Shown: in pieces, positions 1 to 46,935 of the stretch
Layout of the letters: every line of letters starts with the position of its first letter
How positions within the stretch are numbered: position 1 is the first letter of the stretch
Source of the DNA: Bacteroidota bacterium
GTDB taxonomy: Bacteria; Bacteroidota; Bacteroidia; Bacteroidales; JAIPAH01
Assembly (NCBI GenBank): GCA_051747665.1
Contig: JBNJGK010000002.1
Span: forward strand, 2,267 to 49,201
Direction of reading: 5' to 3'
DNA length: 46,935 nucleotides
The notes under the pieces: generated by a model
What the model saw: the letters and a program-made list of their open reading frames with translations, nothing else
Databases searched by the model: none
What the model was told of the DNA's origin: nothing
Position numbers and translations under genes: made by a program

Positions 1-275
1 AGCGTCATTTCGTAGTCCATGTTTCGCGATGTAAAAACTTAGAGGCTTTTAAAGTCTCATAAGCGAAACAATGGACAAGAAATCTCATTCAGTCAATTTT
101 ATACATTCACTAAGTAATCAAGTTAACACCTCAATAATTAAAATGCCAGATTTACTTTTTTTATTTGACTATAATGCCTCAATTAAACATTTACCCCAAA
201 AGAATATAACCACTGCTGTAAACAGATTTCTGTTTAATAAATAAAATACAATGTTAAACAAATTTTAACTCCTGC

Positions 276-1217
276 TTGTTGTCTTACAAATTTGATAGCG
301 TGAAAACAGAAAAATATATAGAATTAAAGCATGTTACTAAAAAGTATCAGGACCTCACTGCCGTGAATGATTTAAGTTTTTCAGTTTACGAGGGAGATAT
401 TTTTGGTTTTCTGGGTCCGAATGGTTCCGGTAAAAGCACAAGCATACGGATGATGCTTTCGCTTGTAAGACCAACCTCCGGATACATCAATATGTTTGGG
501 TATGATATACGCACACATCGGAATAAGGTACTTAAAAATATCGGCGCCTTAATAGAGCGGCCCGATTTTTACGATTATCTTCCGGCTCAGAAAAACCTTG
601 AGATTTTCGGGAGCCTTAGCCAAACACCCAATCTCAATAATAGAATTGATGAAACTCTTGAACTTGTCGGATTGAGGCAAAGGGCTCAAAGCAAAGTAAA
701 AACTTACTCACAGGGCATGAAGCAACGACTGGGAATTGCTCAGGCACTTTTACACAATCCGAAAATGATAATCCTGGATGAACCGGCTAATGGATTAGAC
801 CCTCAGGGACAAAAAGAAATGCGTGAGCTTATCAAAACCATCAACCAGGAGAAAAAAATTACTATTTTACTTTCGAGTCACATTCTTAGCGAAATAGAGT
901 CAATAGCCAACCGGATGGTCATCATAAACAATGGTATTAGTGTTGCAGAAGGAAGTGTGGATGCCTTGCTTAACGAAAACAAACTTGATGTAACAATTGA
1001 AACAGATGATAACTTAGATACGCATAACGCCCTCAAAAAAACAAAATGGAATGAGAATCTAATCAGTTTTACTGAAAATGCTCTTTTGTTAAATCTTCAA
1101 AAAGACCAGATTCCAGAGGTTACAGCCTGGCTTCAATCTCAGAATAAGAAAATTTATGCCGTAAAACCCGTGCGATCACTCGAAAATTACTTTCTAAAAA
1201 TTACTCAGAATGCTTAG
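276..1217 (+). CDS. ABC transporter ATP-binding protein (ABC-2 exporter type)
   Basis: Walker A GPNGSGKST, ABC signature SQGMKQRLGIAQAL and Walker B IILDEP are present. There is no in-frame ATG near the 5' end, so the start is TTG 276 or GTG 300. The stop overlaps the next ORF by 8 nt. Confidence 0.9.
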   Translation: MLSYKFDSVKTEKYIELKHVTKKYQDLTAVNDLSFSVYEGDIFGFLGPNGSGKSTSIRMMLSLVRPTSGYINMFGYDIRTHRNKVLKNIGALIERPDFYDYLPAQKNLEIFGSLSQTPNLNNRIDETLELVGLRQRAQSKVKTYSQGMKQRLGIAQALLHNPKMIILDEPANGLDPQGQKEMRELIKTINQEKKITILLSSHILSEIESIANRMVIINNGISVAEGSVDALLNENKLDVTIETDDNLDTHNALKKTKWNENLISFTENALLLNLQKDQIPEVTAWLQSQNKKIYAVKPVRSLENYFLKITQNA

Positions 1218-2046
1218 ACTACTATCTACAGAATTATATAAAATCTTTAGCAAACCCAGAACATACATCAGCTTCGGAGCTGTTTTCATCATTGTTACAG
1301 CTCTCGAGGTTGGCCTTTATTTTGAGGGAGCCCAGATTTTAGATTTTGCTATACAGCACCTGAAAGAGCGTTTTATTTTTGAAGGTAACCTTATTAACGC
1401 GCACCTCATTACGCATATCATTCTAAACAGCCTGTTTATACATATTCCATTTCTTATTGCCCTGGTTACCGGAGACCTACTGGCAGGCGAAGCTAATTCA
1501 GGAACGTTCCGCATGTTGCTTATCAGGCCAATAAGCAGAACAAAGCTCCTTACAGCTAAGTTTTTTTCAGGTTGGATTTACATGCTGGCGCTATTGGTAT
1601 TTATGTTTGCACTCAGCATCGGTCTCGGATATCTCATTTTCGGAAGCGGTGATCTGATAGTCTTAAAAGGAACAATACATATTTTTAATGAGGAAGATGT
1701 CTTGTGGCGCTTTTTTGCCGCCTATGGGTTTGGTATTCTGACTATGACTACCGTATCCTCATTATCGTTTATGCTGTCGGCATTTTCATCCAACAGCGTT
1801 GGCCCCATTATCGGAACGGTAGCCATCATCATTGGAATTACTATCATTAGCACGGTAGGATTCACGCTTATGGAACCCGTAAATCCCTATCTATTCACGT
1901 ATTACCTTACTTCTTGGCAACTGTTCTTCGAAACTGAACTTAACACAGATAAACTAAACCTTGCCATTGCTGTGCAGTTAGTTTATACATCAATATTTTT
2001 AGGCATTACATACTATTATTTTAACAAAAAAGATATTTTAAGCTGA
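1210..2046 (+). CDS. ABC-2 family transporter permease
   Basis: 278-aa polytopic hydrophobic protein with about 6 predicted TM segments. It is translationally coupled to the preceding ATPase. Confidence 0.75.
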   Translation: MLRLLSTELYKIFSKPRTYISFGAVFIIVTALEVGLYFEGAQILDFAIQHLKERFIFEGNLINAHLITHIILNSLFIHIPFLIALVTGDLLAGEANSGTFRMLLIRPISRTKLLTAKFFSGWIYMLALLVFMFALSIGLGYLIFGSGDLIVLKGTIHIFNEEDVLWRFFAAYGFGILTMTTVSSLSFMLSAFSSNSVGPIIGTVAIIIGITIISTVGFTLMEPVNPYLFTYYLTSWQLFFETELNTDKLNLAIAVQLVYTSIFLGITYYYFNKKDILS

Positions 2047-2047
2047 T

Positions 2048-2707
2048 ATGATAAAACGCATTCTAACAATTATAATAACCGCAGTAACATTATCGCTGCA
2101 AGCAGGCGAAACACCCGGAGAATTGCTTGAAGCTTTCAAGGAAAAAATTATGAAAGTTCATGATTACAAAGCAAAGGTGAACATCAAAGTAGAAGTAGAC
2201 TTTGTGAAGATCAAAGACCGCAATGCCGTAGTATTATTTGAGCAACCCGACACCTTCAAGTTCAGTGCCGGCGGGTTTGTGCTTTTGCCTAAAAAAGGTG
2301 TGGATATGGAATATCTGTCAATTTTACAGGATGACTTTACAGCATTGGAATCAGGAACAAAAACCATCAGAGATAAAACGGTAAGCGTTATTAGAGTAAT
2401 TCCTGACAATGAAGACAAGGATTTGGTAATGGCGAAAATGTTTATCCATAAAGAAAGCCTTCGAATCTACCGGATGGAATCGTTTACTAAGGAGTCGGGC
2501 ACGTATGAAGTTGACTTTTTCTATGCTGATCATCCCTACGACCTCCCCGACAAACTGAGAGTTACTTTCGATATTAAAAACCAAAAACTTCCCGTTTCGC
2601 TTACAGGCGATATGGAAGCCATTGGCAAAGAGCTGGAAAAGGAACAAGCAAGTGGGGCAGTTATTCTCAATTATTCAGATTATGAAGTAAACCGTAAAAT
2701 AGAATGA
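2048..2707 (+). CDS. Secreted LolA-like / outer-membrane lipoprotein-sorting family protein (putative)
   Basis: N-terminal signal peptide MIKRILTIIITAVTLSLQA. The size and beta-rich sequence resemble LolA-like proteins often linked to ABC-2 exporters. It starts 1 nt after the permease stop. Family assignment is by recall only. Confidence 0.5.
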   Translation: MIKRILTIIITAVTLSLQAGETPGELLEAFKEKIMKVHDYKAKVNIKVEVDFVKIKDRNAVVLFEQPDTFKFSAGGFVLLPKKGVDMEYLSILQDDFTALESGTKTIRDKTVSVIRVIPDNEDKDLVMAKMFIHKESLRIYRMESFTKESGTYEVDFFYADHPYDLPDKLRVTFDIKNQKLPVSLTGDMEAIGKELEKEQASGAVILNYSDYEVNRKIE

Positions 2708-3014
2708 TTACGATTTCTCATAATTGTATATATTATTGATTTAATGGATATTACAATCACCCTTTACAGATATTCCTCATTGTTAGTACCTTATAAATCA
2801 TATTTGCATAAAATCTGGCAAAAAACAACAAAAAACAAATCTATTTGCTATTTGTCTTTTGATCCCGAAAGTTTTCAGGATGTGATTTATTAATTGGCTT
2901 GTGGCTTTTCCAGATTAGGTTCAAGCAATTAAGGCATTTGAGAACATATCAGAAAGCTGACTCCTCCATATTTTTGTTTACAATTTCTGTAAAATCATTT
3001 CAGGACAAGGCACT

Positions 3015-3040
3015 TAGCAACTTACAAACATAGCAACTTA
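3015..3040 (+). promoter_or_regulatory. Perfect 10-nt direct repeat TAGCAACTTA x2 (16-nt period), candidate regulator site
   Basis: TAGCAACTTA occurs at 3015-3024 and again at 3031-3040, about 175 nt upstream of the DUF4154 operon start. Confidence 0.3.
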
Positions 3041-3185
3041 AAAATTGATAAGGTAAACCACCTACAATTTTTTTAAGGTTTTTCACGTAGTAAGCCAATT
3101 GATGTTCATACTATTTTCGAGGCTGATTTAGATAATACTGTTAATAATTATTAGAATCTATTGCTAATAAATGCTCCGGGTTTTA

Positions 3186-3193
3186 TACTTTTG
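3186..3193 (+). promoter_or_regulatory. Bacteroidota-type -7 promoter box (TAnnTTTG)
   Basis: TACTTTTG matches TAnnTTTG 8/8 and lies 22 nt upstream of ATG 3215. Confidence 0.35.
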
Positions 3194-3214
3194 CGGGATT
3201 AGGCAATCTCCGCT

Positions 3215-3727
3215 ATGAAATATGGTGCTATAATACTCGGTTTGTTTATTTATCTGGCTTCTGCCCAAGGGGCTCAAGCTCAATATGATAAATACAAGGC
3301 GCTATATATTTATAATTTCACAAAACGCATAGACTGGCCAAAAGATGAAAACAATAGCGATTTTATCATGGGTGTGTTAGGAAAAAGTGAAATTGTAGAC
3401 CATTTGAAAGGTTTTACCCAAAACAAGAAGGTGATTAACCAGCCTATCAAAGTTGAACAATACCTTTCTGAAGAAAGCATGAGGGATTGTGATTTGCTGG
3501 TTATTACATCCCGGTTTAAAGATTTAACGCCAAAGCTTACAGAACAGTTTGAAAAGGCTCCTGTGCTGATTATCACTGAGGAACCAGGCTCTGAAGGCGA
3601 TATCAATTTCAGGGAAACAGAAAAAGCATTGCTGTTTGAAATCAACCCGGAACAAATCAGGGCAAAACAACTTAAAGTATCGCAATCATTAATCAATTTA
3701 GGAATAGAAATCGGTAATGGAACATAA
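3215..3727 (+). CDS. YfiR-like periplasmic protein (DUF4154)
   Basis: Signal peptide ending AQGAQA. The motif ALYIYNFTKRIDWP matches the DUF4154/YfiR hallmark (LYNFxKFVxWP). A later block GVLG...CDLLVITS also fits. The stop overlaps the next gene by 11 nt. Confidence 0.75.
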   Translation: MKYGAIILGLFIYLASAQGAQAQYDKYKALYIYNFTKRIDWPKDENNSDFIMGVLGKSEIVDHLKGFTQNKKVINQPIKVEQYLSEESMRDCDLLVITSRFKDLTPKLTEQFEKAPVLIITEEPGSEGDINFRETEKALLFEINPEQIRAKQLKVSQSLINLGIEIGNGT

Positions 3728-5936
3728 ACAACTATACATAATATTGTTGTTATTCTCGTTTTTGGCTTCGGCGCAGGCACAAGAACAAGATACGCTCCGG
3801 GTAGAAGATTATACTATTGAGCAAATTTCTGGTATGACCCAGGAAGATTTGCTTAATCTTTCGCTTGAGGATTTAATGCTGCTGGTTAAAAAACTCAAGC
3901 TGAATTCTGTGGAAGAGCTGTATCAGATGATTTTAAATCCGGTAGTAAAAAGCGCTTCCAAAAAAGAAGAGCAGTCCTTTCGGTCGCCATTATCCGTTAC
4001 AGTAATTACGCGTGAAGAACTGCGGCAAAGCGGCGCCCTAAACATCCCGGAGGCTTTGCGCCTGGCTCCCGGAATCATTGTAAGGCAAAAAACAAACGGC
4101 AATTATGATGTGCACATCAGAGGCAACGACAATGTGCCTCCGGGCAAATACCTGTTTGATTCTGAAAATACGATTTCGCTCGTTATGATCGATAACCGGC
4201 CTGTATACAACAACTTCCAGGGAGGCATTTTCTGGGAAGCATTGCCCATTGCCATTGACGACATAAAAAAAATAGAAGTTGTAACCGGTCCGGCCTCAGC
4301 GCTTTATGGCCCCAACGCTGTAACAGGCGCCATCAACATCATTACACACAAACCGGAGAATACGAAAAGACATATTCACAGCAACGTACAATATGGCAAC
4401 GCAAACACCCAAAAAGCCTATCTGAGTGTGAACCAACCAATCAGTAAAAAGATATCTGCAGCAATTTCAGCAAATTATCAACAGCGCGATCGTTTTCAGG
4501 ATGACTACCTGAATTTTGAAGATTATGAATATTATCCTGCCGATTCTTTAGACAATATTATCCCGGAAGCCTCAGAACGCTACCCTGAACCGATGCTGGC
4601 GCTTAAAAACCAGGGAGTAAACCTGGGCGCACGCTATAACAACAACAAGAATTTAACCCTCGACCTGATAGCAGGAGCACAAAAGTCTGAAATTCAAACT
4701 GTTTACCTTGATATTAACAACCTTTCCTTATCGCGCCGTGAGTCAGAAACACAGTATCTTCATTTTAAAGGTAAATGGAATGATTTATCAGCTATGGTTT
4801 CTTATGATAAAGGATTGCAGGATAATGCTGTAGGCTTTTACGGATATAAGTTCAACATTGACAACCTGATTTCTGTACTGGAATATGATTTTGATTTGGG
4901 AATCTTTTCGGTTTCACCTGGAATAAGCTATTCTCAGTCGGTTTTTGACGATACTCCTCACCTGCACGATATTGAAGAAAAAAACGGCCTTTTCAACAAG
5001 GAGGTGGAGCTATCAAACCTCGCTTACTATTTACGCTCTGAAATCAATCCTACTAACAATCTAAGATTTATAGCTGCCCTCAGGATGGATGATTACAACC
5101 TTCCTGCTAAGAATTACTGGAGTTATCAGTTTGTAACCGCTTATTCTATTGGAGAAAAATCGCACTTGCGAATGGTGCTTTCAAGGGCCAACCGCGGGCC
5201 TTTTATGTATGATTTTCATGTAGACCATCGCACTGAATATGTAACTGATGACGGGCATACCGTCATCGAACGATTCATTCCAAATCAAAATCTCGAACTA
5301 GTCAAAATGGATATGCTCGAATTTGGGTTTCGCCATCGCATCAAAGAAAACATCGTAACTGATTTTACATTTTTTTACCACAGAGCGCGCGACTTTTCAA
5401 CTAATGCTATCGATTCCACATCCACTGAGCAAACCATTTCTTACAACTCCACAATTAAAAACAGCAACTTAACATCGCGTCAATTGGGCGCTACAGTGCG
5501 TTTTAATTATGTTATGAATAAAAAGTTCAGCTTTAAAGCATTTGCTACCGGGCAAATCACTATGTTAGAAGATATTAATCTTGATTATGCATTAGAAAAA
5601 GATGACACACCATCGTTTATCACCATTGAATCTGATTTCCTTCACGAATCCACACCTACACTTTACGGCGGATTAATTATGAATTACGTTCCGTCTAACC
5701 GCTGGAACATGAACATGAACCTATACCGCTACGGAAAGCAGCATTTTTTTACAATTGATGGCATCACAGATATTGAATCAAAAACCATAGTGAATATTAA
5801 GGCATCTTATAAATTTTACCGTGAGAATACAATTTTCGTGAATACACGGAATTTCACGGATAACGGCGCTTATGAATTTCCTTTTGCTGATGAAGCCCGT
5901 GGGTTGTACCTTGTCGGGATGAACTTGAATTTTTAA
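3717..5936 (+). CDS. TonB-dependent receptor
   Basis: Signal peptide present. Plug motifs are SVTVITREELRQSGALNIPEALRLAPGI and IEVVTGPASALYGPNAVTGAINIIT. The long beta-barrel region ends in a C-terminal Phe (GMNLNF). Confidence 0.9.
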   Translation: MEHKQLYIILLLFSFLASAQAQEQDTLRVEDYTIEQISGMTQEDLLNLSLEDLMLLVKKLKLNSVEELYQMILNPVVKSASKKEEQSFRSPLSVTVITREELRQSGALNIPEALRLAPGIIVRQKTNGNYDVHIRGNDNVPPGKYLFDSENTISLVMIDNRPVYNNFQGGIFWEALPIAIDDIKKIEVVTGPASALYGPNAVTGAINIITHKPENTKRHIHSNVQYGNANTQKAYLSVNQPISKKISAAISANYQQRDRFQDDYLNFEDYEYYPADSLDNIIPEASERYPEPMLALKNQGVNLGARYNNNKNLTLDLIAGAQKSEIQTVYLDINNLSLSRRESETQYLHFKGKWNDLSAMVSYDKGLQDNAVGFYGYKFNIDNLISVLEYDFDLGIFSVSPGISYSQSVFDDTPHLHDIEEKNGLFNKEVELSNLAYYLRSEINPTNNLRFIAALRMDDYNLPAKNYWSYQFVTAYSIGEKSHLRMVLSRANRGPFMYDFHVDHRTEYVTDDGHTVIERFIPNQNLELVKMDMLEFGFRHRIKENIVTDFTFFYHRARDFSTNAIDSTSTEQTISYNSTIKNSNLTSRQLGATVRFNYVMNKKFSFKAFATGQITMLEDINLDYALEKDDTPSFITIESDFLHESTPTLYGGLIMNYVPSNRWNMNMNLYRYGKQHFFTIDGITDIESKTIVNIKASYKFYRENTIFVNTRNFTDNGAYEFPFADEARGLYLVGMNLNF

Positions 5937-5940
5937 CCAT

Positions 5941-7521
5941 ATGCCCCGAAAAAAGTTTAGCATATATAACAAGCTTACACTTGGATTTGGCATTACTACA
6001 CTCGCAATAATTGCGGGAAGCTTATTCAATTATTATAACCTTGAAAAAAACATCGCCACAGTAAGAAAAATTGCCAACGAACACGCACCGGCTACACAAG
6101 CGCTCAACGACTTGTATTTTGAAGTTTCGAACTCAAAAATGCTGATCAAAAACTGGGTTTTTATTGAAGCGAAAAGCAATACGCCCAATAAACAGCAGTT
6201 GAAAGCCTTTCACAAAAAACGATATCCGAATCTTAAAGATACAATCCGGAAGCTTTCCGCAAATTGGGAAACGCAGGAAAAGGAACAACTCAATACGATT
6301 GCAAAATTGATTGAAGACAGCCTGATTCCACAGCATCGCTTCATCATGAATAAGCTTAACAACTTTGAAGATTATGATAACCCCATGTTGTTGTTTGAGG
6401 CCATGTCAATGGTTGAACAGGAGGAAGACCCGGTAATGGCGCTATCAAACCAAATTCTGGAAAGACTTGATCAGCTTAACGGCATTATCACGGATAAATA
6501 TGATGAGGCCAAAACCCGCATGGAAAATTCCAATGCTCAATTCCGCAACGCGATTCTTGTTGTAGGCGCCGTATTGATCCTTATCAGCCTGGCTACGGGC
6601 TTTTATCTCTCCTACCAGATAGTGCAACCTATAAGAAAACTGCAGCGGGCAACTCAGGAAATCAGCCGTGGAAATCTGGATGTCAGGGTTGGGCTCAACA
6701 GCCAGGACGAATTGCAAGCATTGAGCGATAATTTCGACATCATGACGGAGAACCTCAAAATGAGCCGCCAGAAACTGGAAAGAGCCAATCAGAAACTCTT
6801 AAAATCGCAGCAAAGCCTGGAAAAATCGAATTCAACAAAAGACAAGTTTTTTTCAATCATAGCTCACGATTTGCGGGCTCCTTTCAGTGCTTTTGTTTCA
6901 GTTTCTGAGGTCTTAGCGCATTCACCGGAATCTGTAAGCGAAAGCCGCCGGCAATCTTTTGCCCTCAATATTTACAACTCAGCAAAACACCTTAACAACC
7001 TCATCGATAACCTTCTGCAATGGTCGCGAAGCCAAACAGAACGGCTTGATTTTAATCCCCGTGAAGGTGACCTGAACAAACTACTTGACCAAGCCATACC
7101 CATCGTAAAAACACAAGCACAACAAAAGGAGGTAGAGGTAATAAATGCAACAGAGGAGCCTGTAAAGGCTTCATTTGACCATGATCTGATTGCCGTGGTA
7201 GTTCGAAACCTTCTGTCAAATGCATTGAAATATTCTAAACCCAATACCATAGTAACGCTGAAAGCAGAATATGAAAACGAAAATAAGGTGAAAGTTTCTG
7301 TTGCTGACCAGGGCATTGGCATTGCCCGGGAAGATATACCCAAACTTTTCAGAATTGATGTAAACACAAAATACATCGGACAGTCAACAGAAAAGGGAAC
7401 AGGTCTTGGGTTAATTTTGTGCAAGGAATTCGTTGAAAAACACCAGGGCAATATTTTTGTATCAAGCGCTGTTCATAAAGGAAGCGTTTTTAGTTTTACA
7501 TTACCAAAAACACAAGCATAG
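5941..7521 (+). CDS. Sensor histidine kinase (periplasmic helical sensor-TM-HAMP-HisKA-HATPase)
   Basis: Two TM segments flank a ~170-aa sensor domain. HAMP region PIRKLQRATQEISRGNLDVRV, H-box FSIIAHDLRAP, N-box LLSNALKYS, G-boxes DQGIGI and GTGLGL. Confidence 0.9.
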   Translation: MPRKKFSIYNKLTLGFGITTLAIIAGSLFNYYNLEKNIATVRKIANEHAPATQALNDLYFEVSNSKMLIKNWVFIEAKSNTPNKQQLKAFHKKRYPNLKDTIRKLSANWETQEKEQLNTIAKLIEDSLIPQHRFIMNKLNNFEDYDNPMLLFEAMSMVEQEEDPVMALSNQILERLDQLNGIITDKYDEAKTRMENSNAQFRNAILVVGAVLILISLATGFYLSYQIVQPIRKLQRATQEISRGNLDVRVGLNSQDELQALSDNFDIMTENLKMSRQKLERANQKLLKSQQSLEKSNSTKDKFFSIIAHDLRAPFSAFVSVSEVLAHSPESVSESRRQSFALNIYNSAKHLNNLIDNLLQWSRSQTERLDFNPREGDLNKLLDQAIPIVKTQAQQKEVEVINATEEPVKASFDHDLIAVVVRNLLSNALKYSKPNTIVTLKAEYENENKVKVSVADQGIGIAREDIPKLFRIDVNTKYIGQSTEKGTGLGLILCKEFVEKHQGNIFVSSAVHKGSVFSFTLPKTQA

Positions 7522-7522
7522 T

Positions 7523-8191
7523 ATGGAAAAAATTAAATTGATATTAGTAGACGACCACCCAATTGTAAGAGATGGCATTTTTGCTGCTTTGATGAACGAA
7601 AAACATATTGAAGTTGTAGGAGAAGCCTCAAACGGAGATGAACTTTTCAGACTGCTCAACGAAAACAAAGTGAAAGCCGACGTGATCTTGCTGGACTTGT
7701 CAATGCCAAAAATGTCAGGTGCGGAAATCACACATATCCTCAACAAAGAACATCCAAACCTGAGAGTATTGATCTTTTCCTCTTATACTGATGAAGACTC
7801 AATCTTTTCGTCCATCCAGGCCGGTGCGCTGGGATACTTGCCTAAAGATGCCATGCGCGAGGAGTTGGTTGACGCCATTCAGCAGGTTTATAACCGCCAG
7901 GAATACCTCAGCAAAAGCATTCCGAATACTATCCTGATGAAGTTTATCAATAAAAGCAAAGAAAGCGGCGGAACTATCGAAACCAAAAAAATATCCGAGC
8001 TTACACGCCGTGAGCTTGAAATCCTGAAACTTATCGCAGAGGGTTATCATTACAAGGAAATCGGCGAAAAGCTCTTCATCAGTGCCAGAACTGTAGAGAC
8101 TCACAAAAATAACATTATGCAAAAACTGGGTTTGAACAGCACAATAGAACTGGTTAAGTATGCTATCAAAAACAATGTAATTGAACTATAG
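7523..8191 (+). CDS. Response regulator, NarL/LuxR family
   Basis: Receiver motifs ILVDDHP and ILLDLSMPKMSG. C-terminal LuxR HTH LTRRELEILKLIAEGYHYKEIGEKLFISARTVETHKNNIM. Start is set at ATG 7523, 1 nt after the kinase stop, rather than the track's 7433. Confidence 0.9.
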   Translation: MEKIKLILVDDHPIVRDGIFAALMNEKHIEVVGEASNGDELFRLLNENKVKADVILLDLSMPKMSGAEITHILNKEHPNLRVLIFSSYTDEDSIFSSIQAGALGYLPKDAMREELVDAIQQVYNRQEYLSKSIPNTILMKFINKSKESGGTIETKKISELTRRELEILKLIAEGYHYKEIGEKLFISARTVETHKNNIMQKLGLNSTIELVKYAIKNNVIEL

Positions 8192-8250
8192 CAGCACGAG
8201 CAGTTAAATCAAACCTATGTTGCTGGTGTTGAAAAATCCAACGTTTATCG

Positions 8251-8258
8251 TATTTTTG
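8251..8258 (+). promoter_or_regulatory. Bacteroidota-type -7 promoter box (TAnnTTTG)
   Basis: TATTTTTG is an 8/8 match, 18 nt upstream of ATG 8276. Confidence 0.35.
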
Positions 8259-8275
8259 GCCAAAACTTTTTCCTC

Positions 8276-10246
8276 ATGAAGCTTTCGGTAATCATTGTTA
8301 ACTACAATGTAAAACATTTCCTTGACCAATGCCTGCACTCGGTTAAAATTGCATCCCGGGATTTGGCCATAGAGACCATTGTGGTAGACAATCGATCTGT
8401 TGATGGCTCTGTAGAAATGGTCAGGGAAAAATACCCATGGGTAAAGATGATTGCCAACCAGGAAAATACAGGCTTTTCCAAAGCAAACAACCAGGGAATC
8501 AAAGTATCTTCCGGAGAATATGTCTTGTTATTGAATCCTGACACCATCGTTGAGCACAACACGTTCGTAAAAATTATCGAATTCATGGATGCTCATCCTG
8601 ATGCGGGCGGCCTGGGTGTTAAAATGGTTGACGGCAATGGCAATTTCCTGCCTGAATCCAAGCGCGGACTACCCACTCCTGAAGTTTCATTTTACAAGAT
8701 TTTCGGTCTCTCTCGCCTTTTTCCACGCTCCAAAAGATTTTCAAAATACCACCTCGGCCATTTAGACCCGGATGAAACGCATGAGGTAGAAATTCTGGCA
8801 GGAGCCTTCATGCTGCTGCGAAAAGAGGCACTCGAAAAAACCGGCCTGCTTGACGAAGACTTTTTTATGTATGGCGAAGATATAGACCTTTCATACCGCA
8901 TCATCAAAGCCGGCTACAAAAACTATTACTTTCCTGAAACCCGCATCATACATTATAAAGGCGAAAGCACTAAGAAGGGCAGCATCAATTACGTTTTTGT
9001 GTTTTATAATGCGATGATCATTTTTGCACGGAAACATTTTTCCAGGAAGAACGCCCGCTTGTTTTCCTTTTTTATCAATATTGCCATTTATTTCAGGGCC
9101 TCAGTGGCTATTCTGAACCGTTTCTGGAAACAAGCGCTCATTCCTGTGTTAGACGCAGTAATGTTAACTGTAGGAGTCATCGTTATTAAAAACTTATGGG
9201 AAAACAATGTTATTTTTCCTGATGGCGGCCATTTTCCGCAGGAACTGGTTACCATTATGATTCCTGCATACATAGTAATCTGGCTCTTTTCCGTGTTTTT
9301 GAGCGGAGGATACGACCGGCCTGTGTTTTTTTATAAAATCCTGCGCGGTTATTTGGTAGGTACGTTGGTGATCTTAGCTGCATATGGCCTGTTGAGTGAA
9401 GAATACCGCTTTAGCAGGGCCGTGATAGTTATGGGAGCGGCTTGGGGAATGCTTTCAAGCACCGCCATACGTTATTTTATTAAAACGCTGAACCTGAAAA
9501 ACTATCAAATTGGAGAAAAACCGGCACGCAGATTTTTGGTTGTTGCTAATAACGAAGAAGGCAGTCGCATCACGGATATCATCCGCAATACGCATGGCAA
9601 TCCGGAATTTATCGGGCTGGTAAGCCTTCAGCCTGAAGATGCTAAAAACCCCGGCTATCTGGGTACAATCAACAATATCAAGGAAATCATCATCATCTAT
9701 AAAATCAATGAAATTATTTTCAGCGCCGAAGATATTAAAGCCCGCGATATCATAGACCAAATGGCTGCACTCCAGGATTTGCAGGTTGATTACAAAATTG
9801 CTCCCCCAAAGAGTTACAGCATTATCGGAAGCAACAGCATCACTACCACCGGCGATTTGTATATCGTAGACATCAATTCCATCGGAAAACCCGGCAACCG
9901 GCGTAATAAGCGCCTTCTTGACTTCGTACTTGCTTTGCTTTTCTTTATCTCCTGGCCCGTAACAGCATTCTTTATTAAACATCCGTTTGCCTTCTTCAAA
10001 AATACCATAAGCGTATTGTCAGGCAAAAAAACATGGGTGGGATATATCAACTTCTCAGAAAAAGATGCCTTAAGCCTCCCCAAACTACGCAGCGGGATTT
10101 TATCACCAGCCGACGCCATCAGTCAGCTAAAGCTAAACGAAGATACCAAGCAACGTTTAAACCTGCTTTATGCCCGCAACTATAATGTTTACAATGACTT
10201 AAACATCATCCTGAAAAGCTTCAAGCATTTAGGTCGCAAGCCTTAA
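8276..10246 (+). CDS. Family 2 glycosyltransferase fused to a multi-TM region and a degenerate polyprenyl-phosphate sugar transferase-like C-terminus
   Basis: The N-terminal GT2 domain has VIIVNYN, VVDNRSVDGS, NTGFSKANNQG, LLLNPDT and GEDIDLSYR. The middle region is hydrophobic. The C-terminus has KRLLDFVLALLFFISWPV, then VLSGKKTWVGY and YNDLNIILKS, which resemble the first helix and the tail of Bac_transf domains. Confidence 0.8.
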   Translation: MKLSVIIVNYNVKHFLDQCLHSVKIASRDLAIETIVVDNRSVDGSVEMVREKYPWVKMIANQENTGFSKANNQGIKVSSGEYVLLLNPDTIVEHNTFVKIIEFMDAHPDAGGLGVKMVDGNGNFLPESKRGLPTPEVSFYKIFGLSRLFPRSKRFSKYHLGHLDPDETHEVEILAGAFMLLRKEALEKTGLLDEDFFMYGEDIDLSYRIIKAGYKNYYFPETRIIHYKGESTKKGSINYVFVFYNAMIIFARKHFSRKNARLFSFFINIAIYFRASVAILNRFWKQALIPVLDAVMLTVGVIVIKNLWENNVIFPDGGHFPQELVTIMIPAYIVIWLFSVFLSGGYDRPVFFYKILRGYLVGTLVILAAYGLLSEEYRFSRAVIVMGAAWGMLSSTAIRYFIKTLNLKNYQIGEKPARRFLVVANNEEGSRITDIIRNTHGNPEFIGLVSLQPEDAKNPGYLGTINNIKEIIIIYKINEIIFSAEDIKARDIIDQMAALQDLQVDYKIAPPKSYSIIGSNSITTTGDLYIVDINSIGKPGNRRNKRLLDFVLALLFFISWPVTAFFIKHPFAFFKNTISVLSGKKTWVGYINFSEKDALSLPKLRSGILSPADAISQLKLNEDTKQRLNLLYARNYNVYNDLNIILKSFKHLGRKP

Positions 10247-10368
10247 CGCTACGAATTTTGCAGGTTTTTTAGTTTCATATGCATGTAACTTGAATGTGAT
10301 GCGTTTAAGTGCTTACGTGCGTAAGTGTTTAGGTATGTTAGATTGCGGGGTTCGGGTTTGTAATTTGT

Positions 10369-10550
10369 GGTAATTTATTACCTGTCCCGAAAAATTGCGC
10401 AGCAAGATTTTACCGGGGTAATTGATTCTTTAAAGTCTAATGAAATTTACTTGGCATTTCATGCGGTAAAAGGTGAAAATGCGAAGCGAAATTTCACGTG
10501 GTAATTTCTGTCCATTGACCCCTGTTGAAACACAAATAAGTTTCACAGGG
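10369..10550. other. Four tandem GGTAAW-headed hairpin units (candidate structured RNA or repeat element)
   Basis: GGTAAT/GGTAAA occurs at 10369, 10417, 10465 and 10500. The hairpins are about 10386-10418 (imperfect), ATGAAAT/ATTTCAT at 10440-10462, GTGAAA/TTTCAC at 10473-10497, and CCTGT(T)GAAAC/GTTTCACAGG(G) at 10520-10550 (11 bp, 1 bulge). Confidence 0.5.
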
Positions 10551-10680
10551 CAAGCCACTCATCTGGAAATTAACTTATCACTAATCAACCAATTAACAAT
10601 TCACCAATCAACAATTCACTATTCACCCTTCCATCTAGTCTTCAAGTGAAGAGGATCAACAATTTTTAAAATGTGATTGG

Positions 10681-12021
10681 CTATATCGCCAGCAACCACG
10701 TGGCTATACTAAAATAGATTACTACTCCTAAAATATCGGCAATAGAAGTAATCAGCGGAGCGCTGGCTGTAGCCGGGTCAAGGTTCAGCTTGGTAAAAAC
10801 AAACGGCATCAACAGTCCTAACAAGCTTCCTGCCATCACTGTAAGTACCATAGTTATGGCAACAACCGCGATGATATCCGGAGCTCTGAACGTGGCAATA
10901 AGGCTAACACCAGCAGCCATTGTAACCCCCAGCAGAAAAGAAACCAAAAACTCACGGCCAAAAAGTTTCCACCAGTCTTTAGGTTCCACATCTCCCACAG
11001 CAAGCGAGCGAATCATAAGCGTGGCAGACTGAGCTCCCGCATTACCGCTGCTGGCAATCAACAACGGCAAGAAAAACAGCAGCGAGACCATCGAAGTGAT
11101 GGTATCCTGAAAATGCTCAATAGCTGCCCCGGAAAATATATTCATAAACACGAGCGCCGTAAGCCAGAATATCCTGTTTTTGTACAGAAGCATAATTCGT
11201 GCTTTAAGCGGATTGACCACCGCATCCTGAAAAGAACCAAATTTATGGAAGTCTTCTGTAGTTTCCATCTCTACGATATCCATCACGTCATCCACAGTCA
11301 CAATCCCAATCAGCAAACCATCGGTATCCACTACCGGTAAAGCCACCCGGTCATGATCCTTAAACACCTTAATCGCCATCTCCTGATCATCAAAGGCACT
11401 CAGGGCCACAAATTTGTTGTCCATAATTTCTTCGATGGTCTGATCGGGTCTTGCCAGAATAATTTCCCGGATACGTATATCATCAATAAGTTTCCATTTA
11501 TCATCAATGACATATACCACATTAAGGGTTTCAGAGTCTTTGCCATGTTTGCGGATTTCCTCCAGCGCTTCAGATACAGTATAATAAGGCCGCACGGCTA
11601 CATATTCCGGTGTCATCAATCGTCCGATACTGTATACCGGATATCCCAATAGCTTGGTGGCTACTTTGCGTTCTTCAGGAGATAAGAGCTGTATCAGTCG
11701 CTGACTGATTTCTCCGGGAAGCTCTTCAAATAAGGCCGTTCTGTCGTCTGGGTCAAGCTCATTCAGCAAACTGGTTATTTTATGCACGTTTTGTGCCAGC
11801 GCTGTGATAATATGTTCCTGCTTCTCATAAGAAAGATTCTGGAACGTATCTTTTGATAATTCTTTGGGCAGCAATCGGAATACTATAACACTCTCCTGAT
11901 CTTCCAGATCTTCAATGATTTCAGCTATTTCTACAGGCTCATATTCCATAACCTCTGCGCGCAGTTGTTTCCATTCCTGCTGCTCCAGAAGTTCTTCCAT
12001 CCTTTCGAGTGTCTCTGTCAT
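10681..12021 (-). CDS. mgtE: Magnesium transporter MgtE
   Basis: Acidic N-terminal domain, CBS pair (ALPVVDTDGLLIGIVTVDDVMD), and C-terminal TM domain with GNAGAQSATLMIRSLAVG and ASAPLITSIADILGV. Confidence 0.9.
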   Translation of the reverse strand: MTETLERMEELLEQQEWKQLRAEVMEYEPVEIAEIIEDLEDQESVIVFRLLPKELSKDTFQNLSYEKQEHIITALAQNVHKITSLLNELDPDDRTALFEELPGEISQRLIQLLSPEERKVATKLLGYPVYSIGRLMTPEYVAVRPYYTVSEALEEIRKHGKDSETLNVVYVIDDKWKLIDDIRIREIILARPDQTIEEIMDNKFVALSAFDDQEMAIKVFKDHDRVALPVVDTDGLLIGIVTVDDVMDIVEMETTEDFHKFGSFQDAVVNPLKARIMLLYKNRIFWLTALVFMNIFSGAAIEHFQDTITSMVSLLFFLPLLIASSGNAGAQSATLMIRSLAVGDVEPKDWWKLFGREFLVSFLLGVTMAAGVSLIATFRAPDIIAVVAITMVLTVMAGSLLGLLMPFVFTKLNLDPATASAPLITSIADILGVVIYFSIATWLLAI

Positions 12022-12115
12022 GATACTTCCCTAAATAAGACCTGACTTCTATACAGCCAAATCGATTCAACTTCATATGAAAGGAACACAGCAACCAGTC
12101 CGCGCTCCTGCAATG

Positions 12116-12123
12116 CAAATGTA
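12116..12123 (-). promoter_or_regulatory. Bacteroidota-type -7 promoter box for mgtE
   Basis: The plus-strand sequence CAAATGTA reads TACATTTG on the minus strand, an 8/8 match, about 95 nt upstream of the mgtE ATG. Confidence 0.35.
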
Positions 12124-12398
12124 AATGATATTTTCTTTTATGAAAGACTTCTGATGATTACCTTTATTTCTTAATCTGCAAAAAAATGGTGAATCGTGGG
12201 GATGAAAGAGAATTAGCAACTTTTCAGTTAAAACTTTGCGATTTTTGGCAAAAAACAAATTTCAAATACGAAACAAAATGCTTGGTTATTCAGGGTTAAT
12301 ACATCAATGTTTATCTGGTTTTAACAGTTTTTTGCAAACCATTAGCAAACCAAAGAAATCAGGAGCTGTTTCTTGCTAAAACAAAATCTAAGATACCC

Positions 12399-13418
12399 AT
12401 GGAGAAACAAACGAGCGCTTACATCGGAGCTATTATGTTACCATTCAGACTTACAACAGCCTGGCTCTTTCTATCAGCAGTCTGGCGAAGGCTGGTTCTT
12501 GCTCCCGAAAAACACGTTTTTGAAAGCGAACAGTGGATGGGTCATAAAATCAACACCTTTTTCCCGCATTCCAATGGCCCTTTCCATTGGATGCTCGACT
12601 ACTTGCTCCAAAACCCTGTACCACTCGATATTTTTGTATGGCTCTTTACGATTAGTGAGCTTATTTTGGGTCTATTGCTTGTAGCAGGAATTTTGTCTCG
12701 TTTCACCGGCCTTTTCCTTGCCGGGATGGCATTTGGCCTGATGCATACTGCCGGTTGGCTGGGACCTACATGTCTTGATGAATGGCAAATTGCCTCTTTA
12801 TTGATTACAGGTGGCATTATGATGGCAATTACTGGAAGCGGCCGTTTCAGTGCTGATTATTGGCTTAACCAACGATATCCGCATCTTAAAAATAAAAAAT
12901 GGTGGCAATTGGCTGCAATTCCAAACCACAACACAGCATCATCTAAATTTTCCAAAACGATAATTGCGATTGCTGTGGCCGTCCTGTTGTATGTTATGGG
13001 AACAAACCAGTTGCACCATGGCGGCGTTTGGGGTAAATTGCACAACTACTCCAAAGTGCCGGGAATGATTGTGAGTGAAGCTGAAGCTGTCTCTGAAAAC
13101 ACCCTCGAATTTAACCTATATCGTGATAAGGGCCCCGAGGCCCATGGTTCTTTTGTTATTCAGATACAAGTATTTGATGAAAACAATCAGTTGGTTGCTT
13201 CCTGGGACCAAAATGAATTGAAGCATTTTGACAAAAAAGATATTAATAATAAATATGTCAATAAAATAAAAGCCGGAAAGCACAGCCTTGTTGCCCCGTT
13301 GGGCGCACGGGCAGATATTACGCTGAGCGTTCCCGATTCAACTCAGCTTTTACCCGGAACTGAATACCGTGTTAAAGTTACTGAAATAGGAGGTAAAACC
13401 TTCAGCTCAAAAAAGTAA
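12399..13418 (+). CDS. DoxX/DoxD-like membrane protein with a C-terminal soluble extension
   Basis: The N-terminal ~200 aa is hydrophobic and DoxX-like (RLTTAWLFLSAVWRRL...). The C-terminal ~130 aa is hydrophilic and beta-rich. The alternative frame ORF 12373-12684 was rejected. Confidence 0.55.
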   Translation: MEKQTSAYIGAIMLPFRLTTAWLFLSAVWRRLVLAPEKHVFESEQWMGHKINTFFPHSNGPFHWMLDYLLQNPVPLDIFVWLFTISELILGLLLVAGILSRFTGLFLAGMAFGLMHTAGWLGPTCLDEWQIASLLITGGIMMAITGSGRFSADYWLNQRYPHLKNKKWWQLAAIPNHNTASSKFSKTIIAIAVAVLLYVMGTNQLHHGGVWGKLHNYSKVPGMIVSEAEAVSENTLEFNLYRDKGPEAHGSFVIQIQVFDENNQLVASWDQNELKHFDKKDINNKYVNKIKAGKHSLVAPLGARADITLSVPDSTQLLPGTEYRVKVTEIGGKTFSSKK

Positions 13419-13490
13419 ATCTAAACGCAACGAAACAGGTTTTCATTTAAGATAAGGAACCTGTATCTTTACAGCACAAAAAATGTATTG

Positions 13491-14159
13491 ATGAAACACT
13501 TAGTAGCGCCTTCGATGCTTTCGGCAGATTTTGCCAATCTTCAAAAAGAAATAGAGATGGTTAATGCCAGTGATGCCGACTGGTTTCACCTGGATGTAAT
13601 GGACGGCATGTTCGTTCCCAACATCACTTTTGGAATGCCTGTAATTTCAGCCATGAAAAAGCATGCTGAAAAACCTTTTGATGTTCACCTGATGATTGAA
13701 AGCCCCGAAAGATTTATTGCCGACTTTGCCCGTGCCGGTGCAGATATCCTTACGGTACAATACGAAACCAGCCCGCACCTGCACCGTACAATCCAGCAAA
13801 TCAAAGAAAACAATATGAAAGCAGGTGTGGCTGTCAACCCGCATACACCCGTAGAACTTTTGGAAAATGTGCTGCAAGATCTGGACATGGTGCTGGTGAT
13901 GTCAGTCAATCCAGGTTTTGGAGGTCAAAAATTCATCCTTAATACATACAAGAAGCTCGATAAGTTGATGAGAATGAAGTCAGAGCTTAATGCCAACTTC
14001 CTCACAGAAGTAGATGGAGGGGTAACTATCCATAATGCGGCCGACCTTGTAGCTTCAGGTGTAGATATTTTGGTTGCCGGCAGCACCGTTTTTAAATCGG
14101 GAAATCCGGCACAAATCATACGCACTCTAAAAAGTGCCCGGAAAACAACTCAGGCATGA
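13491..14159 (+). CDS. rpe: Ribulose-phosphate 3-epimerase
   Basis: APSMLSADFANL, HLDVMDGMFVPNITFG, DVHLM, MSVNPGFGGQKF and EVDGG are present. The ATG at 13491 is preferred over TTG 13488. Confidence 0.92.
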   Translation: MKHLVAPSMLSADFANLQKEIEMVNASDADWFHLDVMDGMFVPNITFGMPVISAMKKHAEKPFDVHLMIESPERFIADFARAGADILTVQYETSPHLHRTIQQIKENNMKAGVAVNPHTPVELLENVLQDLDMVLVMSVNPGFGGQKFILNTYKKLDKLMRMKSELNANFLTEVDGGVTIHNAADLVASGVDILVAGSTVFKSGNPAQIIRTLKSARKTTQA

Positions 14160-14296
14160 TTTAAAACTTATATCCTGAAACCTCGCTCTATGTGCTTTCA
14201 AAATCAAATGTCTGCAAAGACGAGTTCACATAATTAAAGCGAGAAACTATAAGCATAGCATCCGGAATCATGAGACTAAAAAATAAATGCAGTAGT

Positions 14297-14797
14297 TTAC
14301 GCCTGCTTTTTATAGAAAAACGCTACATAAACGCTAAACAGCAGCATAGTTGAAACCTGAATCCAAAGCGCTGTGCTTATTAAGGAGCCCTCCAGAACTG
14401 CCCATTGCAGCAAGGCAAATTTCAGCAGATAATAAACAAATTTACTTGCTACTATACTGGCCAGAATTGCTGTAAAGCGTGTTTTAAAGAAACGGAAAAA
14501 GGCAAAAAACAAGGCCACATTCAAAACCAGTTCTCCACTGATTAAAAAAGCTTTAAACAGAACCGGATGCCCGGAAAGTAAAAAACTCACTATTGGGAGT
14601 GTTGCAGCCAGAATATAGGCATTGTTGCGATTAGTATGCACTAAAGCCAGAATCAACACCAAACGCATGGGCTCAAAAAGATACAATGGAAATGCCAAGG
14701 CATGCGAGATGGCAGGAATAAAATAAATCAGTGCAATCGCTAAAATATTGAATATAATGGGATAAGAATACCTCCGTTGTAAAGTAAGTGTTGTCAT
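14297..14797 (-). CDS. Small integral membrane protein of unknown function (about 5 TM)
   Basis: 166-aa uniformly hydrophobic ORF with no recognisable motif. It is divergent from the DUF362 gene. Confidence 0.6.
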   Translation of the reverse strand: MTTLTLQRRYSYPIIFNILAIALIYFIPAISHALAFPLYLFEPMRLVLILALVHTNRNNAYILAATLPIVSFLLSGHPVLFKAFLISGELVLNVALFFAFFRFFKTRFTAILASIVASKFVYYLLKFALLQWAVLEGSLISTALWIQVSTMLLFSVYVAFFYKKQA

Positions 14798-14985
14798 AGC
14801 TGCTTAGTTTTATTTCTTCTTTACAAATATACATGGTTTTGATAATTTTTTTCGCCAATCAATATTTTATAATCATTACAAATAAGCGTTGTCATTCTGT
14901 ATTTTATCATATTCTTTCTATTTTTACGATTCAAATCATGAGTTTAGGATAAAAAGATGGTTTTTTGTCAAAATCAAGACGAAAA

Positions 14986-15038
14986 AAATTTTTAACCCAT
15001 CGTTTATAAGTAATTGTGATTGAGAGGGTTAAAAATTT
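14986..15038. promoter_or_regulatory. Perfect 13-bp inverted repeat with a 27-nt spacer in the divergent promoter region
   Basis: AAATTTTTAACCC (14986-14998) pairs with GGGTTAAAAATTT (15026-15038). The element lies 68 nt upstream of ATG 15107. Confidence 0.5.
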
Positions 15039-15106
15039 CATACAAGGCAAATCTTGGCAATTAAGTCACTTATCAGACCTGGCTCATTCATAAAAAGCAA
15101 CTTGGC

Positions 15107-16030
15107 ATGAAAAGAAGGAAATTCATAGAGCAAAGCGTAAAAGCCGGAATATACACCGGCGCATTTATATCCTTAGGAAAATATGGCAACGTCATTGCCA
15201 ACACGGTTATGAACGAGGAGATTCCTTACGACCTGGTGGCTGTTACCGGAGGCGAGCCTGTGCAGATGTATCAGCGTGCCATTAGTGCCATGGGTGGTAT
15301 GGAGCAATATGTTAAAAAAGGACAAACCGTTGTGGTAAAGCCCAATATCGGGTGGGATGTAATCCCCGAAAAGGGAGCCAATACGAATCCAAACCTTGTG
15401 GGAGCCATCATAAAATCATGTTTTGAAGCAGGCGCAAAGCAAGTATATGTGTTTGACCATACTTGCGACGAATGGAAAAAATGTTATAAAAACAGCAAGA
15501 TCGAGAAAGCTGCAGAAGAAGCCGGAGCGAAGGTTGTTCCCGGGAATTCTGAAAGATATTATGAGCCAGTTGAAATCCCTGAGGGGAAAAAACTTACATC
15601 TGCCAAAGTACATGAACTGATCCTTGAATCGGATGTTTTTATCAATGTGCCTATCCTGAAAAATCATGGTTCAGCGAAGCTTACCATTGCCATGAAAAAC
15701 CTCATGGGCATTGTTTGGGACCGCGGATACTGGCACCGAAACGACTTGCAGCAATGCATTGCTGACTTTGCCACCTGGCGTAAACCCGATCTCAATATCA
15801 TCGATGCTTATAATGTTATGATGAAAAACGGACCGCGTGGGGTTTCTGAATCGGATCTGGCCAAAATGAAATTCCTGGTAATGTCTGATGATATGGTGGC
15901 TGCCGATGCTTCCGCCGCTAAAGTTTTTGGTATGGAGCCCGGTAATGTTCCGCATATTGAGTATGCACACCAAATGGGAACCGGAAACATGAACCTGGAA
16001 AACCAAAACATAGGCAGAATCAAAATATAA
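15107..16030 (+). CDS. Tat-signal DUF362 domain protein
   Basis: Twin-arginine motif MKRRKFIEQSV. The body resembles DUF362 (VVVKPNIGW..., NVPILKNHG). Family assignment is by recall. Confidence 0.7.
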   Translation: MKRRKFIEQSVKAGIYTGAFISLGKYGNVIANTVMNEEIPYDLVAVTGGEPVQMYQRAISAMGGMEQYVKKGQTVVVKPNIGWDVIPEKGANTNPNLVGAIIKSCFEAGAKQVYVFDHTCDEWKKCYKNSKIEKAAEEAGAKVVPGNSERYYEPVEIPEGKKLTSAKVHELILESDVFINVPILKNHGSAKLTIAMKNLMGIVWDRGYWHRNDLQQCIADFATWRKPDLNIIDAYNVMMKNGPRGVSESDLAKMKFLVMSDDMVAADASAAKVFGMEPGNVPHIEYAHQMGTGNMNLENQNIGRIKI

Positions 16031-16032
16031 AT

Positions 16033-17607
16033 ATGTCTTATAAAACCCTGAAAACAGCCAGAGTTATTCTGGCTGGAATTTCTATAACGCTCATTGCTGT
16101 TGCATTTTTTGATTTTCTGGAATTGATTCCCGATAAGCTGATACAAGGAAGCCTTTGGCTGCAGTTTGTGCCTTCTGTCTTATTGTTTTCAAAAGTTTTT
16201 ACAATAGCCTCAGCCTCGTTTATTTTAATACTGGCAATTACTTTCCTTTTTGGAAGAGTGTATTGTGCTTCGCTTTGCCCGTTAGGCATTTTGCAGGATG
16301 TGATATTACGCATTGCACGGAAATTCAAAAAAATCCGCTTTAAGTATGAAAAACCCCTTAACTGGGTACGCCATTTTATTTTGATTTTCACGGTTATCAC
16401 ACTTCTGACCGGAAGTTCGCTGATACTCAATTTACTTGACCCCTACAGCCTGTTCGGCCGTATCTTTTCTGACTTGTTTCGTCCTTTTCTAATGCTGGCA
16501 AATAATGGCCTCTCTGTTCTTTTTCAAAACTTTGATATTTACACTTTTTATGATGTAGATATTAACCTGTTGCACTGGTCGGTATATCTGACACCAATCC
16601 TTTTTTTGTATTTAATCATTCATCTGACTATAACACACGGCAGGCTCTATTGCAACACCATTTGCCCGGTAGGAACACTTTTGGGTTACCTCTCCCAAAA
16701 TGCTTTATACCAAATACGCATCAATCCGCAAACCTGTACTGATTGCAAAGCATGCGAAAAAAACTGTAAAGCAGAATGCATTGATTTGGAAACACAAAAA
16801 GTAGACAATTCACGTTGTATATCCTGCTTCAACTGCCTTACATCCTGCAAGTTTGATGCAATAGATCTGGCAACGCAAAGAAGCAAACCAGAAACAGCAA
16901 AGATAAATCACGAACCGGCAAAACCGTCCGTAGACCAATCCAAAAGACAGGCTTTGCATGTTTTGTTTGGAGCTGTATTAATCCCCACATCTGCAAAAGC
17001 TTCTGTTGATATCGACGCAGAAAATACGGCTACCGTACCGGTCAACCGCAAGCAATATGTTACCCCGCCAGGCTCTGCATTTGTACAGGAATTTTTGAAC
17101 AAATGTACGGCTTGTCATCTTTGCGTAAGCGCATGCCCAACCCAGGTCATTCAGCCTTCCCGCAATGAATTTGGTTGGAAACATATTATGCAGGTCAGGA
17201 TGGATTATCACAGCGGTTTCTGTAATTTTGAATGTATTCGCTGCACAGAGGTCTGCCCCACAGGAGCGCTAACCGATATACTGCTGGAAGACAAAAAGCT
17301 TACGCAACTGGGTAAAGTTAAATTTGTAGAAGATAACTGCATCGTGAAAACCGAAAAAACGGACTGCGGAGCCTGCGCTGAACACTGCCCCACAAAAGCA
17401 GTCTACATGGTTCCCTACGAAGACAACCTGCGTATACCGGAAACCAATAACGATATTTGCATCGGTTGTGGCGCATGTGAATATGCATGCCCTACAACTC
17501 CTTATAAAGCGATTTATGTGGAGGGTAATGCCGTTCACGTAATGGCCGACAAACCTGATGAGGAAAAAGCTAAAAAGAATGAGTTTGAAGGGGATTTTCC
17601 TTTTTAA
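16033..17607 (+). CDS. Membrane-anchored polyferredoxin (NapH/NosR-like TM domain plus multiple 4Fe-4S motifs)
   Basis: The TM region carries CASLCPLG and CNTICPVG. Further Cys motifs are CTDCKACEKNC, CISCFNCLTSC, CTACHLCVSACP, CIRCTEVCP, CGACAEHCP and CIGCGACEYACP. It starts 2 nt after the DUF362 stop. Confidence 0.85.
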   Translation: MSYKTLKTARVILAGISITLIAVAFFDFLELIPDKLIQGSLWLQFVPSVLLFSKVFTIASASFILILAITFLFGRVYCASLCPLGILQDVILRIARKFKKIRFKYEKPLNWVRHFILIFTVITLLTGSSLILNLLDPYSLFGRIFSDLFRPFLMLANNGLSVLFQNFDIYTFYDVDINLLHWSVYLTPILFLYLIIHLTITHGRLYCNTICPVGTLLGYLSQNALYQIRINPQTCTDCKACEKNCKAECIDLETQKVDNSRCISCFNCLTSCKFDAIDLATQRSKPETAKINHEPAKPSVDQSKRQALHVLFGAVLIPTSAKASVDIDAENTATVPVNRKQYVTPPGSAFVQEFLNKCTACHLCVSACPTQVIQPSRNEFGWKHIMQVRMDYHSGFCNFECIRCTEVCPTGALTDILLEDKKLTQLGKVKFVEDNCIVKTEKTDCGACAEHCPTKAVYMVPYEDNLRIPETNNDICIGCGACEYACPTTPYKAIYVEGNAVHVMADKPDEEKAKKNEFEGDFPF

Positions 17608-17932
17608 TCTCTTAATCACAAATGTTTCGCATTTCTTTTATAATATTGAGTATTAATTTTTTAGCTATAGACGAGTTTTATAAATGGTTCTATATCAAGC
17701 TCTAAAATTTCATTATTCAAATTTTAAGCGCGAAACTTTCGTTAATCATATAATTCAGGTAAGAGTACTAATCAACTCTATTTTTTCCCATAATCACACC
17801 CCAGACATCAGCAGTCCCCAACCTACAAATTAAACTGAATATAAATAAGCTTTACCTAAACAAAATATTTGGGCTTTAGATGTGGAATTCATACATTTAT
17901 GCTATTATTTAAAACCAATTTATCTGATATCA

Positions 17933-18727
17933 ATGAAAAACGTGGTGTGGCATTTTCCAGAACATATTGAAAAAGTACCTGATATGCTGAAAAAGCATAA
18001 AGTGTTCCTGCATGGTGGCGGAACGCACCTTACAGGCAACAGACTGAATAACTATGCTCAACTTATCTCGCTGGATAAACTGGGACTTGATTTTATAAAA
18101 AAGGAAAAAGGGTTTTTTCATCTTGGAGCCCAGGCAACCTATCAAAGAGTTGTTGATGAATTAATCAACTACGATTCTGAGCATATCCTGGTGAAAGCGC
18201 TGAGCAAGGCAGCCACTTATCCGCTAAGAAATCGTATCACGCTCGGAGGCAGCCTCTTTTTAAGTCCGGGATGGTCAGACCTTATCGGTCCATTAGCCGC
18301 ACTGAATGCACAAGTGCAGCTTTTCGGTGAAAATCAGGGAACCTATCCCGTATCAGATTATATTCAGAAAAAAGAACTCAAAAAAAACAGCATTATTACA
18401 AAAATCGCTTTCCCCGATAAACCATATAAAAGCAGGTATTATCGTGAAACCATTACAGAAAATGATCATCCGTCTTTTACACTTACTATCCTGAAAGTTG
18501 AAAGCGATATCCGAATCGTTATCACCGGACATACCGGCCGTATCTATCGTGCAGTAAGCGTGGAAGAGGAAATCAGGCAAAATAACTTTCAACCAATAGA
18601 TCGGGAGAAAATCAATTTTCAAAAAGACATCCATTTTGCGCCTGTAAAAGGAATGACTCCCGGTTATATCAGGCATTTAGCCGAAACAGCTATTTTTAGA
18701 GAAACAAACGAAATCCTGAAAGCATAG
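17933..18727 (+). CDS. Molybdenum hydroxylase FAD-binding subunit, short YgfM-like form
   Basis: About 264 aa with FLHGGGTHL and NRITLGGSL. Size and position match E. coli YgfM-type subunits. ATG 17933 is preferred over the GTG 17882 extension. Confidence 0.8.
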   Translation: MKNVVWHFPEHIEKVPDMLKKHKVFLHGGGTHLTGNRLNNYAQLISLDKLGLDFIKKEKGFFHLGAQATYQRVVDELINYDSEHILVKALSKAATYPLRNRITLGGSLFLSPGWSDLIGPLAALNAQVQLFGENQGTYPVSDYIQKKELKKNSIITKIAFPDKPYKSRYYRETITENDHPSFTLTILKVESDIRIVITGHTGRIYRAVSVEEEIRQNNFQPIDREKINFQKDIHFAPVKGMTPGYIRHLAETAIFRETNEILKA

Positions 18728-18730
18728 ACG

Positions 18731-19210
18731 ATGAAAACAAAACTAAATATTAACGGGAAAACCAAACACCTTGAACACGCCGGCGGCGAAAAACTCCTTG
18801 ATACACTCAGGAATCATGGGTATACTGATGTAAAAAGAGGATGCGCTGAAGGAGAATGCGGAGCTTGCCTGATACTCCTTGACGGCAAGCCCGTAAACTC
18901 TTGCCGTGTTTTTACAGCCGCTGTACCTGAACATCAAATTACTACAGTAAAAGGGTTGGGAAGCATACAACAACCACATTTCATACAGGATGCTTTTGCT
19001 GAATCGGGAGCTGTACAATGCGGATTTTGCACACCTGCGCTTGTGCTTTCAACGTATGCACTGCTGCAGCAAAATCCTGAACCCTCAAACCGGGATATTC
19101 ACAAGGCGATGGACGGGATCTTATGCCGCTGCACTGGTTACATCAAAATCATAGATGCTGTAAAACTCGCTGCAGGAAAAATGAAACCGGAAAATACAGA
19201 AAATCAGTAA
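18731..19210 (+). CDS. (2Fe-2S)-binding small subunit of a molybdenum hydroxylase
   Basis: CAEGECGACLILLDGKPVNSC, then QCGFCTPA and CRCTGY. Confidence 0.92.
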   Translation: MKTKLNINGKTKHLEHAGGEKLLDTLRNHGYTDVKRGCAEGECGACLILLDGKPVNSCRVFTAAVPEHQITTVKGLGSIQQPHFIQDAFAESGAVQCGFCTPALVLSTYALLQQNPEPSNRDIHKAMDGILCRCTGYIKIIDAVKLAAGKMKPENTENQ

Positions 19211-19269
19211 TGTGATAAACTGAATTATATCGTCAGTATATTCAAAAACAGGTTTTTAATAATCAACAA

Positions 19270-21603
19270 ATGAATACTATGAGTCAATTTCAAAATATAG
19301 GAAAACCGGTAACAAAAACAGATGCTATCTCTCTGGCCACAGGCAGCGCTCTTTTTACAGAAGATTTTCCGTTAAAGGACGCGCTTTATGTGCGTATCCT
19401 GAGGAGCCCTTATGCTCATGCACGAATTTTGTCTATAGACACCTGCCCCGCAAAAGAAATGGAAGGTGTAGTGGATATTCTGACGCATCAGGATATTGAG
19501 AAAATATATTTTACCACGGCAGGTCAGGGTGCACCGGAACCTTCGCCGTATGACACATTGCTGTTTGACGATATTGTACGTTATGCCGGCGATTTCGTAG
19601 CTATGGTAGCAGCAGAAAGCGAAGAAATTGCTAACGAAGCGGTTTCTAAAATAAAAGTTCGCTATGAGCCTTTACCCGAAGTCTTTGATCCTGAAAAAGC
19701 TCTTGATGAGGGCGCTCCCATAATTCATGATAAAGAAGAGTACTTCCCCATCCCTGTTCCTTACAAACCGAAAGAAAACCTGGCGGCTGAAGTTGAGTTT
19801 TCTATAGGAAACACAACCAAAGGTTTCGAAGAAGCTGATACTGTAATAGAAGAGACATATCGAAGCGATTATGCCTCTCACGCCACCATCGAACCCCACA
19901 TCGCAGCCTCCTGGTTCGATGAAAACGGACGACTGGTTATAGCAACTGCCACGCAGGTACCTTTTCATGCCCGCCGCATTGTGGCTCGCGTGCTGAATTA
20001 CCCATTGAAGAAAATACGCGTTATCAAACCACGCATTGGCGGCGGATTTGGCGCTAAGCAAGAAGTTTTGCTGGAACCGTATGTTGCACTGTTTACGATT
20101 CGCAATAATCGTCCGGTACAACTAATCTATACACGTCGCGAAGAATTTCAGTCGGGAAGACAGCGACACCCAATGAGAGTAAGCCTGAAGATGGGCTTTA
20201 AAAGCAATGGCGAAATAACGTCTCTCGAAATGGATAACCTGATGAACACAGGCGCTTATGGAAGTCACGCGCTTACGGTATTATCCAACTCAGGTTCCAA
20301 ATGCCTGCCGCTGTTTAACAAAATAAATAATATCGCTTTCCGCGGAAGATCTGCCTATACCAACCTTCCGGTAGGAGGCGCTTATCGCGGATATGGAGCC
20401 ACCCAGGCATACTTTGCGCTGAACCAGCATTGGGACAGCATTGCCCGCCAAACCAACCAGGATCTGCCTGAATATTTTAAAAAGTGGCATATCCGTGAAG
20501 GAGAAACTTCCGAAGTTTTTAAAGCATTAGGAGAAGGAAAGGAAGGTGTAGAACAAATTATCAATTCCTGCAAGCTGGATGAATGCATAGACCGCGGGGC
20601 AGAAGCAATAGGCTGGTATCAAAAACGCAATAAAAAGCATGAACCCCGTCCCGGGTTTGTCAGAGGCGTGGGAATGGCAGTAGCCATGCAAGGCTCTGGA
20701 ATTCCTATGATTGATATGGGGGCTGCCTACATGAAAATGAATGAAGATGGCAGTTTTAACCTCGACATTGGCGCTACTGATATCGGAACCGGCTCTGATA
20801 CTATCCTGGCGCAAATCGCCGCTGAAGTGCTGCAAACTGATACGGATAAAATAATTGTGCTTTCTTCAGATACAGACCGCACTCCGTTCGATGTGGGCGC
20901 CTATGCTTCTTCAACAACATACGTTTCCGGTGGGGCTGTAGAAAAATGCGCACGGAAAATCAGTGAGCAAATAACTGAAGTAGCCGCCGATTTGCTTGGC
21001 GCAACACCTGAAAAGGTTATTCTCTCAGGAGGAAAAGCAAAAGACACTGCATCCGGAAAAACGGTTGATTTTGCAGAAATCGGAGCAGAAACGCTTTATG
21101 GAGGGCACCTGAAACAAATTCAGGCAGAGGCATCGCAATCTACGGAGCAGTCTCCCCCACCCTTCATCGCACAATTTGCCGAAGTGGAAGTGGATAAAGT
21201 CACCGGAAAAGTTCGTGTTGTTGAGTTTGTTTCTGCTGTGGATTGCGGTCTGGCGATAAACCCAAAATTGGCAGAAGGACAAATTGAAGGCGCTGCTGTC
21301 AACGGCATGACTTATGCTTTGTTTGAAAACTTCCGGTTTACAGCTAAAGGCCAGGTTACAAACGCTTCATTCTGGGATTATAAAATCTGGCGAAGCAATG
21401 ACATCCCAAAAATGAAAACCATTTTGGTAGATTCTTATGAGGAATCCGGACCGTACGGAGCTAAGTCGGCAGGCGAAATCGGTATCAACGGTCCTGCGCC
21501 GGCCATTGCTAATGCAATTTTTGATGCCGTAGGTATCCGAATGACGGAAATGCCTTTTACTTCAGAAAAAGTATACAAAAAGCTTCACAATCATGCAGAA
21601 TAA
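19270..21603 (+). CDS. Molybdopterin-binding large subunit, xanthine dehydrogenase family (XdhD/aldehyde-oxidoreductase-like signature)
   Basis: The N-terminal Ald_Xan_dh region has RILRSPYAHARI. Other motifs are IGGGFGAKQE, GGAYRGYGATQ and the C-terminal GAKSAGEIGINGPAPAIANAI. Confidence 0.92.
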   Translation: MNTMSQFQNIGKPVTKTDAISLATGSALFTEDFPLKDALYVRILRSPYAHARILSIDTCPAKEMEGVVDILTHQDIEKIYFTTAGQGAPEPSPYDTLLFDDIVRYAGDFVAMVAAESEEIANEAVSKIKVRYEPLPEVFDPEKALDEGAPIIHDKEEYFPIPVPYKPKENLAAEVEFSIGNTTKGFEEADTVIEETYRSDYASHATIEPHIAASWFDENGRLVIATATQVPFHARRIVARVLNYPLKKIRVIKPRIGGGFGAKQEVLLEPYVALFTIRNNRPVQLIYTRREEFQSGRQRHPMRVSLKMGFKSNGEITSLEMDNLMNTGAYGSHALTVLSNSGSKCLPLFNKINNIAFRGRSAYTNLPVGGAYRGYGATQAYFALNQHWDSIARQTNQDLPEYFKKWHIREGETSEVFKALGEGKEGVEQIINSCKLDECIDRGAEAIGWYQKRNKKHEPRPGFVRGVGMAVAMQGSGIPMIDMGAAYMKMNEDGSFNLDIGATDIGTGSDTILAQIAAEVLQTDTDKIIVLSSDTDRTPFDVGAYASSTTYVSGGAVEKCARKISEQITEVAADLLGATPEKVILSGGKAKDTASGKTVDFAEIGAETLYGGHLKQIQAEASQSTEQSPPPFIAQFAEVEVDKVTGKVRVVEFVSAVDCGLAINPKLAEGQIEGAAVNGMTYALFENFRFTAKGQVTNASFWDYKIWRSNDIPKMKTILVDSYEESGPYGAKSAGEIGINGPAPAIANAIFDAVGIRMTEMPFTSEKVYKKLHNHAE

Positions 21604-22960
21604 AATCACTATAAAGAATGGCTATGTCGCGCTGCCGGGTGAAAAAGAGCCACTAAAGATCGATATTGTAGTAGAAGGCGAGCGCATTGCTGTTATAGGT
21701 AAAAACCTGAACCGCGGTAAAATAATCGACGCTAAAAACCTGTTGGTAATGCCTGGAGGCATCGACCCACATGTCCACTTTAACGATCCCGGATATACTG
21801 AACGTGAAGATTTTCTGCATGGCACTTCTGCAGCCGCTGCGGGGGGTATCACAACCATCATCGATATGCCCTGCACCTCCATCCCGCCTGTCAATACGCT
21901 TGAAAACCTTCACACGAAAAACCAACAAATTCAAAATAAAGCCATTGTAGACTATGGCCTTTATGGAGGTGTTTGCGCCCAAACCTATCATGAATCGCTC
22001 GAAAAGCACATGAAAGAGCTTTCCGCGAGTGTGATGGGTTTTAAAGTCTATTTCCTTTCGGGAATGGATAGTTTCCATAGTCTGAATGCATATCAGTTTG
22101 AGCAGGTTCTGAAAAAAGCAAAATCCCTCAACAAAACAGTGCTTCTGCACGCCGAAGACCCGGATTACGTCAATCCCGCCACCGCCGCAGAGAAAACCGC
22201 AAATGACACCTGGGAAGCTTATTACCGGTCAAGACCCGAAATGGCTGAAATCCTGGCTGTGAAAAAAGCAGTTCAAATAGCAAACTCTGCCGGCGCCAGC
22301 CTGCACATTGTGCACATCGGCAGCGCAGAAGCCGTTTTAGACATCCCCAAGAATTCAAAAATCAGCGGAGAAACCTGCCCGCACTATCTTGCTTTTTCTT
22401 ATGAGGATTTTGAAAAGCAGGGTAGCAGCCTGAAAACAGCCCCCGTTGTAAAAGCCCCGGGAAACGCCAATTTGCTTTGGAACTTCTTATCAACAGGTCG
22501 CCTGGATTTTGTTGCCACAGACCATGCCCCTGCCCCTGCCCAGGCCAAAAACCGCGGCTCTGTATGGAATGATTATGCCGGCATTCCGGGCATTGAAACG
22601 TACTTTCCTTACCTGTTTTCTGAAGGATACATGAAAAGCCAAATTTCTTTGGAAACGCTGCTTAGAATCACCTCAGGAAACGCTGCCCGGCGCTACAATT
22701 TCTTTCACCGCAAAGGCTCCATATCTGTGGGAAAAGAAGGTGATTTTGTGCTTATCAATCCCGATAAGGAACAGACGGTTAAGGGGCAAGATTTCTTTTC
22801 AAAAGGAAAAATAACGCCTTTTGAAGGCATGAAGCTCAAAGGAAAAATTGATAAAACCATTCTGCGGGGGAAAGTCGTATATGATACTGAGCAAGGCATT
22901 ACGACAGAACCCGGATATGGAAAATGGATAAAACCTAAACACAAAAACTATGGCAAATAA
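21593..22960 (+). CDS. Cyclic amidohydrolase, allantoinase (AllB)-like, of the dihydropyrimidinase/hydantoinase superfamily
   Basis: MPGGIDPHVHFNDPG, AAAGGITTIIDMP, GFKVY, VLLHAED, LHIVHIGS, ETCPHYL and VATDHAP. By recall it is collinear with E. coli AllB along its whole length. Confidence 0.85.
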   Translation: MQNKITIKNGYVALPGEKEPLKIDIVVEGERIAVIGKNLNRGKIIDAKNLLVMPGGIDPHVHFNDPGYTEREDFLHGTSAAAAGGITTIIDMPCTSIPPVNTLENLHTKNQQIQNKAIVDYGLYGGVCAQTYHESLEKHMKELSASVMGFKVYFLSGMDSFHSLNAYQFEQVLKKAKSLNKTVLLHAEDPDYVNPATAAEKTANDTWEAYYRSRPEMAEILAVKKAVQIANSAGASLHIVHIGSAEAVLDIPKNSKISGETCPHYLAFSYEDFEKQGSSLKTAPVVKAPGNANLLWNFLSTGRLDFVATDHAPAPAQAKNRGSVWNDYAGIPGIETYFPYLFSEGYMKSQISLETLLRITSGNAARRYNFFHRKGSISVGKEGDFVLINPDKEQTVKGQDFFSKGKITPFEGMKLKGKIDKTILRGKVVYDTEQGITTEPGYGKWIKPKHKNYGK

Positions 22961-24233
22961 ATACATCATCAAAAACGCAATCATCACAGACGGCATTTCG
23001 CGCCTTATGGAAAACGGCGCCATCAGGGTGGATGATGGTAAAATTGCCATCTTAGACCCTGAAAACAGCCTCCGTGATGAAAATGCCGAAGTCATTGACG
23101 CAGGAGGCAGAATAGTGATTCCCGGTCTTGCAAACCCGCATCACCACCTTTATTCCCGCTTTGCGGTGGGATTATCGCCGCTGGGACCGGCTGATAAACT
23201 ATCCGAAATCCTGAACCACTTATGGTGGCCGCTCGACCGGGCACTGGATGAAGAAACGGTTTATTATTCGGCCTTATCGGCAATCATGGACTCTATTAAA
23301 CATGGCGTTACTACTGTTTTTGATCATCATGCATCCAACTCATTCGTGAAAGGAAGTTTAAACACAATTGAAAAGGCCTTTCAGGAAGCAGGCATCAAAG
23401 GTGTGTTGGCCTACGAAGTATCTGACCGCGAAGGAAAAGACATTTTCAGAGAACAAGTGGAGGAAAATCTAGACTTTTATAAAAAAACCCAAAACAATCC
23501 TGATTTAAAAGGCATGATGGGATTGCATGCCAATTTTACACTTAGCCGTGAATCGCTGCAATTCCTTCGCAAAGTGATGCCTGACGGTATGGGCATTCAT
23601 ACACACTGCGGCGAGGGCAAAGAAGATTTTGATTTCTGTATTGAAGATGGCTTTGCAGGTCCGGTGGATAGGCTAAATGCTTTCGGACTTGTTGACGAAG
23701 CTTCCTTTTTGATTCACTGCATACATCTGTCTGAAAAGGATTTCCGCATCATCAACGAAAAAAATCCTGTAGTGGTTTCCAACCCTGAATCCAATGCCAA
23801 CAACGGGGTAGGCATGATGAATACAGAAAAAATCAGGAATTATGTTTTAGGCACTGATGGTATGTCAGGGAATATCATTGGCAGCCATCGCTCTCATTTT
23901 CTGAGAAGAAACGGAAACGTAGAAAATCCGTCAGGAAAACTATTCCGAAACACCAACCAGCTTGTTCAGTCTGTTTTTCCAGACTGCGGAGGACTGGAAC
24001 CTGGAAAAAGAGCCGATATAGCCATCCTGGATTATATTCCTGAAACACCCGTTAACCTGAACAATTTGTTTTTCCATTTAATTATGGGATTCGGCGCACA
24101 GCAAACCTGGATGACGATGGCGAACGGCAAAATCTTATTTAAAGAAGGAAAAATACAACACCTTGATGAAGCAGCGCTGAAAGCCGATTTCCAGAAAGCA
24201 GCAAAAAAATTACACCGGAGGTTTTATGAATGA
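22950..24233 (+). CDS. ssnA: SsnA-family aminohydrolase
   Basis: PGLANPHHHLYS and LWWPLDRALDEETVYYSALSAIMDSIKHGVTTVFDHHAS. The second block is near-identical in layout to E. coli SsnA LWWRLDRALDEESLYYSGL...DHHAS. LGTDGMSGN is also present. Confidence 0.85.
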   Translation: MANKYIIKNAIITDGISRLMENGAIRVDDGKIAILDPENSLRDENAEVIDAGGRIVIPGLANPHHHLYSRFAVGLSPLGPADKLSEILNHLWWPLDRALDEETVYYSALSAIMDSIKHGVTTVFDHHASNSFVKGSLNTIEKAFQEAGIKGVLAYEVSDREGKDIFREQVEENLDFYKKTQNNPDLKGMMGLHANFTLSRESLQFLRKVMPDGMGIHTHCGEGKEDFDFCIEDGFAGPVDRLNAFGLVDEASFLIHCIHLSEKDFRIINEKNPVVVSNPESNANNGVGMMNTEKIRNYVLGTDGMSGNIIGSHRSHFLRRNGNVENPSGKLFRNTNQLVQSVFPDCGGLEPGKRADIAILDYIPETPVNLNNLFFHLIMGFGAQQTWMTMANGKILFKEGKIQHLDEAALKADFQKAAKKLHRRFYE

Positions 24234-27200
24234 TGAATTTGTTTTAATACCATGGCGAAAATTATTTGAGATGACGATGCAGGGTGTGGACGAAAAGTCT
24301 GTTTTTGATATCCCGGAAAACCTGTTTTATCATCCCGCAAAGGAAAACCCATTAAGAACAAGCATGTTTGACCAGCCTATTGAAAACCCGGTCGGGATTT
24401 CTGCAGGCCCACATTCCCAGCTTGCACAAAACATTGTAGCTGCCTGGCTGTGCGGAGCACGTTACATTGAGCTCAAAACGGTTCAAACCGATGACGAACT
24501 GGATATTCCCCGTCCATGTATCGACATGCCATTTGAAGGCTATAACTGTGAGTTTTCGCAGGAACTAAAAATTCAACAATCATTTGACCAGTACTTAAAC
24601 GCATGGATTCTCATTCATATACTTAAGGATAAACTTGGATGGAAAGAAGATATCGGCACGATTTTTAACATGAGCATTGGCTACGACCTGAAAGGCATTA
24701 AGCAAAAAAACGTAAGCTGGTTTTTACAAAAAATGCGCGATTGCAGCGCTGAAAAAGAAGAAAAACTAAATGCTGTTGCCGACTTGTATCCTTCAGTAAA
24801 ATCACTGAATATCCCTGATTGTATCTCCGATAACGTCACGCTTTCTACGATGCACGGCTGTCCTCCTGATGAAATTCAACAAATCGGGGAATATCTTTTG
24901 CAGGAACAAAAACTGCATACCTATATCAAATTCAACCCTACTTTGCTGGGCGCAAAGAAAATCCGGGAAATTCTAAAGCATTACAATTATCAAGCAATTG
25001 TCCCTGACGAAGCCTTTGAGCATGATATCTCCTATGAAGATGCCGTTAGCGTGATTCAGTCGCTGCAAAAAACCGCGCAAAATGAAAACCTTCATTTTGG
25101 CCTGAAGCTCACAAACACCCTCGAAACCCGCAACCACAAAGATGTTTTTGAAGAAGAGTCTATGTTTATGAGTGGCAAAGCGCTGCATCCTATAAGCATT
25201 AATGTGGCACGAAAACTAAGAAACGAAAACGCATTGGCCGAAATCCCGGTATCTTTTTCCGGAGGCGTAGATGCCTTTAATATTGCTGAAACGCTGGCTT
25301 GCGGTTTCCGGCCGCTTACAGTAAGCAGCGACTTGCTTCGGCCCGGTGGCTATGGAAAGCTCAGCCAGTATATTGAACTGCTCCAGGAAGAGCTGCAAAA
25401 CAGAGGTGCCGGAGATCTGAACATGTATGCAACGAAAAAAGCAAAAGAAAACGATGCTGAAAAAGCGGCCCTTCAAAACCTCAACGAGTATGCTGACAAG
25501 GTTTTAGACCACAGCAGATATCACGCTGAAACGCCCAGCATTCATCTCGACAGGCCATTAAACGCCTTTGACTGCATCCAGGCGCCCTGCGAAAGCACCT
25601 GCCCGTCAGGACAGCAAGTGCCGGGATACCTCTATCACACAGCCCGCGGCGAATACAATAAAGCCTTTGAAGTAGTCATGCACGACAATCCGTTTCCTTC
25701 AGTATCAGGTATGATTTGCGACCATGAATGCCAAACACGATGCACTCGCGTTTTGTATGATGATCCTTTACTTATCAGGGAAATCAAGCGCTTTGTAGCT
25801 GAAAAAGGCCGCAATGGTACTACTGAAAAAGAAAAAAGCCATCCTGTCAGTACCGCCATTATTGGTGGAGGTCCTTCTGGACTTAGCTGCGCCTATTTTC
25901 TGACAAAAGCGGGAATTCATACTGAAATTTTTGAAGCTGCAAAAGAACCCGGAGGTATGGTAGCTAAAACCATTCCGGCTTTCCGGCTCTCAGAAAACGC
26001 ATTGCGAGAGGATATCCAGCGAATTCAGGATTTAGGAGTCCGGTTTCACTTTGGTGAAAAAATTGATAAGGCAAAATACCGTCAGCTTAAACAGGAGTTT
26101 GATTATGTTTTCATTGCAGTAGGGGCTCCGCAATCAAAAAAGTTAAACACTAAAGGAGCGGAAGAAGTACAGCAAGGAATCTACAATCCTTTGGAGCTGC
26201 TGGCGGATATCAAAACCGGCAAAAACCCTCACTCCGGTAAAAACATCATTGTGCTTGGCGGCGGTAATGTGGCTATGGACGTAGCCCGCACCCTTAAGCG
26301 TCTGGCCGGGACTGACGGGAATGTATCCCTGGTTTACCGACGAACACAGCAGGAAATGCCGGCAGAGGCTGAAGAGCTTGCCGAAGCCAGAGAAGAAGGA
26401 ATTGATTGGATAGAACTGGCTAATCCGGTTAAAGTGATTTCAAAAAACGGCGCCCTCAAAGCTGTTCAGTTTCAAAAAATGAAAATAAAGGGAACAGACC
26501 AAAACGGGCGGCCTAAACCGGTGCCTGACGGAGATAACGTGTTTATGATGAACTGCGATATGCTCGTTCCTGCATTTGGTCAGGAAGTAGAACCGGAGTT
26601 CCGGAAACTACTGGAACAAGAGAAAGCTTCTGTGAAGGAAAACAAAAAAGTTTTTGTTGGAGGAGATGCAAAAAGAGGAGCTTCCACGCTGATCAAAGCG
26701 ATTGCCGACGGAAAAAATGTTGCCCGGACTATCCTGCAACAAGAAGAAATCAATGAAAAACCAATCTTCAGGAATCAGTCTGAAAAACAAGTAACACTCC
26801 CGGAATTACAATACCGCAAAGCCCGGGTAAAAAAGGGCATCCCGGTAAGGAAACAACCACCGGCAGAGCGGCTGGATTTTGGCCTGGTTATTCCGGTAAT
26901 GAAGGAAGCAGAAGCACGGCAGGAAGCCGACCGATGCATGTATTGCGATGAGCTGTGCAACATTTGTGTGGATGTTTGTCCGAACCGCGCCAACCATGGC
27001 TACCAGGTAAAACCTTTTACGATGGAAATACCGGCAGCAAAAACGATTGACGGAAAAACACAGGCCTACACATCCGGGACATTTAAGCTGGAACAATTAA
27101 ACCAGGTTCTGAATATCAAAGATTTCTGCAATGAATGCGGCAACTGCGAAACATTCTGCCCTTCAAACGGAGCTCCCTTCCGCGACAAGCCGCAGGTGCA

Positions 27201-27483
27201 TCTGTCAGAAAAAAGCTTTGCCGCCGCTAGTGAAGGGTTCTGCTTTAAAAACGGAAAATTAGTGATGAAAACCGAACACGGCATCAAAACCCTGCAAAAA
27301 AACAAAACTTCTTTTGTTTTTGAATCCGCAGCAGCAGAAGCAGAGTTTGATGCATATTCTTTTAAACCGGAACAAATAATACTCAAAAAAGCCGGTGAAA
27401 CCGATTTTTCAGAAGCCATCATGATGTGGGTATTGCATGATGAAGTAAAGAAACTCAGCAAAACACAAAATGTAAAACAATAA
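24226..27483 (+). CDS. ygfK: YgfK-family Fe-S/flavin oxidoreductase ('putative selenate reductase subunit YgfK')
   Basis: 1085 aa. N-terminal DHOD/DPD-like barrel, Cys clusters CIQAPCESTCP and CDHECQTRC, dinucleotide folds IIGGGPSGLSCAYFL and IIVLGGGNVAMDVART, and C-terminal CMYCDELCNICVDVCP and CNECGNCETFCP. Confidence 0.85.
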   Translation: MNDEFVLIPWRKLFEMTMQGVDEKSVFDIPENLFYHPAKENPLRTSMFDQPIENPVGISAGPHSQLAQNIVAAWLCGARYIELKTVQTDDELDIPRPCIDMPFEGYNCEFSQELKIQQSFDQYLNAWILIHILKDKLGWKEDIGTIFNMSIGYDLKGIKQKNVSWFLQKMRDCSAEKEEKLNAVADLYPSVKSLNIPDCISDNVTLSTMHGCPPDEIQQIGEYLLQEQKLHTYIKFNPTLLGAKKIREILKHYNYQAIVPDEAFEHDISYEDAVSVIQSLQKTAQNENLHFGLKLTNTLETRNHKDVFEEESMFMSGKALHPISINVARKLRNENALAEIPVSFSGGVDAFNIAETLACGFRPLTVSSDLLRPGGYGKLSQYIELLQEELQNRGAGDLNMYATKKAKENDAEKAALQNLNEYADKVLDHSRYHAETPSIHLDRPLNAFDCIQAPCESTCPSGQQVPGYLYHTARGEYNKAFEVVMHDNPFPSVSGMICDHECQTRCTRVLYDDPLLIREIKRFVAEKGRNGTTEKEKSHPVSTAIIGGGPSGLSCAYFLTKAGIHTEIFEAAKEPGGMVAKTIPAFRLSENALREDIQRIQDLGVRFHFGEKIDKAKYRQLKQEFDYVFIAVGAPQSKKLNTKGAEEVQQGIYNPLELLADIKTGKNPHSGKNIIVLGGGNVAMDVARTLKRLAGTDGNVSLVYRRTQQEMPAEAEELAEAREEGIDWIELANPVKVISKNGALKAVQFQKMKIKGTDQNGRPKPVPDGDNVFMMNCDMLVPAFGQEVEPEFRKLLEQEKASVKENKKVFVGGDAKRGASTLIKAIADGKNVARTILQQEEINEKPIFRNQSEKQVTLPELQYRKARVKKGIPVRKQPPAERLDFGLVIPVMKEAEARQEADRCMYCDELCNICVDVCPNRANHGYQVKPFTMEIPAAKTIDGKTQAYTSGTFKLEQLNQVLNIKDFCNECGNCETFCPSNGAPFRDKPQVHLSEKSFAAASEGFCFKNGKLVMKTEHGIKTLQKNKTSFVFESAAAEAEFDAYSFKPEQIILKKAGETDFSEAIMMWVLHDEVKKLSKTQNVKQ

Positions 27484-27498
27484 AAACAAGATAAAACC

Positions 27499-28692
27499 AT
27501 GCATAAAGAAATCTTACAAAAAACAGAACAATACGCTTCTTTCACCGCCGAGTGCTTATCTGAAATGGTTAAAATACCCTCACTCAGCGGCGAAGAAAAA
27601 GAAGTCATGGAGAAAGTAAGCGAGCTTCTTGACCGCGCCGGCATAAAAGAACACTGGACCGACGGCCTGGGCAACGTGATTGCTAAGGTGGGAAGTGGCC
27701 CCAGGATTCTGGCTGTTGATGCGCACATAGATACCGTAGATACCGGCGATGTGGACCAATGGGATTTTGATCCCTTTTCAGGCGAAATCAAAGACGGTTT
27801 TGTGCATGGCCGCGGCACGGTTGACCAGGAAGGCGGTGCAGCCTCTATGATTACCGCTGCGAGGATTCTCCAGGAACTCAATTACAATGGTGGCTGGACA
27901 GTCTATTTTACTTTTACCGTGATGGAGGAAGACTGCGACGGACTATGCTGGCTTTACCTGATAGAGAAAGAAAACCTGAAACCTGATTATTGCGTCATAA
28001 CCGAGCCTACCAACCTGAATATTTATCGCGGACACCGCGGCAGAATGGAAATGGATGTCTATTTCAAAGGACTCTCAGCGCATGCCTCTGCTCCTGAACG
28101 AGGTGAAAATACCATTTACAGCGCCGCCCGTTTCGCTACACAGCTACAACAGCTTAATGAAAACCTCAAAACGGATGAATTGCTGGGCAAAGGAACGCTG
28201 GCGCCTACGGTATTCCAGACCGATTCTCCCTCGCTTTGCGCCATTCCCGATAAGGCATCCATGCATATCGACCGGCGCCTGACATGGGGTGAGACTAAAG
28301 ACTCCGCCGTGAAGGAAGTTGAAAACCTGCTGGGAGATGATGCCCGCGTAGAAGTTCCGCTCTACGACAAACCCAGCTACAAAGGAACGGTATTTAAGCA
28401 GGAAAAATATTTCCCTACATGGAAAATAGAAGAAAATCATCCCTTAATCCAATCGGGTGTAAGAAATTTCAAAAACCTTTTCGGCAAGCAACCGCTGGTA
28501 GATAAGTGGACGTTTTCCACCAATGCAGTGGCCGTATGTGGGAGATATGAAATTCCTTGCCTGGGATTTGGCCCGGGAAATGAAGTAATGGCACATGCCC
28601 CCAACGAAAAAACACCGGTAGAACACCTCGATAAAGCAGCCGCTTTTTACGCCATGCTGCCATATACGCTGGATGACAAACTACAGAGCTAA
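27499..28692 (+). CDS. ygeY: YgeY-family M20 metallohydrolase
   Basis: By recall it is collinear with E. coli YgeY. Shared blocks are DAHIDTV, WDFDPF, GRGTVDQEGG, EEDCDGLCW, YRGHRGRME, SAPERGEN, IDRRLTWGET, YFPTWKIEE and VDKWTFSTNAV...GFGPG...AHAPNEK. Confidence 0.88.
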   Translation: MHKEILQKTEQYASFTAECLSEMVKIPSLSGEEKEVMEKVSELLDRAGIKEHWTDGLGNVIAKVGSGPRILAVDAHIDTVDTGDVDQWDFDPFSGEIKDGFVHGRGTVDQEGGAASMITAARILQELNYNGGWTVYFTFTVMEEDCDGLCWLYLIEKENLKPDYCVITEPTNLNIYRGHRGRMEMDVYFKGLSAHASAPERGENTIYSAARFATQLQQLNENLKTDELLGKGTLAPTVFQTDSPSLCAIPDKASMHIDRRLTWGETKDSAVKEVENLLGDDARVEVPLYDKPSYKGTVFKQEKYFPTWKIEENHPLIQSGVRNFKNLFGKQPLVDKWTFSTNAVAVCGRYEIPCLGFGPGNEVMAHAPNEKTPVEHLDKAAAFYAMLPYTLDDKLQS

Positions 28693-28718
28693 AAACTGAA
28701 TAAAAATTTCGATATACT

Positions 28719-29711
28719 ATGAACTTAAAAGGAAAAGACCTTATCACATTTCAGGACTGGACAAAAGAAGAAATTAATTACCTTCTGAAAGTCACATCCG
28801 ATTTGAAAAAACGCATAAAACAGGGTGAAATCATTGAAGACCTGAAGCATAAAACACTGTTCATGATTTTCTTTGAACAGTCTACCCGCACCCGGAATTC
28901 TATGGAAGCCGCCATGACGCAGTTGGGCGGACATGCACATGATTTGACCAAAGACAAAATGCAGATTTCGCATGGCGAAACACCAAAAGATACGGGCAAC
29001 GTACTGGCGCGTATGGGCGAAGCCATAGCTATCCGGAACTGTTTCCATGAACTCGGCAATCAATATATCCGTGATATCGCAAAATATGCTGATGTGCCGA
29101 TGATATCCATGCAGGATGATATCTACCATCCGCTCCAGGTTATTGCCGACTTCCTGACCATCAAAGAGCACTTTCAGCAACCCGAAAAGCTTAAAGTCAG
29201 CATTTTGTGGACCTATGCCACTTCTCATGCCAAGCCACTTTCCGTACCACAGTCGCAGGTGTTGTTTTTCCCGCGATATGGAATGGACGTAACCGTTGGT
29301 ATGCCTGAAGAATTTCCTTTGCAGGATGATATCATGAAACAAGCCCAAAAGAATGCAGAAGAAACAGGCGCCGAACTTAACGTTACACACAGCAAAGAAG
29401 AAGCAGTTAGGGACGCCGACATCGTAATCCCCAAAAACTGGGGCGGATTCGGATATTTTGATAAATGGGAAGACACCGAAAAAAACAAAGCGATTATGAA
29501 ATCCAATTTAGAGAAACATCCGGACTGGATTTTAGACAGAAAGCTTTATGAGCTAGCCAGGAAAGATGCGAAAATAATGCATGCCCTTCCTGCCGACCGC
29601 GGCAAGGAAGTTACAGATGAAATTCTGGACTCACCCAACTCTATCATTTATGATGAAGCGGAAAACCGCCTGCACACCGCGCGCGGCCTTTTACGTGAGC
29701 TTATGAAATAA
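28719..29711 (+). CDS. ygeW: YgeW-family (knotted) carbamoyltransferase
   Basis: STRTRNS carbamoyl-phosphate motif, QISHGETPKDT, HAKPLSVPQS, RYGMDVTVGMPEEF, DADIVIPKNW and MHALPADRG. These parallel the E. coli YgeW blocks. At 330 aa it is shorter than the ~396-aa E. coli protein. Confidence 0.85.
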   Translation: MNLKGKDLITFQDWTKEEINYLLKVTSDLKKRIKQGEIIEDLKHKTLFMIFFEQSTRTRNSMEAAMTQLGGHAHDLTKDKMQISHGETPKDTGNVLARMGEAIAIRNCFHELGNQYIRDIAKYADVPMISMQDDIYHPLQVIADFLTIKEHFQQPEKLKVSILWTYATSHAKPLSVPQSQVLFFPRYGMDVTVGMPEEFPLQDDIMKQAQKNAEETGAELNVTHSKEEAVRDADIVIPKNWGGFGYFDKWEDTEKNKAIMKSNLEKHPDWILDRKLYELARKDAKIMHALPADRGKEVTDEILDSPNSIIYDEAENRLHTARGLLRELMK

Positions 29712-29719
29712 AAACGATT

Positions 29720-30901
29720 ATGAATTATTATTACAAATGCAGCGAGTGTGGTAAAACGTATCCGATAACACCGGACAGGATGCTGTGCGAAGACTGCAGC
29801 AGCAAGCAAAAATCCGGCCGTCCGCTCCGCGGCATCCTTGAGGTAGCAATGGAAGGTCAGCTCGCCGATTGCACCTCCGTTTATGCTGTTTTACCGATAG
29901 AAAAAAAGTGGTTTCCGCAGATTCCGGTTGGCAACACTCCGCTCTGGTCACCTAAAAAGCTGCAACAAAAGCACGGCTTTCCAAACCTGTTTATCAAGGA
30001 TGACACCCGGAATTTAACCGGTTCTTATAAAGACAGAGCCTCATGGCTGGTCGCCGCCTCTGCGCTTAAGTGGGGCATCAGGCATGTTACGGTTGCTTCT
30101 ACAGGAAACGCGGCCTCTTCAATGGCCGGCATCGGAGCTGCGGCAGGACTCAGGGTAACCATTTATGTGCCGGGTTCCATTCCAAAAGCTAAGCTTGTAC
30201 AGTCGCTACAGTACGGCGCTGAGGTGATTTCTGTAAACGGAAGCTATGACGACGCTTTCCGCATGGCAATGAAACCAGACTCATCAGAAAAAGTACTCAA
30301 CAGAAATACCGGCTATAACCCGCTTACGCTGGAAGGCAAAAAAACAGCTTCCTTTGAGCTATGCCACCAGATGACAAATACACCAGACTATATTTTTGTG
30401 CCTGCTGGCGATGCTGTCGTGCTTAGCGGCATGATTAAAGGGTTTAAAGACCTCCAAAAACTCGGCAAAATCGGCAGATTTCCAAAGTTCATCGCTGTGC
30501 AGGCCGAGGGAAGCAGCGCCCTGGCGAAAGCTATGGAACAAGGAGATTTTTCAGACCCAGTGAAATCAGAAACCATAGCTGATTCCATCCAGGTAGATGT
30601 TCCGGCATGTGGATATTATGCTTTGCGCGAATTGAAAGCGCACAGCGGCGACTGCATAACGGTTTCCGATAATGAAATCCGGCAAGCACAAATAGAATTA
30701 TCTTCAGAGGCGGGGCTTTTTGCAGAGCCCTCTGCGGCAGCTTCTTTGGCAGGCTTACTCAAGATGAAAGCAGATATTGAACCGGAGGCAAAAATCGTGT
30801 TGCTGGCTTCAGGAACGGGACTCAAAGACATCGACAACGCACAGCAGGCTGTGGAAAACGCAGGCAGAACCATAACACGAAAGGAGGTCTCGGATGATTG
30901 A
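29720..30901 (+). CDS. Threonine-synthase-like fold-type-II PLP enzyme with an N-terminal 4-Cys zinc ribbon
   Basis: CSECG...CEDC ribbon, VGNTPLW, PLP-lysine motif LTGSYKDRAS, ASTGNAASS, and a C-terminal LLASGTGLKD. It is collinear with short ThrC proteins but sits inside the purine operon. Confidence 0.8.
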   Translation: MNYYYKCSECGKTYPITPDRMLCEDCSSKQKSGRPLRGILEVAMEGQLADCTSVYAVLPIEKKWFPQIPVGNTPLWSPKKLQQKHGFPNLFIKDDTRNLTGSYKDRASWLVAASALKWGIRHVTVASTGNAASSMAGIGAAAGLRVTIYVPGSIPKAKLVQSLQYGAEVISVNGSYDDAFRMAMKPDSSEKVLNRNTGYNPLTLEGKKTASFELCHQMTNTPDYIFVPAGDAVVLSGMIKGFKDLQKLGKIGRFPKFIAVQAEGSSALAKAMEQGDFSDPVKSETIADSIQVDVPACGYYALRELKAHSGDCITVSDNEIRQAQIELSSEAGLFAEPSAAASLAGLLKMKADIEPEAKIVLLASGTGLKDIDNAQQAVENAGRTITRKEVSDD

Positions 30902-31460
30902 AGCCATAATTTTAGCAGCAGGGTATTCCTCGCGCACCAGCCGCTATAAAATGACTTTGCCTTTGGGCGAAAAAACCGTACTACAGCATACTGTAGAGTC
31001 GTTTTTAAAAGTTTGCAATAAAGTAATTGTGGTTTGCGGACATAACGCCCGGGATTGTAAAAAACTTTTTGCAAACCAAAAAGGAGTGATTGTTACCGTA
31101 AACCCGAATTTTTCCAAAGGCATGTTCAACTCTGTGCAGCACGGCGTTCGTCAGTTGCATTCGGATATATTTTTTGTGATTCCGGGCGATCAACCTATGG
31201 TTAAGCCCGAAACACTAACGAAGTTGCTTGCTGCCGATGGAGACATCATAAATCCGGCCTACCGGGGAAAAAAAGGACATCCGGTATTGTTCCGGGGCAA
31301 CAGCAAAAAAGGTATACTGGATATGCCGGAAAATGCGGTTTTGCGCGATTATATACACAGCCATCCATCCACGGTACTCGAAGTGGATGATGAGGGCGTC
31401 TTGCTGGATATCGATACCGATGAAGATTATGAAAACATGGCAACCCGTTTTGCTACATGA
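30894..31460 (+). CDS. mocA: Molybdenum cofactor cytidylyltransferase (MocA/YgfJ-like)
   Basis: AIILAAGYSSRTSRYKM nucleotide-binding loop, VIPGDQPMV and GHPVLF. It is 188 aa and overlaps both neighbouring genes. Confidence 0.75.
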   Translation: MIEAIILAAGYSSRTSRYKMTLPLGEKTVLQHTVESFLKVCNKVIVVCGHNARDCKKLFANQKGVIVTVNPNFSKGMFNSVQHGVRQLHSDIFFVIPGDQPMVKPETLTKLLAADGDIINPAYRGKKGHPVLFRGNSKKGILDMPENAVLRDYIHSHPSTVLEVDDEGVLLDIDTDEDYENMATRFAT

Positions 31461-33574
31461 TAAATAACAGGAAACAGTTTATGGAAAACAAAATCAGTAC
31501 TTCTATTCCCCGCTTTGACGCCAGTAAAAAACTATCCGGCGAAGCCGTTTACATCGGCGATATGGTTTTGGATGGAATGCTGCATGCACGCACCTTAAGA
31601 AGCGAAAAAGCCCATGCCCGCATCATCAGTATTGAACTTCCCGAACTGCCTGAAGGATATTTTGCCATCACAAAAGAAGATGTTCCTAGAGAAAACCATA
31701 TGCAAAGTGTTGTTTCAGACCACCCGCTTTTTGCTGATAAAGAGGTTTTTTACATCGGACAGCCTCTTCTTCTTATGATAGGTCCTGACAAGGAAAAGAC
31801 AGCCTCGCTGGCTTCGCAAGTAAAGGTCAGGTATGAAGATTTACCTTCCATTACAAACATGGAAGAAGCCATCCGGAAAAACAAAACGCACGTCAGCTAC
31901 CAATATGACAAAGGAAATCCTGAAGGAGCTTTTCGCGAAAGCAAAAACATTATCTCTGAAACATTTTATACCGGAAGACCTGACCAGTTATACCTTGAGA
32001 CAAATGGCGTTATAGCCAAGTGGGAAAACGAGCGCATGACGGTTTATGGTTCCATGCAATGTCCCTTTTTTGTAAAAAATGCTGTGGCTGAAGCTACAGG
32101 CCTGGCTCCGGATCAGATTCGCGTTATACAAACGGTTACCGGAGGTGCGTTTGGAGGTAAAGAGGAATACCCTTCATTGCTGGCTGCACAGGCGGCAATT
32201 GCTTCTCTGAAAACCGGCAAACCTGTCCGGTTGATCTTAGACCGGAAAGAGGACCTGGAAGCCAGCACAAAACGTCATCCTGCCAAGATGAAATACCGTG
32301 CGGCCATTAATGCGAAGCAAGAGATTACAGCCATAGACATTGACATTAGTTTTGATGGCGGCGCTTTTGCTACTATCTCTCCGGTAGTACTTCAAAGAGG
32401 CATGTTTACGGCTACGGGCGTGTATAATTTTCCTCATATCAGGGTTAAAGGTCGCGTAGTTGATACTCACAAAGTTCCTTCCGGCGCTTTTCGCGGTTTT
32501 GGCGCACCGCAGGTACTGTTTGCCATGGAACAAATGATGCTTCGTATTAGTAACAGATTAAACCAGAATACGCTGAATTTTAAGAAAAAGCACCTTATAA
32601 AAACAGGAGACACCACAGCCACCGGCGGCAAAATGTGGTCGGATATCAAAATCAATGAAGTGATAGAGAAAATTACGGGGATGTCTGACTACAACCACAA
32701 AAAAGCTAAGCACGGAAAAAACCGCGGCATTGGTATTTCGTTGTTTTTACACGGTTGTGGTTTCACCGGACGTGGCGAAGTGGACATCAGTGGTGAAGTC
32801 ATCCTGAAAAAGAAAAATGAAAATATCAGCATCTACACTTCCAATGTAGAGATGGGTCAGGGCGCCTCCACAACGCTAAGAAAAATTGTGGCCCAGAGCC
32901 TGCAAATCCCTGAAGCAAAAGTCAGCTTTGAGCCTCAGGATACCGACCGGGTACCAAATTCCGGGCCTACTGTAGCTTCCAGAACGGCTATGATTATCGG
33001 CGGACTGGTGAAAAAAGCATGTAATCAGCTTCTTGAAAAATGGCATTTGCCTGATGTTGAGGTCAAAGAAGTTTACCAGCATCCCGGATATGTAAACTGG
33101 GATAACAAAACATTTCGGGGCGATGCTTACCCCGTCTACTCATGGGGCGCTAATGTGGCTGAAGTAGAAGCCGATCCGGTTACATGCGAAATAGACGTAA
33201 AAAAATTATGGGGTGTTTATGATATTGGCGTAGCGCTGGATGAGGACATCATCCGCGGACAGATGCAGGGCGGCATGATCCAGGGACTGGGATATGCCCT
33301 GATGGAAAAAATGGAACACCTGCAAGGAAAATTGCAACAGTTGAACTTAACGGATTATACCATTCCCACAACAATGGATACACCAGAAATGGAATGCGAT
33401 TTTGTAGAAAATCCATACGAATTTGGACCTTTCGGTGCTAAATGTGCCGGAGAGCTGCCGCTGAATGGCATAGCTCCTGCTTTAGCTGAAGCAGTGGAGC
33501 AGGCGCTTGGCATCAAAGTAAGCCAAATTCCTTTGACTCCTGAATACTTAAAAGAAAGGCAACATGAAGATTGA
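31457..33574 (+). CDS. Molybdopterin-binding large subunit with xanthine-dehydrogenase-type active-site motifs
   Basis: TGGAFGGKEE, GAFRGFGAPQ and GAKCAGELPLNGIAPALAEAV. In bovine XOR the equivalent motifs GGGFGGKE, FRGFGGPQ and VGEPP carry Glu802, Arg880 and Glu1261. Confidence 0.9.
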   Translation: MINNRKQFMENKISTSIPRFDASKKLSGEAVYIGDMVLDGMLHARTLRSEKAHARIISIELPELPEGYFAITKEDVPRENHMQSVVSDHPLFADKEVFYIGQPLLLMIGPDKEKTASLASQVKVRYEDLPSITNMEEAIRKNKTHVSYQYDKGNPEGAFRESKNIISETFYTGRPDQLYLETNGVIAKWENERMTVYGSMQCPFFVKNAVAEATGLAPDQIRVIQTVTGGAFGGKEEYPSLLAAQAAIASLKTGKPVRLILDRKEDLEASTKRHPAKMKYRAAINAKQEITAIDIDISFDGGAFATISPVVLQRGMFTATGVYNFPHIRVKGRVVDTHKVPSGAFRGFGAPQVLFAMEQMMLRISNRLNQNTLNFKKKHLIKTGDTTATGGKMWSDIKINEVIEKITGMSDYNHKKAKHGKNRGIGISLFLHGCGFTGRGEVDISGEVILKKKNENISIYTSNVEMGQGASTTLRKIVAQSLQIPEAKVSFEPQDTDRVPNSGPTVASRTAMIIGGLVKKACNQLLEKWHLPDVEVKEVYQHPGYVNWDNKTFRGDAYPVYSWGANVAEVEADPVTCEIDVKKLWGVYDIGVALDEDIIRGQMQGGMIQGLGYALMEKMEHLQGKLQQLNLTDYTIPTTMDTPEMECDFVENPYEFGPFGAKCAGELPLNGIAPALAEAVEQALGIKVSQIPLTPEYLKERQHED

Positions 33575-34031
33575 ATTCAATTTAAACGGAAAAACTGAGG
33601 TGTTTGAAGGCCCGCCGGAGTCGCGCTTATTAGATGTGCTAAGGGATCACTTCGGGTTAAAAAGCCTGAAAGAAGGCTGCGGCGAAGGAGAATGTGGCGC
33701 CTGCACGGTGCTGCTTGATGGAAAAGCCGTGGCCTCATGTATTTTGCCTGCCGGAGCTGCTGCCGGCAGAAAGATAGAAACCCTGGAAGGCATTCGCAAC
33801 GGCAACAGCTACAACCTCATCAAGCAAGCATTCAGGGAGTCCGGCGCTGTACAATGCGGCTTTTGCACCCCCGGCATGGTCATGGCTGCCGAATCGCTGC
33901 TGCGCGAAAACCCAAACCCGGATAAAACAGACATCCGTCGCGCGCTGTCGGGAAACTTATGCCGCTGCACGGGATACAGCATGATATTAAACGGCGTGGA
34001 ACTAGCTGTAAAAAGACAGGAGGAAAAATGA
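33564..34031 (+). CDS. (2Fe-2S)-binding small subunit of the second molybdenum hydroxylase
   Basis: CGEGECGACTVLLDGKAVASC, QCGFCTPGM and CRCTGY. Confidence 0.92.
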   Translation: MKIEFNLNGKTEVFEGPPESRLLDVLRDHFGLKSLKEGCGEGECGACTVLLDGKAVASCILPAGAAAGRKIETLEGIRNGNSYNLIKQAFRESGAVQCGFCTPGMVMAAESLLRENPNPDKTDIRRALSGNLCRCTGYSMILNGVELAVKRQEEK

Positions 34032-34891
34032 AAACAGCCTATCATCCCGAATCTCTGTCTGAAGCTCTCGAAATAAGAGCAAACGAAAGAGTTAAGCCTA
34101 TAGCCGGAGGCACTGACCTGATGGTGCAGCATCGCAGAGAAGGAGGCATTGCACCAGGATTTAGCGAACCGCTGCTGTTTCTCTATCAGTTGCCGGAATT
34201 AAAAAAAATTACCGCAGATAAAAATATACTAACCATCGGATCAGGCGTTCTCTTAAGCCAACTGACTAATGATACACAAGTGCCGAACCTGCTCAGAGAA
34301 ACAGCGCAACAGATGGCAGCGGTTACCACACGAAACGTTGCCACAATCGGAGGAAACGTTTGCAATGCATCACCTGCTGCTGATATTTTGCCCTGTTTGT
34401 ATCTATTAAATGCAGAACTGGTTTTACAAAGCCTTCGCAATTACAGAATCCTTCCAATACACGAGTTTATAACCGGTCCGGGTACAACGCTGCTTCGGGA
34501 AGATGAACTTCTGGTTGAAATCCGGTTTCCTTTAGATAATTTCGAGGTGGAGAAATACAGAAAAATAGGTACACGCAAAGCAATGGCTTTGTCTAAAATA
34601 TCCTTTGCCGCTGGCGCAAACTTTAAGGATAGCAAGCTAAGCGATATCAGGATGGCGCTGGGAGCTGTGGCTCCGACGGTAGTCCGTTCCTTATCCGCCG
34701 AAAGGCTACTCATCAACAAAACTAAACAGGAAATTGAGAAACAGCTTCCCGAAGTAATGAAAGCGTATGAAAAAGCCATAAACCCAATAGACGACGCGCG
34801 CAGCAATAAAAAATACCGAAAGCAAGTCAGCCTGGAATTAATACAGGATTTTATTGAAAATCAGATTCTAAACCATAAAAAGATATCATAA
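34028..34891 (+). CDS. FAD-binding subunit of the second molybdenum hydroxylase (CoxM/XdhB-like)
   Basis: PIAGGTDLMV and ATIGGNVCNASPAAD. Start is set at ATG 34028 (ATGA overlap with the previous stop) rather than the track's 33959. Confidence 0.88.
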   Translation: MKTAYHPESLSEALEIRANERVKPIAGGTDLMVQHRREGGIAPGFSEPLLFLYQLPELKKITADKNILTIGSGVLLSQLTNDTQVPNLLRETAQQMAAVTTRNVATIGGNVCNASPAADILPCLYLLNAELVLQSLRNYRILPIHEFITGPGTTLLREDELLVEIRFPLDNFEVEKYRKIGTRKAMALSKISFAAGANFKDSKLSDIRMALGAVAPTVVRSLSAERLLINKTKQEIEKQLPEVMKAYEKAINPIDDARSNKKYRKQVSLELIQDFIENQILNHKKIS

Positions 34892-34892
34892 G

Positions 34893-35693
34893 ATGGTTTC
34901 AAAACCGTCAATAAAAGACACGAAAACACAAACAATGAAAATCCTTGAAAAACTTGTTCAGAATGTTCCGGAGATTCCGGTAAATGAGGTGATTGTCGGC
35001 GTATTTACTACGCTGGTAAGAGCAGGTAACTTATATGGAGTTTCCAGTACATTGCGGGGCGAAACACCACATCAAGCCCCCGGGCGGGACAAACCCCTGT
35101 CAGAAATGAACCTACGGGAATTAGCGGAACTGATTCATTCTGAAGAACTCTTACAAGCCTCTGTTGGTCTGGCCGCAATTAATGCGGCAAATGCAACGGA
35201 TAAACACTTCACATCTGTAAAAGCTCAGGAAATCATTCGCCAAAAAGGAAAAGGTAAAGTCGTTGCCGCAGTCGGCCATTTCCCGTTTCTGGAAAAACTC
35301 ACTGAACCTTCGCGGTTGATGATTTTTGAAAAACAGCCTTTGAATGGGGATTTTCATGAAAAGGATATCCGTCGACTATTGCCTGAGGCTGATGTCGTGG
35401 CTATAACAGGCACCACGTTTATCAATCATACTTTTGGAGAGGTGATGAAACATATCAGGCCCGACGCATTCAAAATCGTTTTAGGCCCCTCTACCCCACT
35501 GTCACCTGTTCTTTTCAACTTTGGCATTGATGCGGTTTGCGGAACCCGGGTAACAGATTTTGAGGTGATGAGGCAATGCGTGCTGGAGGCAACGCCTGTA
35601 AGGCAAACTCAGGGAAAAGACTTCGTTTGCCGGATGCGTAAAGATTATGAAAATCAGCAAAAATCAGTTATAGAAATTTCAGAAAGCAACTAA
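34893..35693 (+). CDS. DUF4213/DUF364 ('putative heavy-metal chelation') domain protein
   Basis: The N-terminal VIVGVFTTLVRAGNLYGVSSTL is DUF4213-like. The Rossmann-like part has VVAAVGHFPF...LLPEADVVAITGTTFINHT...IVLGPSTPLSPVLF..GIDAVCGTRV, which is DUF364-like. Assignment is by recall. Confidence 0.72.
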   Translation: MVSKPSIKDTKTQTMKILEKLVQNVPEIPVNEVIVGVFTTLVRAGNLYGVSSTLRGETPHQAPGRDKPLSEMNLRELAELIHSEELLQASVGLAAINAANATDKHFTSVKAQEIIRQKGKGKVVAAVGHFPFLEKLTEPSRLMIFEKQPLNGDFHEKDIRRLLPEADVVAITGTTFINHTFGEVMKHIRPDAFKIVLGPSTPLSPVLFNFGIDAVCGTRVTDFEVMRQCVLEATPVRQTQGKDFVCRMRKDYENQQKSVIEISESN

Positions 35694-35696
35694 AAT

Positions 35697-36506
35697 ATGA
35701 GGGATATTTATAAAAATATTTGGGAAATCACACAAAGCGGTAAACCGGGCGTACTCGTAACGGTCGTTGAAAAAGAAGGTGAAGGCCCTGCCCTGGCCGG
35801 AAATAAAATGCTGGTGTATGAGGATGGCAGCACGGCGGGAACCGTTGGCGGAGGCAACCTGGAATTTTTGGCTGCAAAAAAAGCCAGGAAAATCCTTCAA
35901 ACAGGAAAAAATGCGCTTGAAAGCTTTAATTTGTCTGATGACAAAACAGAAGGCACACCAACCGGCATGGCCTGTGGGGGAAAAGCCACGCTCTTCTTTG
36001 AGTTTCTGGGTCAAACCAGCCGCGTATACCTCTTTGGGGCCGGACATATCGGCAAAGCCCTTTTTGAAATCCTTACAAAAATGGAAGTGGCGGTAACGTT
36101 AGTGGATGACCGCGCTGAGATGATCGAGGAAATAAAAACTCCCGGAGAAAAGCATCATGCTGGTTTTGTGGAATTCATTGAAGAAACGGATTTTCATGCC
36201 ACTCCGCTGTTTGTTTTGGCAACGTATAAGCATCAGCACGACAGCTACATCCTGAATAAAATTTACGAAAAACAAATCCAGACTCCCTACATTGGCATTA
36301 TCGCCTCCAAAAAAACGCGTAAAATGCTGATTCAAAGCCTGCAAGAGACAAATGGTGAGGATACGGACCTGACGCCGGTTTACTCTCCCGCGGGCTTGGA
36401 CATCGGCGGAACCGACCATCCGTGGGAAATTGCCCTGTCAGTTGCAGCGGAAATACAAACCCTTCGATACAACAAAAATGCAAATCATTTAAAAGACAAA
36501 AAATAA
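35697..36506 (+). CDS. XdhC/CoxF-family molybdenum hydroxylase maturation factor
   Basis: The N-terminal VLVTVVEKEGEGPALAGNKMLV..DGSTAGTVGGGNLE matches the XdhC_CoxI domain. Rossmann motif VYLFGAGHIGKAL. Confidence 0.85.
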   Translation: MRDIYKNIWEITQSGKPGVLVTVVEKEGEGPALAGNKMLVYEDGSTAGTVGGGNLEFLAAKKARKILQTGKNALESFNLSDDKTEGTPTGMACGGKATLFFEFLGQTSRVYLFGAGHIGKALFEILTKMEVAVTLVDDRAEMIEEIKTPGEKHHAGFVEFIEETDFHATPLFVLATYKHQHDSYILNKIYEKQIQTPYIGIIASKKTRKMLIQSLQETNGEDTDLTPVYSPAGLDIGGTDHPWEIALSVAAEIQTLRYNKNANHLKDKK

Positions 36507-36516
36507 CATACAATTC

Positions 36517-37965
36517 ATGATAGACCTGACAATCAACGAAAATCAAAGAAAGCAAAATGCTGAAATCTGCCACGAGCGCAATATCATTGTGCCCACTTTC
36601 GCAGAAATGAAAAACCCGGATCTGATTCCGGATCATATCAAAAAGGAATTAAATAATGTTGGCTTGTGGGACATTGACCCGCGAAACCTGTTCCGCATAA
36701 CCTGGAAAAATGAGCCTGCACATCATGGCGGAGGCTATTCAGGAGTGAACTATATGGAGCTGCCTCCGGAACTCACCGGAGTGAATGCCCGTATCATTGC
36801 GCTTGTAGGAAAATGGTTTCCAACAGGCGCCCACAAAGTAGGCGCTACGTTTGGCTGCCTGGCGCCACGGCTGATAACAGGTCAGTTTAACCCGAAAAAA
36901 CACAAAGCCGTATGGCCCTCTACAGGAAATTATTGCCGGGGCGGCGCTTACGATGCCGCGCTGCTGGCATGTGAATCCGTTGCCATATTACCTGAAGGAA
37001 TGTCAAAAGAGCGTTTCGAGTGGCTGGCCAATGTAGCCGGAGAAGTCATAGCCACACCCGGCTGCGAAAGCAATGTAAAAGAAATCTTTGACAAATGCTG
37101 GGAATTAAAAAAGACTCGCAGTGACGTAATGATTTTCAATCAGTTTGATGAATTCGGAAACCACTTATGGCATTATGACGTGACCGGAAATGCGATGCTG
37201 GAAGTGCTGCAAAAAGAATTAGGAGATGACCACCACTATTCCGGTGTAGTATTAACTTCTGGATCCTCAGGAACAATGGGTTGCGGCGACTTTCTGAAGG
37301 AAAAATATCCGGCATCAAAAATAGCCGTGGGTGAAGCGCTACAGTGCCCTACCCTACTGCAAAACGGTTTTGGCGGACATCGCATCGAAGGCATCGGCGA
37401 TAAACACGTTCCGTGGATTCATAACGTTCGAAACACAGATATGGTGGTTGCTGTTGACGATGATTCTACTATGCGCACCGTTCGCTTGTTTAACGAAGCG
37501 CAAGGAAAAGAATACCTCGCCAGGCAAGGGGTTCATCAAAAACTAATTGATAACCTGGATTTATTGGGTATTTCCTCTGTTGGCAACCTGCTTTCAGCTA
37601 TCAAATATGCCAAGTATTATGAATTGACGGAAAAGGATGTTGTGATGACGGTCTTTACCGATTCAATGGAGCTGTATGATTCTAGAATGCAGGAGATGGA
37701 AAAGGAGCACGGCCCTTACAATACGATAGATGCCGCTAAGGATTTTGATCACCTTCAAAACCTGACCATCGATCATACGCTGGAGCTGACGCATTATGAG
37801 AAGAAACGCATCCACAACCTGAAATACTACACCTGGATAGAGCAGCAGGGAAGACAACTCGAAGAGCTGAACCGGCAATGGTACGACCATTATGAATACT
37901 GGGACGAAATCCACCGCCTGGTTCCGAAAATTGACCGGCTAATAAAGGAATTCAATGCATTGTAA
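36517..37965 (+). CDS. Long (482 aa) fold-type-II PLP-dependent enzyme with a helical C-terminal extension
   Basis: Candidate PLP lysine in FPTGAHKVGATFG, STGNYCRGGAY, and the glycine loop TSGSSGTMG. The last ~130 aa are a charged helical tail. No closer family could be recognised. Confidence 0.7.
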   Translation: MIDLTINENQRKQNAEICHERNIIVPTFAEMKNPDLIPDHIKKELNNVGLWDIDPRNLFRITWKNEPAHHGGGYSGVNYMELPPELTGVNARIIALVGKWFPTGAHKVGATFGCLAPRLITGQFNPKKHKAVWPSTGNYCRGGAYDAALLACESVAILPEGMSKERFEWLANVAGEVIATPGCESNVKEIFDKCWELKKTRSDVMIFNQFDEFGNHLWHYDVTGNAMLEVLQKELGDDHHYSGVVLTSGSSGTMGCGDFLKEKYPASKIAVGEALQCPTLLQNGFGGHRIEGIGDKHVPWIHNVRNTDMVVAVDDDSTMRTVRLFNEAQGKEYLARQGVHQKLIDNLDLLGISSVGNLLSAIKYAKYYELTEKDVVMTVFTDSMELYDSRMQEMEKEHGPYNTIDAAKDFDHLQNLTIDHTLELTHYEKKRIHNLKYYTWIEQQGRQLEELNRQWYDHYEYWDEIHRLVPKIDRLIKEFNAL

Positions 37966-38010
37966 ATAACTTACAAACCTAAAAACTTGTAAACTTATTA
38001 AACTGAACTC

Positions 38011-39429
38011 ATGAATCAATCCATACTTATAAAAAACCCAATGCTGTGTGCCAGAATGGATGGCCAACCCGGAAGCAGTAACCTGGCTAATCCATTCTCA
38101 GGTGGGCACGTTTATATTGAAAACGGTGTAATACAGTCAGCAGGACCGCAACCATACAACGGGGATGCAGAGTTAGAAATTGATGCCAGCCGGATGGTTG
38201 TTATTCCCGGGCTCATCAATACGCATCACCATTTTTTTCAAACGCTTACGCGGAATATTTTTAATGTGCAAAACGAAGGCCTTTTTCAGTGGCTCATCAC
38301 ACATTACGAGATATGGCGTGAGATTTCGGAAGAGTCTGTGTATACCGCTGCTCAACTTGCTATGACAGAGCTGATGAAAAGCGGCTGCACTACCACTTCA
38401 GATCATCACTACCTGTTTCCCTCGGCAGCGTCAAATCAGCTTATTGATGCTGAAATAAGAGCCGCTCAGGATTTAGGGATGCGTTTTCAGCCTACCCGCG
38501 GCTCTATGTCGCTCGGAAAGTCAGAAGGTGGATTGCCTCCTGACGACGTGGTGCAAACAGAAGAAAAAATCAAAGCCGATACACTTAGGCTGATTCAGGA
38601 GTATCATGATGACAAACCCGGCGCTATGACCCGCATAGCATTGGGACCATGCTCTCCTTTTTCCGTAACACCTGAGCTGATGAAACAAACGGTGGAGATG
38701 GGTGAGGAATACAATTTACAGATTCATACTCACCTGGCTGAAACACTGGACGAAGAGGCTTTTTGCCTTAAAAACTTTGGCCAAAGACCTTTCGCTTACC
38801 TGAAATCGCTCAACTGGATCCGCAAGAACGCCTGGTTTGCGCATTCCATCCACCTGAATGACGAAGAAATTGCAGAAGCCGGAGCAGCAGGAATTGGCAT
38901 CACGCATTGCCCTTCGTCGAATATGCGCTTAGGCTCCGGCATTGCACGCATCAAAGAAATGCTTCAGGCTGGAGTAAAGGTAAGCCTCGGTGTGGATGGC
39001 TCAGCTTCCAACGACTCCTCCAATATGCTTATGGAACTTCGCATGGCAATGATGCTTTCACGGCTGCGGGAGCAGGATAAGTGGCTAAGTGCAGAAGAAG
39101 CGCTTTACATGGGAACCCGCGGAGGAGCGGAAGCGCTAAACCGTCCGGAGCTTGGGCAAATACGAAAAGGCATGCAAGCTGACCTGGCTTTGATGAACAT
39201 GGATAAAGCCGAATATTCCGGTGCGCTGCACGATCCGCTGGCAGCCTTGATTTTTTCTGTTGGCATGCACCCTTTTGATTGCGTGATTACCAACGGGCGA
39301 CTTACCGTGCATGAAGGAAAAGTGCAGTCTGTTCATGAGCCGGCGCTTATTCGCAGGCACCAGAAAACCTCAGAAAAGATCATCGCAAAAGCAAAACAAA
39401 AAACCAGGCAGGATTATTCCAGAAAATAA
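38011..39429 (+). CDS. Amidohydrolase, 8-oxoguanine deaminase / TRZ-ATZ (COG0402)-like
   Basis: PGLINTHHHFFQTLTR, SGCTTTSDHHYLFP, IHTHLAET, HSIHL and SLGVDGSASND. By recall these are very close to Pseudomonas 8-oxoguanine deaminase motifs. Confidence 0.8.
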   Translation: MNQSILIKNPMLCARMDGQPGSSNLANPFSGGHVYIENGVIQSAGPQPYNGDAELEIDASRMVVIPGLINTHHHFFQTLTRNIFNVQNEGLFQWLITHYEIWREISEESVYTAAQLAMTELMKSGCTTTSDHHYLFPSAASNQLIDAEIRAAQDLGMRFQPTRGSMSLGKSEGGLPPDDVVQTEEKIKADTLRLIQEYHDDKPGAMTRIALGPCSPFSVTPELMKQTVEMGEEYNLQIHTHLAETLDEEAFCLKNFGQRPFAYLKSLNWIRKNAWFAHSIHLNDEEIAEAGAAGIGITHCPSSNMRLGSGIARIKEMLQAGVKVSLGVDGSASNDSSNMLMELRMAMMLSRLREQDKWLSAEEALYMGTRGGAEALNRPELGQIRKGMQADLALMNMDKAEYSGALHDPLAALIFSVGMHPFDCVITNGRLTVHEGKVQSVHEPALIRRHQKTSEKIIAKAKQKTRQDYSRK

Positions 39430-39564
39430 GTGAATTGTTGCAATGCATTAATATTACTAAGGATAATTATCAATCATTTAAGTATTGGATTATTGCGAAT
39501 TATTGGCGAATTAAGCGAAATGAGTTCAACTCTTATTTTCACAGGCTGAGTTGCAGTAAATCAT

Positions 39565-39572
39565 TATTTTTG
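39565..39572 (+). promoter_or_regulatory. Bacteroidota-type -7 promoter box (TAnnTTTG)
   Basis: TATTTTTG is an 8/8 match. It lies only 6-9 nt before ATG 39578/39581, which implies a very short leader or a downstream start. Confidence 0.3.
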
Positions 39573-39577
39573 CAACG

Positions 39578-40222
39578 ATGATGAAGCAACTGCATCCATT
39601 TATAAAAACGCATCTGATTTTTCTGATAGTAGCCTTACCACTGCTGTTTTTTGAGAAAGGAACTTTGGTGTTGTGGTTCAATCAGAATCATACAGCCTTT
39701 ATGGATGTCTTTTTTAAATACATAACCCACCTGGGTAGCGGTTTTATGGCATTGGTTTTCATCCTTGTATTTCTTTCGTTTAGCTATCATAAAACCATCA
39801 TATATGCCGCAGGGCTGTTTCTTAGTGTGTTTGTCATTGAGGGAATCAGCAAAAGATTGCTGTTTAGTCATGTTTTACGGCCGGTTTATCACTATGCGGA
39901 TCAGATTGCATTTAGCTTTATTGAAGGGGCTACCACCCAGGGTATGCAGACATTTCCGTCAGGTCATACCGGCGCCGCTTTCACGCTGATGGCGTTTCTG
40001 GCGTTTATTTTACCTCGGAAATTCAGCATCCCGCTGTTTATTATTGCCCTTTTAGTAGGGGTTTCAAGAATCTATCTGCTGCAACATTTTTTTATGGATG
40101 TTTATGCAGGCAGCATTGTAGGCACCACAATGGTACTCTTGAGCTACTATTTTTTTAACCGGTATACCAACCTTTCTGAAAAAACATCCTGGCAGCGAGG
40201 CTTGTTGTTTTCAGGAAAATAA
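39578..40222 (+). CDS. PAP2-family membrane phosphatase
   Basis: Polytopic protein with PSGHTGAAF and SRIYLLQHFFMD, the C2 and C3 acid-phosphatase motifs. Confidence 0.78.
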   Translation: MMKQLHPFIKTHLIFLIVALPLLFFEKGTLVLWFNQNHTAFMDVFFKYITHLGSGFMALVFILVFLSFSYHKTIIYAAGLFLSVFVIEGISKRLLFSHVLRPVYHYADQIAFSFIEGATTQGMQTFPSGHTGAAFTLMAFLAFILPRKFSIPLFIIALLVGVSRIYLLQHFFMDVYAGSIVGTTMVLLSYYFFNRYTNLSEKTSWQRGLLFSGK

Positions 40223-40346
40223 TTTAAACAGACATTCGATTTTCTGTTTTATTTCCCATTTTTTCAGCAAATTGGCGTTCTAAATTAACGTGCAGGGATT
40301 CTTTTTTCAGAACATATTTACAGCTTGCCTGTTGGTGTAAAAAACT

Positions 40347-40742
40347 ATGTTTATGGACGCACATGCATACCTGACAAAGGCTCAAACCTATTATGAAAAA
40401 GTCGGCGAAGCAAATTTCCGGAAACTTATTAATGACTTTTACAATAACCTGAGCGAGGATCCGCTGTTGCGGGATATGTATCCTAAAAACCTGGAACCCG
40501 CCAAAGAAAGGTTATATATGTTTGTAGTGCAATATTTCGGCGGGCCGCAGGATTACGCAGAAAAGCGTGGCCATCCGAGGTTACGCATGCGCCATGCCCG
40601 TTTTCCGGTTACCGAGGAAGCACGGCAGCATTGGATGAGTCACATGAACAAAGCTCTGGAGAATAATCCGATGGATGAGGAAGCCCGGGAGTTCTTGCGA
40701 GGTTACTTTGCTTATACGGCTGAATTCCTGAAAAACAGATAG
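40347..40742 (+). CDS. Group II truncated haemoglobin (GlbO/YjbI-like)
   Basis: FVVQYFGGPQDYAEKRGHPRLRMRHARFPVT parallels B. subtilis YjbI GGPSLYSEEKGHPMLRARHLPFPIT. Length 131 aa. Confidence 0.8.
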   Translation: MFMDAHAYLTKAQTYYEKVGEANFRKLINDFYNNLSEDPLLRDMYPKNLEPAKERLYMFVVQYFGGPQDYAEKRGHPRLRMRHARFPVTEEARQHWMSHMNKALENNPMDEEAREFLRGYFAYTAEFLKNR

Positions 40743-40807
40743 TTAACAACCATGACGGCATAAAAGAGTTGCATAGCTGTTTGTTTTGTTGTATTTTCGT
40801 GAAAATA

Positions 40808-41239
40808 ATGACAGCCGCGGAAATACTCAAAAGACACCATTTAAATAAAACACATTGTCGTGTTTTGGTTCTCGAACAGCTTATGCATGACAGGAAAGCT
40901 TTCTCGCATAAGGAGCTTGACAACATGCTTCGGCCCCTCTGTAATCGCAGTACGCTTTACAGGATTCTAAATACCTTTGAGCAAAAAAGGCTTATCATAA
41001 AAGTTCCTATGGAAGAAGCGGATAAGTTCTTTTTCAATTCCGCCGCAGCGGAAAGTAAAAACAGAAATAAGTACCAAACCATTTTCTATTGTACCTCTTG
41101 CAGCGATATTTCACTGCTTCGGACTTTCTCAGACACAGAGCTGGAAATTCCGGAAAATTATGAAACAGCAGAACCGCATATTTTACTTCGCGGCACATGC
41201 AACAAATGCAATCAGAAAAAATATAACAAAATCATATGA
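40808..41239 (+). CDS. Fur-family transcriptional regulator
   Basis: Winged-helix region LNKTHCRVLVLEQL...STLYRILNTFEQKRLI and C-terminal Cys pairs CTSC and CNKC. ATG 40808 is preferred over the track's 40769. Confidence 0.7.
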   Translation: MTAAEILKRHHLNKTHCRVLVLEQLMHDRKAFSHKELDNMLRPLCNRSTLYRILNTFEQKRLIIKVPMEEADKFFFNSAAAESKNRNKYQTIFYCTSCSDISLLRTFSDTELEIPENYETAEPHILLRGTCNKCNQKKYNKII

Positions 41240-41601
41240 TAGACACGAAGACCGTACTCTATTTACCCAACTGTGATACCAGCCAGCGTGTGATTAAAGA
41301 AGCCGGTATAGGAAAAGAGTTCACGTTTCGCGATTTAAAAAAGGAACCGCTGAACGAGGAAGAAATCGATGCCCTGGCAGTGCTTGCCGGAAGCTATGAA
41401 GCCCTGTTCAGCCGTAACGCAAAAAAATACCGCGAGCGGAAATTGCAACACGAATATCTAAATGAAAAAGACTACCGCGAATTGCTTCTGGAACATTATA
41501 CGTTCCTGAAACGTCCTGTTATTGTAATTGATGACCAGATTTTTATCGGAGGCAATGAAAAGGTAGTCAACCAACTTATCTATTACCTTGATAACAATTA
41601 A
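41236..41601 (+). CDS. ArsC/Spx/YffB-family thioredoxin-fold protein
   Basis: LYLPNCDTSQRVIKEAG near the N-terminus and FLKRPVIV near the C-terminus. ATGA start/stop overlap with the Fur gene. Confidence 0.7.
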   Translation: MIDTKTVLYLPNCDTSQRVIKEAGIGKEFTFRDLKKEPLNEEEIDALAVLAGSYEALFSRNAKKYRERKLQHEYLNEKDYRELLLEHYTFLKRPVIVIDDQIFIGGNEKVVNQLIYYLDNN

Positions 41602-41610
41602 GGTAGCTTA

Positions 41611-42555
41611 CTAAATTCCGGCTCCATTTGAAAACTTTCCCGGACGCGGACGCTGCTGCGAGACTTTAGAGCCCGGCGGCAAGTTGTGGGTAACCCAGAT
41701 ATTACCTCCAATTACAGAACCTTTACCTACCCTTACAGGGCCAAGCACAGTAGAGTTGGAATAGATAATTACATTGTCTTCCACATCAGGATGACGTTTT
41801 ATACCCTTAATGGGATTTCCGTTTTCATCAGAGGGAAAGCTGCGCGCACCCAAGGTTACACCCTGATAGATTTTAACATGGCTGCCGATAGTGCAGGTCT
41901 CTCCTATCACCACTCCTGTTCCGTGGTCGATAGTGAAAGACTCTCCGATTTTTGCTGCCGGGTGAATGTCAATCCCGGTTTCTGAGTGCGCCATTTCAGT
42001 GATGATACGAGGTATCAGAGGCACATCCAGATTATAAAGGGCATGGGCTATACGGTAATTGGTCACCGCCCTTATTGTCGGATAACTAAAAATCACCTCT
42101 CCATAACTTTTGGCTGCGGGGTCTCCGTCAAAAGTGGCTTTCACATCGCTTGAAAGTTTCTGTCTTATATCAGGCAACTGGTTTAAAAAAGCCGTCGTAA
42201 TCTCAGGAGCCTCGCGGGAACACTTATCACAATCCTGCCTGTTTACCGTCCTGCATTCATAGCATATTCCTCTCTGTATCTGCACACTCAACAGCCTGTT
42301 GATGATATCCAGATTGGCGCCGATATAATAACCTATCGTGCCGGAGCGGAGCGCTGAATTTCCAAAAAATCCCGGGAAAAGCACTTCACGTAGCCGGTCT
42401 ACAATCCGGCTTAGCATTTCCGTAGATGGCATCACATGCTCATGCTCCGGCATATAAACCATCTTGTTTGAGTCAGGACGTGATAATTCCTGAATAATAC
42501 CTTCAAAATCTTCTCTTTCTATATCTTGTACTTTGTTATTCATTTCTTTTTTCAT
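41611..42555 (-). CDS. cysE: Serine O-acetyltransferase (long form)
   Basis: Hexapeptide-repeat region IDIHPAAKIGESFTIDHGTGVVIGETCTIGSHVKIYQGVTLG. It lies immediately downstream of cysK with no intergenic gap. Confidence 0.88.
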   Translation of the reverse strand: MKKEMNNKVQDIEREDFEGIIQELSRPDSNKMVYMPEHEHVMPSTEMLSRIVDRLREVLFPGFFGNSALRSGTIGYYIGANLDIINRLLSVQIQRGICYECRTVNRQDCDKCSREAPEITTAFLNQLPDIRQKLSSDVKATFDGDPAAKSYGEVIFSYPTIRAVTNYRIAHALYNLDVPLIPRIITEMAHSETGIDIHPAAKIGESFTIDHGTGVVIGETCTIGSHVKIYQGVTLGARSFPSDENGNPIKGIKRHPDVEDNVIIYSNSTVLGPVRVGKGSVIGGNIWVTHNLPPGSKVSQQRPRPGKFSNGAGI

Positions 42556-43479
42556 CTATTCAAAACTGTAGAGCGGAGTACTCAAATACCGCTCACCTGT
42601 ATCACAAACTATAAATGCAATGTTTTTACCTTTAAACCGACTTCTCTGCGCTATTTCAGATGCAGCGTAAGCTATAGCGCCCGAGGAAATTCCGCTAAAG
42701 ATTCCCTCTTTCTGCGACAGCAGGCGCGCATATTCAAAAGGCTTTTCATCATCAACCTGAAATATCTCATCCACAACACCGGGCTTATAAACTTCCGGCA
42801 CAAAACCGGCTCCAATTCCCTGTATCTTATGGCTTCCCGGCTCACCACCAGAAAGCACCGCAGAACCTTTAGGCTCTACAGCTACGATATACGCATCGGG
42901 ATTTTTCTCTTTCAGAAACTGCCCTACGCCAGATATCGTTCCGCCTGTTCCGACACCGGCAATAAAAACATCCACCTTCTCTTCCAAATCTTCCCAAATC
43001 TCAGGCCCCGTGGTTTGGTAGTGCATCTTTGCATTATCAGGGTTTGTAAACTGCATGGGGATAAAACTCTTAGGATTTTTTTCCCTGAGCTCCTTTGCTT
43101 TGGCTATAGAGCCTTTCATGCCTTCATCTGACGGGGTAAGCACCACTTCAGCACCGTAAGCCCTGATCAGATTTCTGCGTTCTACACTGGCTCCTTCAGG
43201 CATCGTAACCGTAAGGCGATATCCACGCGATGCTGCCACCATTGCCAAACCAATGCCTGTATTGCCGCTCGTGGGCTCTATGATTTGCGTTTCATTGTCG
43301 ATTAATCCACGCGATTCGGCTCCGGTTATCATCGCCAGTGCCAGACGGTCTTTTACAGACCCGCCCGGGTTCATCGACTCCAGCTTGGCATACAGATTTG
43401 CTTGCTGACTTCCAGGGAGATTATTAAGCTTTACTAACGGTGTTTTGCCTATCAGTGCATCAACTTCAGAATATTTCAT
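42556..43479 (-). CDS. cysK: Cysteine synthase A (O-acetylserine sulfhydrylase)
   Basis: NPGGSVKDRLA (PLP lysine), TSGNTGIGLAMVAA and GVGTGGTISGVG. Confidence 0.93.
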   Translation of the reverse strand: MKYSEVDALIGKTPLVKLNNLPGSQQANLYAKLESMNPGGSVKDRLALAMITGAESRGLIDNETQIIEPTSGNTGIGLAMVAASRGYRLTVTMPEGASVERRNLIRAYGAEVVLTPSDEGMKGSIAKAKELREKNPKSFIPMQFTNPDNAKMHYQTTGPEIWEDLEEKVDVFIAGVGTGGTISGVGQFLKEKNPDAYIVAVEPKGSAVLSGGEPGSHKIQGIGAGFVPEVYKPGVVDEIFQVDDEKPFEYARLLSQKEGIFSGISSGAIAYAASEIAQRSRFKGKNIAFIVCDTGERYLSTPLYSFE

Positions 43480-43577
43480 AACTTAGTATTTGTGAGTTTA
43501 ACAAAGCCACGGGCAATGTGTTTATGCAAAGGTTTGAATAGACTGCAAAAACGCCTACTTTCGCGCAAAGAAATGTC

Positions 43578-44750
43578 ATGAATTCGCAGAAAAAGAGATT
43601 TCAGACCGGCAATGTTGTTTCAGTGTCTGCTGCACACTGGCTGCATGATGTATACTCTTCTTTTCTGGCTCCCTTACGCCCGCTTTTGATAGAAAAATTC
43701 CAGATGTCGCTGCTTTTGTCATCACTGCTGGATGTTTTTCAGCGTGCGCCAAACCTTCTAAACCCGTTCATAGGTTTGATTGCTGACCGCGGTCCGGCCC
43801 GCTATTTCATAATTGTAACACCTGCAATCACAGCCATTACAATGAGTCTGCTGGGTGTAGCCCCGAGCTATGCCATGCTTGCCATTTTACTTCTGGTCAT
43901 GGGCGTCTCAGGCGCACTGTTTCACGTTCCATCGCCGGTAATGATAAAAAAGACTTCCGGAAACCGCACCGGAAAAGGAATGAGTTTTTACATGATGGGG
44001 GGCGAGCTGGCCCGGACAACAGGTCCGCTGGTTATCACAGGGGCAGTGAGTTTGTGGGGGCTGGAAGGTACCTGGCGGCTTATCCCTTTCGGATTAGTAG
44101 CTTCGCTGGTGTTGTATTATCGCATCCGCAAAATCAGGATATCGCAGGAATTCACCAAAAAGCAAACCGACGGCGGCGTAAAAAAAGCCTTAAAGCAAAA
44201 TCAATCCTTTTTATGGATACTGCTGGGCATCATATTTTTCAGAGCCATCGTTAAATCTTCCTTAACAGGATTTTTACCTACTTACTTTTTTACAGAAAAA
44301 GCCCAAACATTATGGTTTTCTAATATTTCCTTATCAGTATTACAGATCGCCGGCGCTGCCGGCACTTTGCTTTCGGGAACCATCTCCGATAAAATCGGCC
44401 GAAAAACCACCCTTATGATTGCCACACTGGCTATTCCGCTTAGCATGTGGCTGTTTATCTGGTCAGAGGGGTTTTTCACAATGCCCTTTTTGGTTTTACT
44501 GGGTTTCTTCGTTTTTGCTCCCGGCCCGGTCATCCTGGCACTGGTGCAGGATATGAAAACGCAACGCCCGGCATTCTTTAACGGAATCTACATGACGCTG
44601 AATTTTGTAAGCAGCTCACTGGCTATAGTCCTGGCCGGCTGGCTGGGTGATATGCTGTCACTGCAAACCACCTACATGATTACCGGAAGCGTGGCGCTTA
44701 TCTCGCTACCCTTTATTCTCATGCTGCCATCAAAAAAGCAAAAACAGTAA
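43578..44750 (+). CDS. MFS transporter
   Basis: 390 aa with about 12 TM segments. The loop motif GLIADRGPARY lies between TM2 and TM3, and DKIGRKT lies in the second half. Confidence 0.8.
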   Translation: MNSQKKRFQTGNVVSVSAAHWLHDVYSSFLAPLRPLLIEKFQMSLLLSSLLDVFQRAPNLLNPFIGLIADRGPARYFIIVTPAITAITMSLLGVAPSYAMLAILLLVMGVSGALFHVPSPVMIKKTSGNRTGKGMSFYMMGGELARTTGPLVITGAVSLWGLEGTWRLIPFGLVASLVLYYRIRKIRISQEFTKKQTDGGVKKALKQNQSFLWILLGIIFFRAIVKSSLTGFLPTYFFTEKAQTLWFSNISLSVLQIAGAAGTLLSGTISDKIGRKTTLMIATLAIPLSMWLFIWSEGFFTMPFLVLLGFFVFAPGPVILALVQDMKTQRPAFFNGIYMTLNFVSSSLAIVLAGWLGDMLSLQTTYMITGSVALISLPFILMLPSKKQKQ

Positions 44751-44851
44751 ACTATCACTGAGGTAAAATGTTAAAAAAGAGCAACCGTGATATGAAAGTC
44801 ATGCCTTTTGCTACAAAAAGCAAAAAACCATACAAACAGAACAATAGATAG

Positions 44852-46264
44852 ATGAAATCAGAAACCTTAAGCGCCAAAAACAAAGCACTTCGTCTTAACC
44901 TCGATTTATCCAACTACGGAACGCTGGCCGAAATCGGTGGTGGACAGGAAACGGCCCGCATTTTCTTTAAAGCCGGCGGCGCATCCGGAACCATTGCCAA
45001 AACCATCTCAGCATACGATAAGGCTTTTTCCAATGAAATATACAACAATGGCAAGCCCGGGCGCTACGTGTCTGAAAGCCGCGTAGATAAAATGCTGCAC
45101 CAGGAATACAAGGAACTGACCAACCTTTTGGGTATCGACCAGAAAAGACGTTTTTTTGCGTTTGCCAATTCCGTGGAAACGCTTAACTATCAAAAAACCA
45201 ATAAACCACACGGCTGGTTGGGTATGCGTTTTCAGCTTCAGCCTAACAGCGAGCCAAACCACGTGATGCTTCATGTGCGTTTGCTGGAAAATGACGCATC
45301 CCTGCAGCAAAGCACACTGGCTATTTTGGGCGTGAATCTGATCTATGCCTGCTATCATTATCATGACCGCCCTAACGTTTTTCTTTCTTCTTTGCTCGAT
45401 AACCTGAGCAGCGACAAAATCGCCATTACTATGGTACGGATGAGCGGCCCGCAACTGGCCTATGTGGATAACCGCCTGCTGGGGGTTCAACTGGTAAAAA
45501 ACGGCATGACACGTGCTATCATGTTCGACCGATACGGCAATGTGCAAGAGCCACACGATATGCTGTACAAAAAGAATGTACTCGCTTTCCGCGGAAGATT
45601 CAGACCCGTTACATATGTTACGCTCGACATTATCCGCGCAAGCATGAAGCTTTTTAAGAAAGACCAGGACTATGAGCCCGACAATACCATCACGCTTTGC
45701 GAAATTACCCTCAACAACCTTATGGAGAAAGGAACATTTGATGAAAAGGATTTCCTTGACCGTGTAGACCAGCTCAACCAAATCGGGCAAAATGTGATGA
45801 TTTCCGATTATAAAGAATTTTACAAGCTGACCGAATATTTTAGCCAGTTCCGCATCCACAATATCCGCATTGTAATTGGTGTTAAAACATTTATGAAAGT
45901 GCTTGACCCGCGCTACTATACAAACCTCAACGGAGGTATTCTGGAAGCTTTCGGGAAGCTCTTTCCGGAGCACATGAAAATGTACCTCTACCCTGCCCTC
46001 GATAAAAATCAGGAAAACCAGATAACATCTGAGAACCTCGACATCCCGCCACATTTAGTAGACTTATACAAATACCTGATTACCAATCGTAAAATCATCG
46101 ATATAGAGCCCGTAGATACATCTTACCTGAAAATCGATTCACGCGATGTGCTTAAGCTCATTGAGCAAGGCAAATCAGACTGGGAAGACTGGGTTCCGGA
46201 TTATGTTACTTCCATGATTAAAAAACGCCGTATGTTCGGATATCATGAAACGGTAGATTCGTGA
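44852..46264 (+). CDS. Conserved-looking soluble protein of unknown function (470 aa)
   Basis: Long ORF with ordinary coding composition. The N-terminal block GTLAEIGGGQETARIFFKAGGASGTIAKTISAYDKAFSNEIY looks like a conserved motif, but I cannot place it in a named family. Confidence 0.6.
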   Translation: MKSETLSAKNKALRLNLDLSNYGTLAEIGGGQETARIFFKAGGASGTIAKTISAYDKAFSNEIYNNGKPGRYVSESRVDKMLHQEYKELTNLLGIDQKRRFFAFANSVETLNYQKTNKPHGWLGMRFQLQPNSEPNHVMLHVRLLENDASLQQSTLAILGVNLIYACYHYHDRPNVFLSSLLDNLSSDKIAITMVRMSGPQLAYVDNRLLGVQLVKNGMTRAIMFDRYGNVQEPHDMLYKKNVLAFRGRFRPVTYVTLDIIRASMKLFKKDQDYEPDNTITLCEITLNNLMEKGTFDEKDFLDRVDQLNQIGQNVMISDYKEFYKLTEYFSQFRIHNIRIVIGVKTFMKVLDPRYYTNLNGGILEAFGKLFPEHMKMYLYPALDKNQENQITSENLDIPPHLVDLYKYLITNRKIIDIEPVDTSYLKIDSRDVLKLIEQGKSDWEDWVPDYVTSMIKKRRMFGYHETVDS

Positions 46265-46335
46265 GAATTATTGGATTAAAGAGTTTATACAGCTTGCTTA
46301 AATGAATTTAGGATACTATCTTTGAATAGTTTTAA

Positions 46336-46575
46336 ATTAAGACCATTATAACATCTTTAGACATAAAAAATCAAATTATACATAAACTCCAATCAATTGA
46401 GGATATATCTTTTTTGGAAGCTGTCAACAAAATTATTGATGCAAAGACCGAAAAAGATGTTATTTATATCAATGATGATTTAAAAAATAAACTTTTGAGC
46501 AGAGAAAAAAAGAGTGATTTCATTTATAATGATAATGCTTTTAAAGAAACTGAGATATGGCTAAACGAAAGGTAG
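46336..46575 (+). CDS. Possible antitoxin-like small ORF lacking a canonical start codon
   Basis: 79-codon open frame (…LDIKNQIIHKLQSIEDISFLEAVNKIID…ETEIWLNER*) ending 1 nt before the ParE-like ATG. It has no in-frame ATG, GTG or TTG near its 5' end. Confidence 0.3.
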   Translation: MKTIITSLDIKNQIIHKLQSIEDISFLEAVNKIIDAKTEKDVIYINDDLKNKLLSREKKSDFIYNDNAFKETEIWLNER

Positions 46576-46576
46576 T

Positions 46577-46874
46577 ATGATCTTCTGAAGCCAAAATTGA
46601 ATTCTTTGAAATTCTAGATTATTACTACCAGCGTAATGGCAATGCAAATTATAGCAAAAAGCTCAATCAAACCATAAGGCAATCCACTATACGGCTTAAA
46701 AAAAACGCCCTATATTGGGAAGAAAACAAATATTGAAAACATTAGATTACTCATAGAAGGAAACTTTTTACTTTTTACTTTTTACTTTTTTATTCTATTC
46801 ATGACACTGAGGTTCGCATTTTAAGCATTGTTGATTCCAGACGAAATCCAGAGGTGATACGATACAAAAAATAG
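46577..46874 (+). pseudogene. ParE/RelE-family toxin pseudogene (multiple frameshifts)
   Basis: Three frame segments together read SSEAKIEFFEILDYYYQRNGNANYSKKLNQTIRQSTIRLKK / PYIGKKTNIENIRLLIEGNFLLF / YSIHDTEVRILSIVDSRRNPEVIRYKK*. The breaks fall right after the ATG, at an A8 tract (46698-46705) and at a heptamer repeat. Confidence 0.6.
46764..46791 (+). repeat. Tandem heptanucleotide repeat (CTTTTTA)x3 + CTTTTTT
   Basis: Read directly at 46764-46770, 46771-46777, 46778-46784 and 46785-46791. Two units would restore the ParE-like reading frame. Confidence 0.9.
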
Positions 46875-46935
46875 GTTGATTATCTTATGCTTCGGTTAAG
46901 ATGAGTTCTTTTCCCCTCATCCCCAGCCCCTTCCC

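Follow-up and report, generated by a model that had tools for sequence, protein, structure and literature searches.

The window, that is, the whole 46,935-nucleotide stretch of DNA analyzed, contains an operon with the gene content of a reductive urate (2,8-dioxopurine) cluster, and within it lies a gene for a protein resembling threonine synthase (ThrC). All genes described here are on the + strand. Upstream of the ThrC-like gene are a first set of Mo hydroxylase genes (FAD subunit, 2Fe-2S subunit and 777-aa Mo subunit, 17882-21603) and a cyclic amidohydrolase in the HyuA slot (21593-22960), which is of the allantoinase type (TIGR03178, 366.6 bits vs a cut-off of 357.85) and falls below the cut-off of the D-hydantoinase model TIGR02033 (266.7 vs 393). 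These are followed by an SsnA-type amidohydrolase for pyrimidine-ring opening (22950-24233; 31% identical to E. coli SsnA, and just under the NF005540 cut-off at 400.8 vs 444), a YgfK-type Fe-S flavoenzyme (24226-27483; TIGR03315, 865.5 vs 835.3), whose role as 2,8-dioxopurine reductase is taken from published papers, and a YgeY-family M20 hydrolase, the ureido-group hydrolase of the pathway (27499-28692; NF009555, 494.6 vs 321). An OTC-like carbamoyltransferase of 330 aa (28719-29711; PF02729, PF00185) directly precedes the ThrC-like gene (29720-30901). Downstream are a MocA-type molybdenum cofactor cytidylyltransferase (30894-31460; PF12804, with TIGR03310 at 152 vs 186), a second Mo hydroxylase set (705-aa Mo subunit, 2Fe-2S subunit and FAD subunit, 31457-34891), a DUF4213/DUF364 protein with an XdhC-type maturation factor (34893-36506), a second fold-type-II PLP enzyme of 482 aa, here called PALP482 (36517-37965; PF00291, 49.7 bits), and an 8-oxoguanine-deaminase-type amidohydrolase (38011-39429; NF006055, 590.1 vs 532) that likely feeds into urate. 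The ThrC-like gene is thus co-located with SsnA, YgfK, YgeY, cyclic amidohydrolase and Mo hydroxylase genes.

A first-pass annotation of this DNA had read the local gene order as ygeY-ygeW-[ThrC-like]-mocA. Its YgeY, ThrC-like and mocA assignments hold, but the gene that it called ygeW fails both YgeW models (179 bits vs 453 and 168 vs 500). The encoded protein is 33% identical to E. coli YgeW, carries the motifs STRTR at residue 55, HPLQ at 137 and HALP at 288, and does not contain a DxxxSMG motif. Ornithine and putrescine carbamoyltransferase models score highest on it (252 and 243 bits, respectively), also below their cut-offs. Judged by its sequence, it is best described as a carbamoyltransferase occupying the slot of YgeW, not as a YgeW. 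In E. coli the order is ygeW-ygeX-ygeY, as the first-pass annotation stated, and the ThrC-like gene, beside YgeY and carbamoyltransferase genes within a urate cluster, occupies the position of ygeX. Four other loci (L006, L007, L011 and L012; 54-65% identity) have YgeY, OTC-like, ThrC-like, MocA and Mo subunit genes in this order, and a further locus, L009, keeps YgeY, OTC-like and ThrC-like genes with UacX replacing YgfK. The OTC-like gene adjoins the ThrC-like gene in L006, L007, L009 and many SsnA-anchored loci. A carbamate kinase is encoded elsewhere in the genome, on contig C184, where it adjoins another carbamoyltransferase-like gene. The two may form an arginine deiminase-type pair outside the urate pathway, and the kinase therefore lends weak support to ATP coupling.

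The ThrC-like gene encodes a fold-type-II PLP enzyme of 393 aa (P0001). Its ATG at 29720 begins 8 nt past the upstream stop codon (29709-29711), and its 3' end overlaps the start of mocA by 8 nt, ATGATTGA. A Cys4 ribbon is formed by CSEC at residues 7-10 and CEDC at residues 23-26 (C7, C10, C23 and C26), and LTGSYKDRAS at residues 99-108 holds the PLP lysine, K104, which aligns with K61 of Thermus thermophilus ThrC. Further motifs are STGNA (127-131), RNTGYNPLT (195-203) and PAGDAVV (228-234, with GDAVV at 230-234), and the alignment to ThrC spans residues 58-379. The gene spacing, the CxxC...CxxC ribbon, the PLP motif and the collinearity with ThrC had all been noticed in the first pass, as had the replacement of PVGNAGN by PAGDAVV; solved ThrCs read P[VI]GNAGN at this site.

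Family models place the protein firmly within PF00291 (PALP; 239 bits vs a gathering cut-off of 35, residues 70-365) and outside ThrC. TIGR00260 (ThrC) scores 165.0 vs a cut-off of 167.1, or 165.4 in the genome-wide scan, also below, and all other ThrC models likewise fall short (among them NF006050, 207 vs 303, and NF004170, 193 vs 421). Some cluster-linked relatives exceed the TIGR00260 cut-off (170-237 bits), and the public-source label of such relatives is threonine synthase. The YgeX model TIGR03528 scores just 18.4 bits vs a cut-off of 532.25, and a BLASTP comparison with E. coli YgeX gives 25% identity over 135 aa (E 2.5e-7), a superfamily-level likeness. The predicted structure (pLDDT 94.3) has ThrC as its top 21 PDB matches in Foldseek, the best being 6CGQ, 2ZSJ, 2D1F and 1V7C (E about 1e-29, TM 0.84-0.88 on target). 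The fold neighbors after ThrC are beta-eliminating threonine deaminases, serine dehydratases and serine racemase.

The fold is that of ThrC, but the substrate pocket differs. Four residues of T. thermophilus ThrC that are conserved in canonical ThrCs, T88, S155, R160 and N188, are reportedly the ligands of the substrate phosphate (structures of Omi 2003 and Murakawa 2011). In the ThrC-like protein T88 is replaced by A131, R160 by T203 and N188 by D231, and S155 is replaced across the family by Gly or Ala (G198 here) together with a one-residue insertion. In addition, G190/N191 of ThrC become Val/Val or Val/Ile, and an invariant Arg195 is new. The solved ThrCs 2ZSJ, 6CGQ and 1UIM accordingly read STGNT, N-SVNPxR and GNAGN, as opposed to STGNA, NTGYNPLT and GDAVV. 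A131, R195, T203 and D231 are invariant across 121 ThrC-like homologues with identities of 54-99%, and these motif changes are not due to chance. D231 and R195 also persist in about 120 remoter representatives, whereas canonical types retain T/R/N, as seen in three divergent canonical ThrC lineages. The pattern fits a rebuilding of the phosphate-holding pocket of ThrC, with an anionic beta or gamma substituent giving way to a cationic or neutral one. Position 128, just before G-N, is Thr as in ThrC, whereas YgeX has Asp there. The catalytic pair of YgeX is Lys77 and Asp120 (PMC4000059); its lysine has a counterpart in K104, and the Asp is absent.

The first-pass annotation had proposed a phylogeny, and in a 64-row IQ-TREE the ThrC-like proteins form a separate clade of 28 rows (SH-aLRT 98) with the canonical ThrCs outside it. 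The backbone of this tree is unresolved, and the tree is compatible with one origin of the Asp231 proteins as well as with several. A 154-row FastTree was dropped because mis-trimmed canonical ORFs made it noisy.

No YgeX was found in the window, as noted in the first pass, or in the whole assembly, where the best TIGR03528 match reaches 26 bits vs the cut-off of 532 and tblastn with E. coli YgeX returns nothing at E<=1e-5. Searches of the assembly also found no homoserine dehydrogenase (hom; no match to PF00742), no homoserine kinase (thrB; best TIGR00191 score 40 bits vs 168) and no canonical thrC, a gene that the first-pass annotation had suggested looking for. With the source assembly at 81% completeness these absences are soft, a reservation that does not extend to the patterns across the genus and the phylum. 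Canonical thrC is present in none of the eight genomes of the genus, and four of the eight have neither SsnA nor the ThrC-like gene, as expected of an accessory catabolic island. The first-pass annotation had held that being the only ThrC in the genome, together with complementation of a thrC mutant, would refute a replacement of YgeX. The first of these is literally true, as the ThrC-like gene is the sole ThrC-family gene in the assembly, but with hom and thrB missing too and canonical thrC at 0/8 in the genus, there is no threonine pathway for the enzyme to serve. Together with its altered pocket residues and its scores below every ThrC cut-off, this argues that the protein is not a working ThrC.

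The distribution of the ThrC-like gene follows that of SsnA. In a phylum sample of 401 genomes, SsnA is found in 30 and the ThrC-like gene in 32, and every SsnA-positive genome (30/30) carries the ThrC-like gene. In 24 of these 30 the two lie within 25 kb of each other on one contig. A YgeX-like match, at a threshold of E<=1e-40, is absent from 26 of the 30, and in the other four it lies on a different contig or is separated by at least 120 kb. Of 31 ThrC-like-positive genomes, 24 also encode a canonical thrC (253-325 bits) at a separate place. Among 80 SsnA-anchored loci sampled across phyla, a ThrC-like gene lies within 10 kb in 16 and YgeX in four, all Clostridia, with both present in none. 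When the whole genomes behind 22 SsnA loci were checked, the four Clostridia had YgeX and neither the ThrC-like gene nor PALP482, while the other 18 all had the ThrC-like gene and only one had YgeX. The exclusion is not absolute at the level of the genome, since five ThrC-like-positive genomes (G131, G202, G254, G366 and G437) keep a YgeX-like gene elsewhere. In L095 the ThrC-like gene lies beside a true YgeW type (65% to E. coli YgeW), and the swap between ThrC-like and YgeX is therefore independent of carbamoyltransferase type. Exceptions to clustering include G242, in which the ThrC-like gene is 1.7 Mb from SsnA, and L015, where it lies away from the cluster in a stand-alone tandem with PALP482 only. 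Lineages sampled with the ThrC-like type are Bacteroidota, Neomarinimicrobiota, WOR-3, Synergistota, Spirochaetota, Elusimicrobiota, Chloroflexota, Desulfuromonas and Holophagae.

PALP482, which the first-pass annotation omitted, shares this distribution. Its CysK/CBS-like core is extended at both the N- and the C-terminus, and its lysine lies within TGAHK; its nearest solved relatives are CBS and CysK, and its model (pLDDT 85.8) has the CysK/CBS/beta-cyanoalanine-synthase fold. Of the 32 genomes of the phylum sample that carry the ThrC-like gene, 31 have PALP482, as do 17 of the 18 from across phyla, and it is absent from the YgeX-type Clostridia; in three Clostridia the best matches are CysK-type proteins of about 310 aa with roughly 30% identity. 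Because it is inherited together with the ThrC-like gene, PALP482 probably acts in the same terminal stage, and YgeX may have been replaced by a pair of enzymes rather than one-for-one. Since PALP482 co-occurs as tightly as the ThrC-like protein, comparative genomics alone cannot tell which of the two replaces YgeX. A complex prediction for the two proteins scored 0.00, which is uninformative either way.

The explanation judged best, at somewhat better than even confidence, is that the ThrC-like protein is a ThrC paralogue recruited to a variant of the anaerobic reductive urate pathway that lacks YgeX, in which it acts as terminal PLP enzyme. YgeX has been established experimentally to catalyze the step from 2,3-diaminopropionate (DAP) to pyruvate, and as the ThrC-like protein sits in the slot where E. 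coli has YgeX, it would most likely do that last step. Mo hydroxylases, YgfK, SsnA, cyclic amidohydrolase, YgeY and carbamoyltransferase all have genes in the operon. By analogy with the reconstituted pathway of E. coli and C. sporogenes, urate would be converted to 2,3-diureidopropionate. Phosphorolysis of one ureido group would then yield carbamoyl phosphate, and hydrolysis of the second by YgeY would yield DAP. The ThrC-like enzyme would bind the amino acid on PLP at K104, remove the alpha proton and eliminate the beta-amino (or beta-ureido) group, and the aminoacrylate released would break down to pyruvate and ammonia. In favor of this reading, ThrC enzymes have been reported to deaminate threonine to 2-ketobutyrate (PMC12172450). 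Against it, the protein has Thr at the site of Asp120, the second catalytic base of YgeX, and it is not obvious that it would accept D-DAP, which a D-hydantoinase route would be expected to supply. The first-pass annotation had proposed just such a non-orthologous replacement, and the idea gains support from the loss of ThrC residues, the co-occurrence with SsnA in 30/30 genomes of the phylum sample, the 16 loci vs 4 and the separate thrC genes; it is amended in that the neighbor is not a YgeW and that the replacement is possibly a two-enzyme module with PALP482.

A tentative alternative, with well under an even chance of being correct, is that PALP482 is the true replacement of YgeX and that the ThrC-like enzyme performs another PLP step, such as beta-replacement with water to give serine, or racemization of a C3 amino acid. 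PALP482 matches the ThrC-like gene in its pattern of presence and absence, is better conserved across the phylum (54-61% identity vs 38-51%), often adjoins SsnA (e.g., G158, G222, G242, G426 and G135) and forms the tandem in L015. In two Synergistota the ThrC-like and PALP482 genes have a serine hydroxymethyltransferase gene between them, a hint that the product is serine or glycine and not pyruvate. The native chemistry of ThrC is the addition of water at C-beta, and a route to serine by water addition would match it. Against this alternative, the fold neighbors of PALP482 are beta-replacement enzymes and not deaminases, whereas the next neighbors of the ThrC-like protein are deaminases, and it is the ThrC-like gene that follows immediately on YgeY and the carbamoyltransferase, in the place that ygeX has in E. 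coli. Moreover, two SsnA-positive genomes have the ThrC-like gene without PALP482 (G067, which is 100% complete, and G449), and G002, at 78% completeness, is the only SsnA-positive, YgeX-less genome without the ThrC-like gene.

Also unlikely is an arrangement in which the two proteins form an obligate two-enzyme terminal branch with chemistry other than that of YgeX, the C3 unit leaving as serine, glycine or cysteine. The ThrC-like enzyme would, for example, add water at C-beta to convert L-2,3-diaminopropionate or beta-ureidoalanine to L-serine, which would pass to serine hydroxymethyltransferase or a beta-replacement step. Combined with the ring opener of allantoinase type and the OTC-like carbamoyltransferase, such a branch could constitute an L-series version of the pathway.

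Much more doubtful is a role for the ThrC-like protein in maturing or otherwise assisting the Mo hydroxylases, which may be selenium-dependent, for instance in mobilizing S or Se for the cofactor. This would account for the overlap of its stop codon with mocA, and both the Mo subunit downstream, here and in L006, L007, L011 and L012, and the XdhC and DUF364 maturation-type genes further along the operon would be in keeping with it. However, YgeX-type clusters have like hydroxylases and no ThrC-like gene, the neighbors in L009, L101, L148 and L150 are YgeY, M20 hydrolases, carbamoyltransferase or carbamate kinase and not MocA, and the mutual exclusion with YgeX indicates a catabolic role; the reading was rejected on these grounds. 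Also rejected, as scarcely credible, was a genuine but divergent threonine synthase that uses O-phosphohomoserine and lies in a purine operon by chance: its standing as sole ThrC-family gene, its TIGR00260 score just 2 bits short and its relatives named threonine synthase are outweighed by the replacement of T88, R160 and N188, the missing hom and thrB (at 81% completeness), the additional canonical thrC in 24 of 31 carriers, and a distribution that follows SsnA and not threonine prototrophy.

The preferred reading, recruitment of a ThrC paralogue in place of YgeX, bears on how urate degraders are recognized. It was not until 2025 that the reductive urate pathway was reconstituted, from enzymes of E. 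coli and Clostridium, and work is under way to use it in probiotics against gout. For the lineages sampled outside Bacillota and Enterobacteria, the survey indicates that urate degradation would end not with YgeX but with the ThrC-like protein, mis-annotated as "threonine synthase", and PALP482. Surveys that use YgeX as a marker would thus undercount urate degraders, and automatic annotation would falsely credit carriers with threonine synthesis. One published neighborhood analysis scored any PF00291 protein as YgeX, a practice that hides the ThrC-like variant. A literature search found no paper describing a ThrC-like gene as a YgeX replacement in urate clusters. The case would also be an example of an anion-binding PLP pocket rebuilt for a new substrate.

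Three known systems invite comparison. With ThrC of the short bacterial and archaeal type (EC 4.2.3.1; Aquifex aeolicus 2ZSJ, Bacillus subtilis 6CGQ, T. thermophilus 1UIM/1V7C and Mycobacterium tuberculosis 2D1F) the ThrC-like protein has in common its fold, 32-36% identity over about 320 residues, the PLP lysine motif and the S-T-G-N loop, and its N-terminal Cys4 ribbon also occurs in some canonical ThrCs (e.g., P0201 and P0237). Unlike ThrC, it has T88, R160 and N188 replaced, its operon is one of purine catabolism, and searches of its genome found neither hom nor thrB. YgeX/DpaL (EC 4.3.1.15) is likewise a fold-type-II PLP enzyme and occupies the same neighborhood beside YgeY and a carbamoyltransferase; the two are mutually exclusive inside urate clusters, and the reaction proposed for the ThrC-like enzyme is that shown for YgeX. 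The ThrC-like protein differs in its Zn ribbon, none being seen in the E. coli YgeX sequence, and, unlike YgeX-type genomes, those of the ThrC-like type have a second PLP enzyme, PALP482. In Methanosarcinales, cysteate synthase is reported to be a ThrC paralogue that took on a new beta-replacement reaction, and by this description it offers a precedent for a change of substrate and reaction with the fold kept. Its substrate, O-phosphoserine, is still phosphorylated and its context is coenzyme M synthesis, whereas the ThrC-like family has lost residues conserved in canonical ThrCs and is found in the context of purine catabolism.

A full reductive urate (2,8-dioxopurine) cluster is encoded on the plus strand of the window. 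The pathway was reconstituted in two 2025 preprints with E. coli and Clostridium enzymes in the order XdhD, YgfK, SsnA, HyuA, YgeW, YgeY and, last, YgeX, which converts 2,3-diaminopropionate (DAP) to pyruvate. Here, all on the plus strand, a first Mo hydroxylase set (17882-21603) is followed by an allantoinase-type cyclic amidohydrolase (21593-22960; TIGR03178, 366.6 vs 357.85; D-hydantoinase model not passed), SsnA (22950-24233), YgfK (24226-27483), YgeY (27499-28692), an OTC-like carbamoyltransferase (28719-29711), the ThrC-like gene (29720-30901), MocA (30894-31460), a second Mo hydroxylase set (31457-34891), a DUF364 protein with XdhC (34893-36506), the 482-aa fold-type-II PLP enzyme PALP482 (36517-37965), and an 8-oxoguanine-deaminase-type amidohydrolase that passes its model (38011-39429; 590 vs 532). 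Each hydroxylase set has three subunits, in mirrored order (FAD, FeS, Mo vs Mo, FeS, FAD). Identity between the two Mo subunits is only about 26%; presumably 2,8-dioxopurine is the product of one hydroxylase and the other brings in further purines. Because ORFs 33564-34031 and 33959-34891 overlap, the FAD subunit probably begins further downstream. The 38011-39429 product is likely a feeder, turning 8-oxoguanine into urate; its homologues adjoin SsnA in many Elusimicrobia loci (L108-L134) and in one YgeX-type Clostridium locus (L126).

The first-pass annotation had cited the order ygeW-ygeX-ygeY for E. coli, which is correct for strain K-12, and had seen no YgeX in the window. That absence extends to the whole assembly, where TIGR03528 reached at most 26 bits (cut-off 532) and a tblastn search with the E. 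coli YgeX gave no match. The ThrC-like ORF encodes 393 aa with the motifs previously described: two Cys pairs forming a Cys4 site (CSEC, residues 7-10; CEDC, residues 23-26), LTGSYKDRAS (residues 99-108) with the PLP lysine K104, and PAGDAVV (residues 228-234). Its start lies 8 nt after the carbamoyltransferase stop, a gap the coordinates confirm, and at its other end 8 nt (ATGATTGA) are shared with the beginning of mocA. The protein scores 239 bits on PF00291 (Pfam) and falls below all ThrC model cut-offs (TIGR00260, 165.0 vs 167.1; NF006050, 207 vs 303). The top PDB fold matches of its AlphaFold model (pLDDT 94.3) are all ThrC, followed by threonine deaminases, serine dehydratases and serine racemase; YgeX is not in the top 50.

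By sequence and genome content, the ThrC-like protein is very probably no working threonine synthase. In an alignment with ThrC structures from A. aeolicus, B. subtilis and T. thermophilus, it keeps the PLP lysine and the S-T-G-N loop. The T. thermophilus residues T88, S155, R160 and N188, which we take to hold the phosphate of O-phosphohomoserine, are replaced by Ala131, Gly198 (plus one inserted residue), Thr203 and Asp231, and G190 and N191 by Val233 and Val234. The T88, R160 and N188 positions are still T, R and N in three divergent lineages of canonical ThrC. A131, R195, T203 and D231 are invariant in 121 homologues of the ThrC-like protein (54-99% identity), with Asp231 and Arg195 retained across about 120 more distant representatives. 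With Thr, Asp and Ala in place of Arg160, Asn188 and Thr88, the pocket would suit an ammonium or ureido group rather than a phosphate. A canonical thrC elsewhere in the genome, which the first-pass annotation had proposed looking for, was not found in the assembly (81% complete), nor were homoserine kinase and homoserine dehydrogenase. Canonical thrC is also absent from all eight genomes of the genus, this one included (78-95% complete), and the genus looks threonine-auxotrophic. Four of the eight have neither SsnA nor the ThrC-like gene; the latter therefore behaves as an accessory-island gene and not as a core biosynthetic one.

The order YgeY, OTC-like, ThrC-like, MocA, Mo subunit recurs on unrelated contigs (homologues 54-65% identical), with UacX standing for YgfK in one syntenic locus. 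Among 401 genomes drawn evenly from the phylum, SsnA was present in 30, all of which carry the ThrC-like gene (32 genomes overall), although these carriers are related (25-26 genera) and the counts overstate independence. In 24 of the 30, no more than 25 kb separates the two genes; a YgeX-like match is absent from 26, and in the other four it is on another contig or distant. A separate high-scoring canonical thrC was present in 24/31 ThrC-like carriers. A survey of all of GTDB anchored on SsnA returned 80 loci, among which the ThrC-like gene lay within 10 kb in 16, YgeX in 4 (Clostridia) and both in none; carriers of the ThrC-like gene include Bacteroidales, Neomarinimicrobiota, WOR-3, Chloroflexia, Desulfuromonas and Spirochaetia. 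When 22 genomes from these loci were searched in full, YgeX was found in all four Clostridia, which had neither the ThrC-like gene nor PALP482. The 18 others all had the ThrC-like gene, 17 had PALP482 and one had YgeX.

PALP482 was also found in 31/32 ThrC-like carriers of the phylum sample. Because it co-occurs as tightly as the ThrC-like gene, YgeX may have been replaced by the pair. Identity among PALP482 proteins of several phyla is at least 70%, the gene often adjoins SsnA, and in one genome from the same order it forms a stand-alone tandem with the ThrC-like gene. The PALP482 lysine lies in TGAHK, the protein has an STGNY loop, and its model has a CysK/CBS/beta-cyanoalanine-synthase core extended by about 85 aa N-terminally and about 100 aa C-terminally. 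Annotations call it only 'pyridoxal-phosphate dependent enzyme' or 'cysteine synthase'. In two Synergistota (L148:5693-17709, an Acetomicrobium MAG, and L149) both genes share one operon, ordered M20, M20, ThrC-like, serine hydroxymethyltransferase, PALP482, TRAP transporter (DctP, DctQ, DctM), YgeY, OTC-like; the position of the hydroxymethyltransferase gene, flanked by the two PLP genes, hints that the pathway may lead out through serine or glycine.

Which of the two would be the eliminating lyase can be argued with moderate confidence in favor of the ThrC-like enzyme, since it occupies ygeX's slot beside YgeY and the carbamoyltransferase, since its fold neighbors after ThrC are deaminases whereas those of PALP482 are beta-replacement enzymes, and since it occurs without PALP482 in two SsnA-positive genomes. 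The converse, PALP482 without the ThrC-like gene, was seen among SsnA-positive genomes only in one 78%-complete MAG. With the ThrC-like enzyme as lyase, the ring would be opened and both ureido groups removed, and DAP, or possibly a mono-ureido precursor, would bind PLP at K104. Abstraction of the alpha proton and departure of the beta substituent would then release aminoacrylate, which would hydrolyze to pyruvate and ammonia.

The 28719-29711 product, previously called ygeW, does not bear that name out: it fails both YgeW models (179 vs 453 bits and 168 vs 500) and shares 33% identity with E. coli YgeW. The models for ornithine and putrescine carbamoyltransferases give it higher scores, still below cut-off. 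It has STRTR, HPLQ and HALP and lacks the DxxxSMG motif; it belongs to a distinct 330-aa OTC-like subfamily (HALP for HCLP) below the YgeW, OTC, PTC and AOTC cut-offs. Its substrate might be beta-ureidoalanine, attacked at the side-chain ureido group much as citrulline is in phosphorolysis. An Elusimicrobiota locus (L150:2592-4873) has a carbamate-kinase-like gene immediately upstream of the ThrC-like gene; in L073 such a gene sits just ahead of the ThrC-like gene, flanked by two OTC-like genes, and L070 is a further case (both Neomarinimicrobiota). The carbamate kinase of this assembly is on a separate contig, C184, beside another carbamoyltransferase-like gene. In one Spirochaetia locus the ThrC-like gene is paired with a true YgeW type, making the swap independent of carbamoyltransferase type.

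Cluster-linked proteins of the GDGVI type form a clade of the tree (19 rows, SH-aLRT 98), nested in a broader one with Asp231/Arg195/Thr203 (28 rows, SH-aLRT 98). Another cluster-linked type (RNSGTNPFL/GDGCT) branches separately and canonical ThrCs fall outside, on a backbone without resolution. This second subtype directly adjoins SsnA in nine loci of other Bacteroidota families (L034, L035, L038, L041, L042, L044-L046, L048) and also lacks R160 and N188. It scores 220-237 bits on TIGR00260, above the ThrC cut-off, so pipelines will call it threonine synthase.

The ThrC-like cluster would thus encode a variant of the known urate pathway, with an uncharacterized and mis-annotated enzyme. Papers mentioning ssnA or ygfK that were found in a literature search make no mention of threonine synthase, and a PLP enzyme other than YgeX is discussed in neither of the two pathway papers. 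For one of these papers, PF00291 alone was the sign of "YgeX" in gene neighborhoods, which would hide the ThrC-like variant. Compared with YgeX itself, the ThrC-like protein has Thr in place of the second base Asp120, which counts against simple equivalence and suggests that it may accept the L isomer only. The E. coli ring opener is the D-specific HyuA and that of the window is of the allantoinase type, so the two pathways may differ in stereochemistry; with the OTC-like transferase alongside, one may speculate that this variant runs through L intermediates.

Follow-up and report, generated by a model that had tools for sequence, protein, structure and literature searches.

A gene encoding a DUF4213/DUF364 protein and the gene for a short XdhC-family chaperone that directly follows it constitute, as it seems to us somewhat probable, a fixed two-gene module that supplies molybdenum cofactor (Moco) to one or more XDH-family hydroxylases of an anaerobic purine-degradation operon. 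The Moco supplied would be the product of the operon's MocA, namely the cytidine dinucleotide form. Acting upstream of XdhC, the DUF364 protein would bind or process a cofactor species that bears a nucleotide or is of pterin type and would pass this species on; XdhC would shield the cofactor and insert it into the apo-hydroxylase. We infer this functional case for the module from gene context. The operon is contained in a window of 46,935 nucleotides, which is the whole stretch of DNA that was analysed, and its relevant genes are the following.

17882..21603, plus strand: first hydroxylase set, comprising FAD, 2Fe-2S and XdhA/XdhD-like Mo subunits (NCBIfam matches)
30894..31460, plus strand: MocA-type molybdenum cofactor cytidylyltransferase, opening the second hydroxylase block (Pfam NTP_transf_3, 5.9e-32)
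31457..33574, plus strand: Mo-binding subunit of an XDH-family hydroxylase, 705 aa (Pfam Ald_Xan_dh_C, MoCoBD_1, MoCoBD_2)
33564..34031, plus strand: 2Fe-2S subunit (Pfam Fer2, Fer2_2)
33959..34891 (listed ORF), plus strand: FAD-binding subunit (Pfam FAD_binding_5, CO_deh_flav_C)
34893..35693, plus strand: DUF4213/DUF364 protein (Pfam; AF2 model and Foldseek; 1346 homologues)
35697..36506, plus strand: XdhC-family Moco chaperone, short, 269 aa (Pfam XdhC_CoxI, XdhC_C)
36517..37965, plus strand: 482-aa PLP protein, fold-type II, cysteine-synthase-like (Pfam PALP, 4.2e-13)
38011..39429, plus strand: 8-oxoguanine deaminase-type amidohydrolase, last conserved gene of the block (NCBIfam NF006055, 590 bits against a cut-off of 532)

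The product of the MocA ORF scores below cut-off with two NCBIfam models (TIGR03310, 152 bits; DVU_1551-family, 174 bits), and its position is kept in the loci of relatives. The 705-aa Mo subunit is the presumed client of the DUF364/XdhC module; among 400 other genomes of the phylum it has no close orthologue, the best match being partial and 42% identical. Since the whole genome was found to encode only two XDH-family Mo subunits and only one XdhC, it is possible that the first hydroxylase set is a second client of the single MocA/DUF364/XdhC set. The gene for the 482-aa PLP protein remains 3′ of XdhC, or of an NTPase gene discussed below, in most relatives, and its product may lie outside the cofactor module. 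The position of the amidohydrolase gene is also kept in relatives, and its role is catabolic rather than cofactor-related.

The tight spacing noted in the preliminary description agrees with the sequence. The stop codon of the FAD subunit ends at 34891, the DUF364 ORF as listed (34893-35693, 266 aa) begins 1 nt past it and ends 3 nt ahead of the XdhC gene (35697-36506, 269 aa), and the junctions read TAA-G-ATG (34889-34895) and TAA-AAT-ATG (35691-35699). However, since homologues are 235-256 aa long and align from M15, the true DUF364 start is probably M15, at 34935, in which case the gap to the FAD subunit gene would be 43 nt, not 1 nt. The FAD subunit itself probably starts downstream of the 2Fe-2S stop codon, because the start of its listed ORF, at 33959, overlaps the 2Fe-2S gene. 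Near-identical metatranscriptome contigs cover the operon, including the DUF364 gene. Coverage is sparse, and among these contigs none spans the DUF364/XdhC junction; one RNA contig (34741-35070) crosses the junction of the FAD subunit stop and the DUF364 start, and others bridge the XdhC stop and the start of the 482-aa PLP gene. These contigs support transcription of the operon in situ.

The association of DUF364 with XdhC is strict. In the clade to which the window protein belongs, XdhC directly follows the DUF364 gene in all 26 of 26 loci, which do not represent 26 independent events, since a single ancestral operon, spread by transfer, could be the source of the adjacency. The clade is supported at 100/99 and has members in Bacteroidota, Marinisomatota/Fidelibacterota, Cloacimonadota and WOR-3/Hydrothermota. 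Homologues on metagenome contigs, with 56-44% identity, have XdhC as the next gene in every case, and the closest GTDB loci share the arrangement in 21 of 22 cases. Moreover, the pair outlasts several rearrangements of gene order, such as a MazE/PIN insertion upstream, and is kept where nearby hydroxylase genes have been lost (loci L010, L019, L028, L029 and L031). It is likewise kept in Cloacimonadota as part of a MocA-DUF364-XdhC trio whose hydroxylase is encoded on the opposite strand. Two additional, separate co-localisations of DUF364 with Mo genes are found in Chloroflexota; in a separate DUF364 clade of Chloroflexia the gene order is PadR, FecCD-type importer, MoCF_biosynth, DUF364 and XdhC, without purine genes, and in a separate case from Anaerolineaceae (Chloroflexota) DUF364 adjoins a 969-aa XdhD-like enzyme. 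The placement of DUF364 in a cofactor-accessory slot, as originally proposed from the one locus, is thus upheld by its tie to XdhC in at least four phyla, with which the Cloacimonadota and Chloroflexia trios agree, and this conserved gene context supports DUF364 as a candidate Moco accessory factor.

Gene context could also be read in another way: DUF364 might take part in purine catabolism, as an enzyme whose substrate is a ring-opened or nucleotide-like pathway intermediate, and be located beside XdhC only through inheritance of the block. Indeed, DUF364, XdhC, the NTPase (where present), the 482-aa PLP gene and the amidohydrolase gene move as a block, sometimes without hydroxylase genes nearby, and the NTPase and a membrane protein with which it is paired in relatives also occur in a purine-catabolic operon that has no Mo genes. 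We nevertheless regard this reading as quite improbable, given that MocA, DUF364 and XdhC stand alone in Cloacimonadota locus L031, that in Chloroflexia DUF364, XdhC and MoCF_biosynth are found behind an importer with purine genes missing, and that the binding cleft of DUF364 (see below) is conserved in clades lacking a purine context as well.

Several further observations delimit the association. An Aminicenantes operon encodes MocA, a membrane protein, XdhC, an NTPase and a hydroxylase without DUF364, so that not every XdhC of this type needs DUF364. In a survey of the phylum, an XDH-family Mo subunit was present in 70 of 401 genomes and a strong DUF364 match in 2 of 401, and most genomes bearing XDH-family enzymes lack DUF364; with so few DUF364 genes, co-occurrence statistics for the phylum are uninformative. 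The best 120 matches of a concatenated query included no DUF364-XdhC fusion, only XdhC-MocA fusions, and no Moco riboswitch was found in the window or in 18 related loci. An apparent truncation of DUF364 in a near-identical MAG (locus L027) proved to be a run of N and not a deletion.

The partner protein has both domains of the XdhC family, with Pfam scores past cut-off (XdhC_CoxI, 74.3 bits; XdhC_C, 98.5 bits). At the same time, it scores 141.7 against a cut-off of 161.6 with TIGR02964 (XDH accessory XdhC) and 167.6 against a cut-off of 350 with NF045664 (AOR maturation factor). Because these scores fall under both equivalog cut-offs, the 269-aa protein is, as judged by profile comparison, a distinct XdhC subfamily. 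Rhodobacter capsulatus XdhC and E. coli PaoD resemble it in having both XdhC domains and in being accompanied by MocA and an XDH-family enzyme, but neither has a DUF364 partner, and the XdhC studied here differs in being short and below the equivalog level.

The product of the ORF at 34893-35693 is a cytoplasmic two-domain DUF4213/DUF364 protein. Pfam analysis bore out the original family assignment, with DUF4213 (PF13938) at residues 19-99 (E 3.4e-14, 53.3 bits against a cut-off of 23.5) followed by DUF364 (PF04016) at residues 112-241 (E 1.5e-31, 109.4 bits against 23), i.e., both models exceed their gathering scores in N-to-C order. An AF2 model (pLDDT 90.8) has a fold composed of an enolase-N-like and a Rossmann-like domain, and Foldseek searches with it retrieved Dhaf4260 of Desulfitobacterium hafniense (PDB 3L5O; E 2e-22, TM 0.79-0.81, 31% identity) and PH1506 (PDB 3NPG; TM 0.75), which have the same fold; 3L5O was also matched in a profile search, at 5.6e-37. 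No XdhC structure was among the Foldseek matches, and we therefore rejected the idea that DUF364 is a divergent XdhC paralogue. The clefts of both structures and of the window protein have in common a Gly-His loop, a Glu where strand 2 ends and Thr/Asn in the helices after it, but the gene context described for the two consists of stress regulators and metal transporters, with neither XdhC nor Mo hydroxylases. Cleft residues G128, H129, E146, D167, T172 and N178 are at least 90% conserved both in the XdhC-linked clade and in other DUF364 clades. They resemble the adenosyl-site features of Dhaf4260 (G129, H130, E148, T174 and D180; PMC2954201), as matched by motif position rather than by structural overlay. 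A Rossmann-type cleft predicted to bind a nucleotide, of adenosyl type, is thus shown to be conserved.

The nature of the ligand is the point on which the module hypothesis meets its main competitor. The preliminary description named a structural-genomics structure as the sole source of knowledge on DUF364, which is outdated since the characterization in 2026 of Orf5, a member of the same Pfam family that functions as 4-methylazetidinecarboxylate synthase in the bonnevillamide cluster of Streptomyces (PMC12930334). Orf5, whose cleft can bind an adenosyl-sulfonium compound, cyclises (4''R)-4''-methyl-SAM to cis-MeAZE and MTA, with Tyr61 and Glu204 as catalytic or recognition residues (PMC12930334). 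That the only characterized DUF364 enzyme acts on a SAM derivative, not a pterin, counts against the Moco module (PMC12930334). DUF364 could accordingly be a SAM-dependent enzyme like Orf5 (a lyase/cyclase or an aminocarboxypropyl-type transferase) that makes or modifies a small molecule instead of carrying Moco; it might, for instance, produce a chelator from SAM or modify the cofactor or its carrier. In keeping with this possibility, hallmarks resembling those of class-I methyltransferases are retained (the G128-H129 Gly loop, the acidic residue E146 where strand 2 ends, and D167), and in sister DUF364 clades the next gene encodes TrmO_N (another SAM-binding fold) or a radical SAM protein. 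However, Orf5 belongs to a non-ribosomal peptide cluster, where its partner is a B12-radical-SAM methyltransferase, and the window contains neither a BnvC-like cobalamin-dependent radical SAM C-methyltransferase nor NRPS genes. Furthermore, the JCSG authors pointed out that the GGSGG loop for SAM is missing and that methyltransferases have a wider and shorter pocket, and a SAM-dependent activity leaves the strict pairing with a Moco chaperone unexplained. We therefore view such an activity as a rather unlikely explanation.

A further alternative is that DUF364 handles metal and not pterin, i.e., that it takes up molybdate, tungstate or a thio-species in the cytoplasm and aids insertion into XdhC-bound molybdopterin, as a substitute or helper for MoeA. 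The STRING context of the family includes Mo/W/V transporters, and an association with Mo/W/Fe importers and regulators extends across the family (PMC2954201). In Methanococcus maripaludis S2 the DUF364 gene MMP_RS02675 is inside the modABC operon and cofit with nifH, and fitness data point to a Mo-dependent process (10.1101/2024.03.05.583561). These published links of the family to Mo also speak for the Moco module. The Methanococcus case resembles ours in that DUF364 belongs to a Mo-related operon, but it concerns molybdate uptake for nitrogenase, with polar effects possible, whereas the operon described here lacks a transporter and pairs DUF364 with a Moco chaperone. Sister DUF364 clades are located in ORP-type metal-cluster operons (with ParA/Mrp, Nitro_FeMo-Co, DUF134, FUR, ZIP and CobW), and the cleft, being rich in Ser, Thr, Asn and His, is similar to oxyanion sites. 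MoeA_N is missing from 20 of 22 clade genomes, which would also fit a MoeA substitute. However, the same genomes also lack MoaC and would thus make no pterin into which the metal could be inserted, searches of this genome yielded no ModA-type binding protein, and the conserved acidic residue of the Rossmann domain suggests a ribose-bearing ligand. Thus, we consider a role in metal handling unlikely.

The distribution of Moco biosynthesis genes bears on the Moco module itself. MoaC and MoeA_N were found in only 2 of 22 clade genomes and are absent from the other 20, including this genome, although these absences rest on MAGs of unstated completeness. In this genome, tblastn searches, including some with Bacteroidales queries, detected no MoaA, MoaB, MoaC, MoaD, MoaE, MoeA, MogA, ModA or MobA. 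Since MoaE was found in 0 of 25 genomes, even the five that have MoaC and MoeA, it is unusable as a third marker, and some of the absences may reflect limits of sensitivity. Two apparent exceptions in this genome were dismissed: ModB/ModC-like matches on contig C86 belong to an iron-type ABC system and not to ModABC, and an FdhF-like match on contig C95 is a GltD/NuoG-like fusion, probably not a Moco enzyme because it lacks the Molydop_binding domain. Most bacteria of the clade thus seem to be unable to make Moco themselves, and the module may serve acquired rather than self-made cofactor; with 20 of 22 genomes lacking MoaC and MoeA, the species that it handles may come from outside and not from de novo synthesis.

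An extended form of the module hypothesis, to which we give tentative and limited credence, is that DUF364-XdhC and MocA together are a Moco salvage kit, whose carriers have lost de novo molybdopterin synthesis and keep XDH-family hydroxylases. DUF364 would then capture or re-process environmental Moco species, e.g., by stripping or exchanging the nucleotide, MocA would cytidylylate the captured species, and XdhC would insert the product. We considered the 206-aa membrane protein encoded in relatives, which is absent from this window and genome, as a possible component of Moco uptake. Its full-length fold is matched best by an ECF S-component (5EDL, TM 0.60), albeit at E 0.45, and its profile matches no PDB sequence. 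Because this protein and the NTPase also occur in the purine operon without Mo genes mentioned above, it may be a substrate transporter rather than an S-component for Moco uptake.

A different accessory set accompanies purine operons of the same kind elsewhere. Haft and Self are said to have described, in 2008, YqeB, YqeC and MocA as the accessory set of selenium-dependent molybdenum hydroxylases. The purine-degradation operon of the ygeW-xdhD region of E. coli, which represents this set, is of the same kind as the window operon, with YgfK, SsnA, YgeY, hydantoinase-like and carbamoyltransferase-like genes, MocA and an XdhC-domain protein common to both. The two differ in that the accessory slot is here occupied by DUF364 and the short XdhC (with a THEP1-like NTPase added in relatives). 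The preliminary description was right that the window holds neither YqeC nor SelD. In the genome as a whole (81% complete), YqeC and YqeB are also absent, but another contig encodes SelD, fused to a NifS-like domain, next to the gene for a SelU-like rhodanese. Among 25 genomes (this one and 24 related ones), none has YqeB or YqeC over cut-off, and phmmer with E. coli YqeC retrieved nothing from any locus.

On the basis of such absences it had been proposed that DUF364 handles the labile sulfido/selenido ligand and replaces YqeC in a Se-dependent hydroxylase system. The lack of YqeB/YqeC from this genome and all 24 relatives favours the proposal, as do the presence of SelD here and the homology of the operon to a Se-dependent 2,8-dioxopurine/purine cluster, which in cultured gut bacteria always occurs with YqeBC and SelD (10.1101/2025.04.24.650524). 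However, the XdhC-linked clade has no conserved cysteine (the maximum at any alignment column is 46%), SelD is present in 13 of 24 related module-bearing genomes and missing from 11, and the NifS-like fusion and its SelU-like neighbour already account for SelD in this genome. Moreover, the DUF364 sequence contains no GxxxxGK[ST] P-loop motif, lacks similarity to YqeC and has no NCBIfam match of any kind, and a distinct THEP1-like P-loop NTPase, encoded after XdhC in 15 relatives, is a more natural YqeC analogue. The missing cysteine, the distribution of SelD and the separate NTPase thus leave both parts of the proposal unsupported, and we infer that DUF364 is neither a cysteine-based S/Se carrier nor a YqeC equivalent; that it acts on the sulfido/selenido ligand appears highly improbable.

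XDH-family enzymes obtain their cofactor through a dedicated chaperone, namely XdhC, PaoD or YqeB. To our knowledge, the accessory sets recognized so far are XdhC alone or, for Se-dependent enzymes, YqeB/YqeC. The DUF364-XdhC pair would thus be a third conserved arrangement, belonging to an environmental version of the anaerobic purine (2,8-dioxopurine-type) pathway, and would give a family of several thousand uncharacterized proteins a concrete partner and pathway. Textbooks hold that the lability of Moco prevents its being shared, with the known exception of nematodes. If MoaC and MoeA are truly absent, these bacteria employ a cofactor beyond their own synthesis, the degradation of purines and urate in sediments depends on cofactor cross-feeding, and the textbook view needs revision for microbial communities. 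The salvage kit, if it exists, would be the first bacterial cofactor-salvage route on record for Moco. Carriers of the module belong to Bacteroidales, Marinisomatota, Cloacimonadota and WOR-3 lineages of sediments and lakes.

The gene for the DUF364 protein lies in a 3.0-Mb metagenome-assembled genome (G000) that is 81% complete, and contigs that are near-identical or related to the window are labelled Bacteroidales and come from lake and sediment samples. Positions 17882-39429 form a block of about 21.5 kb in which all genes are on the same strand. This block is an environmental Bacteroidales version of the anaerobic purine/urate (2,8-dioxopurine) cluster; recent work placed the cluster's E. 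coli and Clostridium sporogenes enzymes in the 2,8-dioxopurine pathway (10.1101/2025.04.24.650524). Its genes are, in order:

17882-39429, plus strand, first part: FAD, 2Fe-2S and XdhA/XdhD-like Mo subunits, then a hydantoinase/allantoinase-like enzyme
Same block and strand, middle part: SsnA, YgfK, YgeY, a carbamoyltransferase, a PLP enzyme and MocA
Same block and strand, after MocA: a second hydroxylase (Mo subunit of 705 aa, 2Fe-2S, FAD), DUF364 (34893-35693) and XdhC (35697-36506)
Same block and strand, last genes: a 482-aa PLP protein (36517-37965), then an 8-oxoguanine-deaminase-type amidohydrolase (38011-39429)

[quoted passage not shown] The two heterotrimeric hydroxylases have mirrored subunit orders; among 400 other genomes of the phylum, none has a close orthologue of the 705-aa Mo subunit. 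The 482-aa PLP protein is cysteine-synthase-like with N- and C-terminal extensions; its homologues and those of the amidohydrolase trail XdhC or an NTPase in nearly all relatives, and this pair is kept even in relatives without hydroxylase genes close by. Immediately before the first hydroxylase set, genes at 15107-17607 encode a DUF362 protein and a polyferredoxin of 524 aa (NapH/NapF/NapG-like), possibly its electron-transfer partners. Past the operon are a truncated-globin-like gene, a weak FUR-like regulator and an ArsC-family gene (40347-41601), followed on the opposite strand by a serine-acetyltransferase-like gene and a cysteine-synthase gene (41611-43479).

The preliminary description had assigned the 266-aa ORF at 34893-35693 to DUF4213/DUF364 and stressed its tight spacing, and both observations were borne out. 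Its first base is one nucleotide past the FAD subunit stop, and 3 nt separate its end from the XdhC-family ORF, which contains both XdhC_CoxI and XdhC_C. Pfam places DUF4213 at residues 19-99 (3.4e-14) and DUF364 at residues 112-241 (1.5e-31). No NCBIfam model matches the DUF364 protein, and the window's XdhC scores under both NCBIfam XdhC equivalog cut-offs. An AlphaFold2 model built on an alignment of 34 homologues (pLDDT 90.8) matches the DUF364 crystal structures 3L5O (TM 0.81, 31% identity) and 3NPG; the fold search gave no other significant match and no XdhC structure. Since the homologues are 235-256 aa long and alignable from Met15, the true start is probably at 34935. The region is transcribed, with the reservation that DNA carry-over is possible in metatranscriptome contigs: in four salt-lake assemblies, the Mo, FeS, FAD, DUF364, XdhC and PLP genes are covered by near-identical contigs. 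The junction between the FAD stop and the DUF364 start is bridged by one of these contigs (34741-35070, one mismatch) and the XdhC/PLP junction by two, and none in these assemblies lies over 35693-35697.

The adjacency to XdhC is a fixed property of a whole group of DUF364 proteins. On long metagenome contigs, XdhC directly follows DUF364 in five of five homologues of 56-44% identity. One genome per GTDB species was also scanned, and ORFs were called in the resulting 80 loci and searched with the window proteins; of the 22 closest loci, 21 have XdhC after DUF364. The XdhC-linked DUF364 proteins form a single clade (support 100/99) of 26 rows in a maximum-likelihood tree. These rows, which do not count as 26 independent cases, belong to Bacteroidota, Fidelibacterota (Marinisomatota), Cloacimonadota and WOR-3/Hydrothermota. 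The gene order in Bacteroidales is FAD-DUF364-XdhC. Most other relatives have a 206-aa membrane protein before DUF364 and a THEP1-like P-loop NTPase after XdhC, and in two loci (L007/L008:7314-7981) an inserted MazE/PIN toxin-antitoxin pair separates the membrane protein from DUF364 within the hydroxylase operon. The fetched flanks of several XdhC-linked loci yielded no hydroxylase genes. The Cloacimonadota operon is MocA-DUF364-XdhC, and the hydroxylase genes there are missing or lie on the opposite strand. A rival and unlikely reading of the position in the purine operon is that DUF364 would be a catabolic enzyme. Two further co-localisations are phylogenetically apart from the clade: in Chloroflexia, PadR, a FecCD-type ABC importer and a MoCF_biosynth-domain protein accompany DUF364 and a long XdhC, and in Anaerolineaceae DUF364 adjoins a 969-aa fused FeS/Mo XdhD-like enzyme. 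Because the pair outlasts rearrangements in four phyla and the association re-occurs independently twice, genomic context is strong evidence for a functional link of DUF364 to XdhC and the molybdenum cofactor. The remaining sampled DUF364 proteins are in ORP-type metal-cluster contexts, with DUF134 or PadR upstream and DUF5320, ParA/Mrp, TrmO_N and Nitro_FeMo-Co downstream. DUF364 could alternatively be a metal-handling or metal-insertion factor, and an association of the family with Mo uptake genes has already been published, as has the guess that its ligand is a 'pterin or flavin derivative' (PMC2954201; 10.1101/2024.03.05.583561).

S83, N97, G128-H129-F130-P131-F132, E146, D167, T172 and N178 are among the residues with at least 90% conservation both inside and outside the XdhC-linked clade, and form a conserved cleft of the nucleotide type. 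By motif they match what the JCSG authors reported for Dhaf4260, namely a glycine loop, an acidic residue after Rossmann strand 2, as a rule a contact for the hydroxyls of ribose, and a deep pocket between the domains that is lined by polar residues (PMC2954201). The ligand therefore probably carries a ribose or adenosyl-type moiety and is alike across clades. The XdhC-linked clade is set apart at five positions only (L41, G125, F145, I159 and P235), which are hydrophobic or structural. Of the family, only Orf5 has been characterised biochemically: it binds (4''R)-4''-methyl-SAM and converts it to a cyclic product, releasing MTA (PMC12930334). Orf5 is consistent with an adenosyl-binding cleft, and the rival explanation that DUF364 is a SAM-dependent enzyme would draw on it, but its gene context is unrelated.

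XdhC-family proteins bind Moco, protect it, support its sulfuration and insert it, and MocA makes the cytidine dinucleotide. We propose that DUF364 may act just ahead of XdhC, carrying or enzymatically processing a cofactor species that bears a nucleotide or is a pterin, and that in genomes lacking the biosynthetic pathway this species would come from outside.

It had been suggested that DUF364 may handle Mo or the labile S/Se ligand and possibly replaces YqeC. YqeC and YqeB were not found in G000, nor in any of the 24 searchable genomes with the DUF364-XdhC pair, whereas in cultured gut bacteria the purine cluster always occurs with YqeBC and SelD, in every strain (10.1101/2025.04.24.650524), so the preliminary description was right that the accessory set differs from the usual one. 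As an S/Se carrier and YqeC substitute, however, DUF364 is a highly improbable candidate: the clade alignment has no conserved Cys (highest column frequency 46%), the protein has neither a P-loop nor similarity to YqeC, and SelD was found in 13 of the 24 genomes. At position 188, a Cys is 98% conserved in DUF364 outside the clade, and the window has Ile188. The SelD of G000 is a fusion with a NifS-like domain beside a SelU-like rhodanese gene, and is thus already accounted for as a selenouridine trait. This 731-aa protein (G000:C39:52-3274) carries an N-terminal NifS-like cysteine desulfurase/selenocysteine lyase domain, its gene overlaps the rhodanese gene, and the length of about 730 aa recurs in nine related genomes. 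A better candidate for a YqeC-like role is the P-loop NTPase encoded after XdhC in 15 relatives; it is not in the window in cis, and a homologue (28% identical) is elsewhere in G000.

The pathway that makes the cofactor appears to be missing from most of these genomes. In tblastn searches of G000 with E. coli MoaA, MoaB, MoaC, MoaD, MoaE, MoeA, MogA, ModA and MobA, nothing but MocA was found. The only Bacteroidales clade member with the pathway (G402) has a MoeA-MoaA-MoaC-MOSC/MoCF operon, which as a query against G000 gave only weak generic radical-SAM matches. MoaC and MoeA_N are present in two of the 22 clade genomes (the same two; completeness unstated) and lacking from G000 and 19 of the other 21 (G401-G421); both are present in three of three Chloroflexota genomes, and 11 of 14 reference genomes were positive, as expected. 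Genomes chosen as GTDB representatives have a completeness of at least about one half, several clade genomes measure 3.6-4.4 Mb, and the clade genomes include a second MAG from almost the same species as the window (97% nucleotide identity), so chance loss from 20 of 22 genomes is very unlikely. MoaE (PF02391) was found in none of 25 genomes, not even in the five (two FCB, three Chloroflexota) that have MoaC and MoeA; either MPT synthase is divergent or replaced in those five, or the search reached its sensitivity limit, as may hold for some other absences. The only clear Moco clients in G000 are both hydroxylases of the 17882-39429 operon. An FdhF-like match on another contig (G000:C95; L111:4049-7525, minus strand) was rejected as a Moco enzyme: this fusion of at least 1158 aa combines GltD-like (Fer4_20 and Pyr_redox_2), Nqo3-type ferredoxin and Molybdopterin-oxidoreductase domains, lacks a Molydop_binding domain, and is probably a non-Moco NuoG-like module. 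If the pattern holds, with MocA, XdhC and DUF364 kept and the pterin pathway missing, it would imply uptake of preformed cofactor species by bacteria of the clade, an idea that we regard as tentative and rather unlikely.

Among the papers searched that mention DUF364, none connects it with XdhC or Mo hydroxylases. The DUF364-XdhC module belongs to a known type of system, the Moco maturation accessory set, and is not a separate category; the possible salvage lifestyle would be the part that is new in kind.

The membrane protein of about 206 aa (L007:6629-7249, L010:7352-7990 and 14 others; L112:7001-7648; L113:7001-7630) has six to seven helices, no Pfam match and only 'hypothetical' as its database names. 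Its best fold match is the ECF S-component 5EDL (TM 0.60, not significant), and W18, E22, H30, Y47, K73, N89-P90, E97 and E200 are invariant. Together with a THEP1-like NTPase it also occurs in two other settings, an Aminicenantes operon with MocA, XdhC and the hydroxylase and a purine operon that has no Mo genes.
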